Assembly (NCBI GenBank): GCA_028821145.1
Contig: JAPPHC010000023.1
Coordinates: 5,305-69,304, forward strand
From: Gammaproteobacteria bacterium
GTDB taxonomy: Bacteria > Pseudomonadota > Gammaproteobacteria > Steroidobacterales > Foliamicaceae
Direction of reading: 5' to 3'
Length of the DNA: 64,000 nucleotides
In this document: one piece after another, positions 1 through 64,000 of the stretch
Numbering within the stretch: position 1 is the stretch's first letter
How the letters are laid out: each line of letters opens with the position of its first letter
Position numbers and translations under genes: made by a program
Notes under the pieces: generated by a model
The model's database searches: none
Seen by the model: the letters and a program-made list of their open reading frames with translations, nothing else
Told to the model about the DNA's origin: nothing

Positions 1-144
1 ACGGCCGAGGTGCGGGAGGAGATCGCGCGTGCCCTGGCGGGCGGCAGGTTGCTGGCGCACGACAGTGCCCCGGCGCAAGGCAATGCCCCAGCGGAACGCC
101 AGACGGCGAATTCCCAATCGGCGGCGCCGGAGGTCCGGCCATGA
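1..144 (+). CDS. 3' end of an upstream tra-operon gene (partial, unidentified)
   Basis: Frame 1 is open from position 1 to TGA at 142-144. This stop overlaps the ATG of the next gene (ATGA coupling). 47 aa is too short to identify. Confidence 0.3.
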   Translation, partial: TAEVREEIARALAGGRLLAHDSAPAQGNAPAERQTANSQSAAPEVRP

Positions 145-779
145 CGGCGCGCCGAGTCCCGGGGCGTAGGCGCGCGGAGCGCGAACGGGGTTATGCCGCG
201 CTGGTCCTGCTGCTCGGCCTGCTGGCGCTGTGGCTGACGATCCTCTCCCTCGTGCACTTCAACGCGAGCTGGTCCGGCGACGCGTGGGGCTACCTGCGCC
301 TGCCCCTGTTCGGCGAACCCGAGTTTGGCGCGGCGGTGATGTTCGCGCCGCCGGACGACGTGAACTCGCCGGTGCCGTATCTCAAGACCGTGCGCGGTCT
401 GCCGGGCGCGGCGGTCGTAGTGGACGCCGACGGCACGGTGTGGATCGACGGAACGGCCGTCGGACGGGCCAAGCCGAACGCACTCGACGGACGACGGCTG
501 ACGTCGGTCGAGTCCGGGACGATTCCGGCAGGCCATTACTACCTGCACTCGGATCATCCCGACAGCCACGACAGCCGCTACGCGGAGATCGGGCTGGTGC
601 CCCGGGAGCGCATCCTGGGTCGCGCCGTGGCGCTGCCGGACATCCCCTGGCTGGGGCTCGACGGTCCGCTGGCCGGTCCGGAAGCCGTCCATGGCGGCGG
701 CGCCCAGCGGGCGGAATCGCCGGACGCGGTTCTGCCGCACGCAGCGCTGCCGCGCGCGGTGCCGGGGGCGGGCCGATGA
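141..779 (+). CDS. S26-family conjugative signal peptidase (plasmid TraF/TrhF-like)
   Basis: N-terminal TM helix (YAALVLLLGLLALWLTILSLV). NASWSGDAWGY and HDSRYAEIGLV resemble the NxSxSxPxGxY and DSRYxG signatures of transfer-associated leader peptidases. ATGA overlap with traW. Confidence 0.7.
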   Translation: MTARRVPGRRRAERERGYAALVLLLGLLALWLTILSLVHFNASWSGDAWGYLRLPLFGEPEFGAAVMFAPPDDVNSPVPYLKTVRGLPGAAVVVDADGTVWIDGTAVGRAKPNALDGRRLTSVESGTIPAGHYYLHSDHPDSHDSRYAEIGLVPRERILGRAVALPDIPWLGLDGPLAGPEAVHGGGAQRAESPDAVLPHAALPRAVPGAGR

Positions 780-1528
780 CGGGCCGCGCATTCGGCTTGG
801 CGGCATGGACCTGTCTGGCCATGCTGGGACTGGCCGCATCGCCCGCGCTGGCGCGCGATCTCGGCGTGCGCGGCGCGACCTGGTCCATCACCGAAACCGA
901 CCTGCTGGCGGATATCGAGGCGCGGCTCACCATCATGGAACGCTCCGGCGAACTGGCGCGGCTGGAAGACGATGCGCGGGAACGCGCCCGGCGTTCCCTT
1001 GAGCAACCGGAGCCCGTGCCCGGCATTGTCCCGGCGACCCAATACCGCACTCGCGAGTTCGATCCCGCCATCGTCGTGGCGCAGGACATCCTCGGCCCCG
1101 ACGGCGAAGTTCTCGCGGCGGCGGGCACCCGGATCGACCCGTTCGAGCACGTCACGCTGACGGCCGACGTGCTGTTCGTCGACGGACGGCGCGAGGCGGA
1201 AATCGCCTGGGCGCTGGCGCGCGAACGGCCCGCGAAAATCGTGCTGCTCGCCGGACGGTCGCTCGACCTCATGCGCCGACACGGACGGCCGTTCTACTTC
1301 GACCTCGGCGGGCGGCTCGCCGAACGGTTCGCGATCCGCGCGACCCCCACGGTGCTGTCCCCTGGCGGGGAGCAATCCGCTGGCGCGGCCCCTGGCGGGG
1401 AGCGTGGCCCTGACGGAAACCGCCTGCTGCTGACCGAAATCCCTGTGCGGGACCGGCCGCCGGCCGGTTGCGCCCCGCCACCCGAATCCATCCCCCAACC
1501 CACCGAAAGGAGACCACCGCCATGCTGA
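776..1528 (+). CDS. traW: Type-F conjugative transfer protein TraW
   Basis: Signal peptide (AMLGLAASPALA), then RGATWSITETDLLADIEARL...FDPAIVV...VLFVDGRR...RATPTV, typical of TraW. Sits between the peptidase and traU as in F-like/SXT-like systems. Confidence 0.8.
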   Translation: MTGRAFGLAAWTCLAMLGLAASPALARDLGVRGATWSITETDLLADIEARLTIMERSGELARLEDDARERARRSLEQPEPVPGIVPATQYRTREFDPAIVVAQDILGPDGEVLAAAGTRIDPFEHVTLTADVLFVDGRREAEIAWALARERPAKIVLLAGRSLDLMRRHGRPFYFDLGGRLAERFAIRATPTVLSPGGEQSAGAAPGGERGPDGNRLLLTEIPVRDRPPAGCAPPPESIPQPTERRPPPC

Positions 1529-1908
1529 ACGTGAACCGGGTCACGCTGCTCGGCCACGCCGGACGCGATCCAGAGGTCCGGACACTGAACAACGGCAACA
1601 AGGCCGCGTCGTTCCCGCTCGCCACGACCGAGCGCTGGAAGGATCGCGACGGTCAACCGGCCGAAAACACCGAGTGGCACCGCGTCGTGGCCTACGGCGC
1701 TGCGGCGGACGCCGCCGAAAGGCTGCTGCGCAAGGGCAGCGCCGCGCTCGTCGAGGGCCGCCTTTCCACGCGCGAGTGCCGCGACCGCGACGGCAACGAC
1801 CGAATCGTGACCGAGATCGTCGTCGCCGGCCCCCAGGGCGTGTTGAACGCGCTCGGACGGCGCGTACGCGAAACGGACGGTTCGCCCGGCACGGAGGAAA
1901 GCCCGTGA
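1522..1908 (+). CDS. ssb: Single-stranded DNA-binding protein, short form without acidic C-terminal tip
   Basis: RBS AAGGAG at 1507-1512. OB-fold SSB motifs MLNVNRVTLLGHAGRDPEVR and TEWHRVVAYG. Ends TDGSPGTEESP with no DDDIPF-type tail. Confidence 0.8.
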   Translation: MLNVNRVTLLGHAGRDPEVRTLNNGNKAASFPLATTERWKDRDGQPAENTEWHRVVAYGAAADAAERLLRKGSAALVEGRLSTRECRDRDGNDRIVTEIVVAGPQGVLNALGRRVRETDGSPGTEESP

Positions 1909-2909
1909 GGCGCCTGCCGTTCGCGGCCGCTGCGACCGTCGCCCTGGGCCTCGCGCTGTGGTCCGCGGGCGCCTCGGCGCAAATGTGCACGGGCCGCTTC
2001 GTCAACCCGATCGCCGACGTGTGCTGGGAGTGCCTGTTCCCGATCTCCATCGGGCCGGTCGACATCGGCGGCGCTTCGGGCGCGCCCGACACGCCCAACC
2101 CTTCGTCGCCGATCTGCTTCTGCGGCTCGCCCATCCCCCGCATCGGGCTGTCGCTCGGGGTGTGGGAGCCGGCGCGGCTGGTGGACGTCACGCGCACGCC
2201 CTGGTGCTTTCCTAACCTCGGCGGACTCGACCTCGATCCGGGGCTGCCGGCGGCGCGCGGGCGCACCGGGTCGTCGGGCGGCGACGGCGCCGCGGGCTCG
2301 GTGTGGCACGCGCACTACTACGTCTATCCGCTCCTGTCGTGGATCGGCGCGCTGCTCGACCTCGGCTGTCTCGAGGGCGGGAGTCTCGACATCGCCTGGA
2401 TCTCGGAACTCGATCCGGCCTGGCTCGACGACGAGCTGTCGTTCCTGCTGAACCCGGAGGCGGCGCTGTTCGCCAATGTGCCCGCGCAAGCGGCCTGTGC
2501 GGCGGACTGCGCCGCGGCCTCGGCGGGCCTGCCGCTCGATCCGCTGTTCTGGTGCGCCGGCTGCCAGGGCGGGATGTACCCGCTGACCGGCAACGTGGCC
2601 GCGCACGTCGGCGGCGTGCAGGCGTCTCTGCTCGCCGCCCAGCGGCTGGTGTACCGGCTGCATCGCCTGGGCCTGGCCCGGGGCACCTCGGGATCGGCTG
2701 CGCTGTGCGGCGACTATCCCATGCCGGTCATGAAGAAAAGCCAATACCGCTGGCAGATGACGCAGCCCGTGCCGGCGACGACCCCGGCGACCGGCTGCAA
2801 CCCCACGGGCCGGACCTCGGTGCTGTGGGAGGCGCTTCGCGAACTGCCCGTCTCGGGCGAGAGCTTCGGCTACCTGCTGTGGAGGAAACGCAATTGCTGC
2901 ATTCTGTAA
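1905..2909 (+). CDS. traU: Type-F conjugative transfer protein TraU
   Basis: GTG start overlapping the ssb stop (GTGA), RBS GGAGGA at 1893-1898, signal peptide. Cys-rich TraU hallmarks include CTGRFVNPIADVCWECLFPISIG and LFWCAGCQGGMYPLTG. Ends WRKRNCCIL. Confidence 0.9.
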   Translation: MRRLPFAAAATVALGLALWSAGASAQMCTGRFVNPIADVCWECLFPISIGPVDIGGASGAPDTPNPSSPICFCGSPIPRIGLSLGVWEPARLVDVTRTPWCFPNLGGLDLDPGLPAARGRTGSSGGDGAAGSVWHAHYYVYPLLSWIGALLDLGCLEGGSLDIAWISELDPAWLDDELSFLLNPEAALFANVPAQAACAADCAAASAGLPLDPLFWCAGCQGGMYPLTGNVAAHVGGVQASLLAAQRLVYRLHRLGLARGTSGSAALCGDYPMPVMKKSQYRWQMTQPVPATTPATGCNPTGRTSVLWEALRELPVSGESFGYLLWRKRNCCIL

Positions 2910-3781
2910 CGAAGAGCCTCGAACAGCGCGCCGGGGCTTTCGCCCGAGGCGGGTGCTGCGCACGGCAGTGCCGCGTGCGCCAGCACCGCGCAAGACGGAT
3001 CGCCTGGCGCGGAATCGCCGCCGCCGCGTTGCTGGCTCCGAGCATGGAAGCGGCCCTGGCCCAGGAGCCACCGCCGTCGGCGGAGGACCTGGCGCGGGCC
3101 GTCGTCGAGGACGCCGGCGCCGCCGGCGGGGAACGCGCCGACGTTCGCGCGTTGGTCGACGCGGTCCATGCCGGGGCCGGCTCATCGACCGGATCCGGCG
3201 GGCTCGTGGACTGGACCGGCTCGGCGATCGCTGACGCGCTGCGCCGCGCCGGCGCGGGGGCTTCGGACACGGCTGCCGCGGCCGCCGGCGGCGGGCCCGC
3301 CGCACCGCTTCCGGCCGAGACACACGCGGGGCGGGCCGTGGAGGATTTCGCCGCCCGCCAGGGCACGGCCGAGGTGCTGGTGTTCATGAGCCTGGCGGCG
3401 CCGGAGGCGAGCTGGGTGCAGTGGGCCGCGCAAACCGCGCGAATCGGTGCGCCGCTGGTGCTGCGGGGCGTATTGCCCGGCGGACTGCGGGCCACGGCAA
3501 CCGAGATCGAACGGCGCCTGGGCGGCCACGAAACCGGCGTCGCGGTGGATCCCCGGCTGTTCAGGCTGTTCGGCGTCGAGCGGGTACCGGCGGTGGTCGC
3601 CGTCCCGGGCGGCGTCCCGGCCTGCGCAAATCGCGGGTGCGCGGGCGACGCCGCGCCGCCGTTCGACGCGGTGGCCGGCAACATCGGCCTCGTGGCCGCG
3701 CTGGAAGCCATCGCCGCGGAGGGCGCTGTCGCGCGGGAGACCGCGCTCGCGTACCTCGAACGGCTCGGGAGGCGGCCGTGA
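2894..3781 (+). CDS. trbC: Type-F pilus assembly protein TrbC
   Basis: VLVFMSLAAPEASWVQW...GAPLVLRGVLPG...VAVDPRLFRLFGVERVPAVVAV matches the TrbC pattern. The TTG start at 2894 with RBS GGAGGA at 2881-2886 is a guess; a later start is possible. Confidence 0.7.
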   Translation: MLHSVTKSLEQRAGAFARGGCCARQCRVRQHRARRIAWRGIAAAALLAPSMEAALAQEPPPSAEDLARAVVEDAGAAGGERADVRALVDAVHAGAGSSTGSGGLVDWTGSAIADALRRAGAGASDTAAAAAGGGPAAPLPAETHAGRAVEDFAARQGTAEVLVFMSLAAPEASWVQWAAQTARIGAPLVLRGVLPGGLRATATEIERRLGGHETGVAVDPRLFRLFGVERVPAVVAVPGGVPACANRGCAGDAAPPFDAVAGNIGLVAALEAIAAEGAVARETALAYLERLGRRP

Positions 3782-4020
3782 GGACCCCGGCGAACGCCCG
3801 CGAGGGCCGGGTGGCATCCGCCTTCGAGCGCGCGGCGGACTTCGTGCGCCTGCTCGCCTGGTCCGCGATGGCGGGCGGATATGGCCTGATGCTCTGGGCG
3901 CTGTCGGAATCCGCCTACGCGGACGGTCGAACGGACGCGCGGTGCGTGACGGCCGCGGCCGCTGGGCAAGCCGCCGAAGGAACGGCAGAACACCCGGAAC
4001 GCCCGGGGGCTCGGCCGTGA
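3778..4020 (+). CDS. Small hypothetical membrane/secreted protein (duplicate of the traN leader region)
   Basis: GTG start overlapping the trbC stop (GTGA). The hydrophobic segment FVRLLAWSAMAGGYGLMLWALS resembles the TraN N-terminus IVRLLAWLAMFAACCVMLWILS. Confidence 0.35.
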   Translation: MRTPANAREGRVASAFERAADFVRLLAWSAMAGGYGLMLWALSESAYADGRTDARCVTAAAAGQAAEGTAEHPERPGARP

Positions 4021-4025
4021 CGGCG

Positions 4026-5159
4026 ATGCGCGAACCGCAGCCGCACCGCTTGGCGCCGCTCGTCGATCTCGCCACCCGGATCGTCCGGCTGCTGGCCTGG
4101 CTAGCGATGTTCGCCGCCTGCTGCGTGATGCTGTGGATCCTGTCGGGGACGGCGGCCCGAGCTGATGACCCGAAGGACGCGGCACGGCAGGTCGGCCGGG
4201 CCGGCGCGGCCCAGGCCGGGGCGATCGCGCGCGATGGGGCCAACGCGCAAGCGGTTCCCGGCTTCGCCGGGACGAACGTCCCCGAGCGCCATCTGACCGA
4301 CGCCGGCATGGAAAACGCCACGCGACGGCGGCTGGCGGATCCGGACGATCCCGGCGGCTCGGCCGGGCGCGCGGTGATCGACGGTGCGGCTGCCCGGCCC
4401 GCCGCCCCGGTTCCGGCCAACGACCCCGCCGTGGCACGCGCCCGGGCCGTGCAGTCCGCGCCGGAAGATGCCGGCCACCGCGCCAGTGGTCTCGCCTCGG
4501 GCGGCTCGGCGGACTGCGCCGCCGGCGTGACCGACGCCGGGCGCGGGGGGGCGTGCGGACGCGCTTCGTACTGCGTCGGCGCCGGCTGCGAGACCGTCGA
4601 GTCGAGGAGCAACACCGGCTTCGCCCGCTCGGCGGCCATGCTGAACATGGTGGTCGAGATGGGCGGCGACGAGTTCGACCGCAACGATCTCAGGTTCTTC
4701 TCCGGCGAAGAACGCACCTGCGAGATCAAATTTGCGGGACTGGCCAATTGCTGCCGGGACTCCGGGCTGCTGGTGGGGCTCGCGAATTGCTCGGCCGAGG
4801 AGAAGGAACTCGCCGAGGAGCGCCACGCCGGCAACACCCATTATCTCGGGCGGCGCTGCGCCAAGCGGGTGTTCGGCGTGTGCGTGAAGCGCGAGCGCGC
4901 CTGGTGCCTGTTCGGCTCCAAGCTCGGGCGCATCCTGCACCAGCAGGCGCGCCCGCAGCTCGGCATCGGCTGGAGCCACTGCGAGGGGTTCACGGTCGGC
5001 CAGGTCGAGCGCATCGACTTCGACCGATTGAATTTGTCCGAGTTCACGGAGAACCTGGAGGACGGCGCGCGAGAACCCGCGGTTGTCCTGCCCGAGAAGG
5101 GCGGCACGCAGAACGACATGGCCGAGCGCGTGCGCCGCCTGCGCGGAGAGAACCCGTGA
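4026..5159 (+). CDS. traN: Type-F mating-pair stabilisation protein TraN
   Basis: Cys-rich C-terminal half (GAGCETVESRSNTGF, FAGLANCCRDSG, LANCSAEEKELAEERHAGNTHYLGRRCAKRVFGVC, ERAWCLFGSKLGRILHQQ) is typical of TraN. An in-frame GTG at 4017 overlapping the upstream stop is an alternative start. Confidence 0.8.
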   Translation: MREPQPHRLAPLVDLATRIVRLLAWLAMFAACCVMLWILSGTAARADDPKDAARQVGRAGAAQAGAIARDGANAQAVPGFAGTNVPERHLTDAGMENATRRRLADPDDPGGSAGRAVIDGAAARPAAPVPANDPAVARARAVQSAPEDAGHRASGLASGGSADCAAGVTDAGRGGACGRASYCVGAGCETVESRSNTGFARSAAMLNMVVEMGGDEFDRNDLRFFSGEERTCEIKFAGLANCCRDSGLLVGLANCSAEEKELAEERHAGNTHYLGRRCAKRVFGVCVKRERAWCLFGSKLGRILHQQARPQLGIGWSHCEGFTVGQVERIDFDRLNLSEFTENLEDGAREPAVVLPEKGGTQNDMAERVRRLRGENP

Positions 5160-5971
5160 CGCCCGGGCGCTTGTTTCGCTTGTTCGCATCGGCGCTTTGT
5201 CTGGCGGCGATCCTTTGCTCTCCCGCCGCATCGGCGGCGGGAGAGTGGCGCGGCTGGTGCGGGCAGCCGGGCGCGGAAGCCCGACTCGGCTGGCACTTCT
5301 ACTGCGACCGGGAGGAAGACGAGACCGAGTATGGGCTCGAATCGGTCGACCCCGGAGCGTCGGCATCCTCGATCCAACGCATCGAGTCCATCCGCCGGGC
5401 GCTGGAGGAATCCCGCGCGGCGGCGATCCTCGATCCCTCGCCCGCGAAGGTGGGGGCGTATCTCCGCCTTCAACGGGAGACGTTGCAGCGCGCGGCCGCG
5501 TTCTCCGACGCGTTCCGGCGCACCGTCTGGGCGACGCCGGACCTGGACTACACCATGACGCGCCCCGTGGGCGCGCTGGCCAAGCAACTGTGGTCCGACG
5601 CGCGGCGGGACGAGCGCGACGCGGCGCTACGCAACTTGGCCGAACGCTACGGGCTGATCTACCTCGGCCACCCGGCCTGTTCGGAATGCCGGGTGTTCGG
5701 GCCGCTGCTGCGCGCGTTCGCCCTGCGCCACGGGCTGGACGTGCTGGCCGTGTCGATGACCGGCGAGGCGCTGGAGGGCTGGCCGGAGGCGGTGCCCGAC
5801 CACGGGCGCGCCGCGGCGCTCGGCCTCGACGGCGCGCCCACGCCGGCGGTCGTCCTGTTCGACGCCGAAACCCGACAAGTCCTGCCCGTCGGGTTCGGGG
5901 TGCTCGCCGAGGATGCGCTCGCCGAGCGCATCTTCGTCCTCACCCAACGGGAGACCGGCCATGACTACTAA
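5156..5971 (+). CDS. traF: TraF-like thioredoxin-fold pilus assembly protein (CXXC retained)
   Basis: GTG start overlapping the traN stop, signal peptide. YGLIYLGHPACSECRVFGPLLRAFALRHGLDVLAVSMTG is the TraF/TrbB thioredoxin-like core with a CSEC motif. Confidence 0.75.
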   Translation: MTPGRLFRLFASALCLAAILCSPAASAAGEWRGWCGQPGAEARLGWHFYCDREEDETEYGLESVDPGASASSIQRIESIRRALEESRAAAILDPSPAKVGAYLRLQRETLQRAAAFSDAFRRTVWATPDLDYTMTRPVGALAKQLWSDARRDERDAALRNLAERYGLIYLGHPACSECRVFGPLLRAFALRHGLDVLAVSMTGEALEGWPEAVPDHGRAAALGLDGAPTPAVVLFDAETRQVLPVGFGVLAEDALAERIFVLTQRETGHDY

Positions 5972-7376
5972 GGTCCTGCGGACGGCGGGCTTGCAGGCGG
6001 CGGCCCTGCTTGCAGCCGTGGCGTTCGCGATATGGCCTGCGCGGGCAGACGTGCTCTCGGAGATGGAGTCGTTCTGGCAGGGCGCGGCGGTGAACACCAC
6101 CGGCCCCACCGCGTTCGACGGCCAGGCCTCGGGCCACTGGACGCTCGGCAACCTGTATATGCGCGCCCCGGTGCGCACCGAGCAGATCGCGACGCTCAGC
6201 CTGCCGAGCTTCCGGGCCGGCTGCGGGGGCATCGACGCGTTCGCCGGGGCGTTCTCGTTCATCGACTCCGACCAGTTGATCGCCTTCGGGCGCGCGGTGG
6301 CGCAGAACGCCGCCGGGTTCGCGTTCGAGCTGGCGCTGGAGACGATCTCTCCGGTGATCGCCGAAACCATGTCCAAGCTCCGGGCGCTGTCGCAGTGGGT
6401 GAACAACCAGAACCTCAACTCCTGCGAGAGCGCCCAGGCGCTGGTCGGCGCCGCGTGGGCCCGAAACGACCGCGCGAGCGAGGCGATCTGCGCCGCCATC
6501 GGCACGTCCCAGGGCATCTTCTCCGACTACGCCGCCGCGAAGCACGGCTGCGGCGCGGGCGGCAAGCGCAACTCGACTCTGGCTTCGGCCACCGGGCCGA
6601 TGGCGGATCAGGTGCCGGTAAACGTCAACTATGCCTGGCGCGCGGTGCAGGCATCCGCCTTCCTGTCCGCCGATACCGATCTCGCCGAGTTCGCGATGTC
6701 GGTATCCGGCACCGTGATCGTCACCGCGCCCACCTCGGACGGCGACGTGTCCGGCCCGCATGTGCGCGTCCTCGAACCGCTGGCGCTGGACCGCCGCGTG
6801 ACGGAAGTGCTCATGGAGGGCGGCGGCAACCTGCCGGTCTACCGCTGCGACACGGCCACCGACTGCCTGAACCCGACCCAGGGCCAGGCGGCCGTGCCCG
6901 CCGACCGGGGCTACAGGGCGCGGGTCTCGGACCTGCTGCGGCGCCTGGCGGAAGCCGTGCGCAACGACACGGCGCCCCCGCCCGACGCGCTGGGGCTCGT
7001 GAACCTGACGACCATCCCTGTCTACCGGGTCATCAACGCAGCGGCGGCCTACCGCGGCGCGGTGATCGACAGCGAGATCGACGCGCTTGCCGAGGCCGTG
7101 GCGCTGGACCTGCTGCAGGTCTGGATCGCGGACCTGCACCGGACGGTCGAGGAGCGCGCCGGAACCCTCGACATCGCCGACGGGGCGCAACTGGAGCGCT
7201 GGCGCGAGGGCCTGCGGGCCAACCGCGCGGCGCTCGCCCAACACCGCAACGAGGGCCTGGCGCGGTTCAACACCGCGCTCGCCGTGGTCGAAAAGCTTCG
7301 GCTGATCGAGACCGAACTCGCCGGCGCGCTGTCGGCGGATCTCCGCGCCGCGCTCGCCTACGCCCGAGGCCGCTAG
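5961..7376 (+). CDS. traH: Type-F conjugative transfer protein TraH
   Basis: Signal peptide, then SEMESFWQGAAVNTTGPTAF...LSLPSFRAGCGGIDAFAGAFSFI...NLNSCESAQALVG, characteristic of TraH. Confidence 0.9.
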   Translation: MTTKVLRTAGLQAAALLAAVAFAIWPARADVLSEMESFWQGAAVNTTGPTAFDGQASGHWTLGNLYMRAPVRTEQIATLSLPSFRAGCGGIDAFAGAFSFIDSDQLIAFGRAVAQNAAGFAFELALETISPVIAETMSKLRALSQWVNNQNLNSCESAQALVGAAWARNDRASEAICAAIGTSQGIFSDYAAAKHGCGAGGKRNSTLASATGPMADQVPVNVNYAWRAVQASAFLSADTDLAEFAMSVSGTVIVTAPTSDGDVSGPHVRVLEPLALDRRVTEVLMEGGGNLPVYRCDTATDCLNPTQGQAAVPADRGYRARVSDLLRRLAEAVRNDTAPPPDALGLVNLTTIPVYRVINAAAAYRGAVIDSEIDALAEAVALDLLQVWIADLHRTVEERAGTLDIADGAQLERWREGLRANRAALAQHRNEGLARFNTALAVVEKLRLIETELAGALSADLRAALAYARGR

Positions 7377-7409
7377 GCGCCTGGCGGCGCGGCATATCGG
7401 GGGTACGGT

Positions 7410-10334
7410 ATGTACGAGATCTTCACGCTCGGCGGCGGCGCCTATCTGGTCGACCTCCTGAACGCCGTCGCGGCCATCACGTCCGGCGGCGCGTACGTGA
7501 TGCTCGCCCAGCTCGCGGGCGTCGCCGGTCTCGCCTGGGTGCTGTTCCGCACGGCGTTCGGCGGCTCGTGGAAGGACAACGGCAAATGGATCCTGATGTT
7601 CGTCGCCGTTTGGGGCGCGATGATCGTGCCGAAGGCCACGGTGCGGGTGGTGGACCGGCTCGACCCGGCGCTCGCGCCCGCCGTGGTCGCCAACGTGCCC
7701 ATTGGGCTGGCGCTGTTCGCCTCGGCGACCTCGGAGATCGGCGACGGGCTGACCCGGCTCACGGAGCAGGCGTTCGCGCTGCCCAACGATCTGTCCTACC
7801 GGCGCCACGGCATGATCTTCGGGGCGCGGCTGGCCGCGGCGGCGACCCGGCTCGAAGTCACCGATGCGGTGTTTGCCCGCAATCTCCGAAACTACGCGCG
7901 CCAGTGCGTGTTCTACGCGCTGCTGCTCGGCCACGTCTCCGCCGACGAACTGCGCGAATCCACGGACCTGTGGGCGCTGGTGACGTCCACGACCCGCTCG
8001 CCCACGGCGGGCGCCTCGCCCGCGCGCATGGTCGAGTTCGCCGAACGCAACGCCGGCGGCGGCGTGGACCGATCGGTCGCGACCTGCGCGGACGCGGCGG
8101 GCCGGCTCAATGCGCTTTGGGCGGCGGAGACGGCGCGCGCCGGCGCCGTGTTCGGACGAAGGCTCTTCCCCGGCGCGGCCACCGAGGCGCTGGCGCGCGC
8201 GGAGCTGATGGCGGCGCTGCCGGCCGCGCACGACTTCCTGATCGGCGCCTCGCGTTCCGCGGCGGAGATCATCCGCCAGCAGATGCTGCTCAACGCGGTG
8301 CACGAGGCCGGCGCGCAGTGGGCGTCGGAGGCCGGCAACGCCGCGGCGCTGGCGTCCTACACCGAGGCTCGCGCCGAGGCGCAGACGGTGGCCGCCTACC
8401 GGGCCATCGGCCGGCAGGCCGAGACCTGGGTGCCGATGCTGAAGATCGTGTTCGAGTGCCTGTACGTCGGCGCGTTCCCGATGGCGGTGCTGCTGATGCT
8501 CACGCCCGCGGGGGCGGCGATCTTCAAGTCCTACGTCACCGGACTCGTCTGGCTGCAATCGTGGGGGCCGCTGTACGCGATCCTGCACCGCATCGCCATG
8601 GGGGAGGCCGCCGAGCGCATGGGCGCTGTCGCGCTCATGCCCGGCGGGGATGTCGGCGTCTCGCTCGTCGCCCAGGCCGGCATCCGGGCGGTGGCCACCG
8701 ACGTGGCGGTGATGTCGGGGTACCTGTCGATGTCGGTGCCGTTCCTAGCCGCGGCGCTGGCGTTCGGGGTGTCCCGGATGACCTCGCTCGCCACCTCGGT
8801 GCTCCACGTCGGCCAGGAGGCCGCTGGCGCGGCTGCAAGAGAGAGTTCGACGGGCAACTTCTCGCTTGCCTCCACGCAGGTGGACACGCACCGCTACGCG
8901 ACACTGGAGGGCCGCCAGATCCGAACCTCGGCGCAGGTGGACGACCACCGCCACACCGGCTACGCGGCGGGCGGCGCGGCGTTCACGGTGACCGGCGACG
9001 GCACGGTCGTCGCCGACGCCGCGGCGGCCACCAGCCGCATCCCCGCGGCCGGGGTGCGGTTGTCGGAGTCGCTCGCGGCGAGCCACGAACAACGGGCATC
9101 GCAGGCCCGGAACCTGTCCCGGCAGTTCTCCGCGGAAGCGGGCACGGCGAGAAGCGCGGCGGTCACCGACGCCACGCGGCTCGGCGAGCGCTACGCCCGC
9201 GACGTCTCCACCGGCGAGGCGCACACCCTCGGCGTGACCGAAAGCGAGAGCGCGCAGGTCCAGGCGCTCCAGACCCACTACGAGCGGATGGCCGAGACCG
9301 CGGGTGTCACCAAGGACCAGATGGCCGCGATGGCGGTCGAGGCCCGCGTCGGCGGGGGCTGGGACTTCGTCGTGAAGGCCGGTGTCGACGGCTCCGCGCG
9401 CTGGCGCGGCCAGACGATGGACTCGGAGGCGTGGAACCGCTTGAAGGAATACGCCGAGAGCCACCAGGTGCTGGATCTCGCCTTGCGGGTCTCGGAAGCC
9501 TCGCGCCGCTATGCGACCCAGACCGGCGACAGCCGACACGCGGGGCTGGAGGAGAGCCTCGCCGCGAATCTCTCGGACATGCGGCGGTTCGAGGAACGCG
9601 CCTCGCTGGCGCAACAGGAATCGGAAAGCTGGGCGGAACAGGCATCCAGGGTGCGCTCGGAGGCGCAGGCCATCGACCGGGAACTCGGCCAGCCGTTCTT
9701 CGCGTGGCTGACGGAGCGCCCCGGCGCCGGGGGACGGCCGCTCGGGGCGGCGGGCGCGATCCGGCTGGCCTCGCCGCAGACGCCCGAGGACGCCGAGACG
9801 CTGAGGCAGTACGCCGCGGCGTTCGTCGCCGAGCGGTTCCCCGAACCGGCGGGGCCGGACCCGGCGTCGGTTCCCGGGAGGGAAGATTACAACGCGGCCC
9901 GAGATGCGCTGGATGAGGCACATGCCCACGGGACCGCGGCGGCCCACGCCGGGTGGACGGCGGGCGTGAGGGAACGGGCGGGCCAGGCCGGAACTCCGGC
10001 GCCGGGCGCGGTGGAGGCCGGCGCCGAACACGCCCGCGCGGCGGCCGAGGGGCAAATGGCCGCCGGCACCGCGGAACGCGACCTCCGGCGCGGCGCGACC
10101 GGGGACACTGTCCGGGACGGTCGGGCGGATGTGGAGGCCGAGATGGGCAAGCCGCTGGCGCGCCACGCCACCGAGAGCGTGCCGGGCGTCGGGGGCTGGC
10201 TCGGCGGCAAGCTGTTCGGCACGGCGGAGAACGCGGCGCCGGACGCCTCGCGGCGGGCAGACGCCTCGCAGCGGACGGACACCCCGGAACGTGCGGACAC
10301 GCCGCCACAGCCGGCCGCTCAGGAAAGATCGTGA
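7410..10334 (+). CDS. traG: Type-F mating-pair stabilisation / entry-exclusion partner TraG
   Basis: 974 aa. The polytopic N-terminal TraG_N-like domain starts MYEIFTLGGGAYLVDLLNAVAAIT. Long periplasmic C-terminal half with a low-complexity tail. Confidence 0.9.
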   Translation: MYEIFTLGGGAYLVDLLNAVAAITSGGAYVMLAQLAGVAGLAWVLFRTAFGGSWKDNGKWILMFVAVWGAMIVPKATVRVVDRLDPALAPAVVANVPIGLALFASATSEIGDGLTRLTEQAFALPNDLSYRRHGMIFGARLAAAATRLEVTDAVFARNLRNYARQCVFYALLLGHVSADELRESTDLWALVTSTTRSPTAGASPARMVEFAERNAGGGVDRSVATCADAAGRLNALWAAETARAGAVFGRRLFPGAATEALARAELMAALPAAHDFLIGASRSAAEIIRQQMLLNAVHEAGAQWASEAGNAAALASYTEARAEAQTVAAYRAIGRQAETWVPMLKIVFECLYVGAFPMAVLLMLTPAGAAIFKSYVTGLVWLQSWGPLYAILHRIAMGEAAERMGAVALMPGGDVGVSLVAQAGIRAVATDVAVMSGYLSMSVPFLAAALAFGVSRMTSLATSVLHVGQEAAGAAARESSTGNFSLASTQVDTHRYATLEGRQIRTSAQVDDHRHTGYAAGGAAFTVTGDGTVVADAAAATSRIPAAGVRLSESLAASHEQRASQARNLSRQFSAEAGTARSAAVTDATRLGERYARDVSTGEAHTLGVTESESAQVQALQTHYERMAETAGVTKDQMAAMAVEARVGGGWDFVVKAGVDGSARWRGQTMDSEAWNRLKEYAESHQVLDLALRVSEASRRYATQTGDSRHAGLEESLAANLSDMRRFEERASLAQQESESWAEQASRVRSEAQAIDRELGQPFFAWLTERPGAGGRPLGAAGAIRLASPQTPEDAETLRQYAAAFVAERFPEPAGPDPASVPGREDYNAARDALDEAHAHGTAAAHAGWTAGVRERAGQAGTPAPGAVEAGAEHARAAAEGQMAAGTAERDLRRGATGDTVRDGRADVEAEMGKPLARHATESVPGVGGWLGGKLFGTAENAAPDASRRADASQRTDTPERADTPPQPAAQERS

Positions 10335-10696
10335 CCGGCATCCGCAGAACGACGGGGATCGCGGTTCGCCAGGACATCCTCCCGATCGCGCATGAAGGCG
10401 TACGCGCCGACGCGCAGATCGAGGTCGGCCTCCTCCTCGCGGCCGGGTTCGTGGCGGTGGTCGCGGAACGCGGACCAGTCGCCCCCTCGCAGGCCCGCGC
10501 GGAGCGCCAGCGCGAAGCTCGCGAGAAACGTCCAGGCAACCGCGGCGAGCCACACGGGCGCAAGGAGGTCCTCGTCCAGCCCGAAAAAGGTGGCCGCGGT
10601 TGCGAGGCCGAGCGGCCCGAGCACGGCAAAACGTTCGCGGCGGGCGTTCCGGGGCGAACGGGCCCGGCCGGGCGGGAGGATCGAATTGCGGTTCAT
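10319..10696 (-). CDS. Small two-TM membrane protein (candidate entry-exclusion factor)
   Basis: RBS GGAGA about 9 nt upstream of ATG 10696. Two hydrophobic helices (FAVLGPLGLATAATFFGL and LLAPVWLAAVAWTFLASFALAL). Convergent with traG and overlaps it by 16 nt. Confidence 0.5.
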   Translation of the reverse strand: MNRNSILPPGRARSPRNARRERFAVLGPLGLATAATFFGLDEDLLAPVWLAAVAWTFLASFALALRAGLRGGDWSAFRDHRHEPGREEEADLDLRVGAYAFMRDREDVLANRDPRRSADAGHDLS

Positions 10697-10815
10697 GGAG
10701 CGAATCTCCGTACAACGCGGGATGGCCGCGCCGGACTCCGGGTCCCGGCGGCCTTCGCCCCGTCCCCCGCCCGGCTCCGCCTCGATGCGGCGCGGGCCGC
10801 GGGGGCTCGGCGCCC

Positions 10816-12945
10816 ATGAGAACCTTCGGCGGCAGCACGCTGCGCGGCGGGCAGACCGTGTTCCACGGCCTGCACATGTGGAGCCAGCTCCTGCGCGCGG
10901 CCTTGCTGCTCGCGGTGGTGGGGATCGTCGCCACGCCCGCCTGGCGGATCTGGGACCGTACGACCGGCTACGAGTGGTACGCGGCCATGATCGTGACCGT
11001 GGCCGAGGCCAAGCTCGGCGTCGGCTACGCGCGAACGTCCCGCCAGGAGGTGCGCCAGCCGGACGGAAGCACGGCGGTGCTCACTCTGCCGGAGATCGCG
11101 TCGTCGCCGCAGGCGCTGGCCATGCGCGAGAAGCTCAAGCGCGAGGTGTACGGGGGCGCGGCGCTTGGCGCCAAACTCTCCGCCGGGGCCATTGCCGGGC
11201 TGCTCGCGCTGTTTTGGGTCCGCGGAAACCGGCTCGGACGCAACCGCCACATTCGCGGCGCCGAACTCGCTACCGTGGGCCAACTGCGGCGGCGCGTACG
11301 GCCGCTCCCGCGCCGGGCCGCGGACCGGCTGTCGGGCCGGCGCCCGCCCTACCGCATCGCGGGGATGCCGTATCCGCGGCGCGCCGAGACGCAGCACACC
11401 ATCGTTTCCGGCACCACCGGGTCCGGAAAAACCGTACTGATCTCCGATCTGGTGGCGCAGATCCGCGAACGCGGCGAGCGCTGCGTCGTCTACGACAAGA
11501 TGGGCAGCTACACGCGCGCGTTCTACGACCCGGACAGAGACACGCTGCTCAACCCGCTCGACGCCCGCAGCCCGCGCTGGTCGCCGTTCCTCGAGGCGAG
11601 GAGCCCGAGAGACTTCGACACGATGGCCGCGGCGCTGATTCCGCAGCAGAAGGACACCGTCGATCCGTTCTGGGTTACGGCCGCCCGGCAACTGTTCGCC
11701 AACGGCGCGGGCGTGCTCCGCGAGCGCGGCGTCACCGAAAACCGGGAGCTCGTCGAGCACCTCCTCAAGACCGACCTGACGAAGCTCGCCGAGGCCATGG
11801 AGGGTACCGTCGCGCAGTCCATCGTCGATCCCGACAACCCCAAGACCGCGCTGAGCGTCCGCGCCATGCTCACCGCCAACATCGGCGCGCTGGAATACCT
11901 CCCCGACACAGGCGAGTCGTTCTCGATCCGCGAGTGGATCTCGAACGATGGCGCCTGCGGCGGGCAGGCCCGGGACGGCCGAGCGCGGGAGGCCCCGGCA
12001 GGGGGCGCGCCCGCCCGCCAGGGCGGCGGGTTCCTGTTCCTGACCTCCCGGGGCGACCAGCACGCCTCGTTGCGCGGGCTGATCTCGACCTGGCTGGAGA
12101 TCGCGGTCAACGCCATGCTCTCTCTGGAGCAGGACGACGAGCGCCGCATCTGGGTGGTGCTCGACGAGCTGCCGACGCTGCACCAGGTGCCGAGCCTGCA
12201 ACCGGGCCTGGCGGAGTCGCGCCAGTTCGGCGGCTGCTTCGTGCTCGGCATCCAGGTGATCTCGGCGCTGCGCGACCTGTACGGGCGCAACGGCGCGGAG
12301 ACCAAATCGGGGCTGTGCGGCACGCGCGTCGTGTTGGCCGCGCCGGATCGCGACACCGCGCAGTGGTCGGCCGAGAGCCTGGGGCGCGCCGAGGTCGAAG
12401 AGGTGACCGAGGGGTTCAGCTACGGCGCCAACACCATCCGCGACGGCGTCTCGCTGATGCCGAAGCGCGAGCTGCGACCGCTGGCGCTGGCCTCGGAGAT
12501 CATGCAGCTCGAAAGCCTCCACGGCTGGTTGCGGTTCCCCGGCCCGCTCCCGGTCGCCCGGATCAGGCTCAACTACGTCGCACGGCCGAAGGCTGCGGAG
12601 CGGTTCGTGCCGAGGCCGCATGGCGCCCCGGAGCAAGCGAATGCGCGGGAGGGATCGGCAATTGGAACCGCGACAGCGAAAAGGATGGAAGAGCCGAAAT
12701 CGCCGGCTCGGTCTATGCGATCCGCGGGCGCGGAGGATGAAGCGCCGGTTCCCCGTAGCGAATTGCTGCTGCTTCCGCCGATGGAGCCGGATCGTGGATC
12801 GAAGCCACCGCGCAAGGTACGAAAAAACGCAGTTCGCAAGGTGAGCAAATCTGGACCGGGCGGCGACGGCTCGAACCGGGACGCCAAATCTCGCGACGGC
12901 GACGAAGCGGGGGAAACGCCCGCCCAGGATCCGGACTGGCTGTAA
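10816..12945 (+). CDS. traD: Type IV coupling protein TraD
   Basis: Two N-terminal TM helices, Walker A GTTGSGKT, Walker B VVLDELPTL. Acidic-aromatic C-terminus QDPDWL whose stop overlaps the next ATG (TAATG). Confidence 0.9.
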   Translation: MRTFGGSTLRGGQTVFHGLHMWSQLLRAALLLAVVGIVATPAWRIWDRTTGYEWYAAMIVTVAEAKLGVGYARTSRQEVRQPDGSTAVLTLPEIASSPQALAMREKLKREVYGGAALGAKLSAGAIAGLLALFWVRGNRLGRNRHIRGAELATVGQLRRRVRPLPRRAADRLSGRRPPYRIAGMPYPRRAETQHTIVSGTTGSGKTVLISDLVAQIRERGERCVVYDKMGSYTRAFYDPDRDTLLNPLDARSPRWSPFLEARSPRDFDTMAAALIPQQKDTVDPFWVTAARQLFANGAGVLRERGVTENRELVEHLLKTDLTKLAEAMEGTVAQSIVDPDNPKTALSVRAMLTANIGALEYLPDTGESFSIREWISNDGACGGQARDGRAREAPAGGAPARQGGGFLFLTSRGDQHASLRGLISTWLEIAVNAMLSLEQDDERRIWVVLDELPTLHQVPSLQPGLAESRQFGGCFVLGIQVISALRDLYGRNGAETKSGLCGTRVVLAAPDRDTAQWSAESLGRAEVEEVTEGFSYGANTIRDGVSLMPKRELRPLALASEIMQLESLHGWLRFPGPLPVARIRLNYVARPKAAERFVPRPHGAPEQANAREGSAIGTATAKRMEEPKSPARSMRSAGAEDEAPVPRSELLLLPPMEPDRGSKPPRKVRKNAVRKVSKSGPGGDGSNRDAKSRDGDEAGETPAQDPDWL

Positions 12946-13316
12946 TGGTCGTTTCCATCACCGCTGTCGCGTCGCAGTCCCAGGGCGTCTTCTACTACGA
13001 GCGCGACGGCTACTGCGCGGAAGACGATGCCGAACACTTGAACGCGAGCGCCTGGACGGACATGAACGAGGTTCGCATCCACGATCTTCGAAACAGCTTC
13101 GCTTCGCGGGCGCTGGCGCCCGAAGAATCCCTGCCGATGATCGGCAAGTTGCTCGGCCACAGGCGCGCGCAGACCACGGCGCGCTATGCGCATCTGGCAC
13201 GGGAATCAGTCAAGGAGGCAGCGGCTCGGATCGCCGCCAGCATCGGTGAGGACACTCTTTGTCGCGTCGCTGCGCTTTATGGTGGGGCGATGAATTTGCC
13301 TGACGCAGGCAACTAA
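12945..13316 (+). pseudogene. Chimeric remnant: relaxase 5' fragment fused to tyrosine-integrase 3' fragment
   Basis: aa 1-37 (MVVSITAVASQSQGVFYYERDGYCAEDDAEHLNASAW) match the start of the full relaxase at 15669 (26 of 37 identical by hand). From VRIHDLRNSFASRAL...LGHRRAQTTARYAHLARESV it matches the C-terminal catalytic region of the integrases at 50050 and 51260. Confidence 0.75.
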
Positions 13317-13317
13317 A

Positions 13318-13800
13318 CTAAAGATCGTGGAACCCGGTGTAGGGCATGTCGACATAGATGCCGTCGCCATGCGTACGCGTGTACATTCCATTCTGGTTGA
13401 GAAGCCGTTCCAAGACTTCGATCAACGGATCATAGATTTCCTGACCGGTCCATTCCTCAAGATCGAAGAAAGGCTGGACAGCGTCTCGACAAGCGCCAAG
13501 CATCCATCCCAAGGGGTGGCCAGCGAGGTTCTCGAGCTTGGCGCGGTAGCGAGCCGCCAGTCCGGGATGGTCTTCTGCCTTCGCCTCAATCCAGTCGGCG
13601 TGGCCTATGCCATATCCGATCGCTTGGAATAGGAACGTCAGCCGCTCGACCACCAAGGACCAGTACCTATCCAGGTCCCCGTGCAAGCGATAGCTCAGGC
13701 GTGCCGACCGGATCTGGTCATTCACGTCTTTCATCGCCTCACTCAGCATATCGAGGAGATCAAGCCCGTGTTCGGGCGGTCGCCCATGGGTTGACAACAT
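13318..13800 (-). CDS. Hypothetical protein downstream of vapC (start uncertain: 13800 or 13749)
   Basis: Visibly lower G+C than the flanks. Non-repetitive, balanced composition (DRYWSLVVERLTFLFQAIGYGIGHADWIEAKAEDHPGLAARYRAKLENL). AAGGA about 11 nt upstream of ATG 13800. No family recognised. Confidence 0.45.
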   Translation of the reverse strand: MLSTHGRPPEHGLDLLDMLSEAMKDVNDQIRSARLSYRLHGDLDRYWSLVVERLTFLFQAIGYGIGHADWIEAKAEDHPGLAARYRAKLENLAGHPLGWMLGACRDAVQPFFDLEEWTGQEIYDPLIEVLERLLNQNGMYTRTHGDGIYVDMPYTGFHDL

Positions 13801-14194
13801 CAACGCCCGTGTCCTTGAAATCCCGCACGTTGCGGGTGACCAGGACGGCGCCTCGAGACCGGCATATGGCGGCAATCTGGCAGTCGGCCTCGCCGATCGG
13901 TCGGCCCGCGTCGCGGCGGTCGGCCGCGATCTCCGCGTAGGCTCGGGCCGCGGCACTGTCGAACGGCAGAACCCGCTCCCTGAAGCCCAGGTCGAGCCAG
14001 CGGGTCATGGCGGCTTCCAGGGCGTTTCGCCGTTTGCCGACTGGCATGATCGCGACGCCGTAGCGCAACTCCGCTTCGCTCACCGCCGTCAGGTACATCT
14101 CCTGCGCGTCGCGTTCGGCGATCCAGGCCGCGACGGCGGGCGTCGGCTCCGGGCGCATGAGTTCGGAGGCGACATTCGTGTCTATGGCAAACAC
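13760..14194 (-). CDS. vapC: PIN-domain toxin VapC (FitB-like)
   Basis: MFAIDTNVASEL... (first acidic PIN residue), SEAELRYG, and C-terminal LVTRNVRDFKDTGVDVVNPW typical of VapC/FitB. Confidence 0.9.
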   Translation of the reverse strand: MFAIDTNVASELMRPEPTPAVAAWIAERDAQEMYLTAVSEAELRYGVAIMPVGKRRNALEAAMTRWLDLGFRERVLPFDSAAARAYAEIAADRRDAGRPIGEADCQIAAICRSRGAVLVTRNVRDFKDTGVDVVNPWATARTRA

Positions 14195-14203
14195 GCGAGC
14201 TGC

Positions 14204-14449
14204 TCAGGAAAAGTCCGGAGGCTCGCGCATCGGGCCGCGCGGGGGAAGTTCGAGTTCCACGCCGCCCAGGGGCGCAAAGCACTCGCGCGTGAACTTCGCC
14301 AGATCCCGGGGACCGGTTCGCCCGCCGTTCACGGCGTCGCGCAGGATGATGCGGACCTCCTCCTCCATCGAACGGTGATGTTCGGCGGCCCGCACGCGAA
14401 GGCGCGTCTTCACGTCGTCGTCGAGATTGCGGATCGTGATGTTGGCCAT
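14204..14449 (-). CDS. vapB: RHH antitoxin VapB (FitA/Arc-like)
   Basis: MANITIRNLDDDVKTRLRVRAAEHHRSMEEEVRIILRDAV is the classical ribbon-helix-helix antitoxin N-terminus. RBS GAGGAGG. Lies 9 nt upstream of vapC. Confidence 0.85.
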   Translation of the reverse strand: MANITIRNLDDDVKTRLRVRAAEHHRSMEEEVRIILRDAVNGGRTGPRDLAKFTRECFAPLGGVELELPPRGPMREPPDFS

Positions 14450-14492
14450 CCGTCATACCTCCTCATGGTGCGGGACGCACACAAACTATTGG

Positions 14493-14511
14493 TTGCTTGC
14501 AATGCAAGCAA
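14493..14511. promoter_or_regulatory. Perfect 9-1-9 palindrome, probable vapBC operator overlapping a promoter
   Basis: TTGCTTGCA-A-TGCAAGCAA lies 44 nt upstream of the vapB ATG. Read on the minus strand it contains TTGCTT, a 17-nt spacer, then TAGTTT (-35/-10-like). Confidence 0.45.
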
Positions 14512-14645
14512 GTATATGTGATCCGAGCGCGTGCTGCGCGGCTGGGGAGGTTGAGGTGGTGGGCGCTTTGTCCCGAACTTGCGCGTAACTCGGCCAACCG
14601 GCTGCGATCGCCGACCTGCCCATCGAACCTGTCGTTCGCAAGCCA

Positions 14646-14692
14646 GCGCACCTGCGCGCAGGTTGGCGCATTACTGTCGGGGAATCATAGGC
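14646..14692 (+). promoter_or_regulatory. Candidate oriT: inverted repeat followed by a nic-like tract
   Basis: GCGC-ACCTGCG|CGCAGGT-tg-GCGC hairpin (14646-14669), followed by ATTACTGTCGGGGAATCATAGGC. Lies in the 395-bp intergenic gap upstream of traD'-traI. Resembles, from memory, the R388 arrangement GCGCACC-GAAA-GGTGCGT-ATTGTCT/ATAGC. Confidence 0.3.
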
Positions 14693-14844
14693 AATCCCAA
14701 ACTGAGACCGTTTTCGAGGCAGTGTTCCGCCCCTATCCTTGGCGGATGCGCGCCTTTCCTTCAGTTTCTGCCGGGAGTCCCGCCGTCGCATCCTTCCGCC
14801 GTGCCGTCGCCGCCTGACGCGAGCGTCCGGCACGCAGTGCGAGC

Positions 14845-15669
14845 ATGATTGCCTTTCACGGCTTGCGGCGGACGATCCTTTTTGGCGTGGCGGGCGCGGT
14901 GTCGATGGCGATCCTTCTGCCCGGCCTCGCGCTGCTGCGCGATACCACCGGGCACGACTGGTACGCGGCGGGCAAGCTCGTCGTCACCGAGGCGATGATC
15001 GCGGTCGGTTTCGACCCGTCGGAATTCACGGAATACAGATCAGCGGATGGGTCGATCCGCACGGTCACTCGATTTCGCCTCGTCCATACCGTCGAAGCGT
15101 GGATGGCCCGCAGCCGCATCCTCTCCACGATCGCGGACAACGCGCTGCTTGGCGCCGGCGCCGGGTTCGGGGGCGTCGTACTCATGGCGATCCTGTCGAG
15201 CGTGACCCGGGGTGGGCGGCATGGACGGATGTCCAGAGCGTTGGCCGAACCGATGCACCGGGAGCGCCGAGGCTCGTCGCATCGAGGTTCCGGTACCGTC
15301 GAAGTGGTACCGCATACGGAAGGCGGTACCCGAATCGCACTGCCGGTCACGCCTGCCGAGTTTGACCGTCCGTCCGGCGCTGTCGGACAAGCCGGTCGAG
15401 CCCCTCTTCTAACTGCTACGGAACCGGGCCGGAACTCGACAAAGGACACTTCGAGGCGGCGGGCACCGGATGCGACATCCGCCGATCAGCAGACCGACGC
15501 GGAATCGCCCGGGCCTGCCAGTAGTCCGACATCGAACCCCAGCGATACGCGCAAACCGCCCGAAGAGTCTGCCGAGGCGTTCGAACCTGCGAGCGGTCGC
15601 GATTGCAATGGCTTTTCCGGTAGCGACAGAAAGCGCCCCGGTCCAGACGACGATTGGGACTGGTTCTGA
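14845..15669 (+). CDS. TraD-derived protein lacking the NTPase core (possible gene remnant)
   Basis: The N-terminus aligns with TraD (FHGL, TTGHDWYAA vs TTGYEWYAA, VTEA, ADGS vs PDGS, GAGAGFGGVVLMAIL vs GAKLSAGAIAGLLAL). No Walker A or B. C-terminus DDDWDWF overlaps the relaxase ATG (TGATG), as the TraD tail does at 12945. Confidence 0.6.
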   Translation: MIAFHGLRRTILFGVAGAVSMAILLPGLALLRDTTGHDWYAAGKLVVTEAMIAVGFDPSEFTEYRSADGSIRTVTRFRLVHTVEAWMARSRILSTIADNALLGAGAGFGGVVLMAILSSVTRGGRHGRMSRALAEPMHRERRGSSHRGSGTVEVVPHTEGGTRIALPVTPAEFDRPSGAVGQAGRAPLLTATEPGRNSTKDTSRRRAPDATSADQQTDAESPGPASSPTSNPSDTRKPPEESAEAFEPASGRDCNGFSGSDRKRPGPDDDWDWF

Positions 15670-18644
15670 TGGTCGCATCGATTGGTGCGGTAGCGAGCCC
15701 GGCACAGGGCGCCAGTTACTACGAACGGGACGGCTACTACGCCAAGGACGACCCCGAGCATCGCGCCGCGAGCGCTTGGGCAGGCCGCGGCGCGGCCGAA
15801 CTCGGCCTGGAAGGTACGGTCGATCCCGAGACCTTCAAGGCGGTGCTCGAAGGCGCCGTCCCCGACGGTTCCGGACGGCGGCTCGGCAAGCGCGGCAAGG
15901 GCGGGGAGATCCACCACCGGCCCGGGCGCGATCTGACGTTCAGTGCGCCCAAATCTGTCTCGCTCGCCGCGCTGATCGGCGGCGACTCCCGCATCGTCGA
16001 CGCCCACGACCGGGCGGTGGTCCGTGCGCTTGGCTGGTTCGAGAAAAACGCCGCCGAAACCCGGATGCAGGACAAAGCCACCGGAAGGATGGTCCGCGTG
16101 CGCGGCCAGAAGGCGGTGATTTCCACCTTCCGGCACGACACGTCCAGGAATCTCGATCCGGCGCTGCACACGCACTCGGTGATCGCCAACATGCTCAAGG
16201 GCGCCGACGGCAAGTGGCGGACGATGGCCAACGAGTCGCTCTACACCTCCAAGATGCTCCTGGGCGCCCTTTACCGGAGCGAGCTCGCGGGCGAACTCAA
16301 GACGCTCGGCTACTCCATCGAGAAGACCCACGCCGATGGGCGGTTCGAGATCGCAGGCGTGCCCCGCGAGACCGTCGAGGCGTTCTCCACGCGGCGGGCC
16401 GAGATCGAGGCTGCGATGGAAACGCGTGGCCTCGGAGAAACGGCGGCCAATCCGCATCTTGCCGGGCGGGCGGCGCTGATGACGCGCGCACACAAGCGCG
16501 ATGTCGACAAGGCGGCGCTGCGAGAGACCTGGGCGAAGCAGGCCGCCGACCTCGGCTTCGACGCCAAGGCGCTCATCGCCTCGGCGGTGGAGCGCAGTCG
16601 GAACGGCGCCCAGATCGCACACAACCATGAACAACAGGCGGGCAAGGAGGGATCACTTGGCACGGCGCGTCAGGAACACCTGTTTGAGCGGGCCGCACCG
16701 GCGGAACCCGCCCGCGAGGCGGTGGGGTGGGCGCTCGCCCATCTGTCGGAACGCGATGCCGTGTTCTCGTCGAACGATCTGTTGGCCGCAGCGCTTGCGT
16801 TCAATCCTGGCGCGGCCCCCATTGGGGAGATCGAGCAGGCCGTCGCGGGCCTCAAGCGTGAGGGCCGGCTCCACGATGCGCCGGCGCTCGAAGGCGGCGG
16901 CGGACTCACCACCGACACGGCGGTCGCGCAGGAACGCGAGACGATTTCCCTCATGCGCACCGGCGCGGCCCGGGGCAAGGCGCCGATGCGCGGCTGGATG
17001 GTCGACCGGCACCTGCGCAAGGGGCCGCTCACGGCCGGACAGAAGCAGGCGGTAAAACTGATCCTCTCGGAGAAGGATCGCACCGTCGGCGTGCAGGGCT
17101 ACGCCGGGACCGGCAAGACGCGGATGCTGAATCGCGCGAGGACTCTCGCCGAAAAGAAGGGCTGGCGCATGGTGGGGCTCGCGCCGTCGGCTTCGGCGGC
17201 GCAGACGCTGGCGGCGGAATCGGGCATCGAGTCGGAAACGCTGCAACGGTTCCTCGCGAGAAACGCGGGAGTCGCCCAAGGCCGGCTCACCCGCAAGGGT
17301 GCGAGAGCGCTGCGCGCCGCATTCGCCAAGACCGTGCTGGTCGTCGACGAGGGATCGCTCGCCTCCACCGTGCAGGCCCGCGACCTGCTCCGGATCGCGA
17401 GCGAAGTCCGCATCCCGAAGGTGGTGTTGGTCGGCGATGCCAAACAACTCGATGCCGTCGATGCCGGCAAACCGTTCTCGCAGTTGCAGCAGGCGGGCAT
17501 GAAGACCGCCGTCATGGACGAAATCATGCGTCAGAGAAACGTCGACCTGAAGGCCGCGGTGATGGCGAGTCTCAAAGGCGAGATCGGCAGGGCGTTCGAG
17601 AAACTGGGCGGCAATGTTGCCGAGGTCAACCCCGACAACATCGCCGGCGCGGTGGCCGCCCGCTGGCTGAAGCTATCGGCGGAGGAGCGCGACCGTACCG
17701 GTGTCATGGCCCCGAGCCATACCTTGCGGCAGGCGGTCAATGGGCACATCCGGGATCGGCTCGTTCGAGAAGGCCGCATCGCCGGTCCCGCCATGGAGAC
17801 GGAGCGGCTCGTCTCGAAGGGCTACACCAATGCGGAAAAGGCGCTGGCGGCGAACTACGCGGCCGGCGACATGGTCGCCTTTCACCGTCCCTACAAGCGG
17901 CTCGGTGTCGAGAAAGGCGCCGAACGCCGCGTTACGGGCGTGGATCACAGGACGAGAACCGTGCAACTGGAAGGCCCGGACGGTTCGGCGGTGGGCTGGA
18001 AACCGTCGCACATCGGAGGACGCCGGGGTGGAACGGAGGTCTACCGCGCGGAAGCGCTCGAGCTTCGCGCCGGTGACCGCATCCGCTGGACCCGCAACGA
18101 TGCGGGCCTGGGGATCGTGAACAGCGGCGTCGCTGAGGTGACGGCGGTGCGCAAAGGCCGGGTGTCCTTCCGTCTTGAGGACGGGCGCAGCCTCGATCTC
18201 CGCGAAGGAGACGCGCAGCTTCGCCATCTCGACCACGCCTGGGCCTCGACGGTGCACGCGTTCCAGGGTCGCACGGTGGATAACGTGATCGCGGCGATGG
18301 AAGCGAACCATCCGCGCCTGACGACGGCCAAGTCCTTCTACGTCGAGATCAGCCGCGCCCGGGACAGGGCGGAACTGGTGACCGACGATGCGGCGGCGCT
18401 CAAGGAACGGCTCGAAGCGGTGACGGGAGAGCGCATCTCGGCCCTTGAGGGCATCGGCGAGGCCCAGCAGCCGGAGCGCGGCAAGGACTCGAAGGCGTCA
18501 CTCGACCGCGAACCGACACACCGTGAGACTGGGGCGTCGTCCTCGCCGGACAAGATCACCGAGCACGATGTCTCCACCGCCAGGCAGGCGGAACCGGAAC
18601 CACCGACCCGGGGCAAGAACCTTGACATGGAGCTGGGGCTGTAG
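15669..18644 (+). CDS. traI: MOBF (TrwC/TraI-type) relaxase-helicase
   Basis: N-terminal YYERDGYY tyrosines and histidine triad FRHDTSRNLDPALHTHSVIAN. Helicase Walker A GVQGYAGTGKT, LVVDEGSL, and C-terminal STVHAFQGRTVD. Confidence 0.9.
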   Translation: MVASIGAVASPAQGASYYERDGYYAKDDPEHRAASAWAGRGAAELGLEGTVDPETFKAVLEGAVPDGSGRRLGKRGKGGEIHHRPGRDLTFSAPKSVSLAALIGGDSRIVDAHDRAVVRALGWFEKNAAETRMQDKATGRMVRVRGQKAVISTFRHDTSRNLDPALHTHSVIANMLKGADGKWRTMANESLYTSKMLLGALYRSELAGELKTLGYSIEKTHADGRFEIAGVPRETVEAFSTRRAEIEAAMETRGLGETAANPHLAGRAALMTRAHKRDVDKAALRETWAKQAADLGFDAKALIASAVERSRNGAQIAHNHEQQAGKEGSLGTARQEHLFERAAPAEPAREAVGWALAHLSERDAVFSSNDLLAAALAFNPGAAPIGEIEQAVAGLKREGRLHDAPALEGGGGLTTDTAVAQERETISLMRTGAARGKAPMRGWMVDRHLRKGPLTAGQKQAVKLILSEKDRTVGVQGYAGTGKTRMLNRARTLAEKKGWRMVGLAPSASAAQTLAAESGIESETLQRFLARNAGVAQGRLTRKGARALRAAFAKTVLVVDEGSLASTVQARDLLRIASEVRIPKVVLVGDAKQLDAVDAGKPFSQLQQAGMKTAVMDEIMRQRNVDLKAAVMASLKGEIGRAFEKLGGNVAEVNPDNIAGAVAARWLKLSAEERDRTGVMAPSHTLRQAVNGHIRDRLVREGRIAGPAMETERLVSKGYTNAEKALAANYAAGDMVAFHRPYKRLGVEKGAERRVTGVDHRTRTVQLEGPDGSAVGWKPSHIGGRRGGTEVYRAEALELRAGDRIRWTRNDAGLGIVNSGVAEVTAVRKGRVSFRLEDGRSLDLREGDAQLRHLDHAWASTVHAFQGRTVDNVIAAMEANHPRLTTAKSFYVEISRARDRAELVTDDAAALKERLEAVTGERISALEGIGEAQQPERGKDSKASLDREPTHRETGASSSPDKITEHDVSTARQAEPEPPTRGKNLDMELGL

Positions 18645-18762
18645 AGCGCGTCCACGGCGGACAAATGAATGGCGGCTTGCGCCAGAGCCGGACGCATCCC
18701 TGCCGGGAGGTACGCCGGGCTGAGGGACAGAAGATCGAACATACGATGACGGGAGAACTGCG

Positions 18763-19116
18763 ATGAACCGGAACCGATCCAGCAATCACCAGACGACAGA
18801 CGCGGAGGCGAAGCGGCGGCCTCACTCGATTCGGTTTCTCGACCCGGAATGGGAGCGCATCGAAGTCTTCGCCGATCAGCGCGGCCTCACCGCTCCCGAG
18901 TTCGTCCGGTTCGCTGCGCTTGTTGCGATAGAGAACGGGAGCGAACCGGTCGCCAAGCTGATCCCGCTGATCAAGAGGACGTTCCGCGGGACCCACATAT
19001 TGGCGTCGAGATTGCGCGTCGAGATGCTCGACGCGGGCGAGCAGGAAGAGCTCGATGCGATGATCGCCGCAGCCCGCGGGCTTCAGAACGAGTTGATCGG
19101 CTCCCAATCGGACTGA
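18763..19116 (+). CDS. Small relaxase-adjacent protein, possibly ribbon-helix-helix DNA-binding
   Basis: RBS GGGAGA. The segment RPHSIRFLDPEWERIEVFADQRGLTAPEFVRFAAL has a strand-helix-helix pattern like relaxosome accessory or RHH proteins. Tentative. Confidence 0.5.
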   Translation: MNRNRSSNHQTTDAEAKRRPHSIRFLDPEWERIEVFADQRGLTAPEFVRFAALVAIENGSEPVAKLIPLIKRTFRGTHILASRLRVEMLDAGEQEELDAMIAAARGLQNELIGSQSD

Positions 19117-19137
19117 GCGGCCAATTGCGCTCGCTGT

Positions 19138-19179
19138 CAAATTTGCAATTTGCTACAGTGCCGCCCGAATTTGAAATTC
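19138..19179. promoter_or_regulatory. AT-rich palindrome/repeat cluster upstream of the 19349 gene
   Basis: Contains CAAATTTG (palindrome, 19138-19145), AATTTG repeated at 19140, 19147 and 19168, and GAATTT-G-AAATTC (6-1-6 inverted repeat, 19167-19179). Confidence 0.35.
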
Positions 19180-19348
19180 ACTGGTATGGGCGTGAGCAGG
19201 TGCTGCGAACAGTTCGACTACAATAACCGTTTGGAGCCGTGTCCGCTGCGCTGCCGGAAACGGAAGTTGTAGCACCGATAGCAGTAATCACTCACTATCC
19301 GGCGCTGCTTGACCTCACACCTGAGCCCAAGCTCGAAACGATATTCAA

Positions 19349-21112
19349 ATGGCGGATAACCCGCTGACCGTACCAGCGAAGGCGGGGCGCACCATCGTCG
19401 AGTCCGGCGCGTTACTCGCTTGCCCGCTTCTCGGCACCGACCGCTTCGTGAAATTCTGTTCCGATCGCGGCCTCGACATCGACCGCGAACGCCTCATCCG
19501 ACTTGAACGTCTCGGGTTGTTTGCCCCGGTGTTCCGGGTGCGGACGCCCAAAAGCTCGACAGAACCCTTCCGTATTCCGCCGACCAAAGGAAACAACTGG
19601 TTCAGCAAGGGATGGGCTCGCGACACCACAGGCGTCCCTTCGAGACACGCGGTCCCGCCGCACAACGACCAGACTCGCGAAGGATACTACTCGATCTTCC
19701 AGATACATCAACTGGATTCCGTGCTGTCCGCGTTTACGCTTCAGCTCCGCCTGGACTCTTTTGTTGACCTCGACGGGGAAGGCCCATTCCAATGGCAGGA
19801 GGCGGGCACTCGCTGGCTGAATCACGCACGAGACCTCGCAGGCAGCCTGCGCGACCATCAGTACCGCCCAGCCGTGGCGCTATTGTGTCAGTACATCTCG
19901 AACCGCTACTACCCGCACACGCAGAGCGACATGCGAATCCAGCAAGTTCGCAAGAGCCTCTCATCCGATCAATGGATATTCGTCAACGCTCAGGATTGGG
20001 ACTGGGAGGAAGAAGCGCGGCATTGGAATCCCAGGGAGACAGAGAAGATATTCGGGCTGACGCAGGAGAACCTCGGTCGAGCCTACCGGGGCCTCTCGGT
20101 CGCCCAAGCGCATTGCGACCCGATCGAGCCTTGGTACCAACTTACCCAGTTCATTGCGATGAACGAACGTGAAAAATTGAAAGGAGCGGCGCTGCGGGCG
20201 GAAACTCTGCGCGCCGGAGCCTTCATGCTTGGGTTGCTTTACAAGGACCTTTATGGGGAAGAACTCCCTCACCCCAATGAAGTGACCCGAACGATAATCC
20301 GACACATACCGGAAACGGCGGTGCGCGATGACGTTCGTCGCCACCTTGAATTCGTTGCCAACCGTTTCCACGTCAACCCGCAACCTCGACTTTCGCTGAT
20401 CGTTGAAGGACAGACCGAGGAGATAGCCGTCACCCAGATATTCGAACGTTTCTTCGGTGCGCATCCCGGGACATTCGGCATCGAAGTCGTCGTGCTCGGC
20501 GGAGTGAATGTCGCGACCGGCGGCAAGAAGGAAGACCGCTTCCGCGCGATCATGCGCCTGATTGACTACCTGCATCACCATCAGACCTTCACGTATCTGT
20601 TGCTCGACAACGAGAACTATGCGAGCCGGCTCAAGAAAGCTGCTAAGGAAATGAAGTCGATTCACACGGATCATCGATACGTTACCCGACCCGACTACAT
20701 TCGCATCTGGAAGACCTCGTTCGAATTCGACAACTTCTCCTGTACCGAAATCGCGGCGGCTCTGGGGGAAGCGGCGGAAGATCGTGTCCAGTTCACGTCA
20801 AGACAAGTTGCGGCCGCGAAGCAAGAAAAGCACCCCGGGGCTGCGCTCGGACAACTCTTCCGGTGCAAGACTGGCCACGATCTTCCCAAGATTTCGCTGT
20901 GCGAATCTCTCGTTCGTTGCATGTTCTCTCCAACGAGCCGTCGCAAAATCGAGAATCGACCCATCGTCCGCGCCTTGAACCGGGTTGCTAGTCTCGCTGC
21001 TCGCAACCATTTGCCCGTCACCCAAGGGACAAAAGATGCGAATCAGGAGTCAACATTCCTGGGTCTGAAACGCACGCCACCTGCGAGGACAGGACGAAAG
21101 CCAACGTCATGA
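19349..21112 (+). CDS. 587-aa hypothetical protein with Toprim-like C-terminal module (candidate nuclease/defence gene)
   Basis: Long ORF with balanced composition in a visibly lower-G+C segment. aa 346-470 read RLSLIVEGQTEEIAV...IEVVVLGGVNV...TYLLLDNENY...WKTSFEFDNF, i.e. strand-EGxxE then hydrophobic strand-DxE, as in Toprim/OLD/DUF4435/DUF4276-type domains. No P-loop seen. Confidence 0.7.
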   Translation: MADNPLTVPAKAGRTIVESGALLACPLLGTDRFVKFCSDRGLDIDRERLIRLERLGLFAPVFRVRTPKSSTEPFRIPPTKGNNWFSKGWARDTTGVPSRHAVPPHNDQTREGYYSIFQIHQLDSVLSAFTLQLRLDSFVDLDGEGPFQWQEAGTRWLNHARDLAGSLRDHQYRPAVALLCQYISNRYYPHTQSDMRIQQVRKSLSSDQWIFVNAQDWDWEEEARHWNPRETEKIFGLTQENLGRAYRGLSVAQAHCDPIEPWYQLTQFIAMNEREKLKGAALRAETLRAGAFMLGLLYKDLYGEELPHPNEVTRTIIRHIPETAVRDDVRRHLEFVANRFHVNPQPRLSLIVEGQTEEIAVTQIFERFFGAHPGTFGIEVVVLGGVNVATGGKKEDRFRAIMRLIDYLHHHQTFTYLLLDNENYASRLKKAAKEMKSIHTDHRYVTRPDYIRIWKTSFEFDNFSCTEIAAALGEAAEDRVQFTSRQVAAAKQEKHPGAALGQLFRCKTGHDLPKISLCESLVRCMFSPTSRRKIENRPIVRALNRVASLAARNHLPVTQGTKDANQESTFLGLKRTPPARTGRKPTS

Positions 21113-21234
21113 GCCAAGCCCATGCCTACCTGTACGATGTCTAAGTCGTTCACCAGCAGCTCCACGATTCTAGCCGTCGCCACCATGACGGAGGCCATGA
21201 GCAGTCCGCGAATTCGAGGCGACGAATAGGACTG

Positions 21235-21497
21235 CTATCTCCAGAGCGTTGGTCGGAGCGTGAGAGTCCGACCTGTAACGAGCGCGAACAGCAGGAAGAT
21301 CGTCTTCGTACTGTGGCTTTCGTTCGCGGTGCTGGAGGGCCACTGACGCGACAAATCTGGGTTCGGATTCCCGATGCTCCAGAGCATCGCGAGCAGTCGA
21401 ATTGACTGCTCGTAGGAAGGCTCCTGATTCCCCAGAGAACCGAAGCCCAAGAAACGTTTGCCATTTCAACACGATACTCGCGGTTCTCCAGAGAACC
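21235..21497. repeat. Array of related 16-bp palindromic sites sharing a CYCCAGAG core, interleaved with hairpins
   Basis: Palindromic sites: GATGCT-CCAG-AGCATC (21373-21388), GATTCC-CCAG-AGAACC (21426-21441), GGTTCT-CCAG-AGAACC (21482-21497) and a degenerate copy at 21235-21250. Hairpins: GGTCGGA-N9-TCCGACC (21251-21273) and CGAGCAGTC-GAATT-GACTGCTCG (21390-21412). Confidence 0.6.
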
Positions 21498-21885
21498 AAC
21501 TCGATCCGGCAAGTGCGAGGCGCTCCATGTCGCCGAAAACGCATGGGAATGCAGGACAGGCGCGCGCCTGGCACACCCCGCAGAGGAACTGCGCTCAGGT
21601 GTGAAAACCGAGCCGCCTCCGGCGTCGAGGAGAGCACCGGGAGGCGGCATTCAGTAAGGGAAGAACGGCGCCGGCGAACGCGGCGGGCGTGAGCCGCCGC
21701 GGCGCGTGAGCGGACGGCGGTGCGGACGGAGCTGCGGGCAGGCGTGCGCAGCACGCTGCCGGACGCGGCGGCGGAATCGGCTGCACGCGGGCGGACATCG
21801 GTTGCAGCAGCGATGCGGACGGACGTGCGGATGCCGATGCGCAGCGAAGCCGCCGTCGGCGACGCGCGGAGCGCGGACAGCGCCG

Positions 21886-21931
21886 ACCAAAAAAGAAGCG
21901 GGCCGCGCCGCCGGAGAGCGACGCGACCCGC
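21886..21931 (-). terminator. Rho-independent terminator ending the minus-strand gene block
   Basis: On the minus strand GCGGGUCGCG-N14-CGCGGCCCGC (10 bp, one G-U) is followed by UUCUUUUUU. It starts 14 nt after the stop at 21946. Confidence 0.6.
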
Positions 21932-21945
21932 GGGGCCGGTGCGGG

Positions 21946-22875
21946 CTACGCCGCGCGGCAGCGCTGCACCGGGATGCCGAGCTTGACGGCCTTGTCGACG
22001 AGGTTGTCGGTGATGCCTGAGCCGGGGAAGGCGATGACGCCCTTGGGCAGCAGGTTGAGCAGGTCGTCGTTGCGCCGGAACGGTGCGGCCCGTCCGTGGC
22101 GGTCCCAGTCGGGCTTGCACACCACCTGGTGCACGCCGTGGCGTTCGGCCCACTGTGCGGCGAAGCGTTCCACGCCGGGGCCGCCGCCGTGCACGAGCAC
22201 CATGTCGCTGTACTTCGCGCGGGCGGTGTCGAGGCGCCGGAAGATGGCGTCCACGTCCGTGACGTTCTTGCCGCCGGCCACCGCGATCAGGGTGCCGTCG
22301 GGCAGGTGCGCCTGGGTCTCGCGATCCTTGCGGGCGCGCAGGAAGTCGCGGGCGTCGATGGCCGCGGAGGTGAGTTTCCGCGTCTGGCTCGTGTGGCTGC
22401 CGTAGCGCGGGCGCCAAGTGTCGCCGGTGGCTTCGCGGTAGGCGTCGGCGGCGGTGTCGCGCATCTTCTCGAACGCGTCGCGCCGCTTGCCGAGGTTCTG
22501 CGCCCGGTCGGTCGTGAGTTCGAGTTCGCGGGCGTTGATCTCGGTGCCGTCCTGGGCGCGTTGCAGGTCGCGGAGCTTCGGGGCCAGCCGGTCGACGCCG
22601 CGGTCGAGCCTGCGGACCTGGGCGTCGAGCATGTTGACGAAGCCCCAGAGCATGGACTCGCGCTCGTCGGCGAGTTGGGTGCCGTCGGGCGCCACGTTGC
22701 CAGCGAGGATGCTGAACGCTTCGCTGACCGCGGCGAGCGCGTCGTCCCGGTCCCAGACGTCCCTGGGGTCGAACTCGTCGCGCCCGGGCGTTGCGCCGTA
22801 GAGTGCCGCGTTCTCGCAGATGACTGCCGTGGGCGATTGCGCCTGTTGGGCTTGCAGTGTGTCGTAATCGAACAT
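21946..22875 (-). CDS. DUF2493-like (SLOG-type) protein with coiled-coil N-terminal half
   Basis: RBS AGGAGA upstream of ATG 22875 (MFDYDTLQ). The C-terminus VLVHGGGPGVERFAAQWAERHGVHQVVCKPDWDRHGRAAPFRRNDDLL...GVIAFPGSGITDNL is the pattern I recall for DUF2493. Confidence 0.75.
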   Translation of the reverse strand: MFDYDTLQAQQAQSPTAVICENAALYGATPGRDEFDPRDVWDRDDALAAVSEAFSILAGNVAPDGTQLADERESMLWGFVNMLDAQVRRLDRGVDRLAPKLRDLQRAQDGTEINARELELTTDRAQNLGKRRDAFEKMRDTAADAYREATGDTWRPRYGSHTSQTRKLTSAAIDARDFLRARKDRETQAHLPDGTLIAVAGGKNVTDVDAIFRRLDTARAKYSDMVLVHGGGPGVERFAAQWAERHGVHQVVCKPDWDRHGRAAPFRRNDDLLNLLPKGVIAFPGSGITDNLVDKAVKLGIPVQRCRAA

Positions 22876-23274
22876 GAGAGTGTCTCCTGTAACAAGATGA
22901 GAGATGAGCCAGATGGCCCGGAGCATCGGAAGAGCGTCTCCCGACGTAGGTTTATTGGTTCACGCGCGCGCAGTGCCGTCACCGCCTTGGCGGCCGCAGC
23001 GAAGCGTAGGACCCGCGCTTGCGCGGGTTGACGGTGCGAGCACGTGTGAAACAATGGGCCTTCGTCGGGAGGAGCTTTTGTTTCCATGACCGCCGTGTTC
23101 CCTGGCAAGCGGAGTGCGCAGCGAGCCTGCGAGCGGAGGCGCGAGGGATTGCAGCGGAAATCGGAGCTTGCGGAGATTGGAGCGTAAAGCCCGGTCGCGA
23201 AGCGACGCGCACAAAGTTCTGTCCTGCATCCGCGCCGCTGCCGATCCGAACCGCAATCCCGTAGTCCACGCCGC

Positions 23275-23742
23275 TCACGCGTCGCCTCCCCGGTAGAGGT
23301 CTTCGTCGGAACTGGCGATGACGGTCGGCTCGGGCAGCGTGCCGGTGTCGAGCAGCACGACGATGTCGTCCGACGGTTGCCCGACGGTCTTGTAGAACGC
23401 GGTCCAGGCGTCGTCCTTCTTCTTGTGGGCGGACAGGACTTCGCCGACCGTGGGCAGGTCCATGTCCAGAGCGTAGAAGACAGTGTCGCTGACGGCGCTG
23501 ACCAGGTAGCGCCGTGGGATATCGGGATCGCTTTGCCATAGCGTCGCGCCGGTGCGCCGGTCGAGGACGACGGTGGTGCATTCGGGATGGGCGCGGACAC
23601 GGCGCTGGGCTTCCTCCCAGGCGGGCCGCCTGTCGTCGATGCGCGCCGGCGGATCGAACAGGTCGATCCAGTCCTCGTCGACGGTGCGGACGACGTAGCG
23701 GGAGGCCGGGCGTGCGATGCCCGTGGTTGCGCGGGTGAGCAT
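23275..23742 (-). CDS. Hypothetical protein (155 aa)
   Basis: RBS AAGGAGAG upstream of ATG 23742. Balanced, non-repetitive sequence (WIDLFDPPARIDDRRPAWEEAQRRVRAHPECTTVVLDRRTGATLWQ...). No family recognised. Confidence 0.6.
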   Translation of the reverse strand: MLTRATTGIARPASRYVVRTVDEDWIDLFDPPARIDDRRPAWEEAQRRVRAHPECTTVVLDRRTGATLWQSDPDIPRRYLVSAVSDTVFYALDMDLPTVGEVLSAHKKKDDAWTAFYKTVGQPSDDIVVLLDTGTLPEPTVIASSDEDLYRGGDA

Positions 23743-23774
23743 GTTCTCTCTCCTTTCCCGAACCGGGTTCGCCC

Positions 23775-24761
23775 TCACTCCAGCCGCCCTCGCTCGTCCG
23801 CGACGCGCAGCAGCGGCGCGAGCCGCGCCGCCAGCGATTCGGGGCCGAGCGCGAGAAGGTCGTCGTTGAAGTCGCCGCCCTCGGGCACGAGGACGGCGGT
23901 GCCCACGCCCGAGCGCGCGCAGCGCCGGGCGAGGCGTTCGGCGGCTCGATCCCCCTCGGGATCGTTGTCGCGCGCGACGATGAGCCGCTCGACGCCAGCC
24001 GGCGGCGCGAACGCGCCGAGGCTGCCGGCGGAGAGCGCGGCCGCGGCCGTGATCTCCGGCACGGCGGTCACCAGCGACAGCACCGTCTCGATGCCCTCGC
24101 CGAGCAGCAGCGTCGTGTCGGGCGATCCGAACCGGACCGCGTGCCCGTAAATCCTGCCGAGCGCCTTTCTCGGCGAGGCCACGCCCGCCTTGGCGGGCGA
24201 GCGCGGATCGAGCCAGGTACGCTGCACGCCCGTGACGGCGCCGTCGTCGCCGGTCACGGCGGCGACCAGCGCCGGCAGGCGGACGACGGAATGGCCCTTT
24301 CGGTAGCGAAGCTCGGGGTGAAAGCGCAGCGCCGCGAAGTGGCAGCGAGCCAGGCCCCGCGCCAGCAGATACTTCTCCGCGTGGGTGCCGGCGAGGGCGC
24401 GGCAACGCGCCCAGAGGCGGCGGGCCGCTTCCGTCGAGTCGTATGGCGTCGTCCCGCCCGTGGCCGGCGCAGCCGGCAGGGCGAGGAACGCGCGGGCCTC
24501 GGCGAGCGCCGCGCGCAGCGTCGGCGCATCCGAACGGATGCGGACGATGTCGAGCAGGTCGCCGTGCTGGCCGGTAGCCGCGTCGGTGAACTTGCCGGGC
24601 GCGCCCGGTCCTTCGAGGCGGACATAGAGCGAGCGCCCGCGGGCGCCGTCGAGGTCGCCCGCGACCCAATAGCGGCCCTGCCGGCGGCCGTGGGGAAGAT
24701 AGCGGCGGCAGACCTGCTCCGCCCGCGCGGCCAGCGCGGCGGCAATGCGGGCGGCGTTCAC
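23775..24761 (-). CDS. Toprim-domain protein (ICE/plasmid primase-like, DUF7146-type N-terminus)
   Basis: AEQVCRRYLPHGRRQGRYWVAGDLDG...GKFTDAATGQHGDLLDIV is followed by Toprim motifs LLLGEGIETVLS and ARDNDPEGDRAA. Start uncertain: GTG 24761 is preferred by homologue-like N-terminus; ATG 24881 is the alternative. Confidence 0.8.
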   Translation of the reverse strand: MNAARIAAALAARAEQVCRRYLPHGRRQGRYWVAGDLDGARGRSLYVRLEGPGAPGKFTDAATGQHGDLLDIVRIRSDAPTLRAALAEARAFLALPAAPATGGTTPYDSTEAARRLWARCRALAGTHAEKYLLARGLARCHFAALRFHPELRYRKGHSVVRLPALVAAVTGDDGAVTGVQRTWLDPRSPAKAGVASPRKALGRIYGHAVRFGSPDTTLLLGEGIETVLSLVTAVPEITAAAALSAGSLGAFAPPAGVERLIVARDNDPEGDRAAERLARRCARSGVGTAVLVPEGGDFNDDLLALGPESLAARLAPLLRVADERGRLE

Positions 24762-24924
24762 GGCGCCGTCCCTGTAGGGTGGCGTTGCGGCATGGGTGAC
24801 ACTCCTTGGGCTTGGGGAGAACGCCCGATACCGGCCGGCCTCCGCCTCTTGTCGGGGCCGGAGGATGAACGCACCGCGCATAGCGCGGTCGCGGCGCCCC
24901 GGAGGGGCGGGCTCGAAGCCGTCG

Positions 24925-24958
24925 GCAAAAGGGGGGACCGGCGCAAGCGCCGGTCCCC
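24925..24958 (-). terminator. Rho-independent terminator downstream of ssb
   Basis: Perfect 12-bp stem GGGGACCGGCGC/GCGCCGGTCCCC (24933-24958), followed on the minus strand by CCUUUUGCC. Lies 20 nt after the ssb stop. Confidence 0.75.
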
Positions 24959-24978
24959 GTGGGAGGACGGTTCAGACG

Positions 24979-25437
24979 TCAGAATGGGATGTCGTCGTCC
25001 ATCTCGCCGCCGTCGGCCGGCATGGCCGGTCCGGTGCCCTGGGCCTGGGCATCGGCCGCCGCGGTCCCGTTCCCGTTCGCGCCGTTGGGCTTGTCGAGGA
25101 ACTGGATCCGGCAGCCCGGTACCAGCAGGATCTCGGTCGAAAAGCGGTCGGACTCCTCGCCGTCCTTGCGCCAGCGCCGGGTCTGCAGCTTCCCGTCGAT
25201 GTAGACCAGCCGGCCCTTGCGGGCGTGCTTCTCGAGCATCGAGACGAGCCCGTCCTGGAAGGTGACGATGCGGTGCCACTCGGTCTTGTCGATCCGCTCG
25301 CCGCGCTGCTTGTTGAGGTAGGACTCGTCGGTCGCGATCGAGAGGTTCGCGACGCGCCCCCCGCTCGTGAGGTGGTTGACGGTCACGTCGGCGCCGAGGC
25401 GGCCGATGAGTTCCACGCGGTTCAATCCGAAAGCCAT
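24979..25437 (-). CDS. ssb: Canonical single-stranded DNA-binding protein
   Basis: MAFGLNRVELIGRLGADV, TEWHRIVTF, a Gly/Ala/Asn-rich linker and the canonical C-terminal tip DDDIPF. Confidence 0.9.
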   Translation of the reverse strand: MAFGLNRVELIGRLGADVTVNHLTSGGRVANLSIATDESYLNKQRGERIDKTEWHRIVTFQDGLVSMLEKHARKGRLVYIDGKLQTRRWRKDGEESDRFSTEILLVPGCRIQFLDKPNGANGNGTAAADAQAQGTGPAMPADGGEMDDDIPF

Positions 25438-25700
25438 GACTGTGCTCCTTGGTTGGTTGCTGTGACGTTGGGTTGCGAGCGCCCGGAAGCTGGGTCGATT
25501 CCTCTCCCCGGCCCCCGGCCGTTCATCCTTCTCCCCGCTTCCCTCCAACTCTGCCGAGGCAGCGGGTCGCGGTCCGGGCAAAGCCGGGTCCGGTCGTCGG
25601 CCAGGGCGTCGCGCACGGTTCGGACGTCGAGGCCGAGATCGGCGAGGAGGTCGCAGGCGGACGGAGCGATGGAATCGGTGTCGGGTTCGAAGAGGTACAT
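25422..25700 (-). CDS. Small hypothetical protein
   Basis: RBS AGGAGA upstream of ATG 25700. The first ~45 aa look protein-like (MYLFEPDTDSIAPSACDLLADLGLDVRTVRDALADD); the remainder is R/G-rich. Overlaps the ssb start by 16 nt. Confidence 0.35.
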   Translation of the reverse strand: MYLFEPDTDSIAPSACDLLADLGLDVRTVRDALADDRTRLCPDRDPLPRQSWREAGRRMNGRGPGRGIDPASGRSQPNVTATNQGAQSWLSD

Positions 25701-25804
25701 GGGGCGTCTCCTGTCGGACGCCCGGCGCGAGGGAGACCGCCTCCCTCTCATCCGCCGGGCGTTCGCCCGGCTTGCAACATTTCTCTGCCTCGGACGGCGG
25801 GGGC

Positions 25805-26332
25805 TCAGGCCGCGCGGCGGATGGCCTGCAGGCGCTCGCAGACGGTGCGCGGGGCGAGTACGCCGAGGTTCAGCACCGGGATGCCGCGTTCCACCGCGAT
25901 GCGCAGCGCCAGGCCCGTGCCGCCGGTAATCTCGCCTTCGGGGGTCCATGCCACCACCGCATCCACCGGCCGGTCGAGCCCGGGACCGAGGAGGATGGCG
26001 GCGTTCCTCGCATGGAGCTTGCGCACGGCCGGCGAACAGCGGCGCCAGGCGGGATGCAGGCGCTCGGCCACGGCCATCCAGTCGGCGAGTTCAGCCTGGG
26101 ACGGAACCCGGCAGTCCGACCCGGCGTGTCCGTTGTAGCCCGCCCACGGAAGGTACAGCGTGCGCTGAGCCCCCGGCGCCCCCGTCGCGAACGCCGTATC
26201 GGCCCCGGATGCGCCGCCGCTTGCCAGACGCCAGCCGGTGCGCGCGAGCCAGGCCGCGATGGTCGTCATGTCGGCCAGCACGGGTTCTGGGGTGGCGCGG
26301 GCGCCGATGCCAGCATAGATGGGTGCGTTCAT
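25805..26332 (-). CDS. DprA/Smf-like (SLOG superfamily) Rossmann-fold protein
   Basis: IYAGIGARATP...GWRLASGGASGADTAF...ARNAAILLG...VVAWTPEGEITGGTGLALRIA matches the DprA/SLOG nucleotide-binding core without the DprA C-terminal domains. Confidence 0.65.
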   Translation of the reverse strand: MNAPIYAGIGARATPEPVLADMTTIAAWLARTGWRLASGGASGADTAFATGAPGAQRTLYLPWAGYNGHAGSDCRVPSQAELADWMAVAERLHPAWRRCSPAVRKLHARNAAILLGPGLDRPVDAVVAWTPEGEITGGTGLALRIAVERGIPVLNLGVLAPRTVCERLQAIRRAA

Positions 26333-26646
26333 GTCGCGGCCTCCGGAATGGGGATGGCGGCCGCGGTCCTCACTCTCGACTCGCGGCCTTCCCCCGGACC
26401 CCGGCTGTCCTCCAACCTATGGACAAGTACGCTGCTCGAAAGGGATCGAGCCGAAGGGCGGCCGGCCGGCGGCGCAGCAGTGGGGCGAGCGCCCCGGGGT
26501 GGATTCAGCCCGAACCGGACACCGCGATGCGCGCGTTCGAATAATCCGGGATTTCCCGGTTTATTCCACCGCGGCGGATCGATCCAGGAAAACGGCTCTA
26601 GATGTCCGGACGGCTGCCCGGCAGCGGCCCGCGCCGCGCGGCGGGC

Positions 26647-26982
26647 TCAGCCGGTATCGGCGGCGATGCGCAGCCGGCCTCCGTCGTCCGAGCGCGGCGG
26701 GCGGATGACGATGTCGACATCGCGCCCGAGCGCGTTCAGCAGGCGGAACAGCCGTTCCAGCGAATACTCCCGGAAGTCGCCCCGCAGGAGCCGCGAGACG
26801 TCCGGCTGGGTCAGCCCGAGCAGCCGTCCGGCCTCGGCCTGGGTGATGCCGCGCCGGCGCACCAGCGCGTCGATGCGCCCGACCAGTTCGGCCTTGAGCA
26901 GGTGGGCGTCGGCCCCGGGTCGGCCCAGGTCGGCGAACACGTTGCCGGAGCCGGGTTCGATGCGGGTGTCGGGTTCGGTCAT
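26647..26982 (-). CDS. higA: XRE-family HTH antitoxin (HigA-like)
   Basis: ITQAEAGRLLGLTQPDVSRLLRGDFREYSLERLFRLLNALG is a typical HTH_XRE antitoxin. Lies 4 nt downstream of the toxin gene. Confidence 0.85.
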   Translation of the reverse strand: MTEPDTRIEPGSGNVFADLGRPGADAHLLKAELVGRIDALVRRRGITQAEAGRLLGLTQPDVSRLLRGDFREYSLERLFRLLNALGRDVDIVIRPPRSDDGGRLRIAADTG

Positions 26983-26986
26983 GGTC

Positions 26987-27340
26987 TTATCCTCCGCCAT
27001 GCTCGTCGTGATGGCGTCCGGCCGCGCGCAGCCGGCGCCGGACGAGGTCCAGTTCCTGCTTCGGGGTGGCCACGCCCCGCTTCGCCTTCTTGCGGAAGGC
27101 GTGCAGGACATAGACGGCGGACTCGAACCGCACGGTGTAGACCGCCCGATACGCGTCGCCGCCGTGGCGGGCGGCGACCTGAAGGACGCCGGCGCCGAAG
27201 CCCTTGAGCGGCTTGGCGTCGCGGTGCCGGCCCCCGGCCTGGGCCTGGTAGATCGCAAAACCCATGCGGTCCTGCACGGCATCGGGAAACCGCTTCAGAT
27301 CCGCTTTGCTCGAACCGACCCATTGGACTTGTTTCAGCAT
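26987..27340 (-). CDS. higB: RelE/ParE-superfamily toxin (HigB / Gp49-like)
   Basis: WVGSSKADLKRFPDAVQDRMGFAIYQAQAGGRHRDAKPLKGFGAGVLQV...YRAVYTVRFESAVYVLHAFRKK is the Gp49/HigB-type pattern. The toxin-first order is typical of higBA. Confidence 0.85.
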   Translation of the reverse strand: MLKQVQWVGSSKADLKRFPDAVQDRMGFAIYQAQAGGRHRDAKPLKGFGAGVLQVAARHGGDAYRAVYTVRFESAVYVLHAFRKKAKRGVATPKQELDLVRRRLRAAGRHHDEHGGG

Positions 27341-27401
27341 GGCATGGTTGATTGTGAATTATAGGGGTTTCCCCATACAGGGCCAAGGCGTTGCCGGGCG
27401 C

Positions 27402-27672
27402 TCAGTGCCACGGCGGCTCATCGAGCCCGCCGTCTTCCTCGCGCATCGACGCGGCGGCCAGGGCCGTCCAGGCCTCGCGGTCGAGCCCGAGGCGGCGGTT
27501 GAGCTTGTCGCAGATGCCGAGCGCGTCGTCGAGATCGAGCGCGATCAGCGCCGTGGGGACGTGGCCGGTGAGCCCCTCGATGACGATGCGGATCTGTTGC
27601 ACGTCGGCCTCCACGTCGTAGGCGGGGCAGAAGCAGAAGTTGGGATTGTCCGGCAGGGTCTGCTCGGTCATG
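27402..27672 (-). CDS. Hypothetical protein (89 aa)
   Basis: RBS GGAGA upstream of ATG 27672. Sequence MTEQTLPDNPNFCFCPAYDVEADVQQIRIVIEGLTGHVPTALIALDLDD.... No family recognised. Confidence 0.5.
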
Positions 27673-27790
27673 GGACGTTCTCCGTGGCTGTGTGGGGCGC
27701 GGCGACAAGACAGCATGCACGCGCCCGGGCGATGGGGGAAGCGCGGTTCTGCCTGCACGGAACCCCGCGGGTCGGTCATACGGATGGCGG

Positions 27791-27850
27791 ACCCTGGCGA
27801 GTCGGCAGGCCCTGGCGGGCCGGCGGTACGTACCCTGGCGGGCCGGCAGC
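27791..27850. repeat. Three tandem copies of a ~20-nt GC-rich direct repeat
   Basis: The copies are ACCCTGGCGAGTCGGCAGG, CCCTGGCGGGCCGGCGG and ACCCTGGCGGGCCGGCAGC. CCCTGGCG starts at 27792, 27810 and 27833. The array lies in the gap between the methylase-helicase stop and the next gene. Confidence 0.6.
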
Positions 27851-27878
27851 ACGCGCTGTATCGGACATTCGATCCGCG

Positions 27879-30800
27879 TCACGCGGGCGGCCAGCGTTCG
27901 AGCACCCGGCCGAGCGTCCCGGCGTCCGGCGCGAACACGCGGGCGCGGTAGGAAACGATCTCCACCGTGCAGCCGAGGCGCTTGAGCGCCGGCAGATCGG
28001 TGTCGGCGGGGCCCTCGATCTCGACGCGGTCGGCGCCCATGAGGCGGCGCCGTGCGACGCGCCAGCCGTTGGCCAGCGGGACGGCGGCCCCGCGCGAAAG
28101 CACCGCCTCGAACGCCTCCTCCCCGGTCATGTCGAACCCGCCGCCCAGGCCGAACGCCTGCCGCACGGCGCGGACCTGTTCGGCATCGAGCACGCGCCCG
28201 ATCAACGCCGCGCCCTCGTCGGTGGTGAGCCGGCGCACGCGCATGTTCTCCGCGGGCAGCCGGTCCCAGACCGGCAAGAGAAGCCCCGTGGCGAGCCAGA
28301 ACCGGGATTCCCGGTGCGACGGCAGCGCGACCACCTCCGCGTCCCAGATGCGCCGCCAGTCGGCCTCCGGTGCCCGGCGCCAATGCGAGGCGCGCAGTTC
28401 GTCGCGCGCCATCGACTGGCGGGCGTCGGGCCGCACGAGACGCAGGCGCTCCTGCACCCCGCCGTCGTCGAACAGCCGCGACGGCGCGGACAGCACCACC
28501 GCGGCGCGCTGAGAGCGGGTGTTGACCGCGAGTCTCGGGTTGCCGTCGGGTCCGGGATCGCGGGTGGCGAGCGCGAGCGCCGCGTCCGCCGTTGTCGGCT
28601 GAAGCCGGTCGCGGCGCAGGATCTCGACCAGCTCCGTTGCCGCCCCGGTCCCGGGGTGATCGTACAGTGTTTCCCGTCCGGCCACGGCCAGCGAGTCCGC
28701 CTGCACCGTCTCGACGCCGAGCTCGTAGGTGCCGGCTTCGACGGCCTGCTCGATGTTGGCGGCGATGCGCGTTTCAAGCTCGGCGAACAGCTCGTTCTGC
28801 TCGTCGATGGGCAGCGCCAGCAGCCGGTTCAGGAACTTCGGCATGGGCGGCAGGTTTTCCTTCAGGGAACCCTCGTGGGAGAGTTTGAGGCCGGTCGCGT
28901 CCTCGAACCGCTCCGGCGTCCAGCCGCCGATGCGCCCGAGCCACAGCGAGCCGTAGAACTGGCGCAGCGCCGCCTTGGCGTAGACGCTTTCCAGGTTGTC
29001 GCTCTCGCGGAACAGCGATTGCCCGCCGCCCATGGCGGTCTGGCTGTCTCTCTGCCCGCGGGTGATGGCGCCGAGGCTGTCGAGCCGCCGGGCGATGGTG
29101 GCGATGAACCGGCGCTCGCCCTTCACGTCGGTGGCCACGGGCCGGAACAGCGGAGAGAAAGCCTGGTGCGTGCGGTGCGTCCTGCCGAGCCCCTGGATCG
29201 CCTGGTCGGCCCGCCATCCGGGTTCCAGCAGGTAATGCACGCGCCGCTCGGTGTTGGCGCACGAGAGGTCGGCGTGGTAGCTGCGCCCGGTGCCGCCGGC
29301 CATGGAGAACACCAGGATGCGCTTGGTCCCGTCCATGAACGCGGCGGCCTCGGACAGGTTCGCCGACGCCGGCCGGTTGCGCAGCGCCAGGCGCTCGCCG
29401 CGCGCGTCGGCGATACGCAATACCCGCCGCGAGCGCCCGGTCACCTCCGCCACGGCGTCGTGCCCGAAGTGCTGCACGATCTGGTCGAGCGCGGCAGGTA
29501 CCGGCGGCAGCGCCGCGAGTTTCTCGATCAGGGCGTCGCGCCGGTCCACTGCCTCGCCGCAGAGCACGGGATTGCCGTCGGCGTCGAACACCGGCCGCGA
29601 CATCAGGTTGCCCTCGGCGTCGGTGAACGGTTCCTGGAGCTGCACCGGGAACGCGTGGGCGAGGAACTCGATCACGGTCTCCCGGGGCGTGAGATCGACG
29701 TTGAGATCGTCCCATTCCGAGGCCGGGATCTCGGCGAGCCTTCTCTCCATGAGCGCCTCGCCTGTGGACACGAGCTGCACCACAGCGGAGCGCCCCTGCT
29801 CAAGATCGGCCTCGATGGCGCGGATCAGCGACGGGCACTTCATGGAAGTGAGCAGGTGGCCGAAGAACCGTTGCTTGGCGCCCTCGAACGCCGACATCGC
29901 CGCGGATTTCGCGTTGCGGTTCAGCGTCGATTCGCCGTCGGCGATGCCGGTGGCGTTCAGCGCCTCGGTGAGATTGGCGTGGATGACCTTGAACGCCCCG
30001 GCGTAGGCGTCGTAGATGCGCCGCTGGGCGTCGCTCAGCGGGTGTTCGAGGATGTCCACTTCCACGCCGTCGTAGGACAGCGCGCGGGCCTGGTAGAGGC
30101 CGAGCGCCTTGAGATCGCGCGCGACCACTTCGAGTGCGGCGACGCCGCCCGCCTCCATGGCGGAGACGAACTCCGCGCGGGTCTCGAAAGGGGTCTCGCC
30201 GGAAGCCCAGAGTCCCAGCCGCCCGGCGTAAGCCAGCCCCGGCACGGTCGTGGCGCCGGTGGCGGAGACATAGACGACGCGCGCGTCCGGCAGCGCGTGC
30301 TGGAGCCGTAGACCGGCACGGCCCTGCTGCGAGGGCGCGATGTCGCCGCGATTGCCCTTGCCGCCCGCGGCGTTGGCCATGGCGTGGGCCTCGTCGAACA
30401 CCACGACCCCGTCGAAGGCGTGGCGATCGTCCTCGTCGAGGCTGCCCGCGAGCCATCCGACGATCTGGTCGAGCCGCGAGGCGACCTGCCGTCGCGCCAG
30501 CGACCCCTGTCGGGCCGGCGAGCGCAGGGTCGCGTAGGTCGCGAACAGGATGCCTTCGGTGAGCGGGATCTCCGCGCCCTGGCGGAACTTGCCGAGGGGG
30601 ATCACGTCGGTTTCCCGGCCCCCGAGCGCAAACCAGTCGCGGCGCGCGTCCTCCAGCAGCTTGTCGGACTGCGACAGCCAGAGCGCCCGGCGCTGTCCCT
30701 TGAGCCAGCGGTCGAGCACAAGGGCGGCGACCTGCCGGCCCTTGCCCGCGCCGGTGCCGTCGCCGAGCATCCAGCCGCGCCGGAATCGCACCGGTTCGGA

Positions 30801-32408
30801 CAGCGTCTCGCCGTCGGCGGTGGCGCCGTCATCCTGCGGTTCGCCGTCCTCGCCGCAGCGATGCACGGTTTCCCAGCCCGAGCCGATGCGGTAGCGGGCC
30901 GCAAGGTGTCCGGCATGGGCCGCGCCCGCGAGCGCGACGCTCTCGAGCTGGGCATCGGACAGCGCCGCCCCGGTCACGACCCGTTCCGGCAGCATCGGCC
31001 GGTACGACGGCGTCGGATGCGGGACGGCCGCCATGGCCGCGGACTGCACCAGCGGGGTCGGATGGGCGGTGGCGCCCGGCACCCGCACCACGCTCGGGCG
31101 CCACGCCGCGTAGGGGCCGGCGGATGGGGTCCCGGACGATTCGGTGTCGGGAACGGCCGCGCCTCCGATATCCAGTTCCGCCACGGTCCCCCAATCGTGG
31201 GCGGGCTGCGCGGCAGGCCGGGCGGCGTTCCGGCGGGCCGTGGCGGATTGCCGAGTTCGTGGGCCCGGGACGTGCCCGAACAGGTCGGCGCCGGGCGCGG
31301 GTTCGACGCTCGGCCGCGGCGGGACGGAAGCGATCACGGCGTCGAGCAGTTCGGCGGTATTGGCGGCGCGGGCCGAGGGATCGACGGCGATGCCGGGTTC
31401 GGAACTCCGGTCGACGACCGTGAGCCGCGTCTCGAACCCGGTGCCCCGCCGCGCGTAGGCGCGCCCGTCGATGGCCATCGTGAACACGACGCGCGCGCCG
31501 GACTGCGGCGCGAACGCGCCGTCCCAGGCCGCATCCCCGGGCACGCAGTTCGCCGAGGTGACGGCGACGAGCCGGCCGCCTTCGGGCAGCATCGCGAACG
31601 CCGAGCGGACGTGCCTGAGGTCCGCGCCGCGGCGGCTGCGCGACACGCCCGGGGTGGCCGAGAACGGCGGGTTCATCAGCACCACCGACGGCCGCACGTG
31701 CGGCAGGAAGTCGGCGAGGGCTTCGGCGTTGTGGCGGGTGACTTCGGCCTCCGGGAACAGCCCGGCGAGGACTGCCGCCCGCACGGGCGCGATTTCGTTG
31801 AGATGCAGCGCGCCCACAGCTTGCCGCCCGAGCGCGCACTGGGCCATCACGGCGAGCATTCCGGTGCCGGCGGACGGTTCGAGCACGGCATCGCCGGGCC
31901 GCACGGCGGCGGCCTTCAGCGCCGCGTAGGCCATCGGCAGGGGCGTGGAGAACTGCTGCAGGCGCACCTGTTCCTCGGACCGCCGGGTGTGCGAGGGCTC
32001 CAGCGCCGCCAGGGCGCAGAGCATGGCGAGCATGTTGGCGGGACCGTCCGGGCCGGCTCCGGCGCGGCGGCGCATGGCGCGCCCGTAGCGTTGCAGGAAC
32101 AGCACCAGCGCGGCCTCGGCCGCTTCGTAGGCGTCCTTCCAGGCCCAGGCGCCCCCGGCGTCGGTCCCGCCGAACGCGCGGGTCATGGCGTCTCTCAGCG
32201 TGGACGCGTCGAGCGGTCGGCCGCCCTCCAGAGCGGACAGCAGGGTCCGGGCCGCGGCGATGAGGGCTTCGGCCCTGGCGGGCGGCAGGACGGACTTGGC
32301 GGACGGCGGGACAGTCTTGGCAGACGGCGAGACGTGGCCCGCGAAAGGCGCGAGTGGCGGGGCGGACGGGCGCGCGGCGGCGTCCGCCGGGGAAACGGCG
32401 TCGGGCAT
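27879..32408 (-). CDS. N6-adenine DNA methyltransferase fused to strawberry-notch/SNF2-like helicase (1509 aa)
   Basis: Methyltransferase motif I VLEPSAGTGMLA and motif IV VVLMNPPF. Helicase motif I GDGTGAGKGRQ and motif II VVVFDEAHAMAN. Long C-terminal helicase region as in plasmid/ICE strawberry-notch proteins. Confidence 0.9.
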   Translation of the reverse strand: MPDAVSPADAAARPSAPPLAPFAGHVSPSAKTVPPSAKSVLPPARAEALIAAARTLLSALEGGRPLDASTLRDAMTRAFGGTDAGGAWAWKDAYEAAEAALVLFLQRYGRAMRRRAGAGPDGPANMLAMLCALAALEPSHTRRSEEQVRLQQFSTPLPMAYAALKAAAVRPGDAVLEPSAGTGMLAVMAQCALGRQAVGALHLNEIAPVRAAVLAGLFPEAEVTRHNAEALADFLPHVRPSVVLMNPPFSATPGVSRSRRGADLRHVRSAFAMLPEGGRLVAVTSANCVPGDAAWDGAFAPQSGARVVFTMAIDGRAYARRGTGFETRLTVVDRSSEPGIAVDPSARAANTAELLDAVIASVPPRPSVEPAPGADLFGHVPGPRTRQSATARRNAARPAAQPAHDWGTVAELDIGGAAVPDTESSGTPSAGPYAAWRPSVVRVPGATAHPTPLVQSAAMAAVPHPTPSYRPMLPERVVTGAALSDAQLESVALAGAAHAGHLAARYRIGSGWETVHRCGEDGEPQDDGATADGETLSEPVRFRRGWMLGDGTGAGKGRQVAALVLDRWLKGQRRALWLSQSDKLLEDARRDWFALGGRETDVIPLGKFRQGAEIPLTEGILFATYATLRSPARQGSLARRQVASRLDQIVGWLAGSLDEDDRHAFDGVVVFDEAHAMANAAGGKGNRGDIAPSQQGRAGLRLQHALPDARVVYVSATGATTVPGLAYAGRLGLWASGETPFETRAEFVSAMEAGGVAALEVVARDLKALGLYQARALSYDGVEVDILEHPLSDAQRRIYDAYAGAFKVIHANLTEALNATGIADGESTLNRNAKSAAMSAFEGAKQRFFGHLLTSMKCPSLIRAIEADLEQGRSAVVQLVSTGEALMERRLAEIPASEWDDLNVDLTPRETVIEFLAHAFPVQLQEPFTDAEGNLMSRPVFDADGNPVLCGEAVDRRDALIEKLAALPPVPAALDQIVQHFGHDAVAEVTGRSRRVLRIADARGERLALRNRPASANLSEAAAFMDGTKRILVFSMAGGTGRSYHADLSCANTERRVHYLLEPGWRADQAIQGLGRTHRTHQAFSPLFRPVATDVKGERRFIATIARRLDSLGAITRGQRDSQTAMGGGQSLFRESDNLESVYAKAALRQFYGSLWLGRIGGWTPERFEDATGLKLSHEGSLKENLPPMPKFLNRLLALPIDEQNELFAELETRIAANIEQAVEAGTYELGVETVQADSLAVAGRETLYDHPGTGAATELVEILRRDRLQPTTADAALALATRDPGPDGNPRLAVNTRSQRAAVVLSAPSRLFDDGGVQERLRLVRPDARQSMARDELRASHWRRAPEADWRRIWDAEVVALPSHRESRFWLATGLLLPVWDRLPAENMRVRRLTTDEGAALIGRVLDAEQVRAVRQAFGLGGGFDMTGEEAFEAVLSRGAAVPLANGWRVARRRLMGADRVEIEGPADTDLPALKRLGCTVEIVSYRARVFAPDAGTLGRVLERWPPA

Positions 32409-32552
32409 GGAAGTCTCCGGATGGGTCGGGATGAAAGGCCAGCGGCGAAACGCGGCGGGATCCCTCCCGCGCCGCGCCGCCGGGCCGCTTGCCGAACCGC
32501 CCGCCGGACTCCTCGCGGCGGAACGCGGAATCGCGGCTGAATGCGGCGGCGG

Positions 32553-33197
32553 TCAGCCGAAACGGACGCCGGCTTCGGTGAACGTCCAGGCATTGACGGC
32601 CAGGGTCTCGTCCACCACGGCGTCGGACGTTCGGTAGTCGTACTCGCGCTCGAGCTGGCGATAGAGCCAGCGGGCCAGATCGCGCATGGCCTCGATGACC
32701 GTGTCCTCGGCGCCGTCCGTCATGGGCTGCCAGGTCGGGCTGCCGCGCTCGACGTCGATGGTCATCGTGTACTCGTGGCAGTAGCGCCCGCGCTGGCGGA
32801 CATCCGCGGCGAGCTGGAAAAAGTTCCGGCGCTGGACCGCCTGAAGGGTGTCGGCGATGGCGTGCAGATCCGTGTCGCGCGGGGCGTGCGCCCGGATGGC
32901 GCGGGCTGCGCCGATGGCGTATTCGTACGTCGCGGAGAACGACGCGCCATCGCCCTGCGAGGAAAATCCTCTATAGAAGATCTGCGGCTTCTCGCGCGTC
33001 CCGCCGCCCATCAAGGGAACCGGATGGGTCTTGAGCGTCACGCCGAGAAGTCCGCAGACGGTCTCGAAGTCGTCGTACACGAACTCGTGCCAGTCATGGT
33101 CCAGGCAGGAATCCCGGTACCAGGCGCGGGCGCGCTCCTTCGCCGCGCCGGACAGTTCCTTCAACTCGTAGACTGTGGTTTCGACAATGCGGGGCAT
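32553..33197 (-). CDS. Conserved plasmid/ICE-type protein of unknown function (214 aa)
   Basis: ATG 33197 lies 5 nt after the upstream stop. Sequence includes ERARAWYRDSCLDHDWHEFVYDDFE...IFYRGFSSQGDGASFSATYEY. No confident family call. Confidence 0.6.
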   Translation of the reverse strand: MPRIVETTVYELKELSGAAKERARAWYRDSCLDHDWHEFVYDDFETVCGLLGVTLKTHPVPLMGGGTREKPQIFYRGFSSQGDGASFSATYEYAIGAARAIRAHAPRDTDLHAIADTLQAVQRRNFFQLAADVRQRGRYCHEYTMTIDVERGSPTWQPMTDGAEDTVIEAMRDLARWLYRQLEREYDYRTSDAVVDETLAVNAWTFTEAGVRFG

Positions 33198-33202
33198 GGG
33201 CC

Positions 33203-33637
33203 TTAGCTCCCGGGCCGCGCGGCGGCGGAACGCACAGCGTCGGGTTGCGGATCCGTCCGGGTCGCGGCGGCGGCGTGGCGACTCAGCGCCGCATCGAGCT
33301 CGGGGCCGCGCTCGACGATGCGCCGGGCCGCCCGCGCGGCCTCGGCGTACACGGAGATCGGCCCCCTGGCGCGGAAATGCAGGTCCCGCTCGATCGTCAG
33401 GCCGAACGGCAGGCGGGTGGCGGCGATCTCCGAAAGGCTGGCGTAGCCCAGTTCCGGGAAGCCGAAGCCCAGATCGCACAATCCGAACAGAGTGTCCTCG
33501 TCCTCGCCGAGTTCGGTGAACAGCCAGGTGGCGGCGCCGCAAGGGTTGAACAGCTTGAGCGGGGGCCGGGGATCGGCGTCTGGCAATGCGGCGTTCTTCA
33601 GCAGTTCGGCGCGCTGGGCCTCGGTGATGAGTTTCAT
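33203..33637 (-). CDS. DUF2958-like protein
   Basis: MKLITEAQRAELLKNA...PLKLFNPCGAATWLFTELGEDEDTLFGLCDLGFGFPELGYASLSEI is the pattern I recall for DUF2958. ATGA overlap with the upstream ORF. Confidence 0.75.
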   Translation of the reverse strand: MKLITEAQRAELLKNAALPDADPRPPLKLFNPCGAATWLFTELGEDEDTLFGLCDLGFGFPELGYASLSEIAATRLPFGLTIERDLHFRARGPISVYAEAARAARRIVERGPELDAALSRHAAAATRTDPQPDAVRSAAARPGS

Positions 33638-33864
33638 GGGCGTCTCCGGTGGGTGGACGAGGGGTGGCGGTTCGGCTTCGGGGGACCGAACTCGACCGCG
33701 ATGTGGTCGCCGTCGACGGCGATGGCGACCGTGCGGCCGGTGGGCATCAGCCAGTGGATCTCCGTCCACACCGCACGGGCGATGGCGCGCTTGCGCGCCT
33801 CGTCCCCGGCCGTCCTCGGCTCGAATGAGGGTTCTGCGCCAGCTACTCGCGCGTTGCCGTTCAC
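33634..33864 (-). CDS. Small ORF duplicating the C-terminal module of the GHKL protein
   Basis: GTG start overlapping the upstream stop (GTGA). DEARKRAIARAVWTEIHWLMPTGRTVAIAVDGDHIAVEFGPPKP aligns with the GHKL C-terminus DEARRRSIADAVERELFWLIPRERGADIAVRNGRVNVTLGKPAA (20 of 44 identical by hand). Confidence 0.45.
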   Translation of the reverse strand: MNGNARVAGAEPSFEPRTAGDEARKRAIARAVWTEIHWLMPTGRTVAIAVDGDHIAVEFGPPKPNRHPSSTHRRRP

Positions 33865-35603
33865 GACGCGGCCTCCGCGGCCGGCTTGCCCAGGGTCACG
33901 TTGACCCGGCCGTTGCGCACGGCGATGTCCGCGCCGCGCTCGCGGGGGATGAGCCAGAACAGCTCCCGTTCGACCGCGTCGGCGATGGAGCGCCGCCGCG
34001 CCTCGTCGTCGGAGACCAGCAGGCGCGTGGCCAGATGCAGCGCCTCGCGCTCGAACTCGATGCGCTGGCGCTCCCAGGAATCCGCGTCGGCGTCGTCGGA
34101 GGGCGAGAAGTAGGCGTCGTACAGCAGCCCCGCGAGTTCGTGCGGGTCGAGCGCGCTGTCGGCGGTCACCAGCGGCCGCGCGTCCTCCACCCAGGTCCAG
34201 GCCTCGCCCGCGAAGGCAAGGTCCGTGAGGAGGTCGAGGGTGCGCTGCGCGCCTTCCGTCCCGCGGACGATGGCGTGGATGCGGATCGCCTCCGGCCGTT
34301 CAGGCAACGGCGTTGCGGGCCCACTCGTGCGTTCGGGGCCGGACAGATTGTCGAGCGTGTGGGTCCGCCCGTCCGCGGTGATTTCCGTGCGGATGTCCGC
34401 CAACCGTGGAATCGCGTCGTACCAGCCGAATCCCTCCAGCCTGCGGTCGGGCTCGAACAGCCGGTGCGCCACGCCGCTGCGCTCGGCGGCGCGCCGAAAT
34501 GCCTGCGCCTCGGGCGGCTCGGGATCGGCCGCGACGAGCAGCGCGTCGGTGCCGATGGCCTGGAGCTTGGGCGGTTCGTGCCAGTGGTCGATATCGGCCA
34601 CGGCGGAACGCCAGGGGCAAAGCTCGGCCGGCGGCGATTCGATTTCGATGCCGGCCCGGCGAGCCCGCTTCCAGTCCGCGAACGACGGGCGGGGATCGGG
34701 ATCGACGGCGAGCGCCCGGTAGATCGCGTGCCGGGCGGCCTCGCGCATCTCGGCCAGGAACGGCGTCTCGACCGCCTCCTTGCGGGCGGGCAGCACGAAC
34801 TCCAGTTCGGGACAGTCCTCGATGTCGGCGGCCACGCTCCAGTGCGCGCCGCCGACGGATTCGACCGACGGCAGCCGAACGGCAACGGTCAGGCCGTGAA
34901 AGTTCACGTCCGGGTCGTTCAGCGCGAACCGCCGCGGGCGGTTCCGGAAGATCCCGAACACCAGGCCGCGCCAGCGCTCGACATGCACGGCGCCGTCGAG
35001 GAACGCCCGGCGCGGCAGCGCCTCGGCGTCCCTCGGCGAGCGGTCGGCGCGTCCCCAGTACACCGGGAGCGGGTAGTGGACGGCGGCGGCTTCCAGCGCG
35101 CCGCGGATCTTGTCGTCCGTCTCGGTCTCCCCCGCCGGAAACCGCACGGCCGTGCCGTGCGGATACGGTGCGCCGACCTCCGGGCGGACCTCGGCCGCGG
35201 CGTCCCCCGCGAAGTGCTCAGGCGCAAGGTCGACCTGCCAGCCGGGCGCGTCGCCCGGCGCGCGGGGCCGCGAGGAGACGGCGCAGCCCCGGCGCGCCAG
35301 GCTCAGCATGCCCATGCCGGCGGCGTCCTCGCGTTCGACGAGCTCGCCGCTCCAGCCGTTCTCGCCGAACGACAGCAGAACACCGGGGTCGGCGATGCCC
35401 TGTCCGTCGTCGAGGACGGTGACGGTCGGCCCGCTGTCGCGTTCGTGCTCGCCCAGCACGACGTTCACGCGCGTGGCGCCGGCGCGGCGGGCGTTTTGCA
35501 GCGTTTCGGCGAAGATGTCCGCAAGCGTCGCGGCGAAGGTGCGGGTGACGCGCTTGAGCGCGGAATCGTGGATGCGCGCGCGGATCGTTCGGGTGTCGTT
35601 CAT
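33861..35603 (-). CDS. GHKL (histidine-kinase-like) ATPase-domain protein, 580 aa
   Basis: RBS AGGGAGG upstream of ATG 35603. N-box AETLQNARRAGATRVNV, G1 VLDDGQGI, G2-like AAGMGMLSLA. The remaining ~430 aa are unassigned. Confidence 0.7.
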   Translation of the reverse strand: MNDTRTIRARIHDSALKRVTRTFAATLADIFAETLQNARRAGATRVNVVLGEHERDSGPTVTVLDDGQGIADPGVLLSFGENGWSGELVEREDAAGMGMLSLARRGCAVSSRPRAPGDAPGWQVDLAPEHFAGDAAAEVRPEVGAPYPHGTAVRFPAGETETDDKIRGALEAAAVHYPLPVYWGRADRSPRDAEALPRRAFLDGAVHVERWRGLVFGIFRNRPRRFALNDPDVNFHGLTVAVRLPSVESVGGAHWSVAADIEDCPELEFVLPARKEAVETPFLAEMREAARHAIYRALAVDPDPRPSFADWKRARRAGIEIESPPAELCPWRSAVADIDHWHEPPKLQAIGTDALLVAADPEPPEAQAFRRAAERSGVAHRLFEPDRRLEGFGWYDAIPRLADIRTEITADGRTHTLDNLSGPERTSGPATPLPERPEAIRIHAIVRGTEGAQRTLDLLTDLAFAGEAWTWVEDARPLVTADSALDPHELAGLLYDAYFSPSDDADADSWERQRIEFEREALHLATRLLVSDDEARRRSIADAVERELFWLIPRERGADIAVRNGRVNVTLGKPAAEAAS

Positions 35604-35682
35604 GGGGCCTCCCTGTGGCATGGGCAAAGGGGATGCGCCCCGCCCGGGCGGAAATCCGGGCGGGGCGCGCGGCGGCGGACGG

Positions 35683-38019
35683 CTACTGTGTCGCCTGGCG
35701 CAGGAACCCGGGCACGTCCGCGGCCTCGCCAGCGGTCTCGCCGTTGGCGTCGGTTACTCCGGCGTCTGCGGCTGAGTGCCCGGCATCGCCGGCGCCGTTG
35801 CCGCTCGCCGGAACGTCGTTCCGCTCGCGAGCCGAGGCGTCGTGGCCGTTGCCTCGATCCGTTTGCACCGTCGCGTCGTCCTGGTCGCCGGGCGGAACGG
35901 GCGCCGTTTCGGCGCCGTTCGAGGACGCGACGTCGGCCGAATCGGCGGCGGATGCCAGTTCGGTGTCGTCGGCTTGGCCCCCCGCGTCGAACGCCGCGAA
36001 CCCCGGCGGGGTCCAGGCGAGCGCGGCGGCGTGTTCGTCGGCCCCGATGCCCACCGGCGGCTTGCCGGCGGCGAACGCCTCTTCCATGGCCTTGGCGAGA
36101 TCCGCCTTCCGGTACTTCGAGCGCGCCGACGCCCAGGCCGGCCCCAGCGTGTCGCGGGCGATGGCCAGGATGCGGTCCTTGCGCAGCCGCGACCACACCA
36201 GATCCGAGGTCGGGCGCACGTGCTTCGCGAACTCGATCCCGAGCCGCGCGACGGTGGCCTCCAGTTCCGGCCGGGCCTCGTGCTCAAACGCAAGCTGCCC
36301 CCGGATCGTGCGCGCCACGGCGGCGGCGAACAGCTTCTCCTTGTCCGCCCGCGGCAGGTTGCGCAGCGCCTCGAAGCAGGTCGCGTCGCCATCCTGCTCC
36401 ATCCAGTCGAACGGCAGGTCCGACCAGTCCGCGAGCATCGCCTCGCCGGGGCTTGCGGCGGCGAAGCCGTCGTCGTTCATGCGCATCGACGGGCGGTCGG
36501 CGGTTTCGTTGAACGCGATGTCGAGCGCGTGATACGCGGTCGTGTAGCCGTTCGCGAAGACGGCGCGCGCCATCTGGAATACGGTCAGGTCGAACGCGGC
36601 CTCGAAGTCGGTCGCCAGGTGCGCCTTCACCAGCGCCGTGCGAATGGCGCGCAGGTCGTCGGCCAGCCCGATGCCCACGCCCGCCTCCTGCCGGGCCGTG
36701 GCGCGCGGATCGGGCGGCGGCGCCAGCGGCGCGGAGACCGCGGGGCCTTCGACGCCCGTGGATTCCGCCGCACCGTTGCCGGCCGCCGTCCCGGCGGCGT
36801 GCCCGTTCGCGCCGGCGTCGTCGGAGTCGGTCTTCGGCATGTCCTCGGGCTTCACCAACCCCTGGATGACCTGCAACGTCCCGTCGCGCCCGACCGTGGC
36901 GATGGCCCCGGCGATGGCGAAGTCCTCGCGGCGGAACCGCGCGCGGGCCTCCACGGTCTGCTCGATCGTGTCGAGCCGCTCGTCGATGGACTCCGCTTCG
37001 GCTTCGAGCTCCTCGGTCCAGTCCCCGTCGTCGAGGTTGGCCAGTTCGTCGTGGCGCGTGCGCAGCCGCTCGGTCTCGGCGGTTTCCTCGTCCGTGGGCT
37101 CGCCCGGTTGGGGATGGACGCGGCCGTAGCGCGCGGCGGCGCTCCAGTCGACCTCAAGCCTCGCCTCGGACCACTTCCAGCGGGTGGACAGCTCGTCGGC
37201 GACGACTTCGAGCTTCTTCATGGCCAGGTCGTTCAGGAGCGCCGGATCCTCGAACCACAACCCGTTCTCGTGATCGTCGGCGAACAGATCCCGCATCACC
37301 GGGCCGCCGGCGGCCTCGTAGGCTTCCACGCCCACGAACCGGGCCAGCGCCGAGGAACCCGGCACCCGCTCCTCGGTCAGCAGGCGCTTGACCTGCCAGG
37401 CAGTGGGCCGGTAATCCTGCGCGGAAACCTGTTCCCACACGGCAAGCTGGCGCCCGGTGTCGGGGGTGACGGCGAACGCTTTGAGCGTCTCCAGGTCGAT
37501 GGCCTCCTCCCGGTAGGCATCGAGGAGTTCCGGGGCGGCGTTGCCGAGGCGCAGGCGCTGCTCGACGATGCGTTCGGAGACGCCGAAGCGGTTCGCGATG
37601 GCCGCGACGGACAGTCCGTCGCCCGCAAGGGCGGAGAACGCCGCCACCTGGTCGGCGGGGTGCATGGCGATGCGCACGACGTTCTCGGCGAGCGACAGTT
37701 CGCCGCCGTTGGCGTCGGGCGCGATCCGGCAGGGCACAGGCAGTTCGGGGTCCAGCGCGCCGTCTCCGGCGAGCGACTGCAGCGCCGCCAGGCGCCGGCC
37801 GCCGGCGAGGACGGCGAAGCGTTCGTTCCCGTCGTCGTCGGTGCCGTCGGCGCGCGCGACGAGGTTCTCCAGCAGGCCGTGGGCCTCGATCGAGGCCTTG
37901 AGCTCGGCCAGGGCGTTACCGTGGGTGGGGGTCTTTCTGACGTTCTCGGGCGCCAGGAAAAGACGCGACAGCGGGATCTCCCGGATGACGGCGTCGGGCG
38001 GGGGAGCGGTTGGGTTCAT
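35683..38019 (-). CDS. Large ParB/Srx-fold protein (ParB-like nuclease/partition family, 778 aa)
   Basis: RBS GGAGA upstream of ATG 38019. IPLSRLFLAPENVRK and FAVLAGGRRLAAL (the GxxR box of the ParB N-terminal domain), followed by HTH-like LSVAAIANRFGVSERIVEQRLRL. Confidence 0.85.
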   Translation of the reverse strand: MNPTAPPPDAVIREIPLSRLFLAPENVRKTPTHGNALAELKASIEAHGLLENLVARADGTDDDGNERFAVLAGGRRLAALQSLAGDGALDPELPVPCRIAPDANGGELSLAENVVRIAMHPADQVAAFSALAGDGLSVAAIANRFGVSERIVEQRLRLGNAAPELLDAYREEAIDLETLKAFAVTPDTGRQLAVWEQVSAQDYRPTAWQVKRLLTEERVPGSSALARFVGVEAYEAAGGPVMRDLFADDHENGLWFEDPALLNDLAMKKLEVVADELSTRWKWSEARLEVDWSAAARYGRVHPQPGEPTDEETAETERLRTRHDELANLDDGDWTEELEAEAESIDERLDTIEQTVEARARFRREDFAIAGAIATVGRDGTLQVIQGLVKPEDMPKTDSDDAGANGHAAGTAAGNGAAESTGVEGPAVSAPLAPPPDPRATARQEAGVGIGLADDLRAIRTALVKAHLATDFEAAFDLTVFQMARAVFANGYTTAYHALDIAFNETADRPSMRMNDDGFAAASPGEAMLADWSDLPFDWMEQDGDATCFEALRNLPRADKEKLFAAAVARTIRGQLAFEHEARPELEATVARLGIEFAKHVRPTSDLVWSRLRKDRILAIARDTLGPAWASARSKYRKADLAKAMEEAFAAGKPPVGIGADEHAAALAWTPPGFAAFDAGGQADDTELASAADSADVASSNGAETAPVPPGDQDDATVQTDRGNGHDASARERNDVPASGNGAGDAGHSAADAGVTDANGETAGEAADVPGFLRQATQ

Positions 38020-38202
38020 GTGGTTCTCCGTGGGTGGGAAGACAGGGGCGAGGCCTGGCTCTCTCCAGCCGGCCCGCGCCCAACCGGCCCTCAACCGGCT
38101 CGGCCTCCTCGCGGAGCCGGGGCAAGGCCTGGCGGAACGGATCGGAAGGTGACGCCCGGGCCGGCGGGACCGTGGCGTTGCGGCCAAAGCGGGAAACGGC
38201 GG

Positions 38203-39579
38203 TCAGGCCGCGATGGCGATGCGCTCGCCCCAGGGCGCGCGGGCGAAGTCAGAGGGCGGGTCCGACCAGTCGATCCAGAGCACCGGATAATCCGGCTCGG
38301 TGTCCGGGTAGCGCGAGCACTCCATGTCCGTGAAGTACAGGCACGCGCCGGGTCGGATGCCACGTTCGTCGAGCCAGGCGAAGCCGGGCCGGAAGTCGGT
38401 GCCGCCGCGACCGCGCACGACGACCTCCTCGGGCAGGTCCAACGCGGAGAGCTCCGCCGCGTGGCGAACGGCGGTGTCGACCTGCAGCAAGACGACGCGC
38501 TCGGGCTGGATGTCGGCGGCGATCTCGCGCACCTCGGTCCAGAACTCGGAGAGCGTGCGCGCGGGCAGCGAGCCGGACGTGTCGATGATGACGGCGAGGG
38601 TCCCGATGCCCTCGGAGCGGATCGACGGCAGGTACAGCCCGCTGTCGATGAAGCGCCGGTTGGGCGCGCTCCACGAATAGTCGCTCTTGGCGGCGTCGGC
38701 CATGTAGCGGCGCAGCAGGGCGCGCCAATCGAGTTTCGTGACATGGGCGCTGCGCACGGTTTCTTTCACGGCGCCGGGTAGCTTGCCCTCGGCCTTGGCG
38801 AGGCTCGCCGCCTGGTGCATGGCCTCGTCCCAGGCCTGTTCCTCGGCGGTTACCTCGGACGGCGACAGCCCGGCATCCGACCCCCGGGTGCCGTCGGCCG
38901 CGGGCGCGTCCATGACCTCGCCGGTGCCCGACGGGTCATGGCTCGGCGGGGCGTCGCCGGACGCGTTCGATGGGCTCCGGCCCGGCTCGGCGCCAGCGTC
39001 GGAGCGTGGGTCGGAGTTTGTGCCGCATGGATCGTTGCCGGTGTCGCCAGCGGATCGATCATTGCCCTGTTCCGCTTCGGGTTGTCCACCCGATCCACCC
39101 GATGACGGACTGGACAAGGAGGAGTCGGTGCTTGTTGAAGGCGGCGCTGGGTTGCCGGCATCGCCGTCTTCGTCCGGCTCCGGCAGCCGGTCGTAGGCTT
39201 CCTCCACGCTCAGGCCTTCCCAGGCTTCGGCGTCGGGCGGCAGCGTGAATCCCGCGTCGCGCAGCAGGGGATGGGTCACGAGCTGCGAGGCGCGCTGCCA
39301 GCGCTCCGGATCCCGGTCCCGGCGCCGCGTGTGGTGCTTGAGCGCGCAGGCGAGGACCGCGCGGGCGATGGCCGCCTCGATCGCGTGGGCGGCGGTCTCG
39401 GCGACCCAGGCGGGCGAGTAGCGGATCTCCCGGCCGTCGCTCGCCAGTGTCTTGCGGGACGGATCGGCGCGCAGCGGCAACCGCAATGCGAGGCTCCCGA
39501 AAAACGGCTGCTTGCGCAGCAGCTCCGTGACGCAGGCGCTGACGCGCCGGGCGGACTCCGACTGGATGCCCGCGTTCAT
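38203..39579 (-). CDS. VWA-domain protein with degenerate metallopeptidase-like N-domain (DUF2201-type)
   Basis: N-terminus LLRKQPFFGSLALRLPL. VWA MIDAS motif VIIDTSGSL near the C-terminus. A ~115-aa Ser/Pro/Asp/Gly-rich linker lies between them. The expected HExxH position reads RAVLACALKHH. ATGA overlap with the upstream gene. Confidence 0.8.
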   Translation of the reverse strand: MNAGIQSESARRVSACVTELLRKQPFFGSLALRLPLRADPSRKTLASDGREIRYSPAWVAETAAHAIEAAIARAVLACALKHHTRRRDRDPERWQRASQLVTHPLLRDAGFTLPPDAEAWEGLSVEEAYDRLPEPDEDGDAGNPAPPSTSTDSSLSSPSSGGSGGQPEAEQGNDRSAGDTGNDPCGTNSDPRSDAGAEPGRSPSNASGDAPPSHDPSGTGEVMDAPAADGTRGSDAGLSPSEVTAEEQAWDEAMHQAASLAKAEGKLPGAVKETVRSAHVTKLDWRALLRRYMADAAKSDYSWSAPNRRFIDSGLYLPSIRSEGIGTLAVIIDTSGSLPARTLSEFWTEVREIAADIQPERVVLLQVDTAVRHAAELSALDLPEEVVVRGRGGTDFRPGFAWLDERGIRPGACLYFTDMECSRYPDTEPDYPVLWIDWSDPPSDFARAPWGERIAIAA

Positions 39580-40478
39580 CACGCCGCCGCCCGCGGCGCT
39601 TCGGCCGCCTCCCCGAAATACCCCGCGAATTGCTCCATCAGCGCGTCGGCGTCGCGCTTGACCCGCCGGCGGGCCGCCGGATCGAACGTTCTGGACGGGC
39701 GCAGCGCGTCCGGCTCGACGCTGGCGATTCTCTCCTTCACCTGCTCGCACAGCCGCGCCAGTTCCCCGTCGCCGAAGATGTTGAGACGGGGCACGACGTC
39801 GACCAGGTCGCGGATGTTCTCGATCATGGAGTTGCGGAACACCAGCGGCTTGCCGTCGCCGTCCTCGCGCAACCGGTCGGAAACCCGTTCGACCGCCTCG
39901 CCGAGCCGGCGGTACAGGTCGCCGACGGCGCCGTGCAGCCGCTCCTCGACCTGGCTTTCGATATCCCGCTTGACCCGCTCGGTGTCGTCGCCGGCGAGCC
40001 TGGCGATGAAGTGGTCGGCGTCGGGCACCGCGGAAATGCGGTAGCGGATGGAGAACTTGCTCTTGAGCGCGGCGCTTGAGGGGTAGTCCCCGATGCGGAA
40101 CAGCCGCCCGAGGTCCAGCCGCGCCCGCTCGATGTTGTCCTCGTAGTCCTCGACGAACCGGGCGCGCTCCCGCACCATCTTCTCGCACAGCCCGTCCATG
40201 AGTTCGGTGTAGCGCTCGTAGTTGGCCACGGTGAGCAGCCGCGCGCCCTTGTCGTCCCAGGGCAGGGTCTGCTCGTAGTGCGCGGTCCTGGCGCGGCTCA
40301 CCGTGGCGGTGAGCGCCGCGAACGCCTCCTTCGGCAGCAGGCGCTTGTTGTAGCGGCCCGCGCTGGTGGCCGCCTCGTGGTGCGCGGCGACGTGCGCGCT
40401 CGCGTCGCGGTCGTAGAGCCGCCCGGACCAGGCGGCGATTCTGAGCGACACCAGCATGGCGTCGGAATTGAGGTCCAT
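39579..40478 (-). CDS. DUF3150-like protein
   Basis: Perfect RBS AAGGAGG 7 nt upstream of ATG 40478 (MDLNSDAMLVSLRIAAWSGRLYD). Gene order with the MoxR-like ATPase and VWA protein is as in many plasmids. The DUF number is from memory. Confidence 0.65.
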   Translation of the reverse strand: MDLNSDAMLVSLRIAAWSGRLYDRDASAHVAAHHEAATSAGRYNKRLLPKEAFAALTATVSRARTAHYEQTLPWDDKGARLLTVANYERYTELMDGLCEKMVRERARFVEDYEDNIERARLDLGRLFRIGDYPSSAALKSKFSIRYRISAVPDADHFIARLAGDDTERVKRDIESQVEERLHGAVGDLYRRLGEAVERVSDRLREDGDGKPLVFRNSMIENIRDLVDVVPRLNIFGDGELARLCEQVKERIASVEPDALRPSRTFDPAARRRVKRDADALMEQFAGYFGEAAEAPRAAA

Positions 40479-40492
40479 GAAAGCCTCCTTGG

Positions 40493-40639
40493 TTATCGGA
40501 GCGTCCACTCGGGGACACGGAGGGCGGCGGCGAGCTTGCGCTTCGCGGCCTCCAGGGTCGGGGCGCGCACCTCGTACTCGCGCGAAGGCGCGTCGCCGGC
40601 GGGGTAGTGCAGGATTCGCCAGACCGGGGTCGGCGCCAT
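40493..40639 (-). CDS. Small hypothetical protein (48 aa)
   Basis: ATGA overlap with the MoxR-like gene stop. Sequence MAPTPVWRILHYPAGDAPSREYEVRAPTLEAAKRKLAAALRVPEWTLR has balanced composition. Confidence 0.4.
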   Translation of the reverse strand: MAPTPVWRILHYPAGDAPSREYEVRAPTLEAAKRKLAAALRVPEWTLR

Positions 40640-41664
40640 CACCGCGTCCTCGCGGCGGCCCAGCGGATGAACGCGGGGGTGCGCTGCAGGGCCGGGTCGC
40701 GCCGAATGCACGAACCCACCAGGAACTCCCCCACCTCCCGGCGCAGGCGCTGCGCGTAGGTCACGATGGCGTCGAGGTTCACGTCGCTGGCCAGCCGGTA
40801 GAGCGAGCCGCACAGCGCGATCAGGGCGCTGGCGTTGTCCGGCACGTCGGCGTTGTCCGGATCGTCGAGCACGGCGCGAGGGTGCGGCAGTTCCCGCCAG
40901 ATCTGGAGGAACGCGCAGAACTCGATCGCCGCGGCCTCGCCGACGGCGCCGCGCAACAGCGCCCGCTCGGCGCCGGGTTCGAGGCCGTTGCGGCGCTTGA
41001 CGATGCCGCTGGCGAACTCCCAGGTCCGGGGGCACGCGAACGCGCGCTCGCGCGACCGCGGATCGAAGGTGTGCAGCAGGTCGGGCCGAAGCTGGATGAA
41101 GAACAGCACTTCCGGGGCGATGCCGTGCGCAGCGCCCCAGGCGCACCAGTCCCCGGCGTCCACCTTGATCTCCAGGTGCACGAACCGGGAGGCCAGCGGC
41201 GTCGGCATCCGGTTCACGACGCCGCGGTCGCCCTCCCGGTTGCCGCAGGCGATCAGCGAAGCGCCCTCGGGCAGCTCGTACTCGCCGACCTTGCGGTCGA
41301 GCACCAGTTGATACAGCGCGGCCTGGACCATCGGCACCGCCGAGGGCAGTTCCTCGAGGTTGATGAGCCACGAGCCGGCATCGTCGGAAGGGGGCAGGAA
41401 CGCCGGCGGCGCCCACCGGGTGCGGCCTTCGGGATCGCGCCAGGGGATGCCGCGAAGATCGACAGGGTCCAGCAACAGGGCGCGCACGTCGACGTAGGTG
41501 CGTCCGGCGGCCGCCGCGACCTGTTGGGCGATCTGCGACTTGGCCGCGCCGGGCGGGCCCCAGACGATACAGGGCTGGCGCGCCTCGACCAGCAGGGACA
41601 GCGTCGAGGCCAGTTCGCTCGGGCGGAGCGTGTAGTCCGCGGACACGGAATCGGGTTCGGTCAT
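40639..41664 (-). CDS. MoxR/CobS-like AAA+ ATPase
   Basis: Walker A VWGPPGAAKSQIA, Walker B-like WLINLEELPSA, sensor region IACGNREGDRGVVNRMPTPLASRF. Confidence 0.9.
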   Translation of the reverse strand: MTEPDSVSADYTLRPSELASTLSLLVEARQPCIVWGPPGAAKSQIAQQVAAAAGRTYVDVRALLLDPVDLRGIPWRDPEGRTRWAPPAFLPPSDDAGSWLINLEELPSAVPMVQAALYQLVLDRKVGEYELPEGASLIACGNREGDRGVVNRMPTPLASRFVHLEIKVDAGDWCAWGAAHGIAPEVLFFIQLRPDLLHTFDPRSRERAFACPRTWEFASGIVKRRNGLEPGAERALLRGAVGEAAAIEFCAFLQIWRELPHPRAVLDDPDNADVPDNASALIALCGSLYRLASDVNLDAIVTYAQRLRREVGEFLVGSCIRRDPALQRTPAFIRWAAARTR

Positions 41665-41820
41665 GGATGGGCTCCGGGTGGGTGGAAACGGAACGCGGAC
41701 GCCCTCCGGCGTCCGGCCTTCGCCCGGCCCGAGGCCCGACTCGCCTCGCGGAGGCGCGCCGCGGGGAGGTGAAACGCGGGAAGGGGTTGGCGGGAACGGG
41801 AGGCCGGACCTGTGGCGCCG

Positions 41821-42651
41821 CTACACGCGGGGGTCCGCATCGGCGGGCGCGGCCGGAACGCCGGTCAGCGCCGGCAGGGGGAGGCGCGTGGGCGAGAGCG
41901 TGTGGCCGATGCGCCGCTCCAGCGCAACATAGCGGCGGTACAGGTCGGGGCGAAGCTGGGCGGCCCGCGCGAGATCGGCGCGCGACGCGAGGATGCAGAA
42001 CGAGCACGACAGCCGCGACATGCCGGCGGCGTAGGCCCAATGGGGCGACTGGCCGGCGTCGGCGATGACCTGGAATACCTCTGCGGTCGACAGGCGGTGG
42101 ACTGGCAGCCAGTCGAACCACTCGCGGCCGGCCCGGCTGTTGCGGTCGTTGCGCTTCCAGGGATCGCGCTTGGCCCGCGCCGGGCTCTCGTCCGCCCGCA
42201 TTCCCATGGCGCTGACAATGCGTCCGCCGAAGCGCGAATGGGCTTTCAGGTAACGGCGCAGCTCGCGCTCGATCGGACCGCGCTTCCAGCCGGCGGTGCA
42301 GTAGCGACGCGCCGAATCGGGAAAACGGCCCCGGTCCTCGATGCCTTCGAGCAGTGTCTTGCCGGACGCGACGGGCGCCAGGATCAGCGGCACGCCCGGT
42401 GGAATCGTCGCCTCGATATGCTTGATCGTGCCGGGCCACTCCACCTCGCCCAACGGGGCGTGGACGATCAGCAGTTGCCCGCGCGGGACGATCCGCGAAA
42501 GCAGGATCGTCATGGCCTGGCTGTCCTTGCCGCCGGAGGAACTGATCGCGACGAGGGCGCCGTTGCGGATCATCGCCCGGCACTCGGCGGGGAGGAAGAG
42601 CTCGGCGCTGGGGCGGGTCCGGCGCGGGCGTCGAGGGAGGGGACCGCTCAC
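41821..42651 (-). CDS. PAPS-reductase-family (adenine-nucleotide alpha-hydrolase) protein
   Basis: PP-loop VAISSSGGKDS. GTG start overlapping the radC stop (GTGA). C-terminal Cys pair RLSCSFCILAS. Confidence 0.8.
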   Translation of the reverse strand: MSGPLPRRPRRTRPSAELFLPAECRAMIRNGALVAISSSGGKDSQAMTILLSRIVPRGQLLIVHAPLGEVEWPGTIKHIEATIPPGVPLILAPVASGKTLLEGIEDRGRFPDSARRYCTAGWKRGPIERELRRYLKAHSRFGGRIVSAMGMRADESPARAKRDPWKRNDRNSRAGREWFDWLPVHRLSTAEVFQVIADAGQSPHWAYAAGMSRLSCSFCILASRADLARAAQLRPDLYRRYVALERRIGHTLSPTRLPLPALTGVPAAPADADPRV

Positions 42652-43151
42652 AGCCAGCCGCGTTCGGCCATGGAAACCGCCCGCCCGTCGGTGACCACGA
42701 GGTGGTCGACCAGGCGCATGTCGACCAGCGCCAGCGCCCCGCCGAGCTTCTCGGTCAGGGTGCGGTCCGCGTCGCTGGGCTCGGCCACCCCCGACGGGTG
42801 GTTATGGAAGGCGATCACGGCCGCGGCGTCGCGTTCGAGCGCCTGCTGCACGACCACGCGCGTATAGACCGTCGCCCCGTCGATGGTGCCGTTGAAAAGT
42901 TCAGCGATCTCGATCAGGCGCAGACGGGTGTCGAGAAAAATGACGCCGAAGACCTCGTTGCGCCGGCCGGCGAGCTTCAGGCGCAGGAAATCCGCGATGT
43001 CCCGCGGAGACTTCAGGAGGCGGCCGGGCCGCTGGCGCTGCTTGAGCACGGCCAGCGCGAGGGAGACGACGGAGGACTTCTCGCACTTCGAGAGCGAGGC
43101 GGGCGTGAGGGCTTGGAAGCGGTTGTCGACGGCGGTTGTGGATGCGGTCAT
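42648..43151 (-). CDS. radC: RadC-like JAB/MPN-domain protein
   Basis: RBS AGGAG upstream of ATG 43151. JAMM motif AFHNHPSGVAEPSDAD. Confidence 0.9.
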   Translation of the reverse strand: MTASTTAVDNRFQALTPASLSKCEKSSVVSLALAVLKQRQRPGRLLKSPRDIADFLRLKLAGRRNEVFGVIFLDTRLRLIEIAELFNGTIDGATVYTRVVVQQALERDAAAVIAFHNHPSGVAEPSDADRTLTEKLGGALALVDMRLVDHLVVTDGRAVSMAERGWL

Positions 43152-43521
43152 GGCGTAAAGGCTCCTGGACGGGCGGGAGGAAGGAACATCGGAGTCCGTC
43201 CCGGGCTCGGACGGCGTGCACACACGCGCCAGCCCCCCGGGGCTCGCCCCGTCCGGGCCGGCCTCCGACTCCTCATGGCGCACCAGGCCGGCCGCTTCGT
43301 CCGGGACGGGCGACACGCGGGAATCCACTGTCCTCCAGGAGAGGGCGCGGCGGGACTGTGGGTTGGCGGCGCGCCGGGCCGGACAGTGCCATGGGGCGAC
43401 CGAGGAGCCTCCCGATCGTGGGCAGGCTCCCGCCGAGTTGCGAGCGCCTCGCGTGGCAGGGCGATGGTAGGATGCCGGGGTTTTTTCAGGAGAGGACAGT
43501 GGACGGCGGAAAGAGGGTCCG

Positions 43522-44403
43522 ATGCGCGTGACGCCGGCGATTTCGGTCATTGCCGTTCTGCTCGCGGCGGGCTCGGTGGCCAGGGCAGCGGACGCCGGGT
43601 CGGCGCGGTCAGGGTGGTATCTGGGCGCTGGCCTTGGCGCGGGATGGACCTCCGACCTGACGCAGGAAGGCTGGAACCGGGACCGCTTCTGCACCCCGGA
43701 CGCGGCGTGTTTCGACGAAGTGCCGATCCCCGCCGTGTCGGGCTACCGCTGGCGCTACGACATCGCACTGGACAGCGGCGCGGCGTTCGAACTGTCCCTC
43801 GGCCGGTTCTTCGGACGAACCCGGCTGGAGCTGGCGGTCGCGCAGCGGACGAACGACACCCGCCAGACGTTCGCAGGCATCGCCTACCTCGACGGCTCGG
43901 CCATCCGGCCTCGGGCCGGCGGCACCGTCGCCTCCAATGGACGCGGCGCGATCGACCGCCGGCGCGTGCGTTCCGTTACCCTGGAGGCCTATTACGATTT
44001 CCCGAACGCCTGGGGTGCGCTCACGCCGTTTGTCGGCGCCGGGCTCGGGCAGTCGTCCGTGGAAATGGCCGGCGTGCGGTTCTCCACCGACTACCGCAAC
44101 GTGTCCGCCGCGGCCGAGGTCCACGACCCGCCGCTCTCGTTCTACAACAGCGCGCAGGACGAGGACCTGAACGACACCGCGTTCGTCTGGCGGGTGCACG
44201 CCGGGGCGGACTACGCGCTGGGCCGCAGGACCTCGTTGGGGTTGCGGCTGAGCTGGTCGGCGACCGGAGATTTCGAGGACAGCGGGACCTACAAGACGCA
44301 CCCGATGCATGGCGTGGACCCTGCCTTCACGAACACCAATACGTTCAGCGGTGGGCGAAGCTGGACCCTCGTGCTCGCGTTCAGGCGCGGGATCGGCGAA
44401 TGA
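43522..44403 (+). CDS. Outer-membrane beta-barrel protein (OmpW/OMP_b-brl-like)
   Basis: Signal peptide ending ARA-AD. GWYLGAGLGAGW first strand, alternating-hydrophobic strands. Cys pair FCTPDAAC in the first loop. Confidence 0.7.
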   Translation: MRVTPAISVIAVLLAAGSVARAADAGSARSGWYLGAGLGAGWTSDLTQEGWNRDRFCTPDAACFDEVPIPAVSGYRWRYDIALDSGAAFELSLGRFFGRTRLELAVAQRTNDTRQTFAGIAYLDGSAIRPRAGGTVASNGRGAIDRRRVRSVTLEAYYDFPNAWGALTPFVGAGLGQSSVEMAGVRFSTDYRNVSAAAEVHDPPLSFYNSAQDEDLNDTAFVWRVHAGADYALGRRTSLGLRLSWSATGDFEDSGTYKTHPMHGVDPAFTNTNTFSGGRSWTLVLAFRRGIGE

Positions 44404-44488
44404 ACGCGGCGGCGCCCAACGGCGTGACTCCCGTGGCGCCCACCGCCGCGTCATGAACGACTCCCTGTTCCCCCCCGAGAGGCATGCC

Positions 44489-45424
44489 ATGGGCAATCGG
44501 CGGTCCCCGCGCAGGCACTTCGCCGTGCTGCTCGCGTTCCTGGGCGCAACGCTTCTGCCCGCGCAAGCGCAGGCCGAGCCGCTTTATGCGAGTGTTTCGC
44601 TGGGCGGCAACGTCACCGGCGACGTCACGCTGCGCAGCCGCAGCAACGATCGCGCCAGCATCTGCGACGAATACATCAACCCGCGGGCGTTGTCGGTGCC
44701 CGGCTGCACCGCGCCGGGCCGCGGTGCGGGGGACGGATGGGCCGCGCCGTTCGACGGCGGCCGGGGTTTCTCCACCGAAGCGGCACTGGGGTATCGCTTT
44801 TCGCCGCGATTCAGGGCGGCCGTCGTCTACGGTTACCACACGACGCATTTCGATCAGACCGTGTCCTCAACCGACGCCTCGGGCGTCGACTTCGACAAGA
44901 TCGGCAACGAACTGTCCACGGGCGAGGAGTCGCTGGGTACGGCGAGTTCCCACGAACTGTTCGCCGTCGCTTATCGCGACTGGCCCAACCGCAGCCTGTG
45001 GACGCCTTTCGCCGGCGTGGGAGTCGGCGTTGCGAAGGCGCGCAAGGACTTCTCCTGGCTCTGGGCACGGAGCGCCAACCCGGACGACATCCTCACCGGG
45101 CGCGACCAACCCAACGCGGAAGAGATTCTCGGCAATCTCGCCGGAACGGTCAGCACGGGCCGCTCGGCGCTCAAGGACACCATGACCGGATTCCTCGTGC
45201 TCGCGGGCGCCTCACGGCCCGTTTCGGACACGGTTACCGTGGCGTTCAAGGTCCAGTGGACCCGATTCGCCGCGTTCGAGTCCGGGGCTTACGGGGGCGG
45301 CGTGCTGCGCAGCCACCCGCCGAACCTGCGCCTGGACGGCAGCGAGCCGGTGTCCACCTGGACAAGGACCGAGGACACGGACCGGTACTCCATCGTGCTG
45401 ACGATGCGGTTCACCTTGCCGTAA
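44489..45424 (+). CDS. Outer-membrane beta-barrel protein, paralogue-like
   Basis: Signal peptide ending AQA-EP. LYASVSLGG first strand, Cys pair ICDEY...VPGC. Beta-strand periodicity to the C-terminus (YSIVLTMRFTLP). Confidence 0.7.
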   Translation: MGNRRSPRRHFAVLLAFLGATLLPAQAQAEPLYASVSLGGNVTGDVTLRSRSNDRASICDEYINPRALSVPGCTAPGRGAGDGWAAPFDGGRGFSTEAALGYRFSPRFRAAVVYGYHTTHFDQTVSSTDASGVDFDKIGNELSTGEESLGTASSHELFAVAYRDWPNRSLWTPFAGVGVGVAKARKDFSWLWARSANPDDILTGRDQPNAEEILGNLAGTVSTGRSALKDTMTGFLVLAGASRPVSDTVTVAFKVQWTRFAAFESGAYGGGVLRSHPPNLRLDGSEPVSTWTRTEDTDRYSIVLTMRFTLP

Positions 45425-45672
45425 CGGGCCCGGAAGAGGATGGGTTGTCACCACGTTACTGCGTCTCGCGACAGCGGTTCCGCGCCCAAATCCCGGATGC
45501 CGATCGACGGCGCCAACCGGCCGATCGGATGGCGGCGTGCCGGCGCGGCGCTATAGAATGCCCCCATCCCCGCCGATACGCCGATGGACCCGGTTTTCGG
45601 CGAAGTGAGAGGACAGCGGTTCGCCGGTCGGGCGCGGTTGCGGCCCCGACACCGAGCCGCCCGCAGACGCGC

Positions 45673-46848
45673 ATGCTGACGTTCACCGAAGAGATCCTGC
45701 TGCTGCTCGGCGACGACGAGGGCGCGTTCCTGCCGATCCGGGAACACGCCTTCGAGTGCGCGCTGGCCGGCGCGGCGCTGATGGACCTGGCGTTCGCTTA
45801 CCGCATCGACACCGACCTCGAGTCCCTGCTTGTCATCACCTCGGAGCCGACCGGCAATCCCATGCTCGACGCGGTTCTCGCCCGGATCGCTTCCCATCCG
45901 GACGCGGCGGACACGCAGCACTGGATCCGGGTGCTGTCCACCGAGGACGCGGCCGCGATTCGCGAGCAGGCGCTCGCGAGCCTCGTCGAACACGGCATTC
46001 TGGAGCGGCGCGAGGAGCGGTTCCTGTGGGCGTTCGGCTCCGTTCGCTATCCCACACTCGATAACGGCGCCGAGCGGGAGATCAAGGCACGCATCGCACG
46101 CGCGCTCGACGACTTCATCCCCGACCCCCGCGACATAGCCCTGATCTCGCTGGCCGACGCCTGCCAGATCCTGCCCGAGCTCTTCCCGGACCGGAATATC
46201 GAGCCCGCCAGGATCGCGCAGTTGCGAAGGATGGACCTGATCGGCCGCGAGGTCGCCGGGACGATTGCCGACATACAGCGCACGATCGTGCGCGCCGCCC
46301 AGGCTCAGGCGCAACGCACCCAGAAACGGCTGCTGTCGCTCTCAATCGCCGCGGCCGTGGGCGCCGCGGCCGTGCTGCTCGCCCCCCGCATCCCGGCGCC
46401 GGACCGATTCGACCCCGGCGTTCTGGAGCTTTTCTGGTTCGACGGGTTCTGGCAGCAATGGAGCGGCTACCTGCTGCTGGCGTTCAGCATCGCCGGACTT
46501 GTCATCGGCGTGGCCGTCAGAAAGCGGCTCGTATCCGGCATCGCCGGCTTGCGCCGGTGGCGTCTCGCCCACATCGTCATCGGCGTCGCCTGCGTGCTCG
46601 CGCTGTTCGCCCATACCGGCTTTCGCCTCGGCGTCAACGTCAACGCGGCGCTCATGGGGTTCTACCTCGCCACGCTCCTTTCCGGCGCGCTCGCCGGCGT
46701 CGCGATCGGCGCCGTGCACCGGCTCCGCCAAGCGGGGATCGGCCGGACCGGCCAACCGCGCCGCGTCCTGCTGTGGCTGCATGTCGCGGCCATCTGTCCG
46801 CTGCCGGCGCTGCTGGCCGTGCACATTCTCGCGACGTACCTGTACTGA
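45673..46848 (+). CDS. GPP34/GOLPH3-like domain fused to a 5-TM four-histidine (dihaem-b-like) membrane domain
   Basis: N-terminus MLTFTEEILLLLGDDEGAF...LAGAALMDLA is GPP34-like. The C-terminal TM helices carry HIVIGVACVLALFAH and HVAAICPLPALLAVH (His i/i+14 in each of two helices). Confidence 0.7.
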   Translation: MLTFTEEILLLLGDDEGAFLPIREHAFECALAGAALMDLAFAYRIDTDLESLLVITSEPTGNPMLDAVLARIASHPDAADTQHWIRVLSTEDAAAIREQALASLVEHGILERREERFLWAFGSVRYPTLDNGAEREIKARIARALDDFIPDPRDIALISLADACQILPELFPDRNIEPARIAQLRRMDLIGREVAGTIADIQRTIVRAAQAQAQRTQKRLLSLSIAAAVGAAAVLLAPRIPAPDRFDPGVLELFWFDGFWQQWSGYLLLAFSIAGLVIGVAVRKRLVSGIAGLRRWRLAHIVIGVACVLALFAHTGFRLGVNVNAALMGFYLATLLSGALAGVAIGAVHRLRQAGIGRTGQPRRVLLWLHVAAICPLPALLAVHILATYLY

Positions 46849-46857
46849 GCGCCCCGG

Positions 46858-48372
46858 GTGTCGTCGAAGGCCGTTTTCTGGTGGGTGGGAACAACGCTGC
46901 TCGTCGCAGCGTACGTTGCGGCCACGATGGTCGTGGGCGGCGATCGCCGCGCGCTTCTCATCGGCAGGACCACCGATGCCCACCATCAGATCGAGATGGC
47001 CTGCGAGACCTGCCATGCGGCGGGTCCGTTCGCCGGGGCGGCGGCGGCCGAGACGGCGCTGAACGAGACCTGCCGAACCTGCCATGAGGACGAGTTGAAT
47101 GCCGCCGACGACAGCCACCCCCGCTCGATGTTCCGCAACCCGAGAATGGCGGCCTACTGGGAGAAACTCGATGCGCGCCTGTGCACGAGCTGTCACGGCG
47201 AACACCGGCCCGAGATCACCCGGACGGGCGCGGTTACGGTCGCGATGGACTTCTGCGTCGCATGCCACTCCGACGGCGAGCAGGATGTCCGGTTGGATCG
47301 ACCCAGCCACGCGGGCGTCGCCTTCGAGACCTGCGCCACGGCGGGTTGCCACAACTACCACGACAACCAGGCGCTGTACGAGGAGTTTCTGGTCGAACAC
47401 GCCGGCGAACCGGCGCTGAAGCCCGGGCCCGTGCATGCAACGGCCGCGCGTTTGCGTGCGCTTCAACCGCCTGGTGGAACGGCGCTCGAACGCGACGACG
47501 CGATCGCGCCCGCAGCCGCCCTGGCCGACACGACAGTGCTCGCTCGGTGGACGGGTTCGGACCATGCGGCTGCGGGCGTGAATTGCACCGCGTGTCACGC
47601 GGTGGATCCCGCCGCCGAGTCCGGGCCGGCTGACATTGCGGCCCGGTCCGGGCCCACCGACGTTGCGGCCCAATGGGTCGAGACGCCGTCAACCGGAACG
47701 TGCAAGTCCTGCCACGAACCGCAGGCACGGTCCTTTGCCAGGGGCCGGCACGGCATGCGCGAACATCCCGGCATCGCACCGCCGCGCAACCCGATGGAAG
47801 GACTGGAGCGGATCGGCTTGTCCCGCGTGCTGCCAGCGATCGTGGCCGACTGGCTCGCCGATCCTGTCCCGCCCACACGCATGACCGTGGGCGAGGCGCG
47901 CCTGCCGATGCGCGGCGACGCCGAGGCGCACCGGGCGCTCGATTGCGGCGCCTGTCACCGGCCCCACGACGTGGACACTGCGCTGGCGGCCGTCGAAGCC
48001 TGTGCCTCCTGTCACGACGACCGGCACACGCGCGCCTACGACGGCAGCCCCCACCACCGGCTTTGGCAGGCGGAGTTGTCCGGCGAAGCACCGCCCGGCG
48101 CCGGCGTGAGTTGCGCGACCTGCCACATGCCCGGGACCGAAAGTCGCGACACGGTCACGACCGACCACAACCAGAACGACACGCTGCGCCCGAACGAGAA
48201 GATGATCCGGTCCGTCTGCCTCGACTGCCACGGGCTTGAGTTTTCGCTCGACGCGCTGGCCGACGCCGGTCTGATCGGCCGCAACTTTACCGGGATCCCG
48301 GCGGTTCACGTCGAGAGCGTGGAATGGGCCGTGCGGCGTTCCGCTGCGGACAGGCCTGGCACGGCCCGTTGA
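46858..48372 (+). CDS. Membrane-anchored multihaem cytochrome c (11 haem motifs)
   Basis: GTG start 9 nt after the upstream stop, N-terminal TM anchor. Ten CXXCH motifs (CETCH, CRTCH, CTSCH, CVACH, CTACH, CKSCH, CGACH, CASCH, CATCH, CLDCH) plus one CX4CH (CATAGCH). Confidence 0.9.
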   Translation: MSSKAVFWWVGTTLLVAAYVAATMVVGGDRRALLIGRTTDAHHQIEMACETCHAAGPFAGAAAAETALNETCRTCHEDELNAADDSHPRSMFRNPRMAAYWEKLDARLCTSCHGEHRPEITRTGAVTVAMDFCVACHSDGEQDVRLDRPSHAGVAFETCATAGCHNYHDNQALYEEFLVEHAGEPALKPGPVHATAARLRALQPPGGTALERDDAIAPAAALADTTVLARWTGSDHAAAGVNCTACHAVDPAAESGPADIAARSGPTDVAAQWVETPSTGTCKSCHEPQARSFARGRHGMREHPGIAPPRNPMEGLERIGLSRVLPAIVADWLADPVPPTRMTVGEARLPMRGDAEAHRALDCGACHRPHDVDTALAAVEACASCHDDRHTRAYDGSPHHRLWQAELSGEAPPGAGVSCATCHMPGTESRDTVTTDHNQNDTLRPNEKMIRSVCLDCHGLEFSLDALADAGLIGRNFTGIPAVHVESVEWAVRRSAADRPGTAR

Positions 48373-48426
48373 CCGCCGGGTGACCGCCCCGAAATCCGGC
48401 TTTAGAATCGGGCAGAGGAGAAAAAA

Positions 48427-48990
48427 ATGAAACACAGGAAACTCTTGATCGCCACCGGGTTCGCGCTCGCCGCCGTAACCGCGATGGGGGCCGCAGCCCA
48501 GGGAATTCCCTACGCGAAAGTCGCCGACATGCTCTACCGGGTCATGTCGGCGGATCGCGAGGTCTATACCCGCTTGGTGGTGCAACGGCTCACGGTCGAC
48601 GAGGAGATCCTCACCGCATCGGAGCACTTCGAGGACGAGGCGGCGCTGCCGCTGCCGGCGCAGATGTTCCGCTTCGGCGCCGAAACCGTGATGGACAACA
48701 CCGAGGACTTCTCCTACGCCCTGCTCTCGCTCGATCCGATCAACAGCAACAATGGACCTGTGACGGAACTGGAGCGTGAAGGTCTGCAATTCGTTGCCGA
48801 GAACCCGGACGAGAACTTCTACGGCGAGGAGGAACTGGGCGGCGAGCGGTACTTTGCGGCGGTGTACGCGGACCGCGCAGTCGCCGAAGCCTGCATCGAG
48901 TGCCACAACAACCACAGGGACTCGCCGCGAACCGGCCTTGAGGTGGGCGACGTGATGGGGGGCGTGGTCATCCGCATCCGCCTCGATTGA
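48427..48990 (+). CDS. Periplasmic mono-haem protein (DUF3365/Tll0287-like)
   Basis: RBS GAGGAG, signal peptide (AVTAMGAAAQG). Single CIECH near the C-terminus in the context AVAEACIECHNNH. Confidence 0.75.
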   Translation: MKHRKLLIATGFALAAVTAMGAAAQGIPYAKVADMLYRVMSADREVYTRLVVQRLTVDEEILTASEHFEDEAALPLPAQMFRFGAETVMDNTEDFSYALLSLDPINSNNGPVTELEREGLQFVAENPDENFYGEEELGGERYFAAVYADRAVAEACIECHNNHRDSPRTGLEVGDVMGGVVIRIRLD

Positions 48991-49219
48991 CGTGCGACCG
49001 AGGCCCCCGTGTACTGCCGTAGGCAAGTCGTGCCGGGGGAAAGAAGCAAATAACGTGCTTGACGATGGAGTCCGGGACCGCACCGGGTGTGGGTGCCGCG
49101 CACTGCCGGCGCACGGTCAATTCGAAATCGATCCCCCGAGATGAAGGATGACGGAACGCGTCAACCGGGCGACACGGGCGCCGTGGCTGACGGGGGCGGC
49201 GGCCGCACTGGGTGACGTC

Positions 49220-49429
49220 TCACAGATCGCTGACCGCCGAGCCCGATTCTTGTGCGGCCTGGCGGTGTTCGGCCTTGAGCGCAAGCTGTGCGCACTCCTT
49301 GCACAGCGGCCTGTCGCCCGTGCCGAGTCGCAACTGGCGCACGATGATGTTGCCGCCCTGTCGGCAATGCTCGTTGTTGTGGTGTACCGGCTCCTTGACC
49401 GAATACCATGGCGACGTGACACTCGTCAT
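49220..49429 (-). CDS. Small Cys/His-rich protein (69 aa)
   Basis: WYSVKEPVHHNNEHCRQGGNIIVRQLRLGTGDRPLCKECAQL resembles a small conserved Zn-ribbon-like family (HxNxxC...NxxxxxxxxGxxxxxxxCxxC). No clear RBS. Confidence 0.4.
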   Translation of the reverse strand: MTSVTSPWYSVKEPVHHNNEHCRQGGNIIVRQLRLGTGDRPLCKECAQLALKAEHRQAAQESGSAVSDL

Positions 49430-50049
49430 GGCGAGTCGGGAGCACTCGGGCGGTTGGCCGGTGAGCGGCCCGGAACATTCCCCGTCATCGCGCCCATCGC
49501 CGCGGCCCGACGGGGCCATCGCCTCGATCGGCTCATGGAACGCGTCCGCCGGCTCGGCAGTCGCATCATTGGTCGCGTTGCCAAAGCCGACGGACACAAC
49601 GATCCCGATGCGCTGGAACTCAGGAGCGCGAGGTATCGGCAGCGGCCCAGGCGTGGCATCGGTGCGGGAAGCAGGCGAAACGCCGGTACGGTATCGGCCA
49701 TGATGTCCAAACCGCTGGGCACAAGTCTCCCTTCCTCTTCCGTTCGCGCTTCGGCGCCTGCTTACTCCGTCGATAATAGGTGACCGATCGCGGCCCGGCA
49801 ACGCCGGGTGGCTTGGCTGCGGGTGCGAAGCTCGGTACAGATGACGGTCTCGGTGCGGGAGGGCCTCAGCTCCGTCATGGCCTTGAGGGTGGCGGTCACG
49901 CGAAAGGCCCCGCGACCGTTCCTCCCTGCATTCCCCCCGCGGAGCCTTGCCATGGCCGCGATCATGCTGCCGCGTCCTTCGTGCCGGCGGTGGAAACGGC
50001 GGCAATGCCCTACCCGGAAACCCCACCGCCGTACAGCGCAGGGAAAACG

Positions 50050-51255
50050 TTATCGTGCCGGCCCCGGTGCGTCTGTCTCCCCATGCAAATCCGCCCGCAG
50101 GCTCTCGGCGACGCGCGCGGCTGACGCCTTCACCGAGTCCCGCGCCAAGTGCGCGTAGCGGGCGGTGGTCTGTACCTTCCCGTGGCCCAACAGCTTGCCG
50201 ATCATCGGCAGGCTCTCGCCCAGCGCCAGCGCACGGGACGCGAATGAGTGCCGGAGATCGTGAATGCGAACGTCTTTCAGATCGGCGCGGGTCCGGATGA
50301 CCTGCCAGGCGCTGTTGATGTTGGTGACGCGCCGGCCCGGCTTCGTACCGGCGATCACCCAGGGATTGCCGGGCACGCGCGGCAGGCCCTCCAGAACCCG
50401 CCGGGCGGAGGGCGAAATCGCCACCGCCCGCGCGCCCGTCTTGGCGTCGCGCAGCCGAAGCTCGCCAGCCTCGAGATCCACGTCCTCCCAGCGCAGCGTC
50501 AGAATCTCGGTCTTGCGGCACCCGGTCAGCATCAGCAGACGAAACGCCGCCACCGCGCTTGGATGCACCTTGCCCTCGGCCTCGACCTCGCCGAGCACCC
50601 GGCCCAGACGCTTGAACTCCTCCTCCGACAGAAAACGCTCGCGGGGCAGCTCGGCGTACTTGCGGACGAACCGGCAGGGATTGCCGCCCTCCGGGGCAAT
50701 CCCCCACAGTTCGGCCATGTTGAACAGCCGCGACAGCATATCCACCACCTTGTTCGCCATGGTGGGCGTCTCGTGCAAGCTGTAGTGCAGGGCCGCGACG
50801 CGCTCGCGCCCGATCCGTCCGAGCCGGACGTTGCCCAGCGCGGGCAGCAGGTGGCGGTCGAGGATGTCGCGGCATTGCCGTCGCGTCGCCGGCTTGCAGC
50901 GCACCGCGACATGCTCGGTCATGAACCGTTCGGCCACTTCGGCCACGGTGGGACCGGCGTCCGCCGGGGCTGCGCCATTGTGCAACACCGGCTCGTTGCC
51001 GGCCTTGATGTCGGCGATGATCTGCGCCGCCTTGCGCCGAGCCTGCTCCGCCGTGATCAGGCCATGGCGCCCGACCTTCAGTCGGCGGGACCTGCCGCCC
51101 GCGCGGGTCTGGACCAGATAGACCTTGGATCCCGAGGGATAGACCCTCACCCCGAAGCCGGAGAGCGACGAGTCCCAGTAGACCGCCTCGCGGTCGCCCG
51201 CCGGCAGCGCCTCGACCGTGCGCTTGGAAATCGATCTTCGTCGGAGCTTCGCCAT
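50050..51255 (-). CDS. int: Tyrosine site-specific integrase (P4-like, DUF4102-type arm-binding N-terminus)
   Basis: The N-terminus has YWDSSLSGFGVRVYPSGSKVYLVQTR. Catalytic region has VRIHDLRHSFAS and LGHGKVQTTARYAHL. GGAG RBS lies inside the 3' end of the upstream integrase. Confidence 0.9.
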   Translation of the reverse strand: MAKLRRRSISKRTVEALPAGDREAVYWDSSLSGFGVRVYPSGSKVYLVQTRAGGRSRRLKVGRHGLITAEQARRKAAQIIADIKAGNEPVLHNGAAPADAGPTVAEVAERFMTEHVAVRCKPATRRQCRDILDRHLLPALGNVRLGRIGRERVAALHYSLHETPTMANKVVDMLSRLFNMAELWGIAPEGGNPCRFVRKYAELPRERFLSEEEFKRLGRVLGEVEAEGKVHPSAVAAFRLLMLTGCRKTEILTLRWEDVDLEAGELRLRDAKTGARAVAISPSARRVLEGLPRVPGNPWVIAGTKPGRRVTNINSAWQVIRTRADLKDVRIHDLRHSFASRALALGESLPMIGKLLGHGKVQTTARYAHLARDSVKASAARVAESLRADLHGETDAPGPAR

Positions 51256-51259
51256 CGCG

Positions 51260-52429
51260 CTACTCCAGGATGTCCGCGCCGATGCTGTCGGCGACCTTCG
51301 CGGTGGAGGCCTGGATGGACTCCCTCGCCAGATGCGCGTAGCGCGCGGTGGTGTTCACCTGCCGATGACCGAGCAGCTCCCCGATCATCGGCAGACCCTC
51401 GCCGATGGCGAGGGCGCGGGAGGCGAAGGTGTGGCGCAGGTCATGGAGGCGCACATCGTCGAGGCCGGCGCGGCGGCGGACGCGGTCCCAGGAATCGTTG
51501 ATGTTGACCTGGTGCGTGCCCTTCCTCTTGCCGGGGAACACCCACGGATTGCCGTCGATCCTCGGTAGTTCGGCCAGCACCTCTGCGGCGGCCGGCGGCA
51601 TCGGCACAACCCGCCCGCCGGTCTTGCTGTCCCTCAGCCGCATCTCGCCGGCCTCGAAATCGAGGTCGTCCCAGGCCAGACCCATGATCTCGTTCCTGCG
51701 GCAACCGGTCAGCACCAGCAGGCGGATCGCCGCCGCCGCGTGCCGCGAGGCCAGATGCTCGGCGGGGGCATTCTCAAGGACGCGCCCGAGCCTCGCCAGC
51801 TCCTTCGGCGTCAGGAACCGCTCCTTGCGCCGAACGACCTTGTAGCGGCGAACCGACTTGCAGGGATTGCGGCCCGGTGGACGCATCTCCCAAAGTTCCG
51901 CCAGATTGAACATCTTGACCAGGATGTCCACGCAGCGGTTGGCCACCGTGGGCATGTCGCTCAACTGGTACTGGAACTTGAGAATCTCCCTGCGCTCCAC
52001 CTCGGCCACCTTGAGTCCCCCGAGCCGCGGCACGATGTGCTTGTTCAGCATCAGGCCGTAGTGCTTGATCGTATTGGGCTTGCAGTGCATCGCGACGTGC
52101 TCGCGCTGATACCGTCCGGCGAGATCGGACACCGTCGGCGGAGCCTCGGGTTCGCTCTCGACCGGGGGCAGGCCGGCCTTGATTCGCCCGATGATCTTCG
52201 CGGCGTCCTTGCGGGCCCGGTCCGGGGCGATGTCACCGTGACGGCCCACGGTGACCCGCCGGGACTTGCCCGCGACCCGCGTCTGCACCACGTAGACCTT
52301 GCGCCCGCTCGGATAGACCCGGACACCGTAGCCCGGCAGCTCCCGGTCCCAGAACACGGTATCCTTGTCGTCGACCGAGAGCCGGTCCACGGTGCGCTTG
52401 GACAAAGTGCGGTAGTTGGGCTGGGGCAT
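51260..52429 (-). CDS. int: Tyrosine site-specific integrase, second tandem paralogue
   Basis: Start MPQPNYRTLSKRTV at 52429. FWDRELPGYGVRVYPSGRKVYVVQTR, then VRLHDLRHTFAS and LGHRQVNTTARYAHL. The stop is 4 nt before the next integrase ATG. Confidence 0.9.
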   Translation of the reverse strand: MPQPNYRTLSKRTVDRLSVDDKDTVFWDRELPGYGVRVYPSGRKVYVVQTRVAGKSRRVTVGRHGDIAPDRARKDAAKIIGRIKAGLPPVESEPEAPPTVSDLAGRYQREHVAMHCKPNTIKHYGLMLNKHIVPRLGGLKVAEVERREILKFQYQLSDMPTVANRCVDILVKMFNLAELWEMRPPGRNPCKSVRRYKVVRRKERFLTPKELARLGRVLENAPAEHLASRHAAAAIRLLVLTGCRRNEIMGLAWDDLDFEAGEMRLRDSKTGGRVVPMPPAAAEVLAELPRIDGNPWVFPGKRKGTHQVNINDSWDRVRRRAGLDDVRLHDLRHTFASRALAIGEGLPMIGELLGHRQVNTTARYAHLARESIQASTAKVADSIGADILE

Positions 52430-52660
52430 TGCGTTCGTCGGTCGGGTTCGGGGTTCGGTTCGAGCCGGACTCGATTGCGCCGATTTACCGTAAGCGAATC
52501 GAAAGCGACCGGCTCGAAATATGAGCGTATTACATCGCATTTTTGGCGTCGGCGCAAGGGGCGAGGCAAGTCGGGAAGTGTATATTTATAGAGCATTTAC
52601 AATAATTTATACGGGTTCGGCGCACTCCGGCGCGTCCGAGGCAGAAGCTGGGAAAGAGTG

Positions 52661-53074
52661 ATGTTTCTTCTCGATACGGATGTCCTCTCAGCATTGCGCA
52701 GGCGGGAGCGCCACCCGCGGATTGCTCGCTGGATGTCGAGGCAAAGAGCGGGGGACTTGTATTTGAGCGTTGTGTCTATCGGCGAAATCGAACGGGGGAT
52801 CATTCGTCAAGAGCGCTCAAACCCGGACTTCGCGCAGTCGCTTGCTCTGTGGCTGGACAGTGTCATCAAGCTGTACGGCGAACACATTCTGGGCGTCAAT
52901 CTGGCCACCGCGCGGAGATGGGGTCAACTATCCGCCAGGATTGGCAACGACAGTGTCGATCTGCTCGTCGCTGCCACAGCCCTTGAGCATGGGCTGTCCG
53001 TTGTGACGCGCAACGTGCGTCACTTTCGGCCGACAGGCGTTGGCGTGGTCGATCCCTCCGCGAAGGCTGACTAG
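52661..53074 (+). CDS. vapC: PIN-domain toxin VapC (FitB-like) without a recognisable antitoxin
   Basis: MFLLDTDVLSAL, SIGEIERG and VVTRNVRHFRPTGVGVVDP. GTG at 52658 is an alternative start. The upstream 228 nt contain no RHH/AbrB-like ORF. Confidence 0.85.
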   Translation: MFLLDTDVLSALRRRERHPRIARWMSRQRAGDLYLSVVSIGEIERGIIRQERSNPDFAQSLALWLDSVIKLYGEHILGVNLATARRWGQLSARIGNDSVDLLVAATALEHGLSVVTRNVRHFRPTGVGVVDPSAKAD

Positions 53075-53119
53075 ACCCACTCCGATCCGGTTGCTCGCCT
53101 GTCTGGCGCGATAGTTAAG

Positions 53120-53962
53120 TCAGTCCTGGGGTGCTTGCGAGGAGGCTGCGGCGAGTCGGGCCAGGCCGGCGTGGAGGGCGGCGTACTCATCCGGGGCGGC
53201 AGCCGCCATTACGATTTCGGCGGCGTCGCGGGCGGCGTACTGTTCGGGCGCTGCGCTTGAGAGGCTTGCGTTGGCGTCGGTCAAGGCGGCGTGCTTGAGC
53301 GGGGCGGCTGCCGCCAGTGCGGAGGTCGCGGTTTCGAGGGCGGCTCTATCTGCTTCATCGTCCGAAGCCGCGGCGGCCGCATAGGCAGCGGTGTAGGCCG
53401 AGTATTCTTCCGGCGCTGCCGCGGCGAGCGCCACTTCGGCCATATTGGCTTCCGCGGCTTCTTCAGGCGCTGCAGCGGAAAGTGCAATCAGGTCTCGCGT
53501 ATAGGCGATGAATTCGTCCGGCGCCCGGGTGGCGAGACTCCGCTCGGCCGCCGCGGTCGCCTCGATTTCGGTCGGAGCAACGGCCCGCAGGCTCTCGGCT
53601 ATCGCGAGGAGAGCAGCCAGTTCCTCCGGCGCCGCTTTGGAAAGGGCCGCCATCGCGGCCTCCATGTCCCCGGCGCCTTCCGCGCCGTCAGTCCCGGCCG
53701 GAGCCGTAGCCTGAATTGCCGCGGCGGCGGCAACGGCGAGCGTTTCTTCGGGCGCTATCGCCCCAAGTGCAACCTCGCCGGCAACCAGAGCTTCAACAAG
53801 GGAGCGTTCCGAAGGGCCCGACGAATCGGCGGCAGGCGATTCCGGCGAATCGGTCGCGGTTGCGTCGTCGGCAACGTCATCGGCCTCCTCGGGCGGGGCG
53901 CCGCACGAGGACATCATCGCGGCGGCGACGGCAATGGCGGCATATCGGATAAATCTGTTCAT
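53120..53962 (-). CDS. Ala-rich repeat lipoprotein
   Basis: Lipobox AAAMMSSC-G. About ten copies (hand count) of an A-[AP]-P-[ED]-E-type motif (AAPEE, APDEF, AAPEQY, AAPDEY) at roughly 17-25 aa spacing. Confidence 0.6.
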   Translation of the reverse strand: MNRFIRYAAIAVAAAMMSSCGAPPEEADDVADDATATDSPESPAADSSGPSERSLVEALVAGEVALGAIAPEETLAVAAAAAIQATAPAGTDGAEGAGDMEAAMAALSKAAPEELAALLAIAESLRAVAPTEIEATAAAERSLATRAPDEFIAYTRDLIALSAAAPEEAAEANMAEVALAAAAPEEYSAYTAAYAAAAASDDEADRAALETATSALAAAAPLKHAALTDANASLSSAAPEQYAARDAAEIVMAAAAPDEYAALHAGLARLAAASSQAPQD

Positions 53963-53965
53963 AAG

Positions 53966-55348
53966 CTATACCTGCACTACGTTCGTGCCGATGGTGTTGA
54001 TGGGTTCGGCGCCGTCTTCGGTGATCAGCATGAGATCTTCGAGATGCGACGATCCGCCCATGCCGGTGGCGCCCATCGGGCAGTCCACGCTCAGGACCAT
54101 GCGCGGTTCAAGCACGATGTCCTCGCGCGGCGGCGAGCCCATGGTTCCCACGTGGTCGGTGTGGTAGAGCCCCACCGAGTGCGGACTGAACGAAATCGAG
54201 AAGTCCGCGCCCATCTTCTTCAGCGCCTCCTGGCCCATGCTTCGCACTTCCGAGAACTTCACGCCGGGCTTCAGGTTCTCGCGCACGTGGTCCCATGACC
54301 TGGCCGTGAGTTCGGACACCCTCCGCATACGCTTCAACGGCTCGCCGATGTAGATGGCGCGGGCGAAGTCGCCGTGATAGCCCATGTATTCGCTCACGCA
54401 GTCGATGGAGAAGCACTGGCCGTCGCGCAGCGTGGCCGAGTAGGTGGGCGAACTGACCCGGTCGATGACCATGAACACGCCGCGCATGCCGCGCGCCGCC
54501 GCGGCGGCAAAGTAAGTGGCGCGCAACTCCCGCACGTCGGCGCCGGCGCGTACCGTGGACGCCGCCTGCAATGCGGCTTCCGCGTTGGCCTGTGCGGCGT
54601 AGCGCATGAGCTGGATTTCGATGTCGGACTTGACCGGCCGGATGCGCCTGAGCGCGTCGTCGGCGCTCACTACCGTGGCCTTTTCGGCGGCCTCGGTCAC
54701 GTTGCGGATCACGGGCTGCACGTCCGCGGCGATGCGCCCGCCGGCAACGCCGGTGTCCTTCAGCGCACGGGCCAGCGCAAACTTGAGATTCGGCCGGGCG
54801 GCCTCCGAACGCACGGCGCGCTCGACGATGCCGAGGCGCGTGGTCTCGATGAAATCCAGCGGCACATGCTCAAGATCGGGATAAAGCGGCAGATCCTCCA
54901 GGCCCAGTTCCGCGTCCTCCGCTTCTTCCGCACCGGGCGCCGCATACAGGTACGCCGGAAAGTCCGAGTGCCGGTGGTCCATGGCGATGGTGTAGTAGTA
55001 GAGAAAGGTCGGCGCGATGAGCGAAAGGCGCTGGCCCTGCTTGCGGGTGATGACCGCGTAGACCGCGGGCGAATGGCCCATCTTGGGCGAGGTCAGATCG
55101 AGCCCCGTAGCGTGATAGAGGTTCTTGGCGCCTCCCAGAACGATCGCGTCGAGCCCCAGTTTGGCCATCACCTTGTCGGCCTGCTCGAAGTTCATGCGCG
55201 GCCCGAGGATGGGCGGCGGCACGGACACGCCCATGCGCAGGCGCGCCGGCTCGGCGCCGGCCTGCGCGGAAGAAACGAAACCGGCCGCTCCGGTGGCGGC
55301 GAGGCCTCCCAGTACGTGGCGGCGGTTCATCGTGGACTCATCGGGCAT
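53966..55348 (-). CDS. M24-family metallopeptidase/creatinase-like hydrolase with Tat signal
   Basis: Twin-arginine leader MNRRHVLGGLAATGAAGFVSSAQA. C-terminal pita-bread-like region has YHGDFARAIYIGEP, HSVGLYHTDHVG and SSHLEDLMLITEDG. Confidence 0.75.
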   Translation of the reverse strand: MPDESTMNRRHVLGGLAATGAAGFVSSAQAGAEPARLRMGVSVPPPILGPRMNFEQADKVMAKLGLDAIVLGGAKNLYHATGLDLTSPKMGHSPAVYAVITRKQGQRLSLIAPTFLYYYTIAMDHRHSDFPAYLYAAPGAEEAEDAELGLEDLPLYPDLEHVPLDFIETTRLGIVERAVRSEAARPNLKFALARALKDTGVAGGRIAADVQPVIRNVTEAAEKATVVSADDALRRIRPVKSDIEIQLMRYAAQANAEAALQAASTVRAGADVRELRATYFAAAAARGMRGVFMVIDRVSSPTYSATLRDGQCFSIDCVSEYMGYHGDFARAIYIGEPLKRMRRVSELTARSWDHVRENLKPGVKFSEVRSMGQEALKKMGADFSISFSPHSVGLYHTDHVGTMGSPPREDIVLEPRMVLSVDCPMGATGMGGSSHLEDLMLITEDGAEPINTIGTNVVQV

Positions 55349-55434
55349 GGCGTTCTCCTCTTGCTGCGTCAGTCCGTCATCCAGCGGAAAATGCTATGGT
55401 GCCGGACTTTGCGTTGCAAAGGTGCAAGTTTCTC

Positions 55435-56667
55435 ATGGGTTCGCCCGCCTCCGACACGCCGGCCCTTCGCACGGGCGAGTTCGTTCCGCTTATCGCGCTG
55501 TTGATTTCGCTCGGCGCGCTGGCCATCGACGGGATGTTGCCGGCGCTGCCGGCCATCGGCGAAGACCTCGGGGTCGTGAACCGCAACGACGTGCAGTTCG
55601 TCATCGCGGCGGTTTTCCTGGGACTCGCCGTCGGTCAGTTCTTCTTCGGACCGCTGTCGGACCGCGCCGGGCGCAAGCCGGCCATACACGCGGGCCTGAT
55701 CCTGTTCATGGCCGGATCGCTGATGAGCGTTTTCGCGCGCACCTTCGAGGTGATGATGGTGGGTCGGATCCTGCAGGGCGTCGGGGTGGCGGGGCCGCGG
55801 GTCGTGACCATGGCGCTGGTGCGCGATCAGTACGAAGGGCGCCAGATGGCGCGGCTGATGTCTTTCGCGACATCGCTGTTCATCCTCGCACCCACGATCG
55901 CCCCGGCGCTGGGACAGGGGATCCAGTGGCTGGCCGGCTGGCGGGCCATATTCGCGTCGTTCTTCGGCATTGCCGTCGTCGCCTTCGTCTGGTTCACGGT
56001 GCGGCAGCCGGAAACCCTGCCCGCCGCACGCCGGCGGCCGATGTCGCTGCCGGCCATCGTCAGCGGCGCAGTGGAAGTCGTGAAGATCCGGTCCGCGCTG
56101 GGCTACACGCTGGCCAGCGGCCTCCTGTTCACGCCGTTTCTCGCCTATATCAGCGCCGCCCAGCAGATCTACCAGGATGTTTATGACACCGGCGCGCTGT
56201 TTCCCTTCTACTTCGGCTCTCTGGCGCTCGTCATCGCCTGCATGTCGTTCGTGAACGGGCGCCTGGTGCTGAAGTACGGGATGCGCCGGCTGTCCACGAT
56301 GGCCATCATCGCCTTCACGATTGCAGCGGCGGTAGCGTGGGCGCTCACCGTCGCGCTGGGCGGCGTTCCGCCCTTCTGGCTGTTCATGACCTACCAGCTG
56401 TGCGTTTTTGTGTGGGCGGGCCTGCTGTTCGGCAATCTCAGCGCGCTCGCCATGCGGCCGCTGGGCCACATCGCGGGCATCGGCGCCACGGTAGTCACGT
56501 CATTGCCCACGCTGGTGTCGGTGCCGTTCGGGGCGTTCGTCGCCTACCGCTTCGACGGAACGCTCAATTCGCTGACGGCGGCGTACGCGCTGTGCGGCGC
56601 GGGGGCCTTCGCCACGATGCGATGGGCCGAGAGCGGCCGCAGCCCGCAATCCGGCCGGGTTCTATAG
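55435..56667 (+). CDS. MFS transporter, Bcr/CflA-like
   Basis: LGALAIDGMLPALPAIGEDLGV and GPLSDRAGRKP (MFS motif A), about 12 TM helices. An upstream in-frame ATG at 55396 is an alternative start. Confidence 0.85.
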   Translation: MGSPASDTPALRTGEFVPLIALLISLGALAIDGMLPALPAIGEDLGVVNRNDVQFVIAAVFLGLAVGQFFFGPLSDRAGRKPAIHAGLILFMAGSLMSVFARTFEVMMVGRILQGVGVAGPRVVTMALVRDQYEGRQMARLMSFATSLFILAPTIAPALGQGIQWLAGWRAIFASFFGIAVVAFVWFTVRQPETLPAARRRPMSLPAIVSGAVEVVKIRSALGYTLASGLLFTPFLAYISAAQQIYQDVYDTGALFPFYFGSLALVIACMSFVNGRLVLKYGMRRLSTMAIIAFTIAAAVAWALTVALGGVPPFWLFMTYQLCVFVWAGLLFGNLSALAMRPLGHIAGIGATVVTSLPTLVSVPFGAFVAYRFDGTLNSLTAAYALCGAGAFATMRWAESGRSPQSGRVL

Positions 56668-58104
56668 CTCCAGCAGTGCGCCGATGGCGGCGCGTTCGGC
56701 GGCTTCCATGGCGGCTTCCATGCCGCGGTTGGAGACGGCGGTGTGCTCGCCGCAGAAGTGCACGCGGCCGTGCGCCTCGGAGAAGGCCGGCAGGTAGGCG
56801 TGGAGCTGGCCGGGTCGCCATTCGGTCCAGGCGCCCCCGGCATACGGGTCCATGGTCCAGCTCTTGTAGCCCACGGCCTCGAGCTTGCCCTGCGCCGCGG
56901 GCCGGAGGCGCTCGTACTCGCTCACCACGAGGGCGCGCGCGGCGGACTCGCCGAGGCGGTCCAGCCGCTGGGCGTTAAAACCCCGCGCGCGGGCGATCAG
57001 ACCGGTGATCTCGGGGCTGTCCGCATATTGGCGCAACGCGCGCACCTCGCCCAGCGGCGTGTCGGTCCACATGGCGGGATCCAGGCCGTCGTCTTCCCAG
57101 AAGGGCCGCTCGGCGTGCAGGACGGTCTTGGTGATCATCATCGAGGGCAGCGTTTTGGTCGCGCGCGCGAGCACCGGCGGCAGGACCGGGTCGAAGCCGA
57201 CCCAGCGCAACGGGGCGACGGGCAGCGTGCATATCGCCTGCCGCGCCAGGTGCCGCTCGCCGTCGTCCGTCAGGACCTCGACGCCCGCGCGGTCCTGCGC
57301 TATCCCGGTGACGCGGCGCTCCAGCAGCACGTCGCCCGGCAACGCGGCCGCAATGGCCTCGGGAAGTCGCTGATTGCCGCCTTCGACCTTTGCGAACAGC
57401 GAACCCAGTTGCCGCTGCACCTCGTTCCAGGCCACGCGGAAATACCAGGTCAATATCGAACAGTCGTGAGCCGATGTGCCGCGCCCGATGTTGGTCTCGT
57501 AGTTCTGTGCGATGGTGCCGTCGCTCCAGCCAACCGATCTCAGGAACTCGTAGACCGACTCGTCCAGCGCACGGCTCCGCGGCAGCAGCCAGTCGTCGTG
57601 GCCGGCCAGGGGATTGTTGGCCGTAACGACCTTCTCGAAGAATCGCCGGCCGGGAAACTCGCTCTTCGAACCGGCGGGCAGCCGGTTCAGCGGGTGTTCC
57701 GGCCACGCCGCGCGTGGGATGATCTGGCCGTTCAGCGCAATTTCCGGCCTTGACAGACCGCGCTTCGACGCATGGTCGATCAGGCGCAGGCCCAGCCCCT
57801 GGGCAGTAGCCTGCACGCGCGCATATCCGCCGAGGATGCTGTCGCCGCCCGCCTCGGGCGCTCCCGGCAGGTCGTAGAAACTCTCCAGGCGCCCGCCCAG
57901 GCGGTCCTGGGCCTCGAGCACCGTGACCGTGGCTCCTTCCTCGGCCAACAAAGACGCGGCGTACAGGCCGGAGAGCCCGGCGCCGATCACGATGACGTCG
58001 GACTGCGTCGTGGCGCGCACGGCGTTGGGCCAGCCGATCGCGGGGGCGACCGCGGTCGCGCCCAGGCCCTTGAGCGCTTGCCGCCGGCTGATGCGTTGCG
58101 TCAT
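56662..58104 (-). CDS. FAD-dependent amine oxidase with Tat signal
   Basis: MTQRISRRQALKGLGATAVAP leader. Dinucleotide fold VIVIGAGLSGLYAASLLAEEGATVTVLEAQDRLGGRL. C-terminal FCGEHT. Confidence 0.85.
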   Translation of the reverse strand: MTQRISRRQALKGLGATAVAPAIGWPNAVRATTQSDVIVIGAGLSGLYAASLLAEEGATVTVLEAQDRLGGRLESFYDLPGAPEAGGDSILGGYARVQATAQGLGLRLIDHASKRGLSRPEIALNGQIIPRAAWPEHPLNRLPAGSKSEFPGRRFFEKVVTANNPLAGHDDWLLPRSRALDESVYEFLRSVGWSDGTIAQNYETNIGRGTSAHDCSILTWYFRVAWNEVQRQLGSLFAKVEGGNQRLPEAIAAALPGDVLLERRVTGIAQDRAGVEVLTDDGERHLARQAICTLPVAPLRWVGFDPVLPPVLARATKTLPSMMITKTVLHAERPFWEDDGLDPAMWTDTPLGEVRALRQYADSPEITGLIARARGFNAQRLDRLGESAARALVVSEYERLRPAAQGKLEAVGYKSWTMDPYAGGAWTEWRPGQLHAYLPAFSEAHGRVHFCGEHTAVSNRGMEAAMEAAERAAIGALLEL

Positions 58105-58158
58105 GAAGTCAAAGTGTACGCCCGGCGCCGAATGGTGTCCCGTAAACTTGAGCGCCCT

Positions 58159-59073
58159 ATGAATGCGGATTGGTCGATGCACCGAAGGCAACTGCTTGGC
58201 ATGCTGGGCGGCAGCGCCGTGCTCGCAGCCGGCTGGGGCGCGAACTCGACCGCCGGCGCAGCGACCGCCACCGAGGCCGCGCTTGATCTCGACGACCCGG
58301 GGTCGCGCGTGCGCGCCTTCGTCAAGACCAGCGGACGGCTGGACGCCGGGCGGGTGATCTGGGCCACCCGCGCCGAGGTCTATGCCTTTCTGCCGCCCGA
58401 CCGACTGGTGCCGGCCGTGCGGGTCAAGGGCTGCGAGCAGCAGTGGATACGGCCGCTCTCGGATACCGAATTCCTGAGCTTCGACAGCCTGGTCAGCTAC
58501 TACTGCGATTTCGAAAGCGACGAGGTGATGCGCGAGTTCGACAACCCGTTCACGGGCGCGCGCAACGCGGTCAGGCCGAACATCAGCCGCATGACCGAAG
58601 GACGGGAGATTTCACCGCGCGGCGTAGTCTATCGCGTCATGCGCAGGGCCTACCCGGAGTTCTACGCGGAATCGGATTTCGATGTCGTGATTCGGCAGGT
58701 CGGCGACACCGTGTCGTTCCAGGGCGAGAACCGGTGGCCGGACGAGTTCATTCGCCCGCCGGCGGGATCGAAGCTCAGCATGTTCGCGCGCAGCGCCGAC
58801 CTCGCCGATCCGGACCGGAGCAGCGTGCCGGCCAACTTCGCCGGGCATGTTTTGATGCCGTTTTTCCCGTGGATGGAGATGGCGGACCGTCCCGGCCACC
58901 TGCTTTGGCACGTGCAAGGCTATAAGATCACGTCCCTTGGGGACCTGGACGAGGACTACCTTGCCGCCGCGCACGCCGACCTGGGCGACCGATTCGAACA
59001 GTCGCCCGAATTCGACAGCGAACCTTCGCGGTTCGCGCAGCGGCTCAAGGCGATGGGGCGTTTGCAGGATTAG
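58159..59073 (+). CDS. Tat-signal periplasmic protein of unknown function (DUF1838-like, paralogue A)
   Basis: MHRRQLLGMLGG leader. Shares VKGCEQQWIRPL and NPFTGARNAVRPNIS with the downstream paralogue. The DUF number is from memory. Confidence 0.7.
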   Translation: MNADWSMHRRQLLGMLGGSAVLAAGWGANSTAGAATATEAALDLDDPGSRVRAFVKTSGRLDAGRVIWATRAEVYAFLPPDRLVPAVRVKGCEQQWIRPLSDTEFLSFDSLVSYYCDFESDEVMREFDNPFTGARNAVRPNISRMTEGREISPRGVVYRVMRRAYPEFYAESDFDVVIRQVGDTVSFQGENRWPDEFIRPPAGSKLSMFARSADLADPDRSSVPANFAGHVLMPFFPWMEMADRPGHLLWHVQGYKITSLGDLDEDYLAAAHADLGDRFEQSPEFDSEPSRFAQRLKAMGRLQD

Positions 59074-59082
59074 AGGGGATGC

Positions 59083-59955
59083 ATGAACAAGAACGACAGA
59101 TTTCTGGTTGATCGGCGCGGGCTGCTGGGCGCCGCCGGGCTTGGACTGCTGCCGGGAATCGCGGGGTTCCTGCCGGAGACGGGCTTCGCGGCAGAGCACG
59201 AAGATTCGCCGGACCTCAAGGATCCATGGATGCTCGACCCGCAGAAGACCTTCCACAATTTCCTGCGCTCCATGGGCGACCTGTCGGGCCGGATTTCGCC
59301 GCAATGGTGGCGGGGCGCCTACCTGGCCATCTACGAAGACCGCCATCCCGAACTGTTGTTCCGCCTGGAAGGCTGCGAGATGAAGCGCATCGTCGATCTC
59401 GGCGGCGGCGAATACCAGTTCCAGTACCGGATCTTCACCTTGCTCAAGGACCCGGAAACGAACGAGACCTTGAGCGGCAAACCCTGGCGCAACCCGATTA
59501 CCGGCGAGGAACTCACCGTCGAGCCCAACATCTCCGGCGCCCAGCGGGTCGTGTTCCACGATGAACGCGGCGTCGTCGAAAGGGACGAAAACTCGGGGTT
59601 CGAGGCGGTCATCCATCTGCTCTGGACCGCCCAGGGCGACTACGCGATGCACAACGGCTACAAGGACCGTCCCGAAGGGCGGCCGATTCCGATGAAGGAG
59701 TTCGCGACGGGCTTTCTGAGCCGGGCGGCGGCGGCCGATTTCGCCGCGCCGCGCCTGGAGACCCGGTTCAACTCGACCTTCGTCGCGCCGTTTCAGCGCT
59801 GGATGCGGATGCCGGCGGATGCGGGCATTGCCGTCTGGCACGCGTCCGGGCACAAGGCGCGCGACGTCGAGAGCCTGCCGCCGGAGTACCTGGAGCAATT
59901 GCATCATTACCGTCCTGAAATGAAGGAGTGGATCGGCGAGGACGGCAAGGCGTGA
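59083..59955 (+). CDS. Tat-signal periplasmic protein of unknown function (DUF1838-like, paralogue B)
   Basis: DRRGLLGAAGLG leader. LEGCEMKRIVDL and NPITGEELTVEPNIS align with paralogue A. Confidence 0.7.
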   Translation: MNKNDRFLVDRRGLLGAAGLGLLPGIAGFLPETGFAAEHEDSPDLKDPWMLDPQKTFHNFLRSMGDLSGRISPQWWRGAYLAIYEDRHPELLFRLEGCEMKRIVDLGGGEYQFQYRIFTLLKDPETNETLSGKPWRNPITGEELTVEPNISGAQRVVFHDERGVVERDENSGFEAVIHLLWTAQGDYAMHNGYKDRPEGRPIPMKEFATGFLSRAAAADFAAPRLETRFNSTFVAPFQRWMRMPADAGIAVWHASGHKARDVESLPPEYLEQLHHYRPEMKEWIGEDGKA

Positions 59956-61448
59956 GGGCGCCCGGCATTCCCGGCCCTTCGGGGGCCAACCAGCTTGAGC
60001 TGAAGACGCCGCTGCACACAATGGCGGCCTTCGGGGTCGGCAACATTCCCGACAGCATCAAGAACTGGTCCTGGAACGCCTTCGTCCTGTTTCTCTATGC
60101 CCAGGTGCACGGCCTGTCGGGCACCCTGACGGGCATTGCCATTCTGATTGCGCTGATCGTCGATGCCGTATCCGATCCTTACGTGGGCTTTCTGTCCGAC
60201 CGCGCCCAGGGCTGGAAGTACGGACGCCGGCACACCCTGATGATGTTTGCCGTCGTGCCTTTCGGATTTTGCTTCTACGCCCTGTTCGTGCCGCCGGAAG
60301 GGCTCGGTCAGAGCGGACTGTTCCTGTGGCTGTTGCTCTTCGCCGTTCTCAACCGTCTGTTCATTACCTTGTTCCATGTGCCCTACAAGGCCGTCGGCGC
60401 CGAGCTCAGCCGCGATATAACCATGCGCCCGAGAATCAAGGCCTTCGGCACCGTCGGGATGCAGGGAGCCCGCATCGGCCTGCCGCTGCTGGCCTTCGGC
60501 TACTTCTTTTTTGAAAGCGCCGCTTATTCGCGGGGACAACTGGACCCGGCCAACTACCCGCCCTTCGCCGCCGCCTTCGCGGCGGTCGCAGTCCTTGCGA
60601 TGGTGATCAACATCGCCGGAACGCTCAAACCCGTCGTGGGGATCGAACGGCTGGAGCCGCCGAGGCCGAAGCCGCGCATTGGGCCGGTCGCGGCCCTCAA
60701 GGCCGTAGTCTCGGCCATGACCGTTACGCCGAATGTCCGCCGTTCGCTGTTGCTGGCCATCGTGGTGTTCTTCGCGATCAGTTCCATCTCGGTGCTGCGG
60801 GTGCACCTGATCACCTATCTGTGGCAAACGCCGGCCGACCTGACCGGGTGGCTGGCCTCGGCCCAGGCCATCGGCGCCGCCACCGGGGCCATCGTCCTGC
60901 CGTTCGCGGTCAAGACGCTGGACCGCAAGCGTTGCATTGCGGTGGGCATGTGCGGATACACCGGCCTGACGGCGCTGGCGGTGCTGCTGCCGGTGTTCGG
61001 GCTGCTGCCGCCGCCGGCGTCCCGGGAACTGGCCTTTGCGCTGATCGGCATGTTCATGGCGGCGGGCGTATTGCTGGGCGTATACCTGGTGGCCATCGCA
61101 TCGCTGGGCTCCGATGTGGCCGACGAGCACGAAGTCAACACCGGCAAGCGCCAGCAGGCGCTGATCAGCGGGTTCGGGAGTTTCGCCATCAAGACCGCCG
61201 GCGCGGTCATGGTGTTGTTGACCGGAATCTACCTCGATATCATCGGCTTTCCGGCGGGCGCGCCGGTGGGCTCGGTTCCCTGGGAAAAAGTGGAGGCGCT
61301 GGCGTATTTCTCCGCCGGATTCTGCGTCCTGGGGTGCTTCCTGGTGCTGTGGGTGGCATCACTGTTCGACGTTTCGCTGGACAAGCAGCGGGAAATCAAC
61401 CGGCGGCTGCAGGCCATGCTGAAAGCCGAGGGCACAAGCACGGCATGA
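59952..61448 (+). CDS. MFS transporter, GPH (glycoside-pentoside-hexuronide)-like
   Basis: AAFGVGNIPDS and DAVSDPYVGFLSDRAQGWKYGRRH (GPH signature region). The start is uncertain: GTG 59952 overlapping the upstream stop is used here; ATG 60021 is the alternative. Confidence 0.8.
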   Translation: MRAPGIPGPSGANQLELKTPLHTMAAFGVGNIPDSIKNWSWNAFVLFLYAQVHGLSGTLTGIAILIALIVDAVSDPYVGFLSDRAQGWKYGRRHTLMMFAVVPFGFCFYALFVPPEGLGQSGLFLWLLLFAVLNRLFITLFHVPYKAVGAELSRDITMRPRIKAFGTVGMQGARIGLPLLAFGYFFFESAAYSRGQLDPANYPPFAAAFAAVAVLAMVINIAGTLKPVVGIERLEPPRPKPRIGPVAALKAVVSAMTVTPNVRRSLLLAIVVFFAISSISVLRVHLITYLWQTPADLTGWLASAQAIGAATGAIVLPFAVKTLDRKRCIAVGMCGYTGLTALAVLLPVFGLLPPPASRELAFALIGMFMAAGVLLGVYLVAIASLGSDVADEHEVNTGKRQQALISGFGSFAIKTAGAVMVLLTGIYLDIIGFPAGAPVGSVPWEKVEALAYFSAGFCVLGCFLVLWVASLFDVSLDKQREINRRLQAMLKAEGTSTA

Positions 61449-61485
61449 ACCGGCTAGCCGGAATGAATCAATCGGGAGTGCAAAC

Positions 61486-63555
61486 ATGCTGATCATTTCT
61501 CAAAGGGCCTGGAACGCCACGGACACGGAGGCGCTTGCCGCATACGTGGAAAGCGCCATGAAACTGGTGCGCCGCCGCCAGCTCGACCCGAAGGCGGAGC
61601 CTCTGCTGCTGCTGCCGCAGGCCGTTCCTGCGGACGACGCGCCCGAACGGGACGCGCTGCTCGCCGCGCTGGGCGACATTGCTGCATCCGAAAAAGTGAT
61701 GCTTGCCGGCGCCGCCGGCGTGACGGGCAAGGCCGGCGTCGCGACCATCGGCTTTCTGCTCTCGGCCGAGGGCGGGCCGTTGCTCACGGCGCCCAAGATC
61801 TCTCCGGACCTCGTGACCGGGTTCGGCGAGGATGCGACCGCCGCCACCGGGCAGCCCGCCGAGTTCAAGGTTGCGAGCACCGGCATCGGCCAGGTCGGCA
61901 TACTGCCGGGCGAGGACGTGCTGTTCGCGCACTACGCGCGGGCGCTCACCTGGGCCGGCGCCGAGGTCATCCTCAACCCGGTGGCCGAGGTCGGCGATCA
62001 CCTGTTCGAGTCGCGCCGCAACGCCCGCCGGGCCCGCGCCTGGGAAAACACCTCGTATGTGGCCGTGGCCGGGGCCGTGGGCGGGACGCCGAACGGGCCC
62101 GCCTGCTCCAGCCTGATCGATTTCGCCGGCGCGACCACGCACGCCGCCGGAGAGGCGGACCTGCTGCTGCCCGACCTCGATATCGAGCGGCTCAGGCGCC
62201 GGCGCAACGACATCTTCGCCGTGCAGCCGCTGCATCTCAGGGCCAACCTCTACGCCGACGGCTACGGGAGGCTGATCGAGCGGCGTCCCGAAGAACTGCC
62301 GAGCCCGCCGCGGGGCCGCGACGCGTGGATCGACGAGTGCGAGCGCAGGCTGGCGCAAAACCCCGCCCCCTCGCGGACCGACCGCATCGAGCAATACGAC
62401 GTGATCCTCACGCAGACCGTCGGCAAGATCATCAAGCGCGAACATGACGCGGACGATCTCAGGCGCGACAACACGCAGCGGGCGCTGCGGCTGGCCGAGC
62501 GGCTGGCGTCGAACCCGAGCATCAAGCTGGCCGTGTTCCCCGAGTTCTTCATGCACGGCCAGGGCGGACACGGCTATCGCTCGCCCATCACGCTGCAGCG
62601 CCTGGCCATCCGCTACCCGGGCCCGGAAATGGAACTGCTGCAGGATTTCGCCCTCAAGCACAAGATCTTCATTGCCGGGTCCACCTTCGAGATCGACGAC
62701 CGGCTGCCCGGGCACGTGTTCAACTCGGCCTTCATCCTCGACGACACCGGCAACCTGATTCATCGCTACCGCAAGATCCAGTGCGCCGACGTCTGGGGCT
62801 CGCTGCCGGACACGACCCCGAGCAGCGTTTACGACCGCTACCTGGACATCTTCGGATACGACTTCCTGTTCCCGGTGGCCGATACGCGCATCGGCAGGCT
62901 GGCGACCATGGTCTGCTTCGACCAGGCGCATCCGGAAATCGCGCGCATGCTCACGAAATACGGGGCCGAAGTGATCCTTCATCCCACTTCCGAGGGGCAC
63001 GGCAGCCAGCGGTCCGGCTGGGACGCCGCGCGCATGACGCGCGCTTTCGAGAACACCGCCTACGTGCTTTCTCCCATGCCGGGGTCGGAGTTTTTCCATC
63101 ACGGCAACGGCGAGTTCCCGACCAGCCAGATGCGCGGGCACACGAAGGCCGTCAACTTCGACGGCACGATCCAGGGCGTGGCCGACGGGCCGGGAGGTTG
63201 CATACTCACCGCGACAGTGGACCTGAAGGCACTGCAAAGGGCCCGCGCCAACGCCCTGACGAACCTGCCGCTTTGGGACGACCCCGAGGTCTATGCCCAT
63301 ATCTATGCCGGCGAAGTCGGACTGCCGAACAACCTCTGGGGACCCGATCCGCTGGAGAACCCCTACGTCGGTTTCGGTCCGCTGAAGGAGCGTCTCGACA
63401 GCTACTACGCACGGGGCGTTTTCGTGCGGCCCAGCGGCGTCGATCCGGACGCGCCGGTCACTTCGAGCCGCGTCTACGGGCCGGCCCTCAAGCCCAGGGA
63501 AGCCACGCGGCTGGCGGACCAGGAGCGGCTGGAAGGCGAATCGATCCAGGTGTAG
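61486..63555 (+). CDS. Tandem carbon-nitrogen hydrolase (nitrilase-superfamily) protein; N-terminal copy lacks catalytic Glu and Cys
   Basis: The C-terminal domain has the Glu-Lys-Cys triad contexts LAVFPEFF, HRYRKIQ and TMVCFDQAHP. The N-terminal domain aligns as LLLLPQAV, LTAPKIS and VGILPGEDVLF (Glu to Gln, Cys to Pro). Confidence 0.8.
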   Translation: MLIISQRAWNATDTEALAAYVESAMKLVRRRQLDPKAEPLLLLPQAVPADDAPERDALLAALGDIAASEKVMLAGAAGVTGKAGVATIGFLLSAEGGPLLTAPKISPDLVTGFGEDATAATGQPAEFKVASTGIGQVGILPGEDVLFAHYARALTWAGAEVILNPVAEVGDHLFESRRNARRARAWENTSYVAVAGAVGGTPNGPACSSLIDFAGATTHAAGEADLLLPDLDIERLRRRRNDIFAVQPLHLRANLYADGYGRLIERRPEELPSPPRGRDAWIDECERRLAQNPAPSRTDRIEQYDVILTQTVGKIIKREHDADDLRRDNTQRALRLAERLASNPSIKLAVFPEFFMHGQGGHGYRSPITLQRLAIRYPGPEMELLQDFALKHKIFIAGSTFEIDDRLPGHVFNSAFILDDTGNLIHRYRKIQCADVWGSLPDTTPSSVYDRYLDIFGYDFLFPVADTRIGRLATMVCFDQAHPEIARMLTKYGAEVILHPTSEGHGSQRSGWDAARMTRAFENTAYVLSPMPGSEFFHHGNGEFPTSQMRGHTKAVNFDGTIQGVADGPGGCILTATVDLKALQRARANALTNLPLWDDPEVYAHIYAGEVGLPNNLWGPDPLENPYVGFGPLKERLDSYYARGVFVRPSGVDPDAPVTSSRVYGPALKPREATRLADQERLEGESIQV

Positions 63556-63574
63556 CCGCCACAGGAGTTGAGTC

Positions 63575-64000
63575 GTGAAGCGCAGGCAGGTCCTCAAGGG
63601 AGCGCTCTCGCTTTCCGCGTTGTCGCTCTCCTACCCGCTGCTGCGCCCGGCCAGGAGCCTTGCGGCGGAAAAAACCTCGGTAGTCGTGATCGGCGGCGGG
63701 CTGAGCGGACTCAACTGCGCGCTGCTGCTGTCCGAGTTCGGCCTCGACGTGATCGTGCTGGAAGGCTCGCAACGCGTCGGCGGGCGGGCCTACACGGCCG
63801 ACGGCGTGGAAACGCGCCCCGAATACGGCGCCAGCCAGATCGGCCGTTCGTACGCCCGTGCGCTCGACCTCTGCTCGCGCCTGAACCTGGAGCTCATACC
63901 CCAGGACCGCTTCATCATGCCGATGTCCAACTGCGTGGACGGAACCTGGGTGCGGTCCGAGGACTGGGCCGACTCGCCGGTCAACAAGCTGGCGGACGGC
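63575..64000 (+). CDS. Second FAD-dependent amine oxidase with Tat signal (5' part, runs off window)
   Basis: RBS AGGAG at 63563-63567, GTG start. VKRRQVLKGALSLSAL leader, then VVVIGGGLSGLNCALLLSEFGLDVIVLEGSQRVGGRA. The frame is open to position 64000. Not in the supplied ORF track because no stop is reached. Confidence 0.75.
   Translation, partial: MKRRQVLKGALSLSALSLSYPLLRPARSLAAEKTSVVVIGGGLSGLNCALLLSEFGLDVIVLEGSQRVGGRAYTADGVETRPEYGASQIGRSYARALDLCSRLNLELIPQDRFIMPMSNCVDGTWVRSEDWADSPVNKLADG

Follow-up and report, generated by a model that had tools for sequence, protein, structure and literature searches.

The window analysed here, a stretch of 64,000 nucleotides from a Gammaproteobacteria bacterium (GCA_028821145.1), carries a complete traD gene and a complete relaxase gene with several other open reading frames between them, which raises the question of how this interval arose, whether the two genes belong to the same conjugative lineage, and what the 274-aa TraD-like protein encoded directly ahead of the relaxase gene (TraD') is. 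An earlier note on this DNA had described the interval as a recombination scar at which two related conjugative backbones were joined, and had taken TraD' for a second traD that lost its ATPase. The features are listed in Table 1; related loci are designated by L numbers.

Table 1. Features of the traD-relaxase interval and of the distal integrase end, with positions counted from the first letter of the window.
Feature	Position	Strand	Description
traD, full F-type coupling protein, 709 aa	10816-12945	+	TMD, NBD/AAD, disordered tail ending ...QDPDWL
Chimera ORF, 123 aa	12945-13316	+	Relaxase head fused in frame to tyrosine-integrase tail
Orphan relaxase head, 37 codons	12945-13055	+	Overlaps traD stop codon (TAATG)
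Integrase tail, 86 codons	13056-13316	+	Fused in frame to relaxase head
hyp143, conserved hypothetical gene, 143 aa, lower G+C	13318-13749	-	No family assigned
vapC, PIN	13760-14194	-	Pfam PIN, E 1e-17, 64.9 bits, above cut-off
Junction of 7.6-kb deletion	13779-13786	.	Type I R-M operon (hsdR-S-M) lost
vapB, FitA-like RHH	14204-14449	-	Pfam FitA-like_RHH, E 5e-21, 74.7 bits, above cut-off
TraD', 274 aa	14845-15669	+	TraD-like N-domain; stop codon overlaps relaxase ATG
MOBF relaxase-helicase, 991 aa, TraD'-coupled lineage	15669-18644	+	Pfam TrwC, AAA_30
p117, 117 aa	18763-19116	+	RHH-like N-terminus, helical C-terminus; candidate relaxosome accessory factor
Two intact tandem tyrosine integrases	50050-52429 (50050-51255, 51260-52429)	-	Far end of island backbone

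The start of traD was corrected to its most likely position at 10816. The product matched Pfam TrwB_AAD_bind over model positions 2-386 of 387 (460 bits, E 6e-138), as well as TraG-D_C, and contains the Walker A motif GTTGSGKT. Its match to the NCBIfam model TraD_Ftype (TIGR02759) reached 487.5 bits, slightly under the equivalog cut-off of 521, and together with the complete TMD-NBD-AAD arrangement it was counted as that of an F-type TraD. The search returned 1324 traD homologues, of which the best 120 were listed. In all five relatives inspected, traI directly followed traD, and the genes of this T4SS-bearing element (element A) are normally ordered ...traH-traG-(small ORF)-traD-traI, where traI begins within the stop codon of traD. 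The traD gene of the window belongs to this T4SS-bearing element and ends in QDPDWL-TAATG, the stop codon overlapping the next ATG by one base.

This ATG opens the chimeric ORF. The first 37 residues of the chimera, described in the earlier note as a relaxase N-terminus, were identical to the start of the relaxase at 15669 at 26 of 37 positions (blastp, E 1e-13). At the DNA level, positions 12933-13055 aligned with 15657-15779 at 85 of 123 nucleotides (E 2e-10), starting 9 nt inside the traD and TraD' tails. Like that of the integrase tail described below, this similarity is far beyond chance, and an identity of 69% agrees with the proposal that the duplicated traD-tail/traI-head junctions are old. 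In L001, the copy of the orphan head matched the L006 relaxase, which is traD-coupled, at 33 of 37 positions and showed the signature MVVS..QGV..EHL, and the traD-coupled signature residues are present in the orphan head. A MOBF relaxase comprises a complete relaxase domain of about 290 aa with its His triad, of which the head retains the first 37 residues only. Because traI directly follows traD in the relatives, the orphan head is what the T4SS-bearing element has retained of a traI of its own.

The remainder of the chimera corresponds to the end of a tyrosine integrase. Residues 35-103 were identical to the window integrase at 50050-51255 at 51 of 75 positions (68%, E 2e-29), and the tail matched the integrase at 51260-52429 at 43 of 66 positions (65%, E 3e-27), in agreement with the claim that some 85 residues of a related integrase, including HDLRNSF and TTARYAHL, had been kept. 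Identity to the integrase at L002:514-1722, which occupies the orthologous position in a related contig, reached 88% at the protein level (63 of 72 aa) and 86% at the nucleotide level. The chimera matched Pfam Phage_integrase at model positions 124-170 of 172 only and has a change from HDLRH to HDLRN. It lacks the complete catalytic domain and the N-terminal DNA-binding domain of a tyrosine recombinase; its intact paralogues are proteins of about 400 aa that contain Arm-DNA-bind_3 and SAM-like domains. L002-type TraD'-TraI islands (element B) have two tandem integrases at their left end, and the integrase tail is what is left of the second one. The junction (...GCC TGG/ACG GAC...) falls near codon 325 of the integrase ORF, with a microhomology of at most about 4 nt.

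Over its whole length, the chimera showed a dN/dS of 0.86, compared to values of 0.06-0.17 in the neighbouring hyp143, vapB, vapC, and relaxase genes. At least nine sequence variants were found in several MAG assemblies; one of those in other MAGs is frameshifted, while others are mutated at catalytic residues (RYAHL). The window itself comes from a MAG, and related elements co-occur in these communities, which would favour a chimeric metagenomic contig joining reads of two elements at a shared repeat, the objection that the earlier note had raised against itself. The same junction nevertheless recurs among these variants in separate ENA, NCBI, JGI, and Logan assemblies whose flanks differ, as some have the R-M operon and others lack it, and L045 carries a gene for a Mu-type transposase (Mu-transpos_C_2). 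The junction does not contain a long shared repeat. It is therefore not an assembly artefact, the probability of which we consider vanishingly small. The chimera is a neutrally decaying pseudogene that marks a real deletion.

The region between the chimera and TraD' bears witness to further changes. A hypothetical gene of lower G+C had been noticed here, and the G+C content indeed drops to 0.55-0.57 at 13200-13650 compared to about 0.69-0.72 on both sides. The conserved gene was redefined as the ORF at 13318-13749, replacing a 212-aa ORF running into vapC. Its product was identical to that of L001:847-1278 at 142 of 143 residues (dN/dS 0.14) and gave no match in Pfam, NCBIfam, or PADLOC. The vapBC assignment also stood, as a PIN toxin gene and an adjacent upstream RHH antitoxin gene, the arrangement of VapBC/FitAB modules, lie 9 nt apart on the same strand with dN/dS values of 0.06-0.13. 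The pair is the usual upstream neighbour of TraD' in close islands (L001-L003, L009, L010, and L045). The match between the window and L001 covers L001 positions 1-1314 and resumes from 8935 onwards; at the spot equivalent to 13779-13786, L001, L002, and L045 carry an hsdR-S-M operon, and the operons of L001 and L002 are orthologous (87% and 80% nucleotide identity).

The relaxase gene that follows TraD' is complete. Its conserved start was placed at the ATG at 15669 instead of the TTG at 15654, and the product combines a TrwC relaxase domain (284 bits, model positions 3-285 of 286) with a RecD-like helicase (AAA_30), the composition of a MOBF relaxase, and contains a YY pair and the HDTSRNLDPALHTH motif; the NCBIfam model MobF (NF041492) was matched with 286.7 bits at a cut-off of 100. 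This relaxase was 92-94% identical to TraD'-coupled relaxases but only 70% identical to that of L006, although the TraD proteins of L006 and the window share about 88-90% identity. The TraD'-coupled relaxases mostly form one clade, and the window relaxase was placed inside it. These comparisons support the suggestion of the earlier note that the working TraD and the relaxase are of different lineages. TraD' and the intact relaxase arrived together, both carried by a separate island.

In most related loci, the relaxase gene is followed by p117. A profile built from 10 homologues matched the NikA RHH domain (2ba3) with an E value of 0.007, Pfam gave a weak NikA-like match, and a structure model computed without an alignment reached a pLDDT of 48, with a C-terminus predicted to be helical. 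Single-sequence matches of p117 to TALE repeats were rejected as spurious, being sums of sub-threshold stretches. In relaxosomes, the accessory factors TraM and TrwA bridge oriT to the T4CP. With its small size, its NikA RHH-like character, and its position in the relaxase operon, p117 resembles such factors (TraM of F, TrwA of R388, NikA of R64), although the NikA match is weak, the model poor, and any binding to TraD' or oriT putative. We regard p117 as a candidate relaxosome accessory factor and, by extension, as a candidate partner of the TraD' tail.

In our explanation of this arrangement, element A, an ICE with an F-type T4SS, and element B, a TraD'-TraI-p117 island, were fused by an illegitimate deletion extending from codon 38 of the traI gene of A to about codon 325 of the second integrase gene of B. 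The product was the in-frame 123-aa chimera, which decayed afterwards, and a later, clean 7.6-kb deletion in the window lineage removed the R-M operon of B. The location of the junction inside the integrase ORF, along with the absence from the 64-kb window of a 3' remainder of the old traI or any other traI fragment, suggests that the two elements were neighbours and that an illegitimate deletion spanned both; comparison with the relatives shows both the fusion and the R-M deletion. The head and tail matches found in the relatives likewise support the scar joining two related backbones. Of the two routes considered in the earlier note, the joining of backbones thus holds, while the landing of an island in the traD-traI junction is doubtful, given a junction inside the integrase ORF.

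A more elaborate version of the second route would have the island integrate site-specifically in the 5' end of traI, with a replacement traD'/traI-head restoring the target and the chimera representing a decayed attL with int. Insertion of IMEs into oriT or into conserved genes of ICEs is known (PMC5704250; PMC7563843), and L012 bears a second relaxase-head scar (aa 1-116) and a partial TraD' upstream of the intact TraD'-traI, which hints at a recombination-prone spot. However, site-specific integration cannot produce a junction at about codon 325 of an integrase coding sequence, the window contains neither a 3' remainder of the old traI nor an att-like direct repeat linking the scar region to the integrase end, and TraD'-traI islands are mostly located far from any traD, so that traI is not their usual target. 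We consider this route very unlikely. The fusion by deletion has parallels in IME-ICE fusion and accretion and in IMEs located inside ICE transfer genes, both of which are documented (PMC5704250). It is similar to ICESt1/CIME-type composites in that the joining of two elements went along with the loss of an internal att/int region and of one transfer gene, after which the composite persisted and diversified, but it differs in that the deletion ends inside traI and an integrase gene, giving an in-frame relaxase::integrase ORF.

The nature of TraD' is the second part of the question. The similarity to TraD that had been reported for its N-terminus was recovered by blastp (aa 4-128, 42 of 132 positions identical, 32%, E 2e-13) and by profile-profile comparison with hhalign (probability 97.6%, E 3e-12, 112 columns), and full-length T4CPs matched the TraD' family profile at their own residues ~19-150 only. 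Residues 1-123 comprise a pair of TM helices separated by a small periplasmic loop, residues 124-266 a disordered linker, and the protein ends in DDDWDWF-TGATG, its stop codon overlapping the next ATG by one base, in line with the resemblance to the traD tail noticed previously. AF2 placed the helices at 4-33 and 83-123 and predicted residues 124-274 to be disordered; the model was of low confidence, with a pLDDT that averaged 50 and reached 60-80 in the N-domain. The N-domain is thus homologous to the two-helix transmembrane domain of TraD. The window protein matched nothing in Pfam, NCBIfam, or PADLOC and thus showed no NTPase domain, and none of 21 family members matched a T4CP model. A T4CP is defined by a nucleotide-binding domain with Walker A/B motifs (TrwB_AAD_bind, T4SS-DNA_transf). 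Since TraD' lacks the nucleotide-binding/all-alpha domain, a function as coupling ATPase is excluded, and the protein falls outside the T4CPs so defined; it looks like a T4CP without the motor.

The NTPase core is therefore absent, as claimed, but its loss in situ from a second traD did not hold up. In that first reading, the ATPase core would have disappeared by local decay after the backbones had been joined, leaving a pseudogene-like ORF. The confinement of TraD similarity to the N-terminal TMD and the extreme tail would fit an internal deletion of traD, and deletion derivatives do occur, for example P0297, a TraD(1-~290)::TraI C-terminal fusion. TraD', however, has relatives: 48 homologues of 151-312 aa were collected, and an exhaustive search gave 199 clusters, 138 of them with E<=1e-10. 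Nearly all members have 200-310 aa, and length and architecture are constant despite identities of only 29-96%; no Pfam or NCBIfam model covers the family. The N-domain contains 18 invariant columns, and its invariant motifs (RDTTGHDWYAAGK, GF, YR) are kept across phyla; dN/dS was 0.36 in the N-domain and 0.63 in the linker. The family occurs in Gamma- and Alphaproteobacteria and Thermodesulfobacteriota, nearly always without traD nearby. A tblastn search against 72,556 plasmids returned nothing, and a sequence comparison with solved structures gave no meaningful match.

Conservation also extends to the other end of the protein. The TGATG overlap of the TraD' stop with the start of a TrwC (MOBF) relaxase gene was present in 37 of 39 loci, and the C-terminus follows the pattern [WF][FIVYL]-COOH, with W or F as the penultimate residue in 38 of 42 sequences and a hydrophobic last residue in 39 of 42. 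This end resembles that of TraD (...DW[LM]), although the overlapping traI start may add nucleotide constraint. Since the family is wide, uniform, and conserved, any deletion must be ancient and the product kept by selection. Local decay is accordingly extremely improbable, and we identify TraD', from these comparisons of sequence, as an intact, widely conserved, and previously unannotated stand-alone gene that appears to be selectively maintained, and its product as a motor-less coupling-protein paralogue.

Regarding the elements in which TraD' resides, the core operon of element B is TraD'-TraI-p117 (TraD'-TraI-RHH). On its flanks are cargo genes that vary (vapBC, type I R-M), tandem tyrosine integrases, and a leading-region-like backbone encoding YAcAr, Toprim primase-like, SSB, Sno-type helicase, ParB-like, and RadC proteins. 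The two intact integrases of the window are 54% identical to each other and paralogous to the integrase of the chimera tail, and the int-int-cargo-RadC-PAPS layout is shared with L046, whose integrase is 84% identical; a search with the RadC-like protein mostly matched unrelated RadC loci, with L046 alone being informative. Within 10 kb of TraD' in 40 loci, no traD NBD, traG, or traH was found except in L001 and the window, and no T4SS genes were detected at 19-50 kb of the window. ORFs in the latter region were also scanned for the missing half of a split T4CP, of which TraD' would be the membrane half; no T4CP-type domain was found, and this idea was rejected. In two genomes, in each of which one close TraD homologue was looked up, canonical T4SS-traD-traI clusters were located 0.5-1 Mb from the TraD' loci. 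Several TraD' loci are carried by each of the complete MAG chromosomes OZ220710.1, OZ220712.1, CBDBGH010000003.1, and OZ220471.1. IMEs carry their own integrase and a relaxase or oriT without MPF genes; the islands have integrases and a relaxase, with T4SS genes surveyed over +/-10 kb, and we regard them as putative IMEs.

Their ends and origins of transfer were also searched for. Neither the window nor the neighbourhood of the tandem integrases in 14 loci contained tRNA genes. The upstream regions of traD and TraD' showed no similarity to each other, the R388 and F nic motifs were found in neither, and the sequences upstream of TraD' in the different islands aligned with too many gaps for an oriT to be defined. 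In the PADLOC scan, an OLD-like protein gave a weak match to GajA (E 5e-4) and a PAPS-reductase-like protein matched BrxP and SspD; hyp143, TraD', and five of seven other proteins scanned had no match.

What may a coupling protein without a motor do? In F-like systems, the TraD NTD contacts the IMC and is followed by the NBD and by an unstructured CTD, which binds TraM through its last ~8 residues (PMC10939261; PMC7434980). TraD' shares the homologous N-terminal TMD with the same predicted TM-loop-TM layout, the unstructured tail with an aromatic-hydrophobic end, and the translational coupling to traI; it differs in having no nucleotide-binding/all-alpha domain and in forming a separate lineage, usually with no traD nearby. 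TraD' has kept both ends of TraD, the membrane/periplasmic N-domain and the disordered tail with its aromatic-hydrophobic C-terminus, and lost the NBD/AAD motor between them. We infer that it tethers the island relaxosome to the secretion system of a helper. It would reside in the inner membrane, either beside a complete TraD hexamer or the platform of the T4SS or intermingled with one of them, while its C-terminal tip would capture the relaxosome, probably through the RHH protein p117 or TraI, and an island without its own T4SS would be routed through the helper's secretion machine. In the window, such an island has been welded to a helper-type element that lost its relaxase, and the T4SS and TraD of A would have to use the relaxase of B, possibly bridged by TraD'.

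A conceptual precedent is provided by DotM and DotN, membrane-anchored, motor-less partners of the T4CP DotL that recruit substrates in type IVB systems. The likeness is one of concept only, as there is no sequence relationship and both the secretion class and the substrates (effector proteins) differ. The TraD' tail subfamilies (DDDxDWF, RRKRDYGRW[IV], and PDGDGDFF) differ in charge and, judging from these sequences, cannot all bind in the manner of the F TraD-TraM pair.

Two other roles have to be weighed against tethering. As a fertility inhibitor or decoy, TraD' might poison helper TraD hexamers through its TMD, or its tail might titrate a relaxosome factor of the helper, in either case favouring the island. 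The same anatomical evidence that suggests an adaptor would serve this role, islands and canonical T4SS-traD-traI elements occur in the same genomes, and interference with helper relaxosomes by mobilizable islands is known, for instance from CtiC of SGI1 (PMC13635750). In the window and in L001, however, TraD' persists fused to an element whose TraD is needed, where an inhibitor would be counter-selected unless tightly regulated, and tail subfamilies that differ from the TraD tail D[PC]DW[LM] argue for a partner of their own over mimicry of the helper tail. An inhibitory role is, in our assessment, rather unlikely. The second possibility is that the TraD' ORF acts in cis, as a translated leader delivering ribosomes to the overlapping traI start, its protein being functionless. 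The frequency of the TGATG overlap, the conservation of the surrounding nucleotides (..TC TGA TGG TCG), and the almost free evolution of the linker would agree with a leader, and a need for particular nucleotides in the re-initiation at traI could explain part of the constancy of the last two codons. A leader would nonetheless not need about 120 conserved residues, two TM helices, the motifs RDTTGHDWYAAGK, GF, and YR across phyla, or retained homology to the TraD TMD, which makes this role quite improbable. The whole explanation, a fusion scar together with a tethering, motor-less TraD', is the one that we favour with moderate confidence.

The TraD'-TraI islands resemble IMEs such as NBU1 and SGI1 in having integrases and a relaxase along with an RHH protein as a candidate accessory factor, while T4SS genes were undetected in or near them and complete conjugative elements are co-resident; their status as IMEs is accordingly putative. 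The strategies given for IMEs in the legend of Figure 3 of PMC5704250 are a relaxase alone, a relaxase with a full coupling protein or with an accessory factor, and replacement MPF subunits. The motor-less coupling-protein fragment differs from these, being absent from that list. If the islands are mobilizable, TraD' would represent a fifth strategy of helper exploitation. More broadly, we tentatively suggest, as a plausible reading that falls somewhat short of probable, that TraD' defines an unannotated class of conjugation proteins with which T4SS-less islands plug a MOBF relaxosome into, or compete for, the F-type T4SS/TraD of a helper ICE, and that the window captures a domestication, in which parasite and helper were fused after complementary losses. 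The hosts named in this connection are marine and sponge-associated Proteobacteria and Thermodesulfobacteriota.

For annotation, some 140-200 protein clusters labelled 'hypothetical' could now be named, and chimeras labelled 'tyrosine recombinase' could be given correct names. The matching of relaxosome, coupling protein, and channel decides which helpers mobilize which elements and thereby shapes gene spread. By keeping the two interaction ends of TraD, TraD' would separate docking from the motor and may offer a handle on this matching through tail swaps, TMD swaps, and tests for dominant effects. The scar itself is ordinary yet unusually legible, recording how an ICE and a dependent island may fuse and how T4CP and relaxase lineages may reassort.

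The TraD protein encoded in the window has more than 1300 close homologues. In all five relatives whose traD contexts were examined (L006, L007, L008, L043, and L044, contig loci bearing related elements), the gene order was traU-trbC-traN-traF-traH-traG-(small minus-strand ORF)-traD-traI. The traI start overlapped the traD stop codon in four of them and lay 2 bases past the stop in L043, and none of the five carried an integrase, vapBC, or TraD′ (the TraD-like ORF devoid of an ATPase) between traD and traI. Since canonical relatives have traI directly after traD, the 37 codons found 3′ of the window traD are a remnant of that element's own traI. They form the head of a chimera whose tail derives from a tyrosine integrase, and they bear the residues of traD-coupled relaxases (MVVS..., QGV, and EHL); the head of the sister contig L001 agrees with the L006 relaxase at 33 of 37 positions. 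Formal alignment reproduced the similarities described in the earlier note, namely those of the head to the relaxase start (26/37 identical, E 1e-13), of the tail to the two integrases at 50–52.4 kb (68% and 65%, E 2e-29 and 3e-27), and of the TraD′ N-terminus to TraD (42/132 identical, E 2e-13). The duplicated traD-tail/traI-head junctions were likewise found to be 69% identical in DNA over 123 nt, and the low-G+C gene noticed after the chimera corresponds to a dip to 0.55–0.57 at 13.2–13.65 kb. The position of the small ORF between traG and traD is kept in all canonical relatives (114–171 aa there), which makes its product a candidate entry-exclusion protein.

Features of the traD-traI region (ORF map of 9.5–20 kb) and of the remaining element in the window
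Feature	Position	Strand	Match or remark
traG	7410-10334		Pfam TraG_N
Small ORF, traG-traD interval	10319-10696	minus	No family matched
traD	ORF from 10600, conserved start 10816		Pfam TrwB_AAD_bind, E 6e-138
Chimera, 123 aa	12945-13316		Pfam Phage_integrase, last ~47 model positions only
Hypothetical gene	Between chimera and vapC	minus	ORF map
vapC	13760-14194	minus	Pfam PIN
vapB	Adjoining vapC	minus	Pfam FitA-like RHH
TraD′, 274 aa	14845-15669		No Pfam match
Relaxase gene, 991 aa	ATG at 15669		Pfam TrwC + AAA_30
p117, 117-aa ORF	18763-19116		ORF map
OLD-like TOPRIM gene, 587 aa	19349-21112	plus	Weak GajA match, lower G+C
RadC	43.7 kb		Island backbone reaches to here, then cargo and two integrases
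Two integrases	50-52.4 kb		Tandem
Second PIN (VapC-like) gene	52661-53068	plus	34% identical to vapC

The chimera tail was only 65–68% identical to the window's own integrases and matched the C-terminus of the second tandem integrase of L002 at 63 of 72 aa (88%; 86% at the nucleotide level). The tandem integrases of L002 are intact and occupy the place equivalent to that of the window's fragment, followed by a type I R-M operon, vapCB, TraD′, the relaxase gene, and p117; tandem integrases were found at the same place in L010, L013, L019, L020, and L025. At the junction (...GCG AGC GCC TGG / ACG GAC ATG AAC GAG GTT..., the slash marking the join), relaxase-like sequence switches to integrase-like sequence within a few bases, with a microhomology of at most about 4 nt. 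Because site-specific integration cannot yield a junction within an integrase ORF, this sequence points to an illegitimate deletion, for which in-frame joining is expected by chance in one case out of three; no further traI fragment was present in the window. The earlier proposal that two ICE backbones were joined here, or that an island landed in the junction and decayed, holds with respect to the joining of two elements and is modified in its mechanism, a deletion having fused an F-type ICE to a TraD′-TraI island. Among the integrase homologues, P0051, P0053, P0054, P0056, and P0058 are short fragments with a doubled C-terminal motif (...TTARYAHLAR... twice), suggesting that the islands' tandem integrase genes often recombine unequally.

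A search of 5.8 billion proteins returned full-length matches to the chimera (head and tail) in two clusters only, one consisting of a single sequence identical to that of the window and the other of 8 sequences with a representative 94% identical. One copy was frameshifted into 39-aa and 84-aa pieces, some variants had lost a catalytic tyrosine of the head (FCYERDGY), and others were changed in the integrase motifs RYAHL (TMVRYAHL) and RIHDLR (VCIHDLR). Between the window and L001, dN/dS was 0.86 for the chimera, a value from 11 differences only, 0.14 for the hypothetical gene, 0.06–0.13 for vapBC, and 0.17 for the relaxase. Judging from these sequences, the chimera is a decaying scar whose product shows no sign of use. 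The members originate from several assemblies made independently of one another (NCBI entries MYF57581.1 and MYA18580.1, one JGI contig, and contigs of ENA and Logan) and their flanks differ: L001 and L045 have a type I R-M operon, as L002 does, with a Mu-type transposase gene further upstream in L045, and the window shows a clean 7.6-kb loss at about 13780. The fused arrangement therefore persisted and diversified, which excludes the assembly artefact considered in the earlier note. Synonymous divergence between the window (12472–18487) and L001 is strongly mosaic, rising from 0.02–0.03 (chimera, hypothetical gene) through 0.12 (3′ end of traD) and 0.15–0.20 (vapBC, TraD′) to 0.35 (relaxase gene), and the L045 contig carries a chimera of the same cluster (at least 90% identity) beside a TraD′ only about 63% identical to that of the window. 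On account of this mosaic and of the divergent L045 TraD′, it is evident that related composite elements went on recombining and swapping modules once the fusion had formed. The scar itself is an ordinary case of ICE mosaicism.

TraD′ had been taken for a decayed second traD, a reading that we abandon, as it belongs to a conserved and long-maintained gene family. A search with TraD′ gave 48 homologues of 33–96% identity and 151–312 aa, none with an annotation, and when 1.84 billion cluster representatives were searched exhaustively with a profile, 199 clusters passed E ≤ 1e-3, of which 138 also passed E ≤ 1e-10, almost all of them no longer than 340 aa; the few long matches were full-length T4CPs or fusion/truncated derivatives aligned at residues ~19–150 only. 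Searches of family members against Pfam yielded nothing beyond one member's borderline DUF5955 match (E 0.0097), and neither NCBIfam nor PADLOC gave a match to the window TraD′. The alignment comprises an N-terminal domain (~120 residues) in which 18 columns are invariant, RDTTGHDWYAAGK, GF, and YR among them, then a linker of low complexity and varying length, and a conserved C-terminus. Among 42 ORFs from 41 loci, 38 have W or F in the penultimate position and 39 end in F, I, V, Y, or L, with the tail subfamilies DDDxDWF, RRKRDYGRW[IV], PDGDGDFF, and EPGEQFF; this extreme C-terminal conservation may result partly from the overlapping traI initiation region (..TC TGA TGG TCG). AlphaFold2 on the family alignment gave, as a low-confidence model, a TM helix (4–33), a helix, a β-hairpin, and a long helix (83–123) including a second TM segment, followed by disorder to the end. 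In the profile–profile comparison, residues 1–108 of TraD′ matched residues 12–123 of TraD, represented by an alignment of 14 proteins (probability 97.6%, E 3e-12), and tails in the family of the window TraD end in ...D[PC]DW[LM]. By these alignments, TraD′ keeps both ends of TraD without the NBD/AAD motor domains; it was probably derived from traD by an ancient internal deletion and its product maintained since. Such events do occur: the protein P0297 (748 aa) is a natural fusion in which a TraD N-terminus (~290 aa with TMD and Walker A) is joined to the helicase-bearing C-terminal part of a TraI, an in-frame deletion spanning traD-traI that shows a possible route to NBD-less derivatives.

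Forty TraD′ loci outside the window were examined (L001–L005, L009–L042, and L045), with 10 kb visible on each side. The relaxase gene lies directly 3′ of TraD′. Of the 39 loci with both genes readable (window included), 37 show the relaxase ATG and the TraD′ stop overlapping as TGATG; in the exceptions, L018 and L024, TraD′ is truncated or frameshifted. In most loci p117 comes next, then YAcAr, a Toprim primase-like gene, and SSB on the opposite strand, a backbone that is also that of the window at 19–25.6 kb. Among the 40 loci, a traD NBD, traG, or traH was found within 10 kb of TraD′ in L001 only, and no T4SS genes occur along the window backbone up to RadC, so that TraD′ islands are apart from T4SS clusters within the visible range. 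In each of two genomes, one close TraD homologue was looked up, and it belongs to a canonical T4SS-traD-traI cluster; the distance to the TraD′ loci is 0.5 Mb in one (contig of 5,463,552 bp) and 1 Mb in the other (contig of 2,756,080 bp). Several genomes have two or three TraD′ modules, and L046 again shows the int-int-cargo-RadC-PAPS layout, including an integrase of 84% identity. In a neighbour-joining tree, the TraD′-coupled relaxases form one clade, with the exception of L023, and the window relaxase falls inside it (94% to L009, 92% to L001, and 70% to the L006 relaxase); its placement means that TraD and the relaxase come from different lineages, as the earlier note had supposed.

Other rearrangements were observed in these islands. 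L012 (8324–9636) contains a scar of a like type directly upstream of an intact TraD′-traI pair, composed of a partial TraD′ C-terminal half (ORF 8324–8695) and a relaxase head (aa 1–116; 9299–9636), and the T4CP-like/relaxase-head junction seems recombination-prone. L019 and L020, two island copies of one genome that are 99.7% identical, have long diverged tandem-repeat arrays (~13720–16900, about 66-nt register) downstream of the relaxase gene that differ in copy number, and the divergent TraD′-traI modules L034 and L035 (CBDAUF010000002.1, ~153–189 kb), ~14 kb apart, have in common a 3.66-kb stretch that is 100% identical. The variable slot 3′ of p117 holds CRISPR-Cas in L001 (16302–20825, type I-C-like) and L002 (14861–19297, a Cas9 locus); in the window, the OLD-like gene, probably defence cargo, is inserted between p117 and the YAcAr gene. 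The second PIN gene flanks the tandem integrases on their outer side, where the element presumably has its right end. The conserved spacer 5′ of TraD′ holds two features, at 14646–14682 and ~14493–14511: an inverted repeat, GCGCACCTGCG/CGCAGGTTGGCGC, followed by ATTACTGTC, also present in L001, L009, and L010, and the perfect palindrome TTGCTTGCAATGCAAGCAA. The repeat with ATTACTGTC resembles the hairpin-plus-nic layout of the R388 oriT and is a candidate oriT or operator.

In F-like TraD, the N-terminal TM domain contacts the inner-membrane complex, and the C-terminal domain, which is unstructured, binds TraM specifically through its last ~8 residues; this binding "physically couples" plasmid and T4SS (PMC10939261; PMC7434980). 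Compared with F-like TraD, TraD′ is just the TM module and the tail module with a flexible linker of ~150 residues between them. Because its two parts correspond to the IMC-contact and TraM-binding modules of F TraD, we propose by analogy that TraD′ would act as a membrane-anchored tether bringing the island's relaxosome to a full TraD and T4SS, which would come in trans from a helper or in cis in the window's fused element. The likely partner of its tail is p117, whose family profile matches NikA, a relaxosome protein, in its RHH domain (2ba3, E 0.007) and whose C-terminal half is helical in a low-confidence structure model, a layout presumably resembling that of TraM and TrwA. The chief competing functional reading is that TraD′ works against the helper, either as a decoy or as a dominant-negative subunit. 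The known IME strategies in the Figure 3 legend of PMC5704250 comprise a distinct relaxase and coupling protein, a relaxase alone or joined by an accessory factor, and a relaxase with an accessory factor and three MPF proteins; none in that legend has a motor-less coupling protein. The TraD′ proteins represent a variant, so far uncharacterized, of a familiar protein type, and the role in coupling specificity suggested for them can be tested.

Follow-up and report, generated by a model that had tools for sequence, protein, structure and literature searches.

Between the relaxase and establishment genes of a gammaproteobacterial ICE lies a single long gene whose product ends in a Toprim-like domain, and the question raised by this locus is what such a protein does on a mobile element when neither an ATPase nor a partner gene goes with it. 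To our knowledge every OLD-type Toprim defence nuclease so far characterised (P2 Old, Gabija, PARIS, retron Eco8) answers to an ABC ATPase, with the sole exception of retron Eco2, which is under a reverse transcriptase and msDNA. Analysis of the locus within a 64,000-nucleotide stretch of DNA (the window) leads to a candidate self-contained defence or conflict nuclease, likely accessory to restriction systems, a reading to which we give a probability of roughly 0.6.

The gene, its leader and its place on the element

The target gene (19349..21112, + strand; ORF list) starts with ATG and encodes 587 residues and a stop codon; the protein is laid out as an N-terminal domain followed by an OLD-type Toprim/helical nuclease module, and the identical protein is on record from two metagenomic contigs. 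Position 19117 is the first base after the stop of an upstream 117-aa gene, and the range 19117-21112 consists of an intergenic leader and the ORF. A preliminary description had spoken of a single long gene of lower G+C than the ICE backbone, and such an ORF is indeed present: its G+C is 0.578 as against 0.694 for the whole window, i.e. about 12 points below its surroundings, and its GC3 is 0.67 as against 0.83 for the neighbouring TrwC gene. The term insertion used there must be qualified. The low G+C of the gene is not proof of a recent insertion into this ICE because it is a family-wide feature: in 37 of 39 loci the gene is lower in G+C than its flanks, by a mean of 7.9 points. Similarly, the gene lies on the ICE as described, but not in a freely variable spot: its site, bounded by the relaxase on one side and by establishment genes (SSB, YAcAr, Toprim_3 protein) on the other, is shared by three related ICEs. 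In loci L003 and L010, whose TrwC is 76% identical, the target likewise lies between TrwC and the YAcAr gene and is preceded by the same small ribbon-helix-helix (RHH) gene, with the two-gene cassette inverted.

The 232-nt leader that separates the RHH gene from the target (19117..19348, + strand) carries AT-rich direct repeats and palindromes. These were located at 19120-19190, ~160-230 nt 5' of the start, in agreement with an AT-rich palindrome cluster reported about 170 bp upstream; the direct repeats are AATTTGCAATT and AATTTGAAATT, and a palindrome lies at 19140-19151. No purine-rich Shine-Dalgarno sequence precedes the ATG in cgaaacgatattcaaATG, as had also been noticed, and no sigma-70 consensus was found around the 19120-19190 repeats. 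Leader similarity is shared only with locus L007 (~70% over 113 nt). The AT-rich repeats are not a family feature because they are kept only partly, and in that one other locus; the leader is probably a local promoter/operator region rather than a family-wide element. The palindromes as a family-level operator were ruled out on their lack of conservation, and a conserved 5' leader, ncRNA or promoter moving with the gene was rejected since upstream sequences are alike only where two loci have their island in common and Rfam offers nothing; a scan of 18600-22100 returned no retron and no other RNA match.

Directly 5' of the leader, the 117-aa RHH/NikA-like gene (18763..19116, + strand) has weak Pfam NikA-like and RHH_4 matches. 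Elsewhere its homologues precede the target in L003 and L010 alone, while L007 keeps a 3' remnant of it, and as a family-wide partner or antitoxin it was discarded, being confined to three TrwC-type ICE loci and that remnant. The ~830-bp gap downstream of the target (21113-21945) has no homologue in the other loci and no RNA family match, and a 51-aa antisense ORF at the 3' end (L001, L002) is treated as spurious for lack of a conserved counterpart.

An OLD-type Toprim and helical nuclease module

The C-terminal 240 residues form an OLD-type Toprim plus helical nuclease module. A Toprim domain of the OLD kind had been proposed for the C-terminal third on the strength of short motifs, all of which occur in that region of the translated ORF: RLSLIVEGQTEEIAV at aa 347-361 (nt 20387-20431), IEVVVLGGVNV at aa 378-388, TYLLLDNENY at aa 415-424 and FEFDNF at aa 458-463. 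The Toprim core, aa 346-455 (20384..20713, + strand), is supported by Pfam PF20469 at aa 350-388, by PDB profile alignment, by Foldseek and by conservation. PF20469 (OLD-like_TOPRIM) scores 23.8 bits in the target against a gathering cut-off of 23.2 and is matched by 69 of the 77 relatives (best E 1.2e-8). Of the Toprim domain, this Pfam match takes in no more than the first 40 residues.

Examination of the proposed fold by profiles and by an AlphaFold2 model gave OLD C-terminal regions as the best fold matches. The top five Foldseek matches in the PDB are class 2 OLD C-terminal regions (6njw, 6nk8, 6njv, 6njx; probability 1.00), with TM 0.52-0.62 on the target; about 230 columns are aligned, covering the ~200-residue OLD C-terminal regions and both domains of 6nk8/6njv. 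Foldseek E-values are modest (1e-3). The PDB profile search retrieved the same OLD chains only, VEGQTEE of the target being aligned on VEGDAER of 6nk8/6njv, and the matches in PADLOC-DB v2.0.0 are to ~40-residue Toprim parts of GajA, Old and HEC-01B alone (E 5e-4 to 0.07), with no full-length match to any system protein of that library.

Strand 1 of the Toprim core ends at E353 (nt 20405-20407), helix 1 bears E357 (20417-20419) and strand 3 ends at D420-N-E422 (20606-20614); these are among the most conserved residues of the family (E353, G354 and D420 in 77/77 relatives, E357 in 76/77, E422 in 75/77). The OLD-like helical domain that follows, aa 456-566 (20714..21046, + strand), was recognised from the helix order of the model, conservation and Foldseek. 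S457-x-E459 lies in its first helix (E459 at nt 20723-20725), and its fifth helix starts with K514 (20888-20890); E459, K514 and N553 are each present in 77/77. Beyond it a short basic C-terminal tail, aa 567-587 (21047..21109, + strand; 5 K/R in 21 residues by composition), varies in length and sequence across the family alignment, and pLDDT drops there.

The active site of Bp OLD consists of E400/E404/D455xD457/T506xE508/K562, in an enzyme whose Toprim domain is joined to a five-helix bundle plus C-terminal helix with E508 in helix H1 and K562 in helix H5 (PMC6755086). The target set E353, E357, D420-x-E422, E459, K514 is co-linear with it and 97-100% conserved in relatives down to 26% identity; E459 and K514 are 55 residues apart as compared with 54 for E508-K562, a correspondence drawn from topology rather than from residue-level superposition. 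The target shares with class 2 OLD and Gabija GajA enzymes the order of Toprim core, five-helix bundle and C-terminal helix (PDB 6NK8, 6NJV), the Toprim Glu, a Glu four residues on, a D-x-D/E motif, a helix-one Glu and a helix-five Lys, as well as a similar overall length of ~580 aa. It differs from OLD in having D-x-E as the second acidic motif, not D-x-D, and its identity to OLD C-terminal regions is only 14-17%. Catalysis would most likely follow the two-metal scheme of class 2 OLD enzymes: metal A would be held by E353 and D420 (with E422) and metal B by E357, S457 and E459, and K514 would stabilise the transition state or leaving group; the predicted active site, like that of OLD enzymes, draws on E459 and K514 of the helical domain.

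The change from DxD to DxE and the borderline Pfam match in the target protein are what could be cited for a catalytically dead Toprim serving as a scaffold or binding domain. However, Glu can stand in for Asp as a metal or water ligand, and the conservation of all metal-binding positions and of the catalytic lysine at 97-100% is hard to reconcile with loss of catalysis, which makes a dead domain very improbable.

A family-specific N-terminal domain and the absence of an ATPase

The N-terminal region, aa 1-342 (19349..20374, + strand), comprises mostly helical domain(s) supported by conservation and by the model. With a 77-sequence alignment the AlphaFold2 model reaches pLDDT 94.2 and pTM 0.88 for the whole protein and pLDDT ~95 for the N-terminal region, for which an earlier model from 32 close homologues gave only 56. 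Invariant or near-invariant residues are L49, E53, P60, R63, Y114, S115, F117, Q118, Q181, R186, Y187, D194, R196, W219, W226, D257, P258 and W262. The preliminary description saw no recognisable motifs in these ~340 residues, and nothing matches them in Pfam, NCBIfam, PADLOC or PHROGs, among PDB sequences, or among the folds of PDB and BFVD. When this region by itself is used as a profile, the two-domain family is all that comes back, and a promiscuous sensor module was rejected on that ground.

One lead concerns a possible winged helix-turn-helix at aa 28-76 (19430..19576, + strand), suggested by model secondary structure (helix 30-39, helix 46-54, hairpin 62-65/74-76) and by the motif RERLIRLERLGLFAPVFR, whose pattern R-x-L-x-R-L-E-x-x-G-L-F-x-P resembles MerR. 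By hhalign against CueR the motif is in register at a probability of 0.6%, and against MerR it is out of register; Pfam MerR and HTH_17 have no match in the target or the 77 relatives. The winged helix is thus a possible element of the modelled structure and a lead only, lacking statistical support from hhalign.

The absence of any P-loop, reported from the first reading of the gene, was upheld: the target has no Walker A motif (three of the 77 relatives have one, at non-homologous positions), and no ATPase family of Pfam, NCBIfam or PADLOC is matched outside the Toprim segment. A degenerate ABC ATPase in the N-terminal half was rejected since that half has no Walker A and is mostly helical, and full-length OLD and GajA match over the Toprim part only; in Foldseek, full-length OLD 6p74 and GajA align over ~230-270 columns only, at TM 0.13-0.17. 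The N-terminal 340 aa are thus unrelated to class 2 OLD/GajA in sequence and in detectable fold, and the target, unlike those enzymes, is without the ABC ATPase, Walker A, dimerisation insert and GajB helicase partner. Set against OLD classes 1-4 in general, the protein does not have the ABC-type ATPase with Walker A/B, but it has the Toprim Glu and acidic motif, as the D-x-E variant, and by topology E459 and K514 appear to supply the metal-B Glu and catalytic Lys of the OLD helical domain. None of the partners that define the classes (the GajB helicase for class 2, a retron RT with its ncRNA for class 3, AriA for class 4) recurs beside the target family.

OLD-like Toprim proteins free of a fused ATPase do exist in PARIS AriB and in RloB/DUF4276, and these, like the target, are found in defence islands; Rlo genes sit inside type I restriction loci. 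They are of ~200-350 aa and need a separate OLD-type ABC ATPase (AriA, RloA), in contrast to a target of 587 aa with no such neighbour. Of the kinships first suggested, to OLD, DUF4435 and DUF4276, that to OLD holds; AriB-type models do not match the target, RloB (PF13707), DUF4276 (PF14103) and DUF4435 give no target match at E<=1, and only four of the 77 relatives match DUF4276, weakly (~1e-3). AriB itself is a latent tRNase, freed on sensing an anti-restriction protein (PMC11464382, PMC12409363). That one polypeptide can join a Toprim effector to a regulator or sensor other than an ATPase is known from retron Eco2 (Ec67), whose nuclease is caged until a phage cue is received and tRNAs are then cut (PMC12916289). 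The partner in Eco2 is a reverse transcriptase with msDNA, whereas no RT domain occurs in the target or its 77 relatives and no ncRNA in 18600-22100. Wadjet JetD/MksG proteins (DUF2220-type Toprim with an N-terminal arm, acting with JetABC) are not close either: the target and relatives have no such Pfam matches, no JetD structure ranks with the top PDB fold matches of the target, and there are no recurrent SMC-like neighbours. By sequence and model the family combines an OLD-type cutting module, without ATPase, with a 340-residue N-terminal domain, and appears to be a previously undescribed type of nuclease. We infer that this N-terminal domain stands in for the ABC ATPase of OLD, Gabija and PARIS and would do its job, either keeping the nuclease silent or off its target until a cue arrives or choosing the substrate.

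Distribution, genomic company and probable role

The family (373 full-length relatives; 908 cluster representatives) is uncharacterised and has spread by horizontal transfer across more than 10 phyla. It is rare, with 43 loci in ~185,000 species; these loci occur here and there in more than 10 phyla of bacteria and archaea, at 55-71% identity, and its members come only from uncultured bacteria and archaea, being absent from all cultured organisms sampled. Carriage by phages or plasmids was dismissed, with no homologue in 50,697 phage genomes (INPHARED), 72,556 plasmids (PLSDB) or IMG/VR contigs.

Toprim domains serve many core functions, and strong purifying selection acts over the whole protein; both would suit a housekeeping nucleic-acid enzyme (RNase M5-, primase- or RecR-like) or a cell-cycle factor found in islands by chance. 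A comparable case is archaeal Cran1, an OLD-family protein that is not a defence protein (PMC12796447). Against this stand the small number of loci, patchy across phyla at 55-70% identity, the foreign G+C throughout, the non-conserved neighbourhoods, the pseudogenised copies and a fold match specific to OLD nucleases and not to primase, RecR or M5, so that a housekeeping role is scarcely credible. The neighbourhoods of homologues, the survey of which had been proposed at the outset, are variable and island-like, rich in restriction-modification, toxin-antitoxin and conjugation genes, and are not conserved housekeeping contexts.

Clustering of neighbours over 46 loci found none common to the family, and the recurrent neighbour families include no UvrD-like, RT, AAA_15/21 or SMC-like protein, which agrees with the original remark that there is no partner gene. 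The gene is stand-alone in that sense but not in its placement: in at least a dozen loci a gene for a restriction enzyme or HipA precedes it in the same orientation, no more than ~125 bp away, and in one locus the two overlap by 4 bp. The upstream restriction enzymes, at gaps of -4 to 125 bp, are of types I, ISP, IIG-Eco57I, IIG-MmeI, Mrr-helicase-MTase and DUF1156. Among 113 nearest neighbours the families are N6_Mtase (8), ResIII (6), Eco57I (5), HipA (5), MmeI (4), HsdR, HsdS and TrwC (3 each), and PIN and Fic (2 each), and PADLOC models in the neighbourhoods are IIG, type I and DrmMI. Several of the restriction- and ICE-linked loci are copies of the same island, and the independent associations number about a dozen, not 25; about 20 of the 46 loci have no defence or mobility adjacency detected, and the neighbours include a few metabolic genes (hydantoinase, dehydrogenase, ABC transporter). 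Because of the placement of at least a dozen copies directly behind such genes, the target may work as an add-on to restriction/HipA systems. The gene is probably an immune or conflict gene because it is spread among distant microbes and is mostly found next to restriction systems or aboard conjugative elements.

Some of the same loci could suggest a gene for maintenance or competition of the mobile element, e.g. an addiction toxin, an exclusion nuclease against rival elements or an anti-defence establishment factor. The relaxase-establishment position (SSB, YAcAr, Toprim_3 protein) in three related ICEs, the strings of HipB, HipA and target beside the ICE protein DUF4400 at five loci, and the truncated or split copies in L008, L033, L037 and L048, as a toxic gene predicts, all fit such a function. 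It is nevertheless improbable, given at least a dozen chromosomal restriction loci without conjugation genes, the lack of a conserved antitoxin-like neighbour or overlapping small ORF, and the absence of the gene from the plasmid collection.

The preferred reading, an accessory conflict nuclease, is suggested by the neighbourhoods and by the kinship of the catalytic half, an OLD-type Toprim backed by the OLD-specific helical domain. It behaves like a mobile conflict gene, passing from phylum to phylum, AT-rich relative to its hosts, and landing on conjugative elements or 3' of restriction-modification or HipBA genes; on the present ICE it is cargo between relaxase and establishment genes. Its role is probably that of an accessory or back-up defence, directed at phages or at DNA entering the cell: the nuclease would cut either the DNA of the invader or the tRNA/RNA of host or phage, the latter so as to abort infection. 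Both kinds of substrate are known for OLD-type Toprim effectors: GajA and Vibrio OLD defend by acting on DNA (PMC10568477, PMC12392090), and AriB (PMC12409363) and P2 Old (PMC12445682) act on tRNA. OLD/Toprim "backup effectors" have also been described adjoining BREX and RM-like systems (PMC12839542).

A variant of this explanation, and not an alternative to a defence role, is a direct restriction-like endonuclease whose N-terminal domain reads a modified base, sequence or structure and whose Toprim cuts invading DNA. Type IV enzymes such as Mrr and McrBC act beside hsd loci, and adjacency of the gene to type I, ISP and IIG systems resembles such immigration-control regions; the invariant Y114, F117, Y187, W219, W226, W262, R186 and R196 would suit a base-binding pocket, and the possible winged helix would suit DNA reading. 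Isolated OLD C-terminal regions do cut DNA in vitro (PMC6755086). However, no SRA, EVE, YTH or similar reader fold appeared in any search, the winged-helix assignment carries no statistical support, and tRNA, not DNA, is the substrate of several OLD-type Toprim effectors (PMC12409363, PMC12445682, PMC12916289); direct restriction is on balance unlikely.

A more specific and tentative form of the preferred reading is that of a one-polypeptide restriction-modification "guard", in which the N-terminal domain, as a sensor of new fold, would respond to the loss of activity of the neighbouring restriction enzyme, or to the anti-restriction factors or foreign DNA behind that loss, and release an ATP-independent OLD-type Toprim nuclease to cut tRNA or DNA and abort infection. 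The paradigm is PrrC-EcoprrI, in which a latent nuclease backs up a neutralised restriction enzyme. PrrC and RloC, like the target family, are encoded within or adjoining a restriction system; they are ABC-ATPase plus HEPN-like nucleases with a fold unrelated to that of the target, for which the link to restriction is one of genomic adjacency. If the guard interpretation is true, the family would be the equivalent in one protein of PARIS (AriA+AriB) or PrrC-EcoprrI, able to dock behind any type of restriction system or to ride ICEs.

The same catalytic module under a conserved 340-residue domain without recognisable relatives would amount to a novel mode of sensing or gating, and the N-terminal domain could be a new sensor fold. 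Placement behind at least six kinds of restriction enzyme leads to the testable idea that portable one-gene effectors commonly back up restriction systems, and the family illustrates a diversity of immune genes that is seated only in uncultured symbiont and environmental genomes.

Domain structure and predicted active site

The 587-residue product of the ATG-initiated gene at 19349-21112 (+) is a conserved, confidently folded two-domain protein. Its nuclease module is of OLD type and has its catalytic set intact; neither an ATPase nor a fixed partner accompanies it. A Toprim-like C-terminal module had been proposed in the preliminary description, whose four peptide motifs are all found (aa 347-361, 378-388, 415-424 and 458-463). 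Pfam detects a single family, PF20469 (OLD-like TOPRIM; aa 350-388), scoring 23.8 bits where the cut-off is 23.2; borderline as it is in this protein, the match is solid across the family, as 69 of 77 diverse relatives match individually, down to 26% identity and with a best E value of 1.2e-8. The PADLOC matches are confined to the Toprim segments of the GajA and Old models, and an NCBIfam search gave no match. The AlphaFold2 model, for which the diverse 77-sequence alignment served as input, has high confidence along its whole length (mean pLDDT 94.2, pTM 0.88), and its best five Foldseek matches in the PDB, the only ones to reach a probability of 1.00, are class 2 OLD C-terminal regions from Xanthomonas campestris and Burkholderia pseudomallei (6njw, 6nk8, 6njv, 6njx; TM on the target 0.52-0.62 over ~230 aligned columns). 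A PDB sequence profile search returns the same two OLD proteins and aligns LIVEGQTEE to FVEGDAER. The sequence thus points to an OLD-type Toprim domain, and the modelled structure agrees.

In Bp OLD, metal A is bound by E400 and D455/D457 and metal B by E404, T506 and E508; a five-helix domain contributes T506 and E508 from its first helix and the catalytic lysine K562 from its fifth (Schiltz et al., PMC6755086). The protein carries a residue set co-linear with this active site: E353 (for E400), D420 (D455), E459 (E508) and K514 (K562) are conserved in all 77 relatives, E357 (E404) in 76 and E422 (D457) in 75, while S457 (T506) is S, N, C or T. Sequence alignment supports the first motif of this set; the remaining equivalences are drawn from topology and spacing, not superposition. 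E353 and E357 are four residues apart, as are E400 and E404; in the model E459 lies in the first helix past the Toprim sheet and K514 at the start of the fifth helix, 55 residues on, vs 54 from E508 to K562. The conserved, co-linear set with its matching topology and spacing in all likelihood predicts an active two-metal OLD-type nuclease, and a dead Toprim scaffold is a highly improbable reading of it.

The lack of a P-loop and the unrecognisable N-terminus of ~340 aa that had been reported are both borne out. By Pfam no ABC/AAA family is detected in the protein or any of the 77 relatives, the family has no conserved Walker A motif, and full-length OLD and GajA structures align by Foldseek through the Toprim part only. 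The N-terminal 342 residues are conserved as strongly as the nuclease part (L49, E53, P60, R63, Y114, S115, F117, Q118, Q181, R186, Y187, D194, R196, W219, W226, D257, P258 and W262 are invariant or nearly so) and fold confidently in the model, with no match in Pfam, NCBIfam, PADLOC or PHROGs, in the PDB by sequence profile, or in the PDB or BFVD by fold. Searching with a profile restricted to this region yields 370 proteins, vs 373 by the full-length query, all from the same two-domain family; the best 120 of the 370 are all ~570-630 aa or fragments. This argues that the region is an obligate partner of the nuclease, and rules out a shuffled sensor module. Within it, aa 28-76 form a helix-helix-hairpin with the motif RERLIRLERLGLFAPVFR that is reminiscent of MerR-type winged helices, a resemblance that stays a lead because hhalign against CueR and MerR gives a probability of only 0.6%.

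The protein is like the OLD nucleases at its catalytic end, but the OLD family is defined by an ABC ATPase plus Toprim, and lacking the former it is not a member of that family as defined. Nor does it classify as an AriB, RloB or DUF4276 protein, a retron effector, JetD or any PADLOC v2 system. No published description of the architecture was found in the literature searched, which covered few subscription-journal papers. In our view a known effector module is here paired with a control or targeting domain that is new and unrecognised.

Composition, distribution and transfer

The single long ORF of low G+C that had been noted is present, with 57.8% G+C vs 69.4% for the window and a GC3 of 0.67 vs 0.83 for the neighbouring relaxase gene. 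Position 19117, at which the anomaly was said to begin, is the first base past the stop codon of the upstream 117-aa gene. As described earlier, a Shine-Dalgarno-like run is absent from the bases preceding the ATG (cgaaacgatattcaaATG); AT-rich direct repeats (AATTTGCAATT and AATTTGAAATT) with a palindrome occupy 19120-19190, where a sigma-70 consensus was looked for and not found. Downstream, ~830 bp of 66% G+C (21113-21945) separate the stop codon from the YAcAr gene; gene calling on the identical metagenomic contig L001 leaves this stretch empty, the other loci have no homologue of it, and Rfam gives no match.

The family comprises 373 close relatives in 90% clusters, all annotated 'hypothetical'; a search of the 50% clusters at E<=1e-3 gives 908 representatives, of which essentially all share the two-part architecture. 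Among ~185,000 species (one genome per species) only 43 loci were found, all in metagenome-assembled genomes, and homologues are absent from 72,556 plasmids, 50,697 phages and IMG/VR contigs. The bacterial hosts are Alpha- and Gammaproteobacteria, Cyanobacteria, Nitrospirota, Binatia, Verrucomicrobiota, Acidobacteriota, Bacteroidota, Nitrospinota, Planctomycetota (Brocadia) and Methylomirabilota, and the archaeal hosts Methanophagales, Methanoperedens and Halobacteria; between phyla, many bacterial copies share 55-71% identity. Many hosts are sponge or invertebrate symbionts. Loci L006-L048 and relative proteins P0002-P0120 show a striking enrichment of sponge/marine-invertebrate symbionts and uncultured lineages (Aphanocapsa feldmannii, Defluviicoccus RHO bins, Porisulfidus, Multivorans, Rariloculaceae, the Escarpia endosymbiont, Thiodiazotropha, Kentrum), with no cultured isolate among them.

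The family is horizontally mobile. Its gene lies below its flanks in G+C in 37 of 39 loci (mean 7.9 points), and the anomaly in the window is therefore typical of the family, whose gene is frequently transferred. Split or truncated copies (L008 9953-11752, L033 10001-10867, L037 10001-11108, L048 10001-10801) are what one would expect if the accessory gene is costly or toxic and decays once unneeded. That the protein is a housekeeping Toprim enzyme is very unlikely.

Genomic neighbourhoods and the conjugative element

No neighbour is common to the whole family in 46 loci, in keeping with the absence of a partner gene claimed earlier, and the neighbourhoods are far from random. The Pfam families most frequent among the 113 nearest neighbours (<=2 genes each side, 46 loci) are N6_Mtase (8), ResIII (6), Eco57I and HipA_C (5 each), MmeI_Mtase and DEAD (4 each), TrwC, HSDR_N and Methylase_S (3 each), and PIN and Fic (2 each); PADLOC models matched are type IIG, type I and DrmMI. 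Directly upstream and co-directional are a type ISP enzyme (L014), an Mrr-helicase-methylase fusion (L034), IIG enzymes of MmeI type (L020, L023) and Eco57I type (L025, L039, L046), an HsdM-S fusion (L035), HsdR (L043) and a DUF1156 (DrmMI-like) methylase (L012). Gaps to the upstream restriction genes, with refined start codons, are -4 bp (L039), 8, 20, 46, 53, 90, 119 and 125 bp, consistent with co-transcription. Type I genes flank the gene in L007, L024, L026 and L031, in L024 placing it between upstream genes and hsdR; L009 has a convergent Eco57I-type enzyme, and L004 an Eco29kI system at a distance of 5 kb. Scoring of homologue neighbourhoods for defence genes, which had been proposed, finds that restriction systems of at least six types recur beside the gene in roughly 12 independent associations, redundancy allowed for, in both close (55-70% identity) and distant (~30% identity) clades. 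A ~1300-aa conserved island protein, recognisable only by an N-terminal HTH_37 domain, occurs within a few kb of the gene in three loci (L009 106-4176, L016 13077-16844, L032 10-3834).

The family is also recurrently linked to a toxin-antitoxin module and to conjugative elements. Each of L011, L013, L017, L022 and L033 has, at ~8100-11750, an HTH(HipB-like)-HipA-target string whose genes are 19-47 bp apart, beside the ICE membrane protein DUF4400. Upstream nucleotide identity is 75-86% across Gammaproteobacteria and Nitrospirota, and the five loci therefore count as one island family. The string may be a three-gene module coupling the HipA kinase to the nuclease.

The region in the window is a conjugative element, with a TraG_N protein (7410-10334), a TrwC relaxase (15654-18644), a YAcAr/SLOG protein (21946-22926) and a 1509-aa Strawberry-notch-type helicase (27879-32408, minus strand; AAA_34 and Helicase_C_4). 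The latter has a ~450-aa N-terminus without an assigned domain; on conjugative elements, proteins of this type often carry methylase or anti-restriction fusions. On L001 there are also SSB and a DUF7146/Toprim_3 protein. Past the establishment genes (L001 12065-12758) follows a Gp49 (HigB-like toxin) and HTH_37 (HigA-like) pair, a second conflict module within the establishment region of the same ICE. Beyond the region analysed, a 703-aa protein at 44737-46848 (+) has a GPP34 (Golgi phosphoprotein 3-like) domain, uncommon in bacteria.

In the window and in the related ICEs L003 and L010 (identity to the window: TrwC 76%, YAcAr 64-67%, target 61.5%, small RHH protein 37%), and only there, the gene is accompanied by the ribbon-helix-helix gene (18763-19116, +), the pair lying between the TrwC and YAcAr genes. 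This cassette (window 18763-21112; L003 9002-11725; L010 ~8840-11767) is inverted in L003 and L010, which suggests a discrete invertible or independently inserted module. The copy beside a type I system in the cyanobacterium Aphanocapsa feldmannii (L007) keeps the RHH 3' end and leader (~9700-10000, matching window 19050-19348 at ~70% identity), which traces it to the same cassette and indicates cross-phylum transfer from an ICE-like context. Given the shared placement in three ICEs and the L007 remnant, this ICE lineage has thus long carried the gene as cargo; the earlier view of it as ICE cargo stands, and a recent insertion in a freely variable spot is rejected. A role in mobile-element maintenance or exclusion is a doubtful alternative.

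Proposed function

OLD-type Toprim effectors act in immunity on DNA, as do GajA and a Vibrio class 1 OLD nickase (PMC12392090; reviewed in PMC10568477), or on tRNA, as do AriB (PMC12409363) and P2 Old (PMC12445682). In retron Eco2 a Toprim effector is held by a fused non-ATPase moiety until a phage cue leads to its release and tRNA cutting (PMC12916289), and OLD/Toprim modules serve as back-up effectors beside BREX and RM-like systems, always with the OLD ABC ATPase (PMC12839542). By analogy with these precedents, and from the conserved module and genomic linkage, the protein is probably (at about 60%) a self-contained defence nuclease, often an accessory layer to restriction systems. It would be a metal-dependent nuclease, gated or targeted by its N-terminal domain, that serves defence or inter-element conflict, either by direct, Type IV-like DNA restriction or by aborting infection through tRNA/RNA cutting. 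A directly restriction-like enzyme, as a variant of this defence role, is unlikely, though less so than a maintenance or exclusion gene.

That Toprim defence nucleases occur in islands is already established in general. What is notable for specialists, and directly testable, is an OLD-type effector that would act independently of an ATPase, is systematically linked to restriction systems and has a sensor fold that may be new.

Follow-up and report, generated by a model that had tools for sequence, protein, structure and literature searches.

The question raised by this locus is what a set of related palindromes does in a gap between an OLD-like Toprim cargo gene and the terminator of a minus-strand gene block, in the window (the whole 64-kb stretch of DNA analyzed here). 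The initial annotation regarded the palindromes as a phased array of protein-binding sites, listed a ParB centromere first among three options that also included oriT accessory sites, and offered a structured RNA as an alternative; its interpretation is partly supported. The interval is probably the oriT of an integrated conjugative element with a TrwC-type (MOBF) relaxase, and the palindromes are likely to be relaxosome accessory sites. An oriT with accessory sites is a familiar kind of feature, so far undescribed for this element family.

The palindromes, the degenerate copy, the hairpins, and the terminator all lie where the initial annotation placed them (Table 1). The three main copies had been described as 6-4-6 palindromes, and they are present, although the two outer ones pair perfectly as 7-2-7 and the middle one, A2, only in part. 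A repeat search grouped the three copies as a single family, spaced 53 and 56 bp apart, and it recovered the pairing of 21425-42 with 21481-98 as well. The motif YTCYCCAGAGMAYC, with up to one mismatch allowed, occurs three times in the 64-kb window against 0.26 expected, a count reached by 0/100 shuffles; all three occurrences are in the array, and none was found elsewhere in the window. The palindromes are real, non-random, and confined to one spot of the window. The array region is intergenic, dense in inverted repeats, and locally AT-richer (55-59% GC vs ~70%), and intergenic DNA of this kind is a general trait of oriTs (PMC4853378). The gap had been noted as lacking a convincing ORF, and its ORFs indeed have no Pfam, PADLOC, or database homologue (5.8 billion proteins); tRNA and Rfam scans of the gap gave no match.

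The array is mixed in type. A1 and A2 are the only two window palindromes of the type that matches the element's own ribbon-helix-helix (RHH) protein, and copies resembling those of other classes are also present. The 14-nt core ATGCTCCAGAGCAT of the palindrome at 21373-21388 is the -111 site of the related locus L071, letter for letter (class B). The core CAGTC-N-GACTG of the 9-bp-stem palindrome resembles TTCAGTCAA-N-TTGACTGAA, the repeated class C palindrome of L081-L084, a likeness weaker than that of types A and B. The degenerate copy and the GGTCGGA hairpin (21235-21272) may be relics.

Table 1. Features around the predicted oriT of the window (a slash within a sequence marks the predicted nick)
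Feature	Position	Strand	Remarks
TrwC-type (MOBF) relaxase-helicase	15654-18644	+	Pfam TrwC E 1.5e-84 plus AAA_30; predicted nicking enzyme at 21602/21603
NikA/TrwA-like ribbon-helix-helix protein, 117 aa	18763-19116	+	beside TrwC relaxase gene; predicted palindrome binder
OLD-like Toprim cargo gene	19349-21112	+	inserted between RHH gene and array; outside oriT machinery
Degenerate palindrome copy CTATCTCCAGAGCGTT	21235-21250		
Hairpin GGTCGGA-N9-TCCGACC	21250-21272		
Class B type palindrome GATGCTC-CA-GAGCATC, GATGCTCCAGAGCATC	21373-21388		perfect 7-2-7; centre 222 bp 5' of predicted nick
9-bp-stem palindrome CGAGCAGTC-GAATT-GACTGCTCG	21391-21413		centre 202 bp 5' of predicted nick
Palindrome A2 GATTCCC-CA-GAGAACC, GATTCCCCAGAGAACC	21427-21442		imperfect, 5/7 arm positions paired; centre 168 bp 5' of predicted nick
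Palindrome A1 GGTTCTC-CA-GAGAACC, GGTTCTCCAGAGAACC	21482-21497		perfect 7-2-7; centre 113 bp 5' of predicted nick; predicted RHH accessory-protein site
Conserved GC palindrome CAGGCGCGCGCCTG	21557-21570		~38 bp 5' of predicted nick
IR2-like inverted repeat CGCAG-AGGAA-CTGCG	21579-21593	+	predicted relaxase recognition hairpin; proximal arm 21589-21593
Predicted nick core CTCAGGTGT/G	21594-21603	+	predicted nick 21602/21603; transferred strand = +
Nick-site oligonucleotide CCGCAGAGGAACTGCGCTCAGGTGTGAAAACCG			predicted relaxase cut after GGTGT
Nick-site oligonucleotide CCGCAGAGGAACTGCGCTCAGGTGTGAAAACCGAG			predicted cleavage product ends ...GGTGT
Conserved hairpin GCCGCCTCC-N19-GGAGGCGGC	21612-21648		10 nt 3' of predicted nick
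Conserved non-coding leading edge	21649-21897	+	between nick hairpin and DUF2493-gene terminator
Intrinsic terminator of DUF2493 gene	21898-21931	-	15-pair stem then TTCTTTTTT; end of minus-strand block

The most informative element of the interval is a nick-site motif at 21579-21603, ~110 bp to the right of the palindromes on the + strand and built like a MOBF nick site. The initial annotation had correctly set the array between the Toprim cargo gene and the terminator, but it missed this motif inside the interval as well as the leading-region logic that goes with it. From the layout, in which the inverted repeat CGCAG-AGGAA-CTGCG is followed by CTCAGGTGT/G, we infer a nick between 21602 and 21603. 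The nick rules described for R388 are an inverted repeat, 9 single-stranded nt, and a +1 purine (PMC4176350; IR2 layout also PMC4814116). A perfect 5-bp inverted repeat stands at the same exact place in 10/10 relatives, with loops of 2-5 nt and five different arm pairs (CGCAG/CTGCG, GCATC/GATGC, GCACC/GGTGC, GCAGC/GCTGC, and TCGCC/GGCGA), and in all 10 the proximal arm is followed by 9 nt (10 in L079) ending in GGTGT and then by +1 G. Seven relatives carry the core GCGTGGGGTGT/G, identical over 11 nt plus the +1 G to the experimentally mapped nick of the F plasmid (TTTGCGTGGGGTGT/GGTGCTTT; PMC2504302). The window core CTCAGGTGT matches the F core GTGGGGTGT at 6/9 positions and differs at 3/9, a variant common only to the window and L079. 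Pairs were counted from a table of these sites and not from a MAFFT alignment of loop-stripped sites, which shifted the window by one base. The 64-kb window has just two occurrences of the nick pattern. The 15-nt nick core has a second copy, in inverted orientation, at 19315-19329, a short distance upstream of the Toprim cargo gene. Searches of a plasmid collection returned no match to the array region or to the nick region, and viral-contig scans with the nick core and with DUF2493 yielded nothing useful.

The predicted nicking enzyme is encoded 3 kb 5' of the predicted nick. Its relaxase domain matches those of R388 TrwC (PDB 1omh, E 1.8e-61) and F TraI (E ~1e-51), with the YY and HxH motifs aligned.

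Comparison of relatives ties the palindromes to the nick. The palindrome-to-nick distances are -113, -168, and -222 in the window and -111, -167/-168, and -210/-211 in L071, L078, and L080. A1 is orthologous by alignment to the -111 site of these three relatives, its flanks being conserved while its arms switch (GTTCTC/ATGCTC), and A2 has the same nick distance as their second site. The GC palindrome CAGGCGCGCGCCTG is found at -37 to -39 in the window, L066, L071, L078, and L080. From 21373 rightward, site positions are conserved across elements whose flanking DNA no longer aligns by blastn, and each palindrome type occurs only within 450 bp on the 5' side of the nick. Conservation of the sites in related elements, which the initial annotation had suggested looking for, is thus found in their positions, and these fixed nick distances argue for the proposed phased array of protein-binding palindromes and, among the options offered, for oriT accessory sites. 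Relatives L072-L077 keep the nick motif without an array, so that the array may be dispensable or those copies may be defective.

The array can also be assigned to one part of the element. A pattern search with the palindrome pair retrieved L066, which is collinear with the window: both have an upstream gene, the TrwC gene, the RHH gene, a cargo gene, the array, ~380-400 bp, the terminator, and the DUF2493 gene. The slot that follows the RHH gene and precedes the array is filled in L066 by another cargo gene, and downstream of six Toprim homologues (52-71% identity) from other contexts no DNA and no palindromes like these occur. These comparisons indicate that the array belongs to the conjugative-element backbone and not to the cargo. 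The array was considered as a companion RNA or site of the Toprim gene, an idea rejected on the same six homologues.

The predicted binder is the product of the RHH gene. Alone, the window protein matches the Pfam NikA-like family weakly (17.5 bits, below the cut-off of 27); 6/6 members of its family match it, with a best E of 3e-6, and the best PDB match of the family profile is NikA (2ba3), statistically marginal at E 0.008. The AlphaFold single-sequence model is too poor to judge by (pLDDT 48), so that the RHH fold rests on family-level sequence evidence. A tblastn search of the plasmid collection with the RHH protein gave no match. In L071, L078, L080, and L081, the RHH homologue genes adjoin the array, starting right after it, with the nick ~320 bp (L071) to 475 bp (L081) away. 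The window RHH gene is 2.3 kb from the array and points toward it.

The arm type of the palindromes tracks the beta-strand of the RHH protein. The beta-strand PHSIRFLD is paired with GGTTCTC-CA-GAGAACC in the window and in L066, where the A1 palindrome occurs five times; PRSIRFS[N/D] is paired with GTATGC-N5-6-GCATAC in L071, L078, and L080; and KTVRVTED is paired with the class C palindrome of L081-L084. The RHH protein, which the initial annotation had named for testing, is by this covariation the best candidate for the binding partner, with the pairing counted over three classes that are also three lineages, so that part of the correlation could be shared descent.

The strongest competing explanation is that the palindromes are transcriptional operators only, bound by the RHH protein or another repressor, with the nearness of the nick incidental. 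The window array would then be a stranded relic, as the RHH gene is no longer adjacent. The position of the array directly upstream of the RHH gene in L071, L078, L080, and L081 is a classic autoregulation layout, and the B-like and C-like copies in the window look like leftovers. However, the window and L066 keep 2-5 good copies, and in the window neither the RHH gene nor any other called gene starts beside them. Moreover, the nick distances are conserved within 2 bp across classes, which a promoter alone would not need. The two roles are not exclusive, as TrwA reportedly acts both as a relaxosome accessory protein and as a repressor, and a role as operators only is considered unlikely.

It is much less probable that the palindromes are functionless leftover DNA of a previous host or an old rearrangement. 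This explanation applies at most to the stretch 21113-21372, for which none of 82 other loci offers a counterpart. The minus strand shows a weak coding-like (GC3-like) periodicity there, with two ORFs (21235-21450 and 21043-21198) in the same frame, split by one stop codon. From 21373 rightward the sites are positionally conserved. A decayed gene in the gap was rejected outside that stretch, given the empty Pfam, PADLOC, and protein database searches and a tblastn search of the gap with the L004 downstream gene and the relatives' RHH proteins, which gave no match.

Still less credence is given to a structured RNA, either non-coding or a long 3' UTR, transcribed from the minus strand or, as the end of the Toprim mRNA, from the + strand. 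The segment 21113-21660 folds with z = -4.6 on the minus strand vs -1.8 on the + strand, and the arm changes between relatives are compensatory. Nevertheless, the palindromes alone explain the low folding energy, no Rfam match reached the gathering score (noise only up to E 10), no sigma-70-like promoter or terminator brackets the region, and conservation of the Toprim gene does not extend into this DNA. Copies within one element share their arms and the whole set switches between elements, the signature of one sequence-specific binder; a hairpin would not need such sharing.

The parS array for a large ParB-like protein that headed the initial options is most improbable. The several phased 16-bp palindromes and the ParB-like gene annotated at 35683-38019 would fit it, but the ORF at 35683-38187 has no Pfam match at 1e-5, the ParB domain included, and the arm type follows the RHH beta-strand at sites phased to the nick. 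In addition, a replicon often has parS sites at more than one place, usually close to parAB, while the rest of the 64-kb window lacks this motif. The sites covary with the RHH protein and with nothing else that was compared. Iterons of a replication origin, bound by an initiator protein, are just as improbable: the same 16-mer is found in four copies, clustered like iterons, inside an HTH_36 gene of a phage contig (L019/L067) and forms 22-bp tandem arrays in L036 and L048, but these loci share nothing else with the window, tblastn found no homologue of the L019 HTH_36 protein in the window, and the array has no initiator gene beside it and a spacing of 53-56 bp instead of ~21-22 bp. The phage lead, with the same palindrome but an unrelated protein, was treated as convergence.

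On the other side of the nick, the DNA and gene content fit an oriT. The hairpin at 21612-21648 is nearly identical in the window, L071, L072, L073, L075, L078, and L079; a different hairpin occupies the same place in L081 and, judged by eye and less surely, in L080. It is probably no minus-strand terminator, since a U-run is limited to the window and L071/L078 and the other relatives have GGGTCTC. In the leading edge beyond it, alignments identified blocks such as GCCGGCGAAC.CGGCGG and GAGCCGC.GCGGCGC.TGAGCGG as common to the window, L066, L071, L072, and L075, and the DUF2493-gene terminator is kept in relatives. Rightward of 21603, a series of minus-strand genes encodes DUF2493, a DUF7146/Toprim_3 primase-like protein, SSB, HigBA, a strawberry-notch helicase, and RadC. 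The predicted transferred strand (+) is the template for the whole block, and leading-region genes have been reported to have the transferred strand as template (PMC11541004). This gene content and orientation are consistent with a transfer function, and the window also encodes an F-type TraG_N protein. The DUF2493 protein has 2,449 homologues at E <= 1e-40, and by this count the element family is abundant in environmental metagenomes; in the plasmid collection searched, DUF2493 relatives reach ~46% identity only, and the element family was not found.

Under the oriT interpretation, the relaxase would recognize the inverted repeat CGCAG/CTGCG and the next 9 nt, cut the + strand between T21602 and G21603, and pilot this strand, 5' end first, into the recipient. 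The hairpin at 21612-21648 would be the first DNA to arrive, the minus-strand block would be the leading region, and the relaxase genes would enter last. The RHH protein may bind the palindromes at 21373-21497, and by binding at intervals of about five helical turns it may bend or organize the DNA and help the relaxase to melt and cut the nick site. In relatives whose RHH gene abuts the array, the protein may also repress its own gene, like TrwA in R388.

The predicted oriT combines traits of several known systems. With R388 it shares a homologous relaxase domain and the nick anatomy of a 5-bp inverted repeat, a short loop, 9 single-stranded nt, the nick, and a +1 purine (PMC4814116, PMC4176350), and the L072 arms GCACC/GGTGC are the same as those of R388. 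R388 has a small RHH protein with sites on the inverted-repeat side of the nick, and a probable RHH protein with predicted sites on that side is present here; in class B and C relatives the RHH gene lies next to oriT and is directed away from it, like trwA. In contrast to R388, the 9-nt core is F-like (GTGGGGTGT) or CTCAGGTGT, against GTATTGTCT in R388, and the RHH protein has no detectable TrwA similarity, its best match being NikA. The window order is also different, with the relaxase gene and then the RHH gene both pointing toward oriT and a cargo gene before the array, and the element is chromosomal (an ICE), whereas R388 is a plasmid. The likeness to the F plasmid lies in the nick core of the seven relatives, the relaxase domain, and the TraG_N protein. 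The window core, however, differs from that of F, a tight 5-bp inverted repeat directly adjoins the core here, an arrangement known from R388, and the F accessory proteins TraY and TraM and the sites sbyA and sbmA-C are not recognizable here.

The likeness to NikA of R64 consists of the marginal profile match, the resemblance of the RHH-family beta-strand RSIRFS to RTLRFS of NikA, and the predicted role as a small repeat-binder near the nick. R64 differs in having a MOBP relaxase (NikB), and the RHH proteins here have an extra C-terminal helical half of ~60 aa. The oriT of the Ptw plasmid of Burkholderia cenocepacia (PtwA/PtwC) is also similar: like the interval here, it was recognized as a long intergenic region, AT-richer and rich in inverted repeats, next to a TrwC homologue and a small RHH gene without sequence identity to TrwA (PMC4853378). 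Mobilization was demonstrated experimentally for Ptw, while the oriT described here is predicted from its sequence.

The oriT may, in addition, be a modular recombination junction at which relaxase-catalyzed strand exchange at nick sites shuffles accessory-site modules and captures cargo, a proposal put forward with considerable reservation. Strand exchange at nick sites is a known activity of TrwC (PMC4176350). The proposal draws on the point where relatives begin to diverge, which is precisely the proximal arm of the nick hairpin, and on the varying cargo in the slot, the mix of three palindrome classes in the window, and the inverted core at 19315-19329. L072 and L073, for instance, have identical DUF2493 proteins, yet their inverted-repeat arms differ and the DNA 5' of the arms is unrelated. 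Such exchange, if it takes place, could leave an oriT usable by several related relaxosomes.

The current understanding of conjugation is unchanged by this predicted oriT. For oriT prediction tools, a family that joins an F-type nick core with an R388-type hairpin is useful, and the three pairs of RHH beta-strand and palindrome form a small natural experiment on how relaxosome specificity may diverge at one orthologous site. Within this family of chromosomal conjugative elements, an oriT with a probable nick would give the direction of transfer of the element, by which the minus-strand block would be identified as the leading region and many uncharacterized genes would be assigned a role.

The window has a GC content of ~70%, which drops to 55–59% over ~19100–21520, and the ORF-poor gap lies between the gene of a Toprim-like protein and a long minus-strand block encoding DUF2493, primase-like DUF7146/Toprim_3, SSB, HigB/HigA, strawberry-notch helicase, DUF2201, and RadC proteins. 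An F-type TraG_N protein is encoded upstream. The relaxase, TraG_N, and surrounding gene content show that the window carries a conjugative element. Lowered local GC and dense repeats are general traits of origins of transfer (oriT) (PMC4853378).

Features of the window and positions of palindrome centers relative to the predicted nick
Feature	Position	Strand	Remark
ORFs within the extra ~2.5 kb	13318–13956; 14845–15669	-; +	no clear family
TrwC-type relaxase-helicase	15654–18644	+	
Small NikA-like (RHH) protein	18763–19116	+	117 aa
Inverted nick-core copy	19315–19329	-	TCACACCTGAGCCCA
OLD-like Toprim protein	19349–21112	+	587 aa
ORFs in one frame	21043–21198; 21235–21450	-	
ORF-poor gap	21113–21885		
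Palindrome GATGCTC-CA-GAGCATC	21373–21388		perfect 7-2-7
Palindrome GGTTCTC-CA-GAGAACC	21482–21497		perfect 7-2-7
Conserved hairpin	21612–21648		GCCGCCTCC-N19-GGAGGCGGC
Terminator	21898–21931	-	
DUF2493 gene	21946–22926	-	right of gap; ends long minus-strand block
Palindrome centers, window	113, 168, 222 bp 5' of predicted nick		9-bp-stem palindrome at 202
Palindrome centers, L071, L078, L080	111, 167/168, 210/211 bp 5' of predicted nick		
Palindrome centers, L066	120, 141, 196, 228, 260 bp 5' of predicted nick		
Palindrome centers, L081–L084	135, 157 bp 5' of predicted nick		

Reading of the sequence over 20700–22300 recovered every element described in the initial annotation, each at its given coordinates. 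The three related palindromes, spaced 53 and 56 bp apart, were grouped as a single family by the repeat search, and the two best are perfect. A degenerate 14-mer for this family has three matches in the 64 kb, all within the gap, versus 0.26 expected. The ORFs of the gap have no family or homologue, and the minus-strand terminator was confirmed. No tRNA or Rfam family was found in the gap, and its leftmost 260 bp (21113–21372), including a degenerate fourth palindrome, has no counterpart among 82 loci. Two minus-strand ORFs share a frame with a single TAG codon between them and have a coding-like GC bias by codon position, the one at 21043–21198 overlapping the Toprim gene at its 3' end; no homologues were found for either, and they may therefore represent a decayed gene or chance.

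The palindrome array is not part of the Toprim gene module. Homologues of the Toprim protein number in the hundreds (57–71% identity), occur in very different bacteria, and are all unannotated. At the six such loci read, the neighbors are integrases, other transfer genes, or housekeeping genes, and neither similar DNA nor CCAGAG-type palindromes were found downstream. Two contigs (L002 and L003) are near-identical copies of the window's element, with one SNP within 21050–21713, and are too close to inform on conservation. Metagenome contigs were scanned for two palindromes of this type 25–55 bp apart, which gave 49 loci, most of them unrelated. The contig L066 was retrieved by palindrome pattern only, yet it is collinear with the window (82% identity for the upstream gene, 74% for TrwC, 73% for the RHH gene, and 83% for the terminator and DUF2493 end), has a different cargo gene in the slot that separates the array from the RHH gene, and carries five GGTTCTCCAGAGAACC-like copies ~380 bp from the terminator, versus ~400 bp in the window. 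The cargo thus changes while the array stays, and the array belongs to the element backbone.

Compared with L066 (756–1327), the window (12612–15705) has ~2.5 kb of additional DNA separating the relaxase from the conserved gene upstream. The Toprim hit of the cargo protein is OLD-like and marginal only. Its family spans Alpha- and Gammaproteobacteria, Cyanobacteria, and Bdellovibrionales, and because the homologues are solitary genes beside integrases or transfer genes, the protein may be a single-gene defense or addiction module. Upstream of the Toprim gene, 19109–19221 is ~70% similar to the DNA that precedes the L009 homologue, and AT-rich palindromes at 19120–19190, just after the RHH gene (TGTCAAATTTGCAATTTGCTACA and GAATTTGAAATTC), could serve the cargo module as a terminator or promoter-operator.

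Further relatives (L071–L084) were found through close homologues of the DUF2493 protein (77–91% identity), and their non-coding DNA past the terminator aligns with the window up to the conserved hairpin. Approximately 10 nt beyond the hairpin lies a motif that reads CCGCAGAGGAACTGCGCTCAGGTGTGAAAAC on the plus strand of the window, the core in seven relatives being GCGTGGGGTGTG. In plasmid F, the nick has been mapped to TTTGCGTGGGGTGT|GGTGCTTT (PMC2504302). In the R388 nick region (GCGCACCGAAAGGTGCGTATTGTCT/ATAG), a 5-bp inverted repeat with a 4-nt loop precedes 9 single-stranded nt that end at the nick, and position +1 must be a purine (PMC4814116; PMC4176350). A script inspecting only the nick-adjacent position in ten relatives found a perfect 5-bp inverted repeat in all ten, with a loop of 2–5 nt and arms that covary among five pairs (CGCAG/CTGCG, GCATC/GATGC, GCACC/GGTGC, GCAGC/GCTGC, and TCGCC/GGCGA). 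The repeat is followed by 9 nt (10 in L079) ending in GGTGT and then G at +1, again in 10/10. A rough estimate puts the probability that such a perfect repeat occurs by chance at a single fixed position well below 1% for each sequence. The relaxase domain matches the sequence of the TrwC crystal structure (E 1.8e-61) and TraI (~1e-51). Given the covarying inverted repeat, the F/R388-like layout, and the TrwC/TraI-like relaxase, the nick is predicted between 21602 and 21603 on the plus strand, although the window 9-mer differs from that of F at three positions. The interval is very probably an oriT with its nick at or very near 21602.

The palindromes lie at set distances from this predicted nick. 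The site at -113 is orthologous across elements (alignment A4). Its flanks and its center CCAGAG are conserved, but the window and L066 carry the arms GTTCTC/GAGAAC, and L071 and L078 the arms ATGCTC/GAGCAT. In L071, L078, L080, and L081, a homologue of the window's RHH protein is encoded directly after the array. Three classes of this protein family pair with three classes of palindrome: the β-strand PHSIRFLD with GGTTCTC-CA-GAGAACC (class A), PRSIRFS(N/D) with GTATGC-N5-6-GCATAC (class B), and KTVRVTED with TTCAGTCAA-N-TTGACTGAA (class C). In the compared loci, palindromes of classes A and B occur only ≤450 bp 5' of the nick; the looser class C pattern (5-nt arms) has scattered matches elsewhere too. 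Copies sharing arms within an element and switching as a set between elements would be expected of a sequence-specific binding protein, not of independent RNA or DNA hairpins. The best solved-structure match of the family profile is NikA (E 0.008), the ribbon-helix-helix relaxosome protein of R64, and 6/6 family members match the Pfam NikA-like family. It is thus reasonably likely that this RHH protein has its sites in the palindromes, and the combined reading, an oriT with a nick at or near 21602 and RHH-bound palindromes, is probable. Only two palindromes of the window belong to the class that pairs with the window's own RHH protein; the copy at 21373–88 has a class B core, with 14 nt identical to the first site of L071, and the 9-bp-stem palindrome is similar to class C.

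In the most likely mechanism, the RHH protein, as an oligomer, would occupy the palindromes, which are spaced by about five helical turns and lie on the same side of the nick as the inverted repeat. The DNA shaped in this way would allow TrwC to attach to the proximal arm, extrude the 9-nt stretch, and cleave. In elements where the RHH gene adjoins the array, this binding would also repress that gene. TrwA at the R388 oriT reportedly acts likewise, shaping DNA for the relaxase and repressing its own gene (Moncalian et al. 1997, cited in PMC4853378).

A role as operators only, plausible as a second function of the palindromes, leaves their fixed distances to the nick unexplained. As for iterons, a phage contig and two other loci contain iteron-like clusters of the same 16-mer, but with unrelated proteins. 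In the phage contig (L019, the same as L067), the gene of a 406-aa HTH_36 protein contains GGTTCTCCAGAGAACC at 739–823 in three exact copies and a fourth, near copy, spaced 21–27 bp. This layout is lambda-O-like, the origin lying within the initiator gene, and nothing in the window is related to the protein. Approximately ten tandem 22-bp units (AGGTTCTCTGGAGAACCCTCCA and variants) occupy low-GC chromosomal intergenic regions beside a methyltransferase-like gene (L036, 5340–5560) and a histidine-kinase-like gene (L048, 150–340). The structured RNA suggested in the initial annotation agrees with the good folding of the minus strand (z = -4.6), but the palindromes account for this folding, and nothing else in Rfam or the promoter/terminator scans favors RNA. 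Its proposal of a ParB centromere found no support, the palindrome family being limited to the gap in the 64 kb.

The RHH-bound oriT reading leaves several misfits. In L072–L077, the nick motif is kept, all DNA 5' of it is replaced by two tandem tyrosine recombinase genes, and the array is absent; these genes lie ~490 bp after the DUF2493 gene and start right 5' of the nick hairpin. Although the DUF2493 proteins of L072 and L073 are identical, the two loci diverge from the proximal arm of the inverted repeat outward (GGTGC versus GATGC), and the nick therefore looks like a recombination breakpoint. The inverted nick-core copy matches the reverse complement of 21590–21604 at 14/15 nt, and these are the only two nick-pattern matches in the 64 kb. 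It sits just upstream of the Toprim gene with no inverted repeat or hairpin beside it and is absent from L066 and the other relatives. The mixed palindrome classes, unmatched 21113–21372, L072–L077, inverted core copy, and 9-mer differences suggest recombination at or beside the nick. Relative to L002, 21714–23100 (DUF2493 gene, terminator, and leading non-coding DNA) is ~10% diverged between flanks >99.9% identical, and is a recent recombination tract starting ~110 bp 3' of the nick.

The relaxase stays on the 5' end made at the nick, so that the 3' DNA enters the recipient first (PMC4176350). From the predicted nick, the first-entering DNA would therefore be 21603 rightward: the hairpin, non-coding stretch, DUF2493, primase-like gene, SSB, HigBA, and the rest. 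These leading genes are all on the minus strand, and the transferred plus strand is thus their template, the orientation also reported for SSB, toxin-antitoxin, and anti-defense genes in plasmid leading regions (PMC11541004). The hairpin, 10 nt 3' of the predicted nick, is followed by ~250 bp of conserved non-coding DNA (21649–21897); L081 has a different hairpin in its place, and L080 maybe also one. The relaxase and RHH genes, 5' of the nick, would enter last, and the trw genes of R388 likewise enter last.

Among the functions initially proposed for the array, oriT accessory sites fit the data, as the nick motif adjoins the array, positions are conserved, and the arms track the RHH class. 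The feature is real, functional-looking, and of a familiar kind. Judged from sequence, it appears to be the transfer origin of a family of environmental integrated conjugative elements, combining a nick core like that of F and a hairpin like that of R388 with an accessory array of the NikA/TrwA type.
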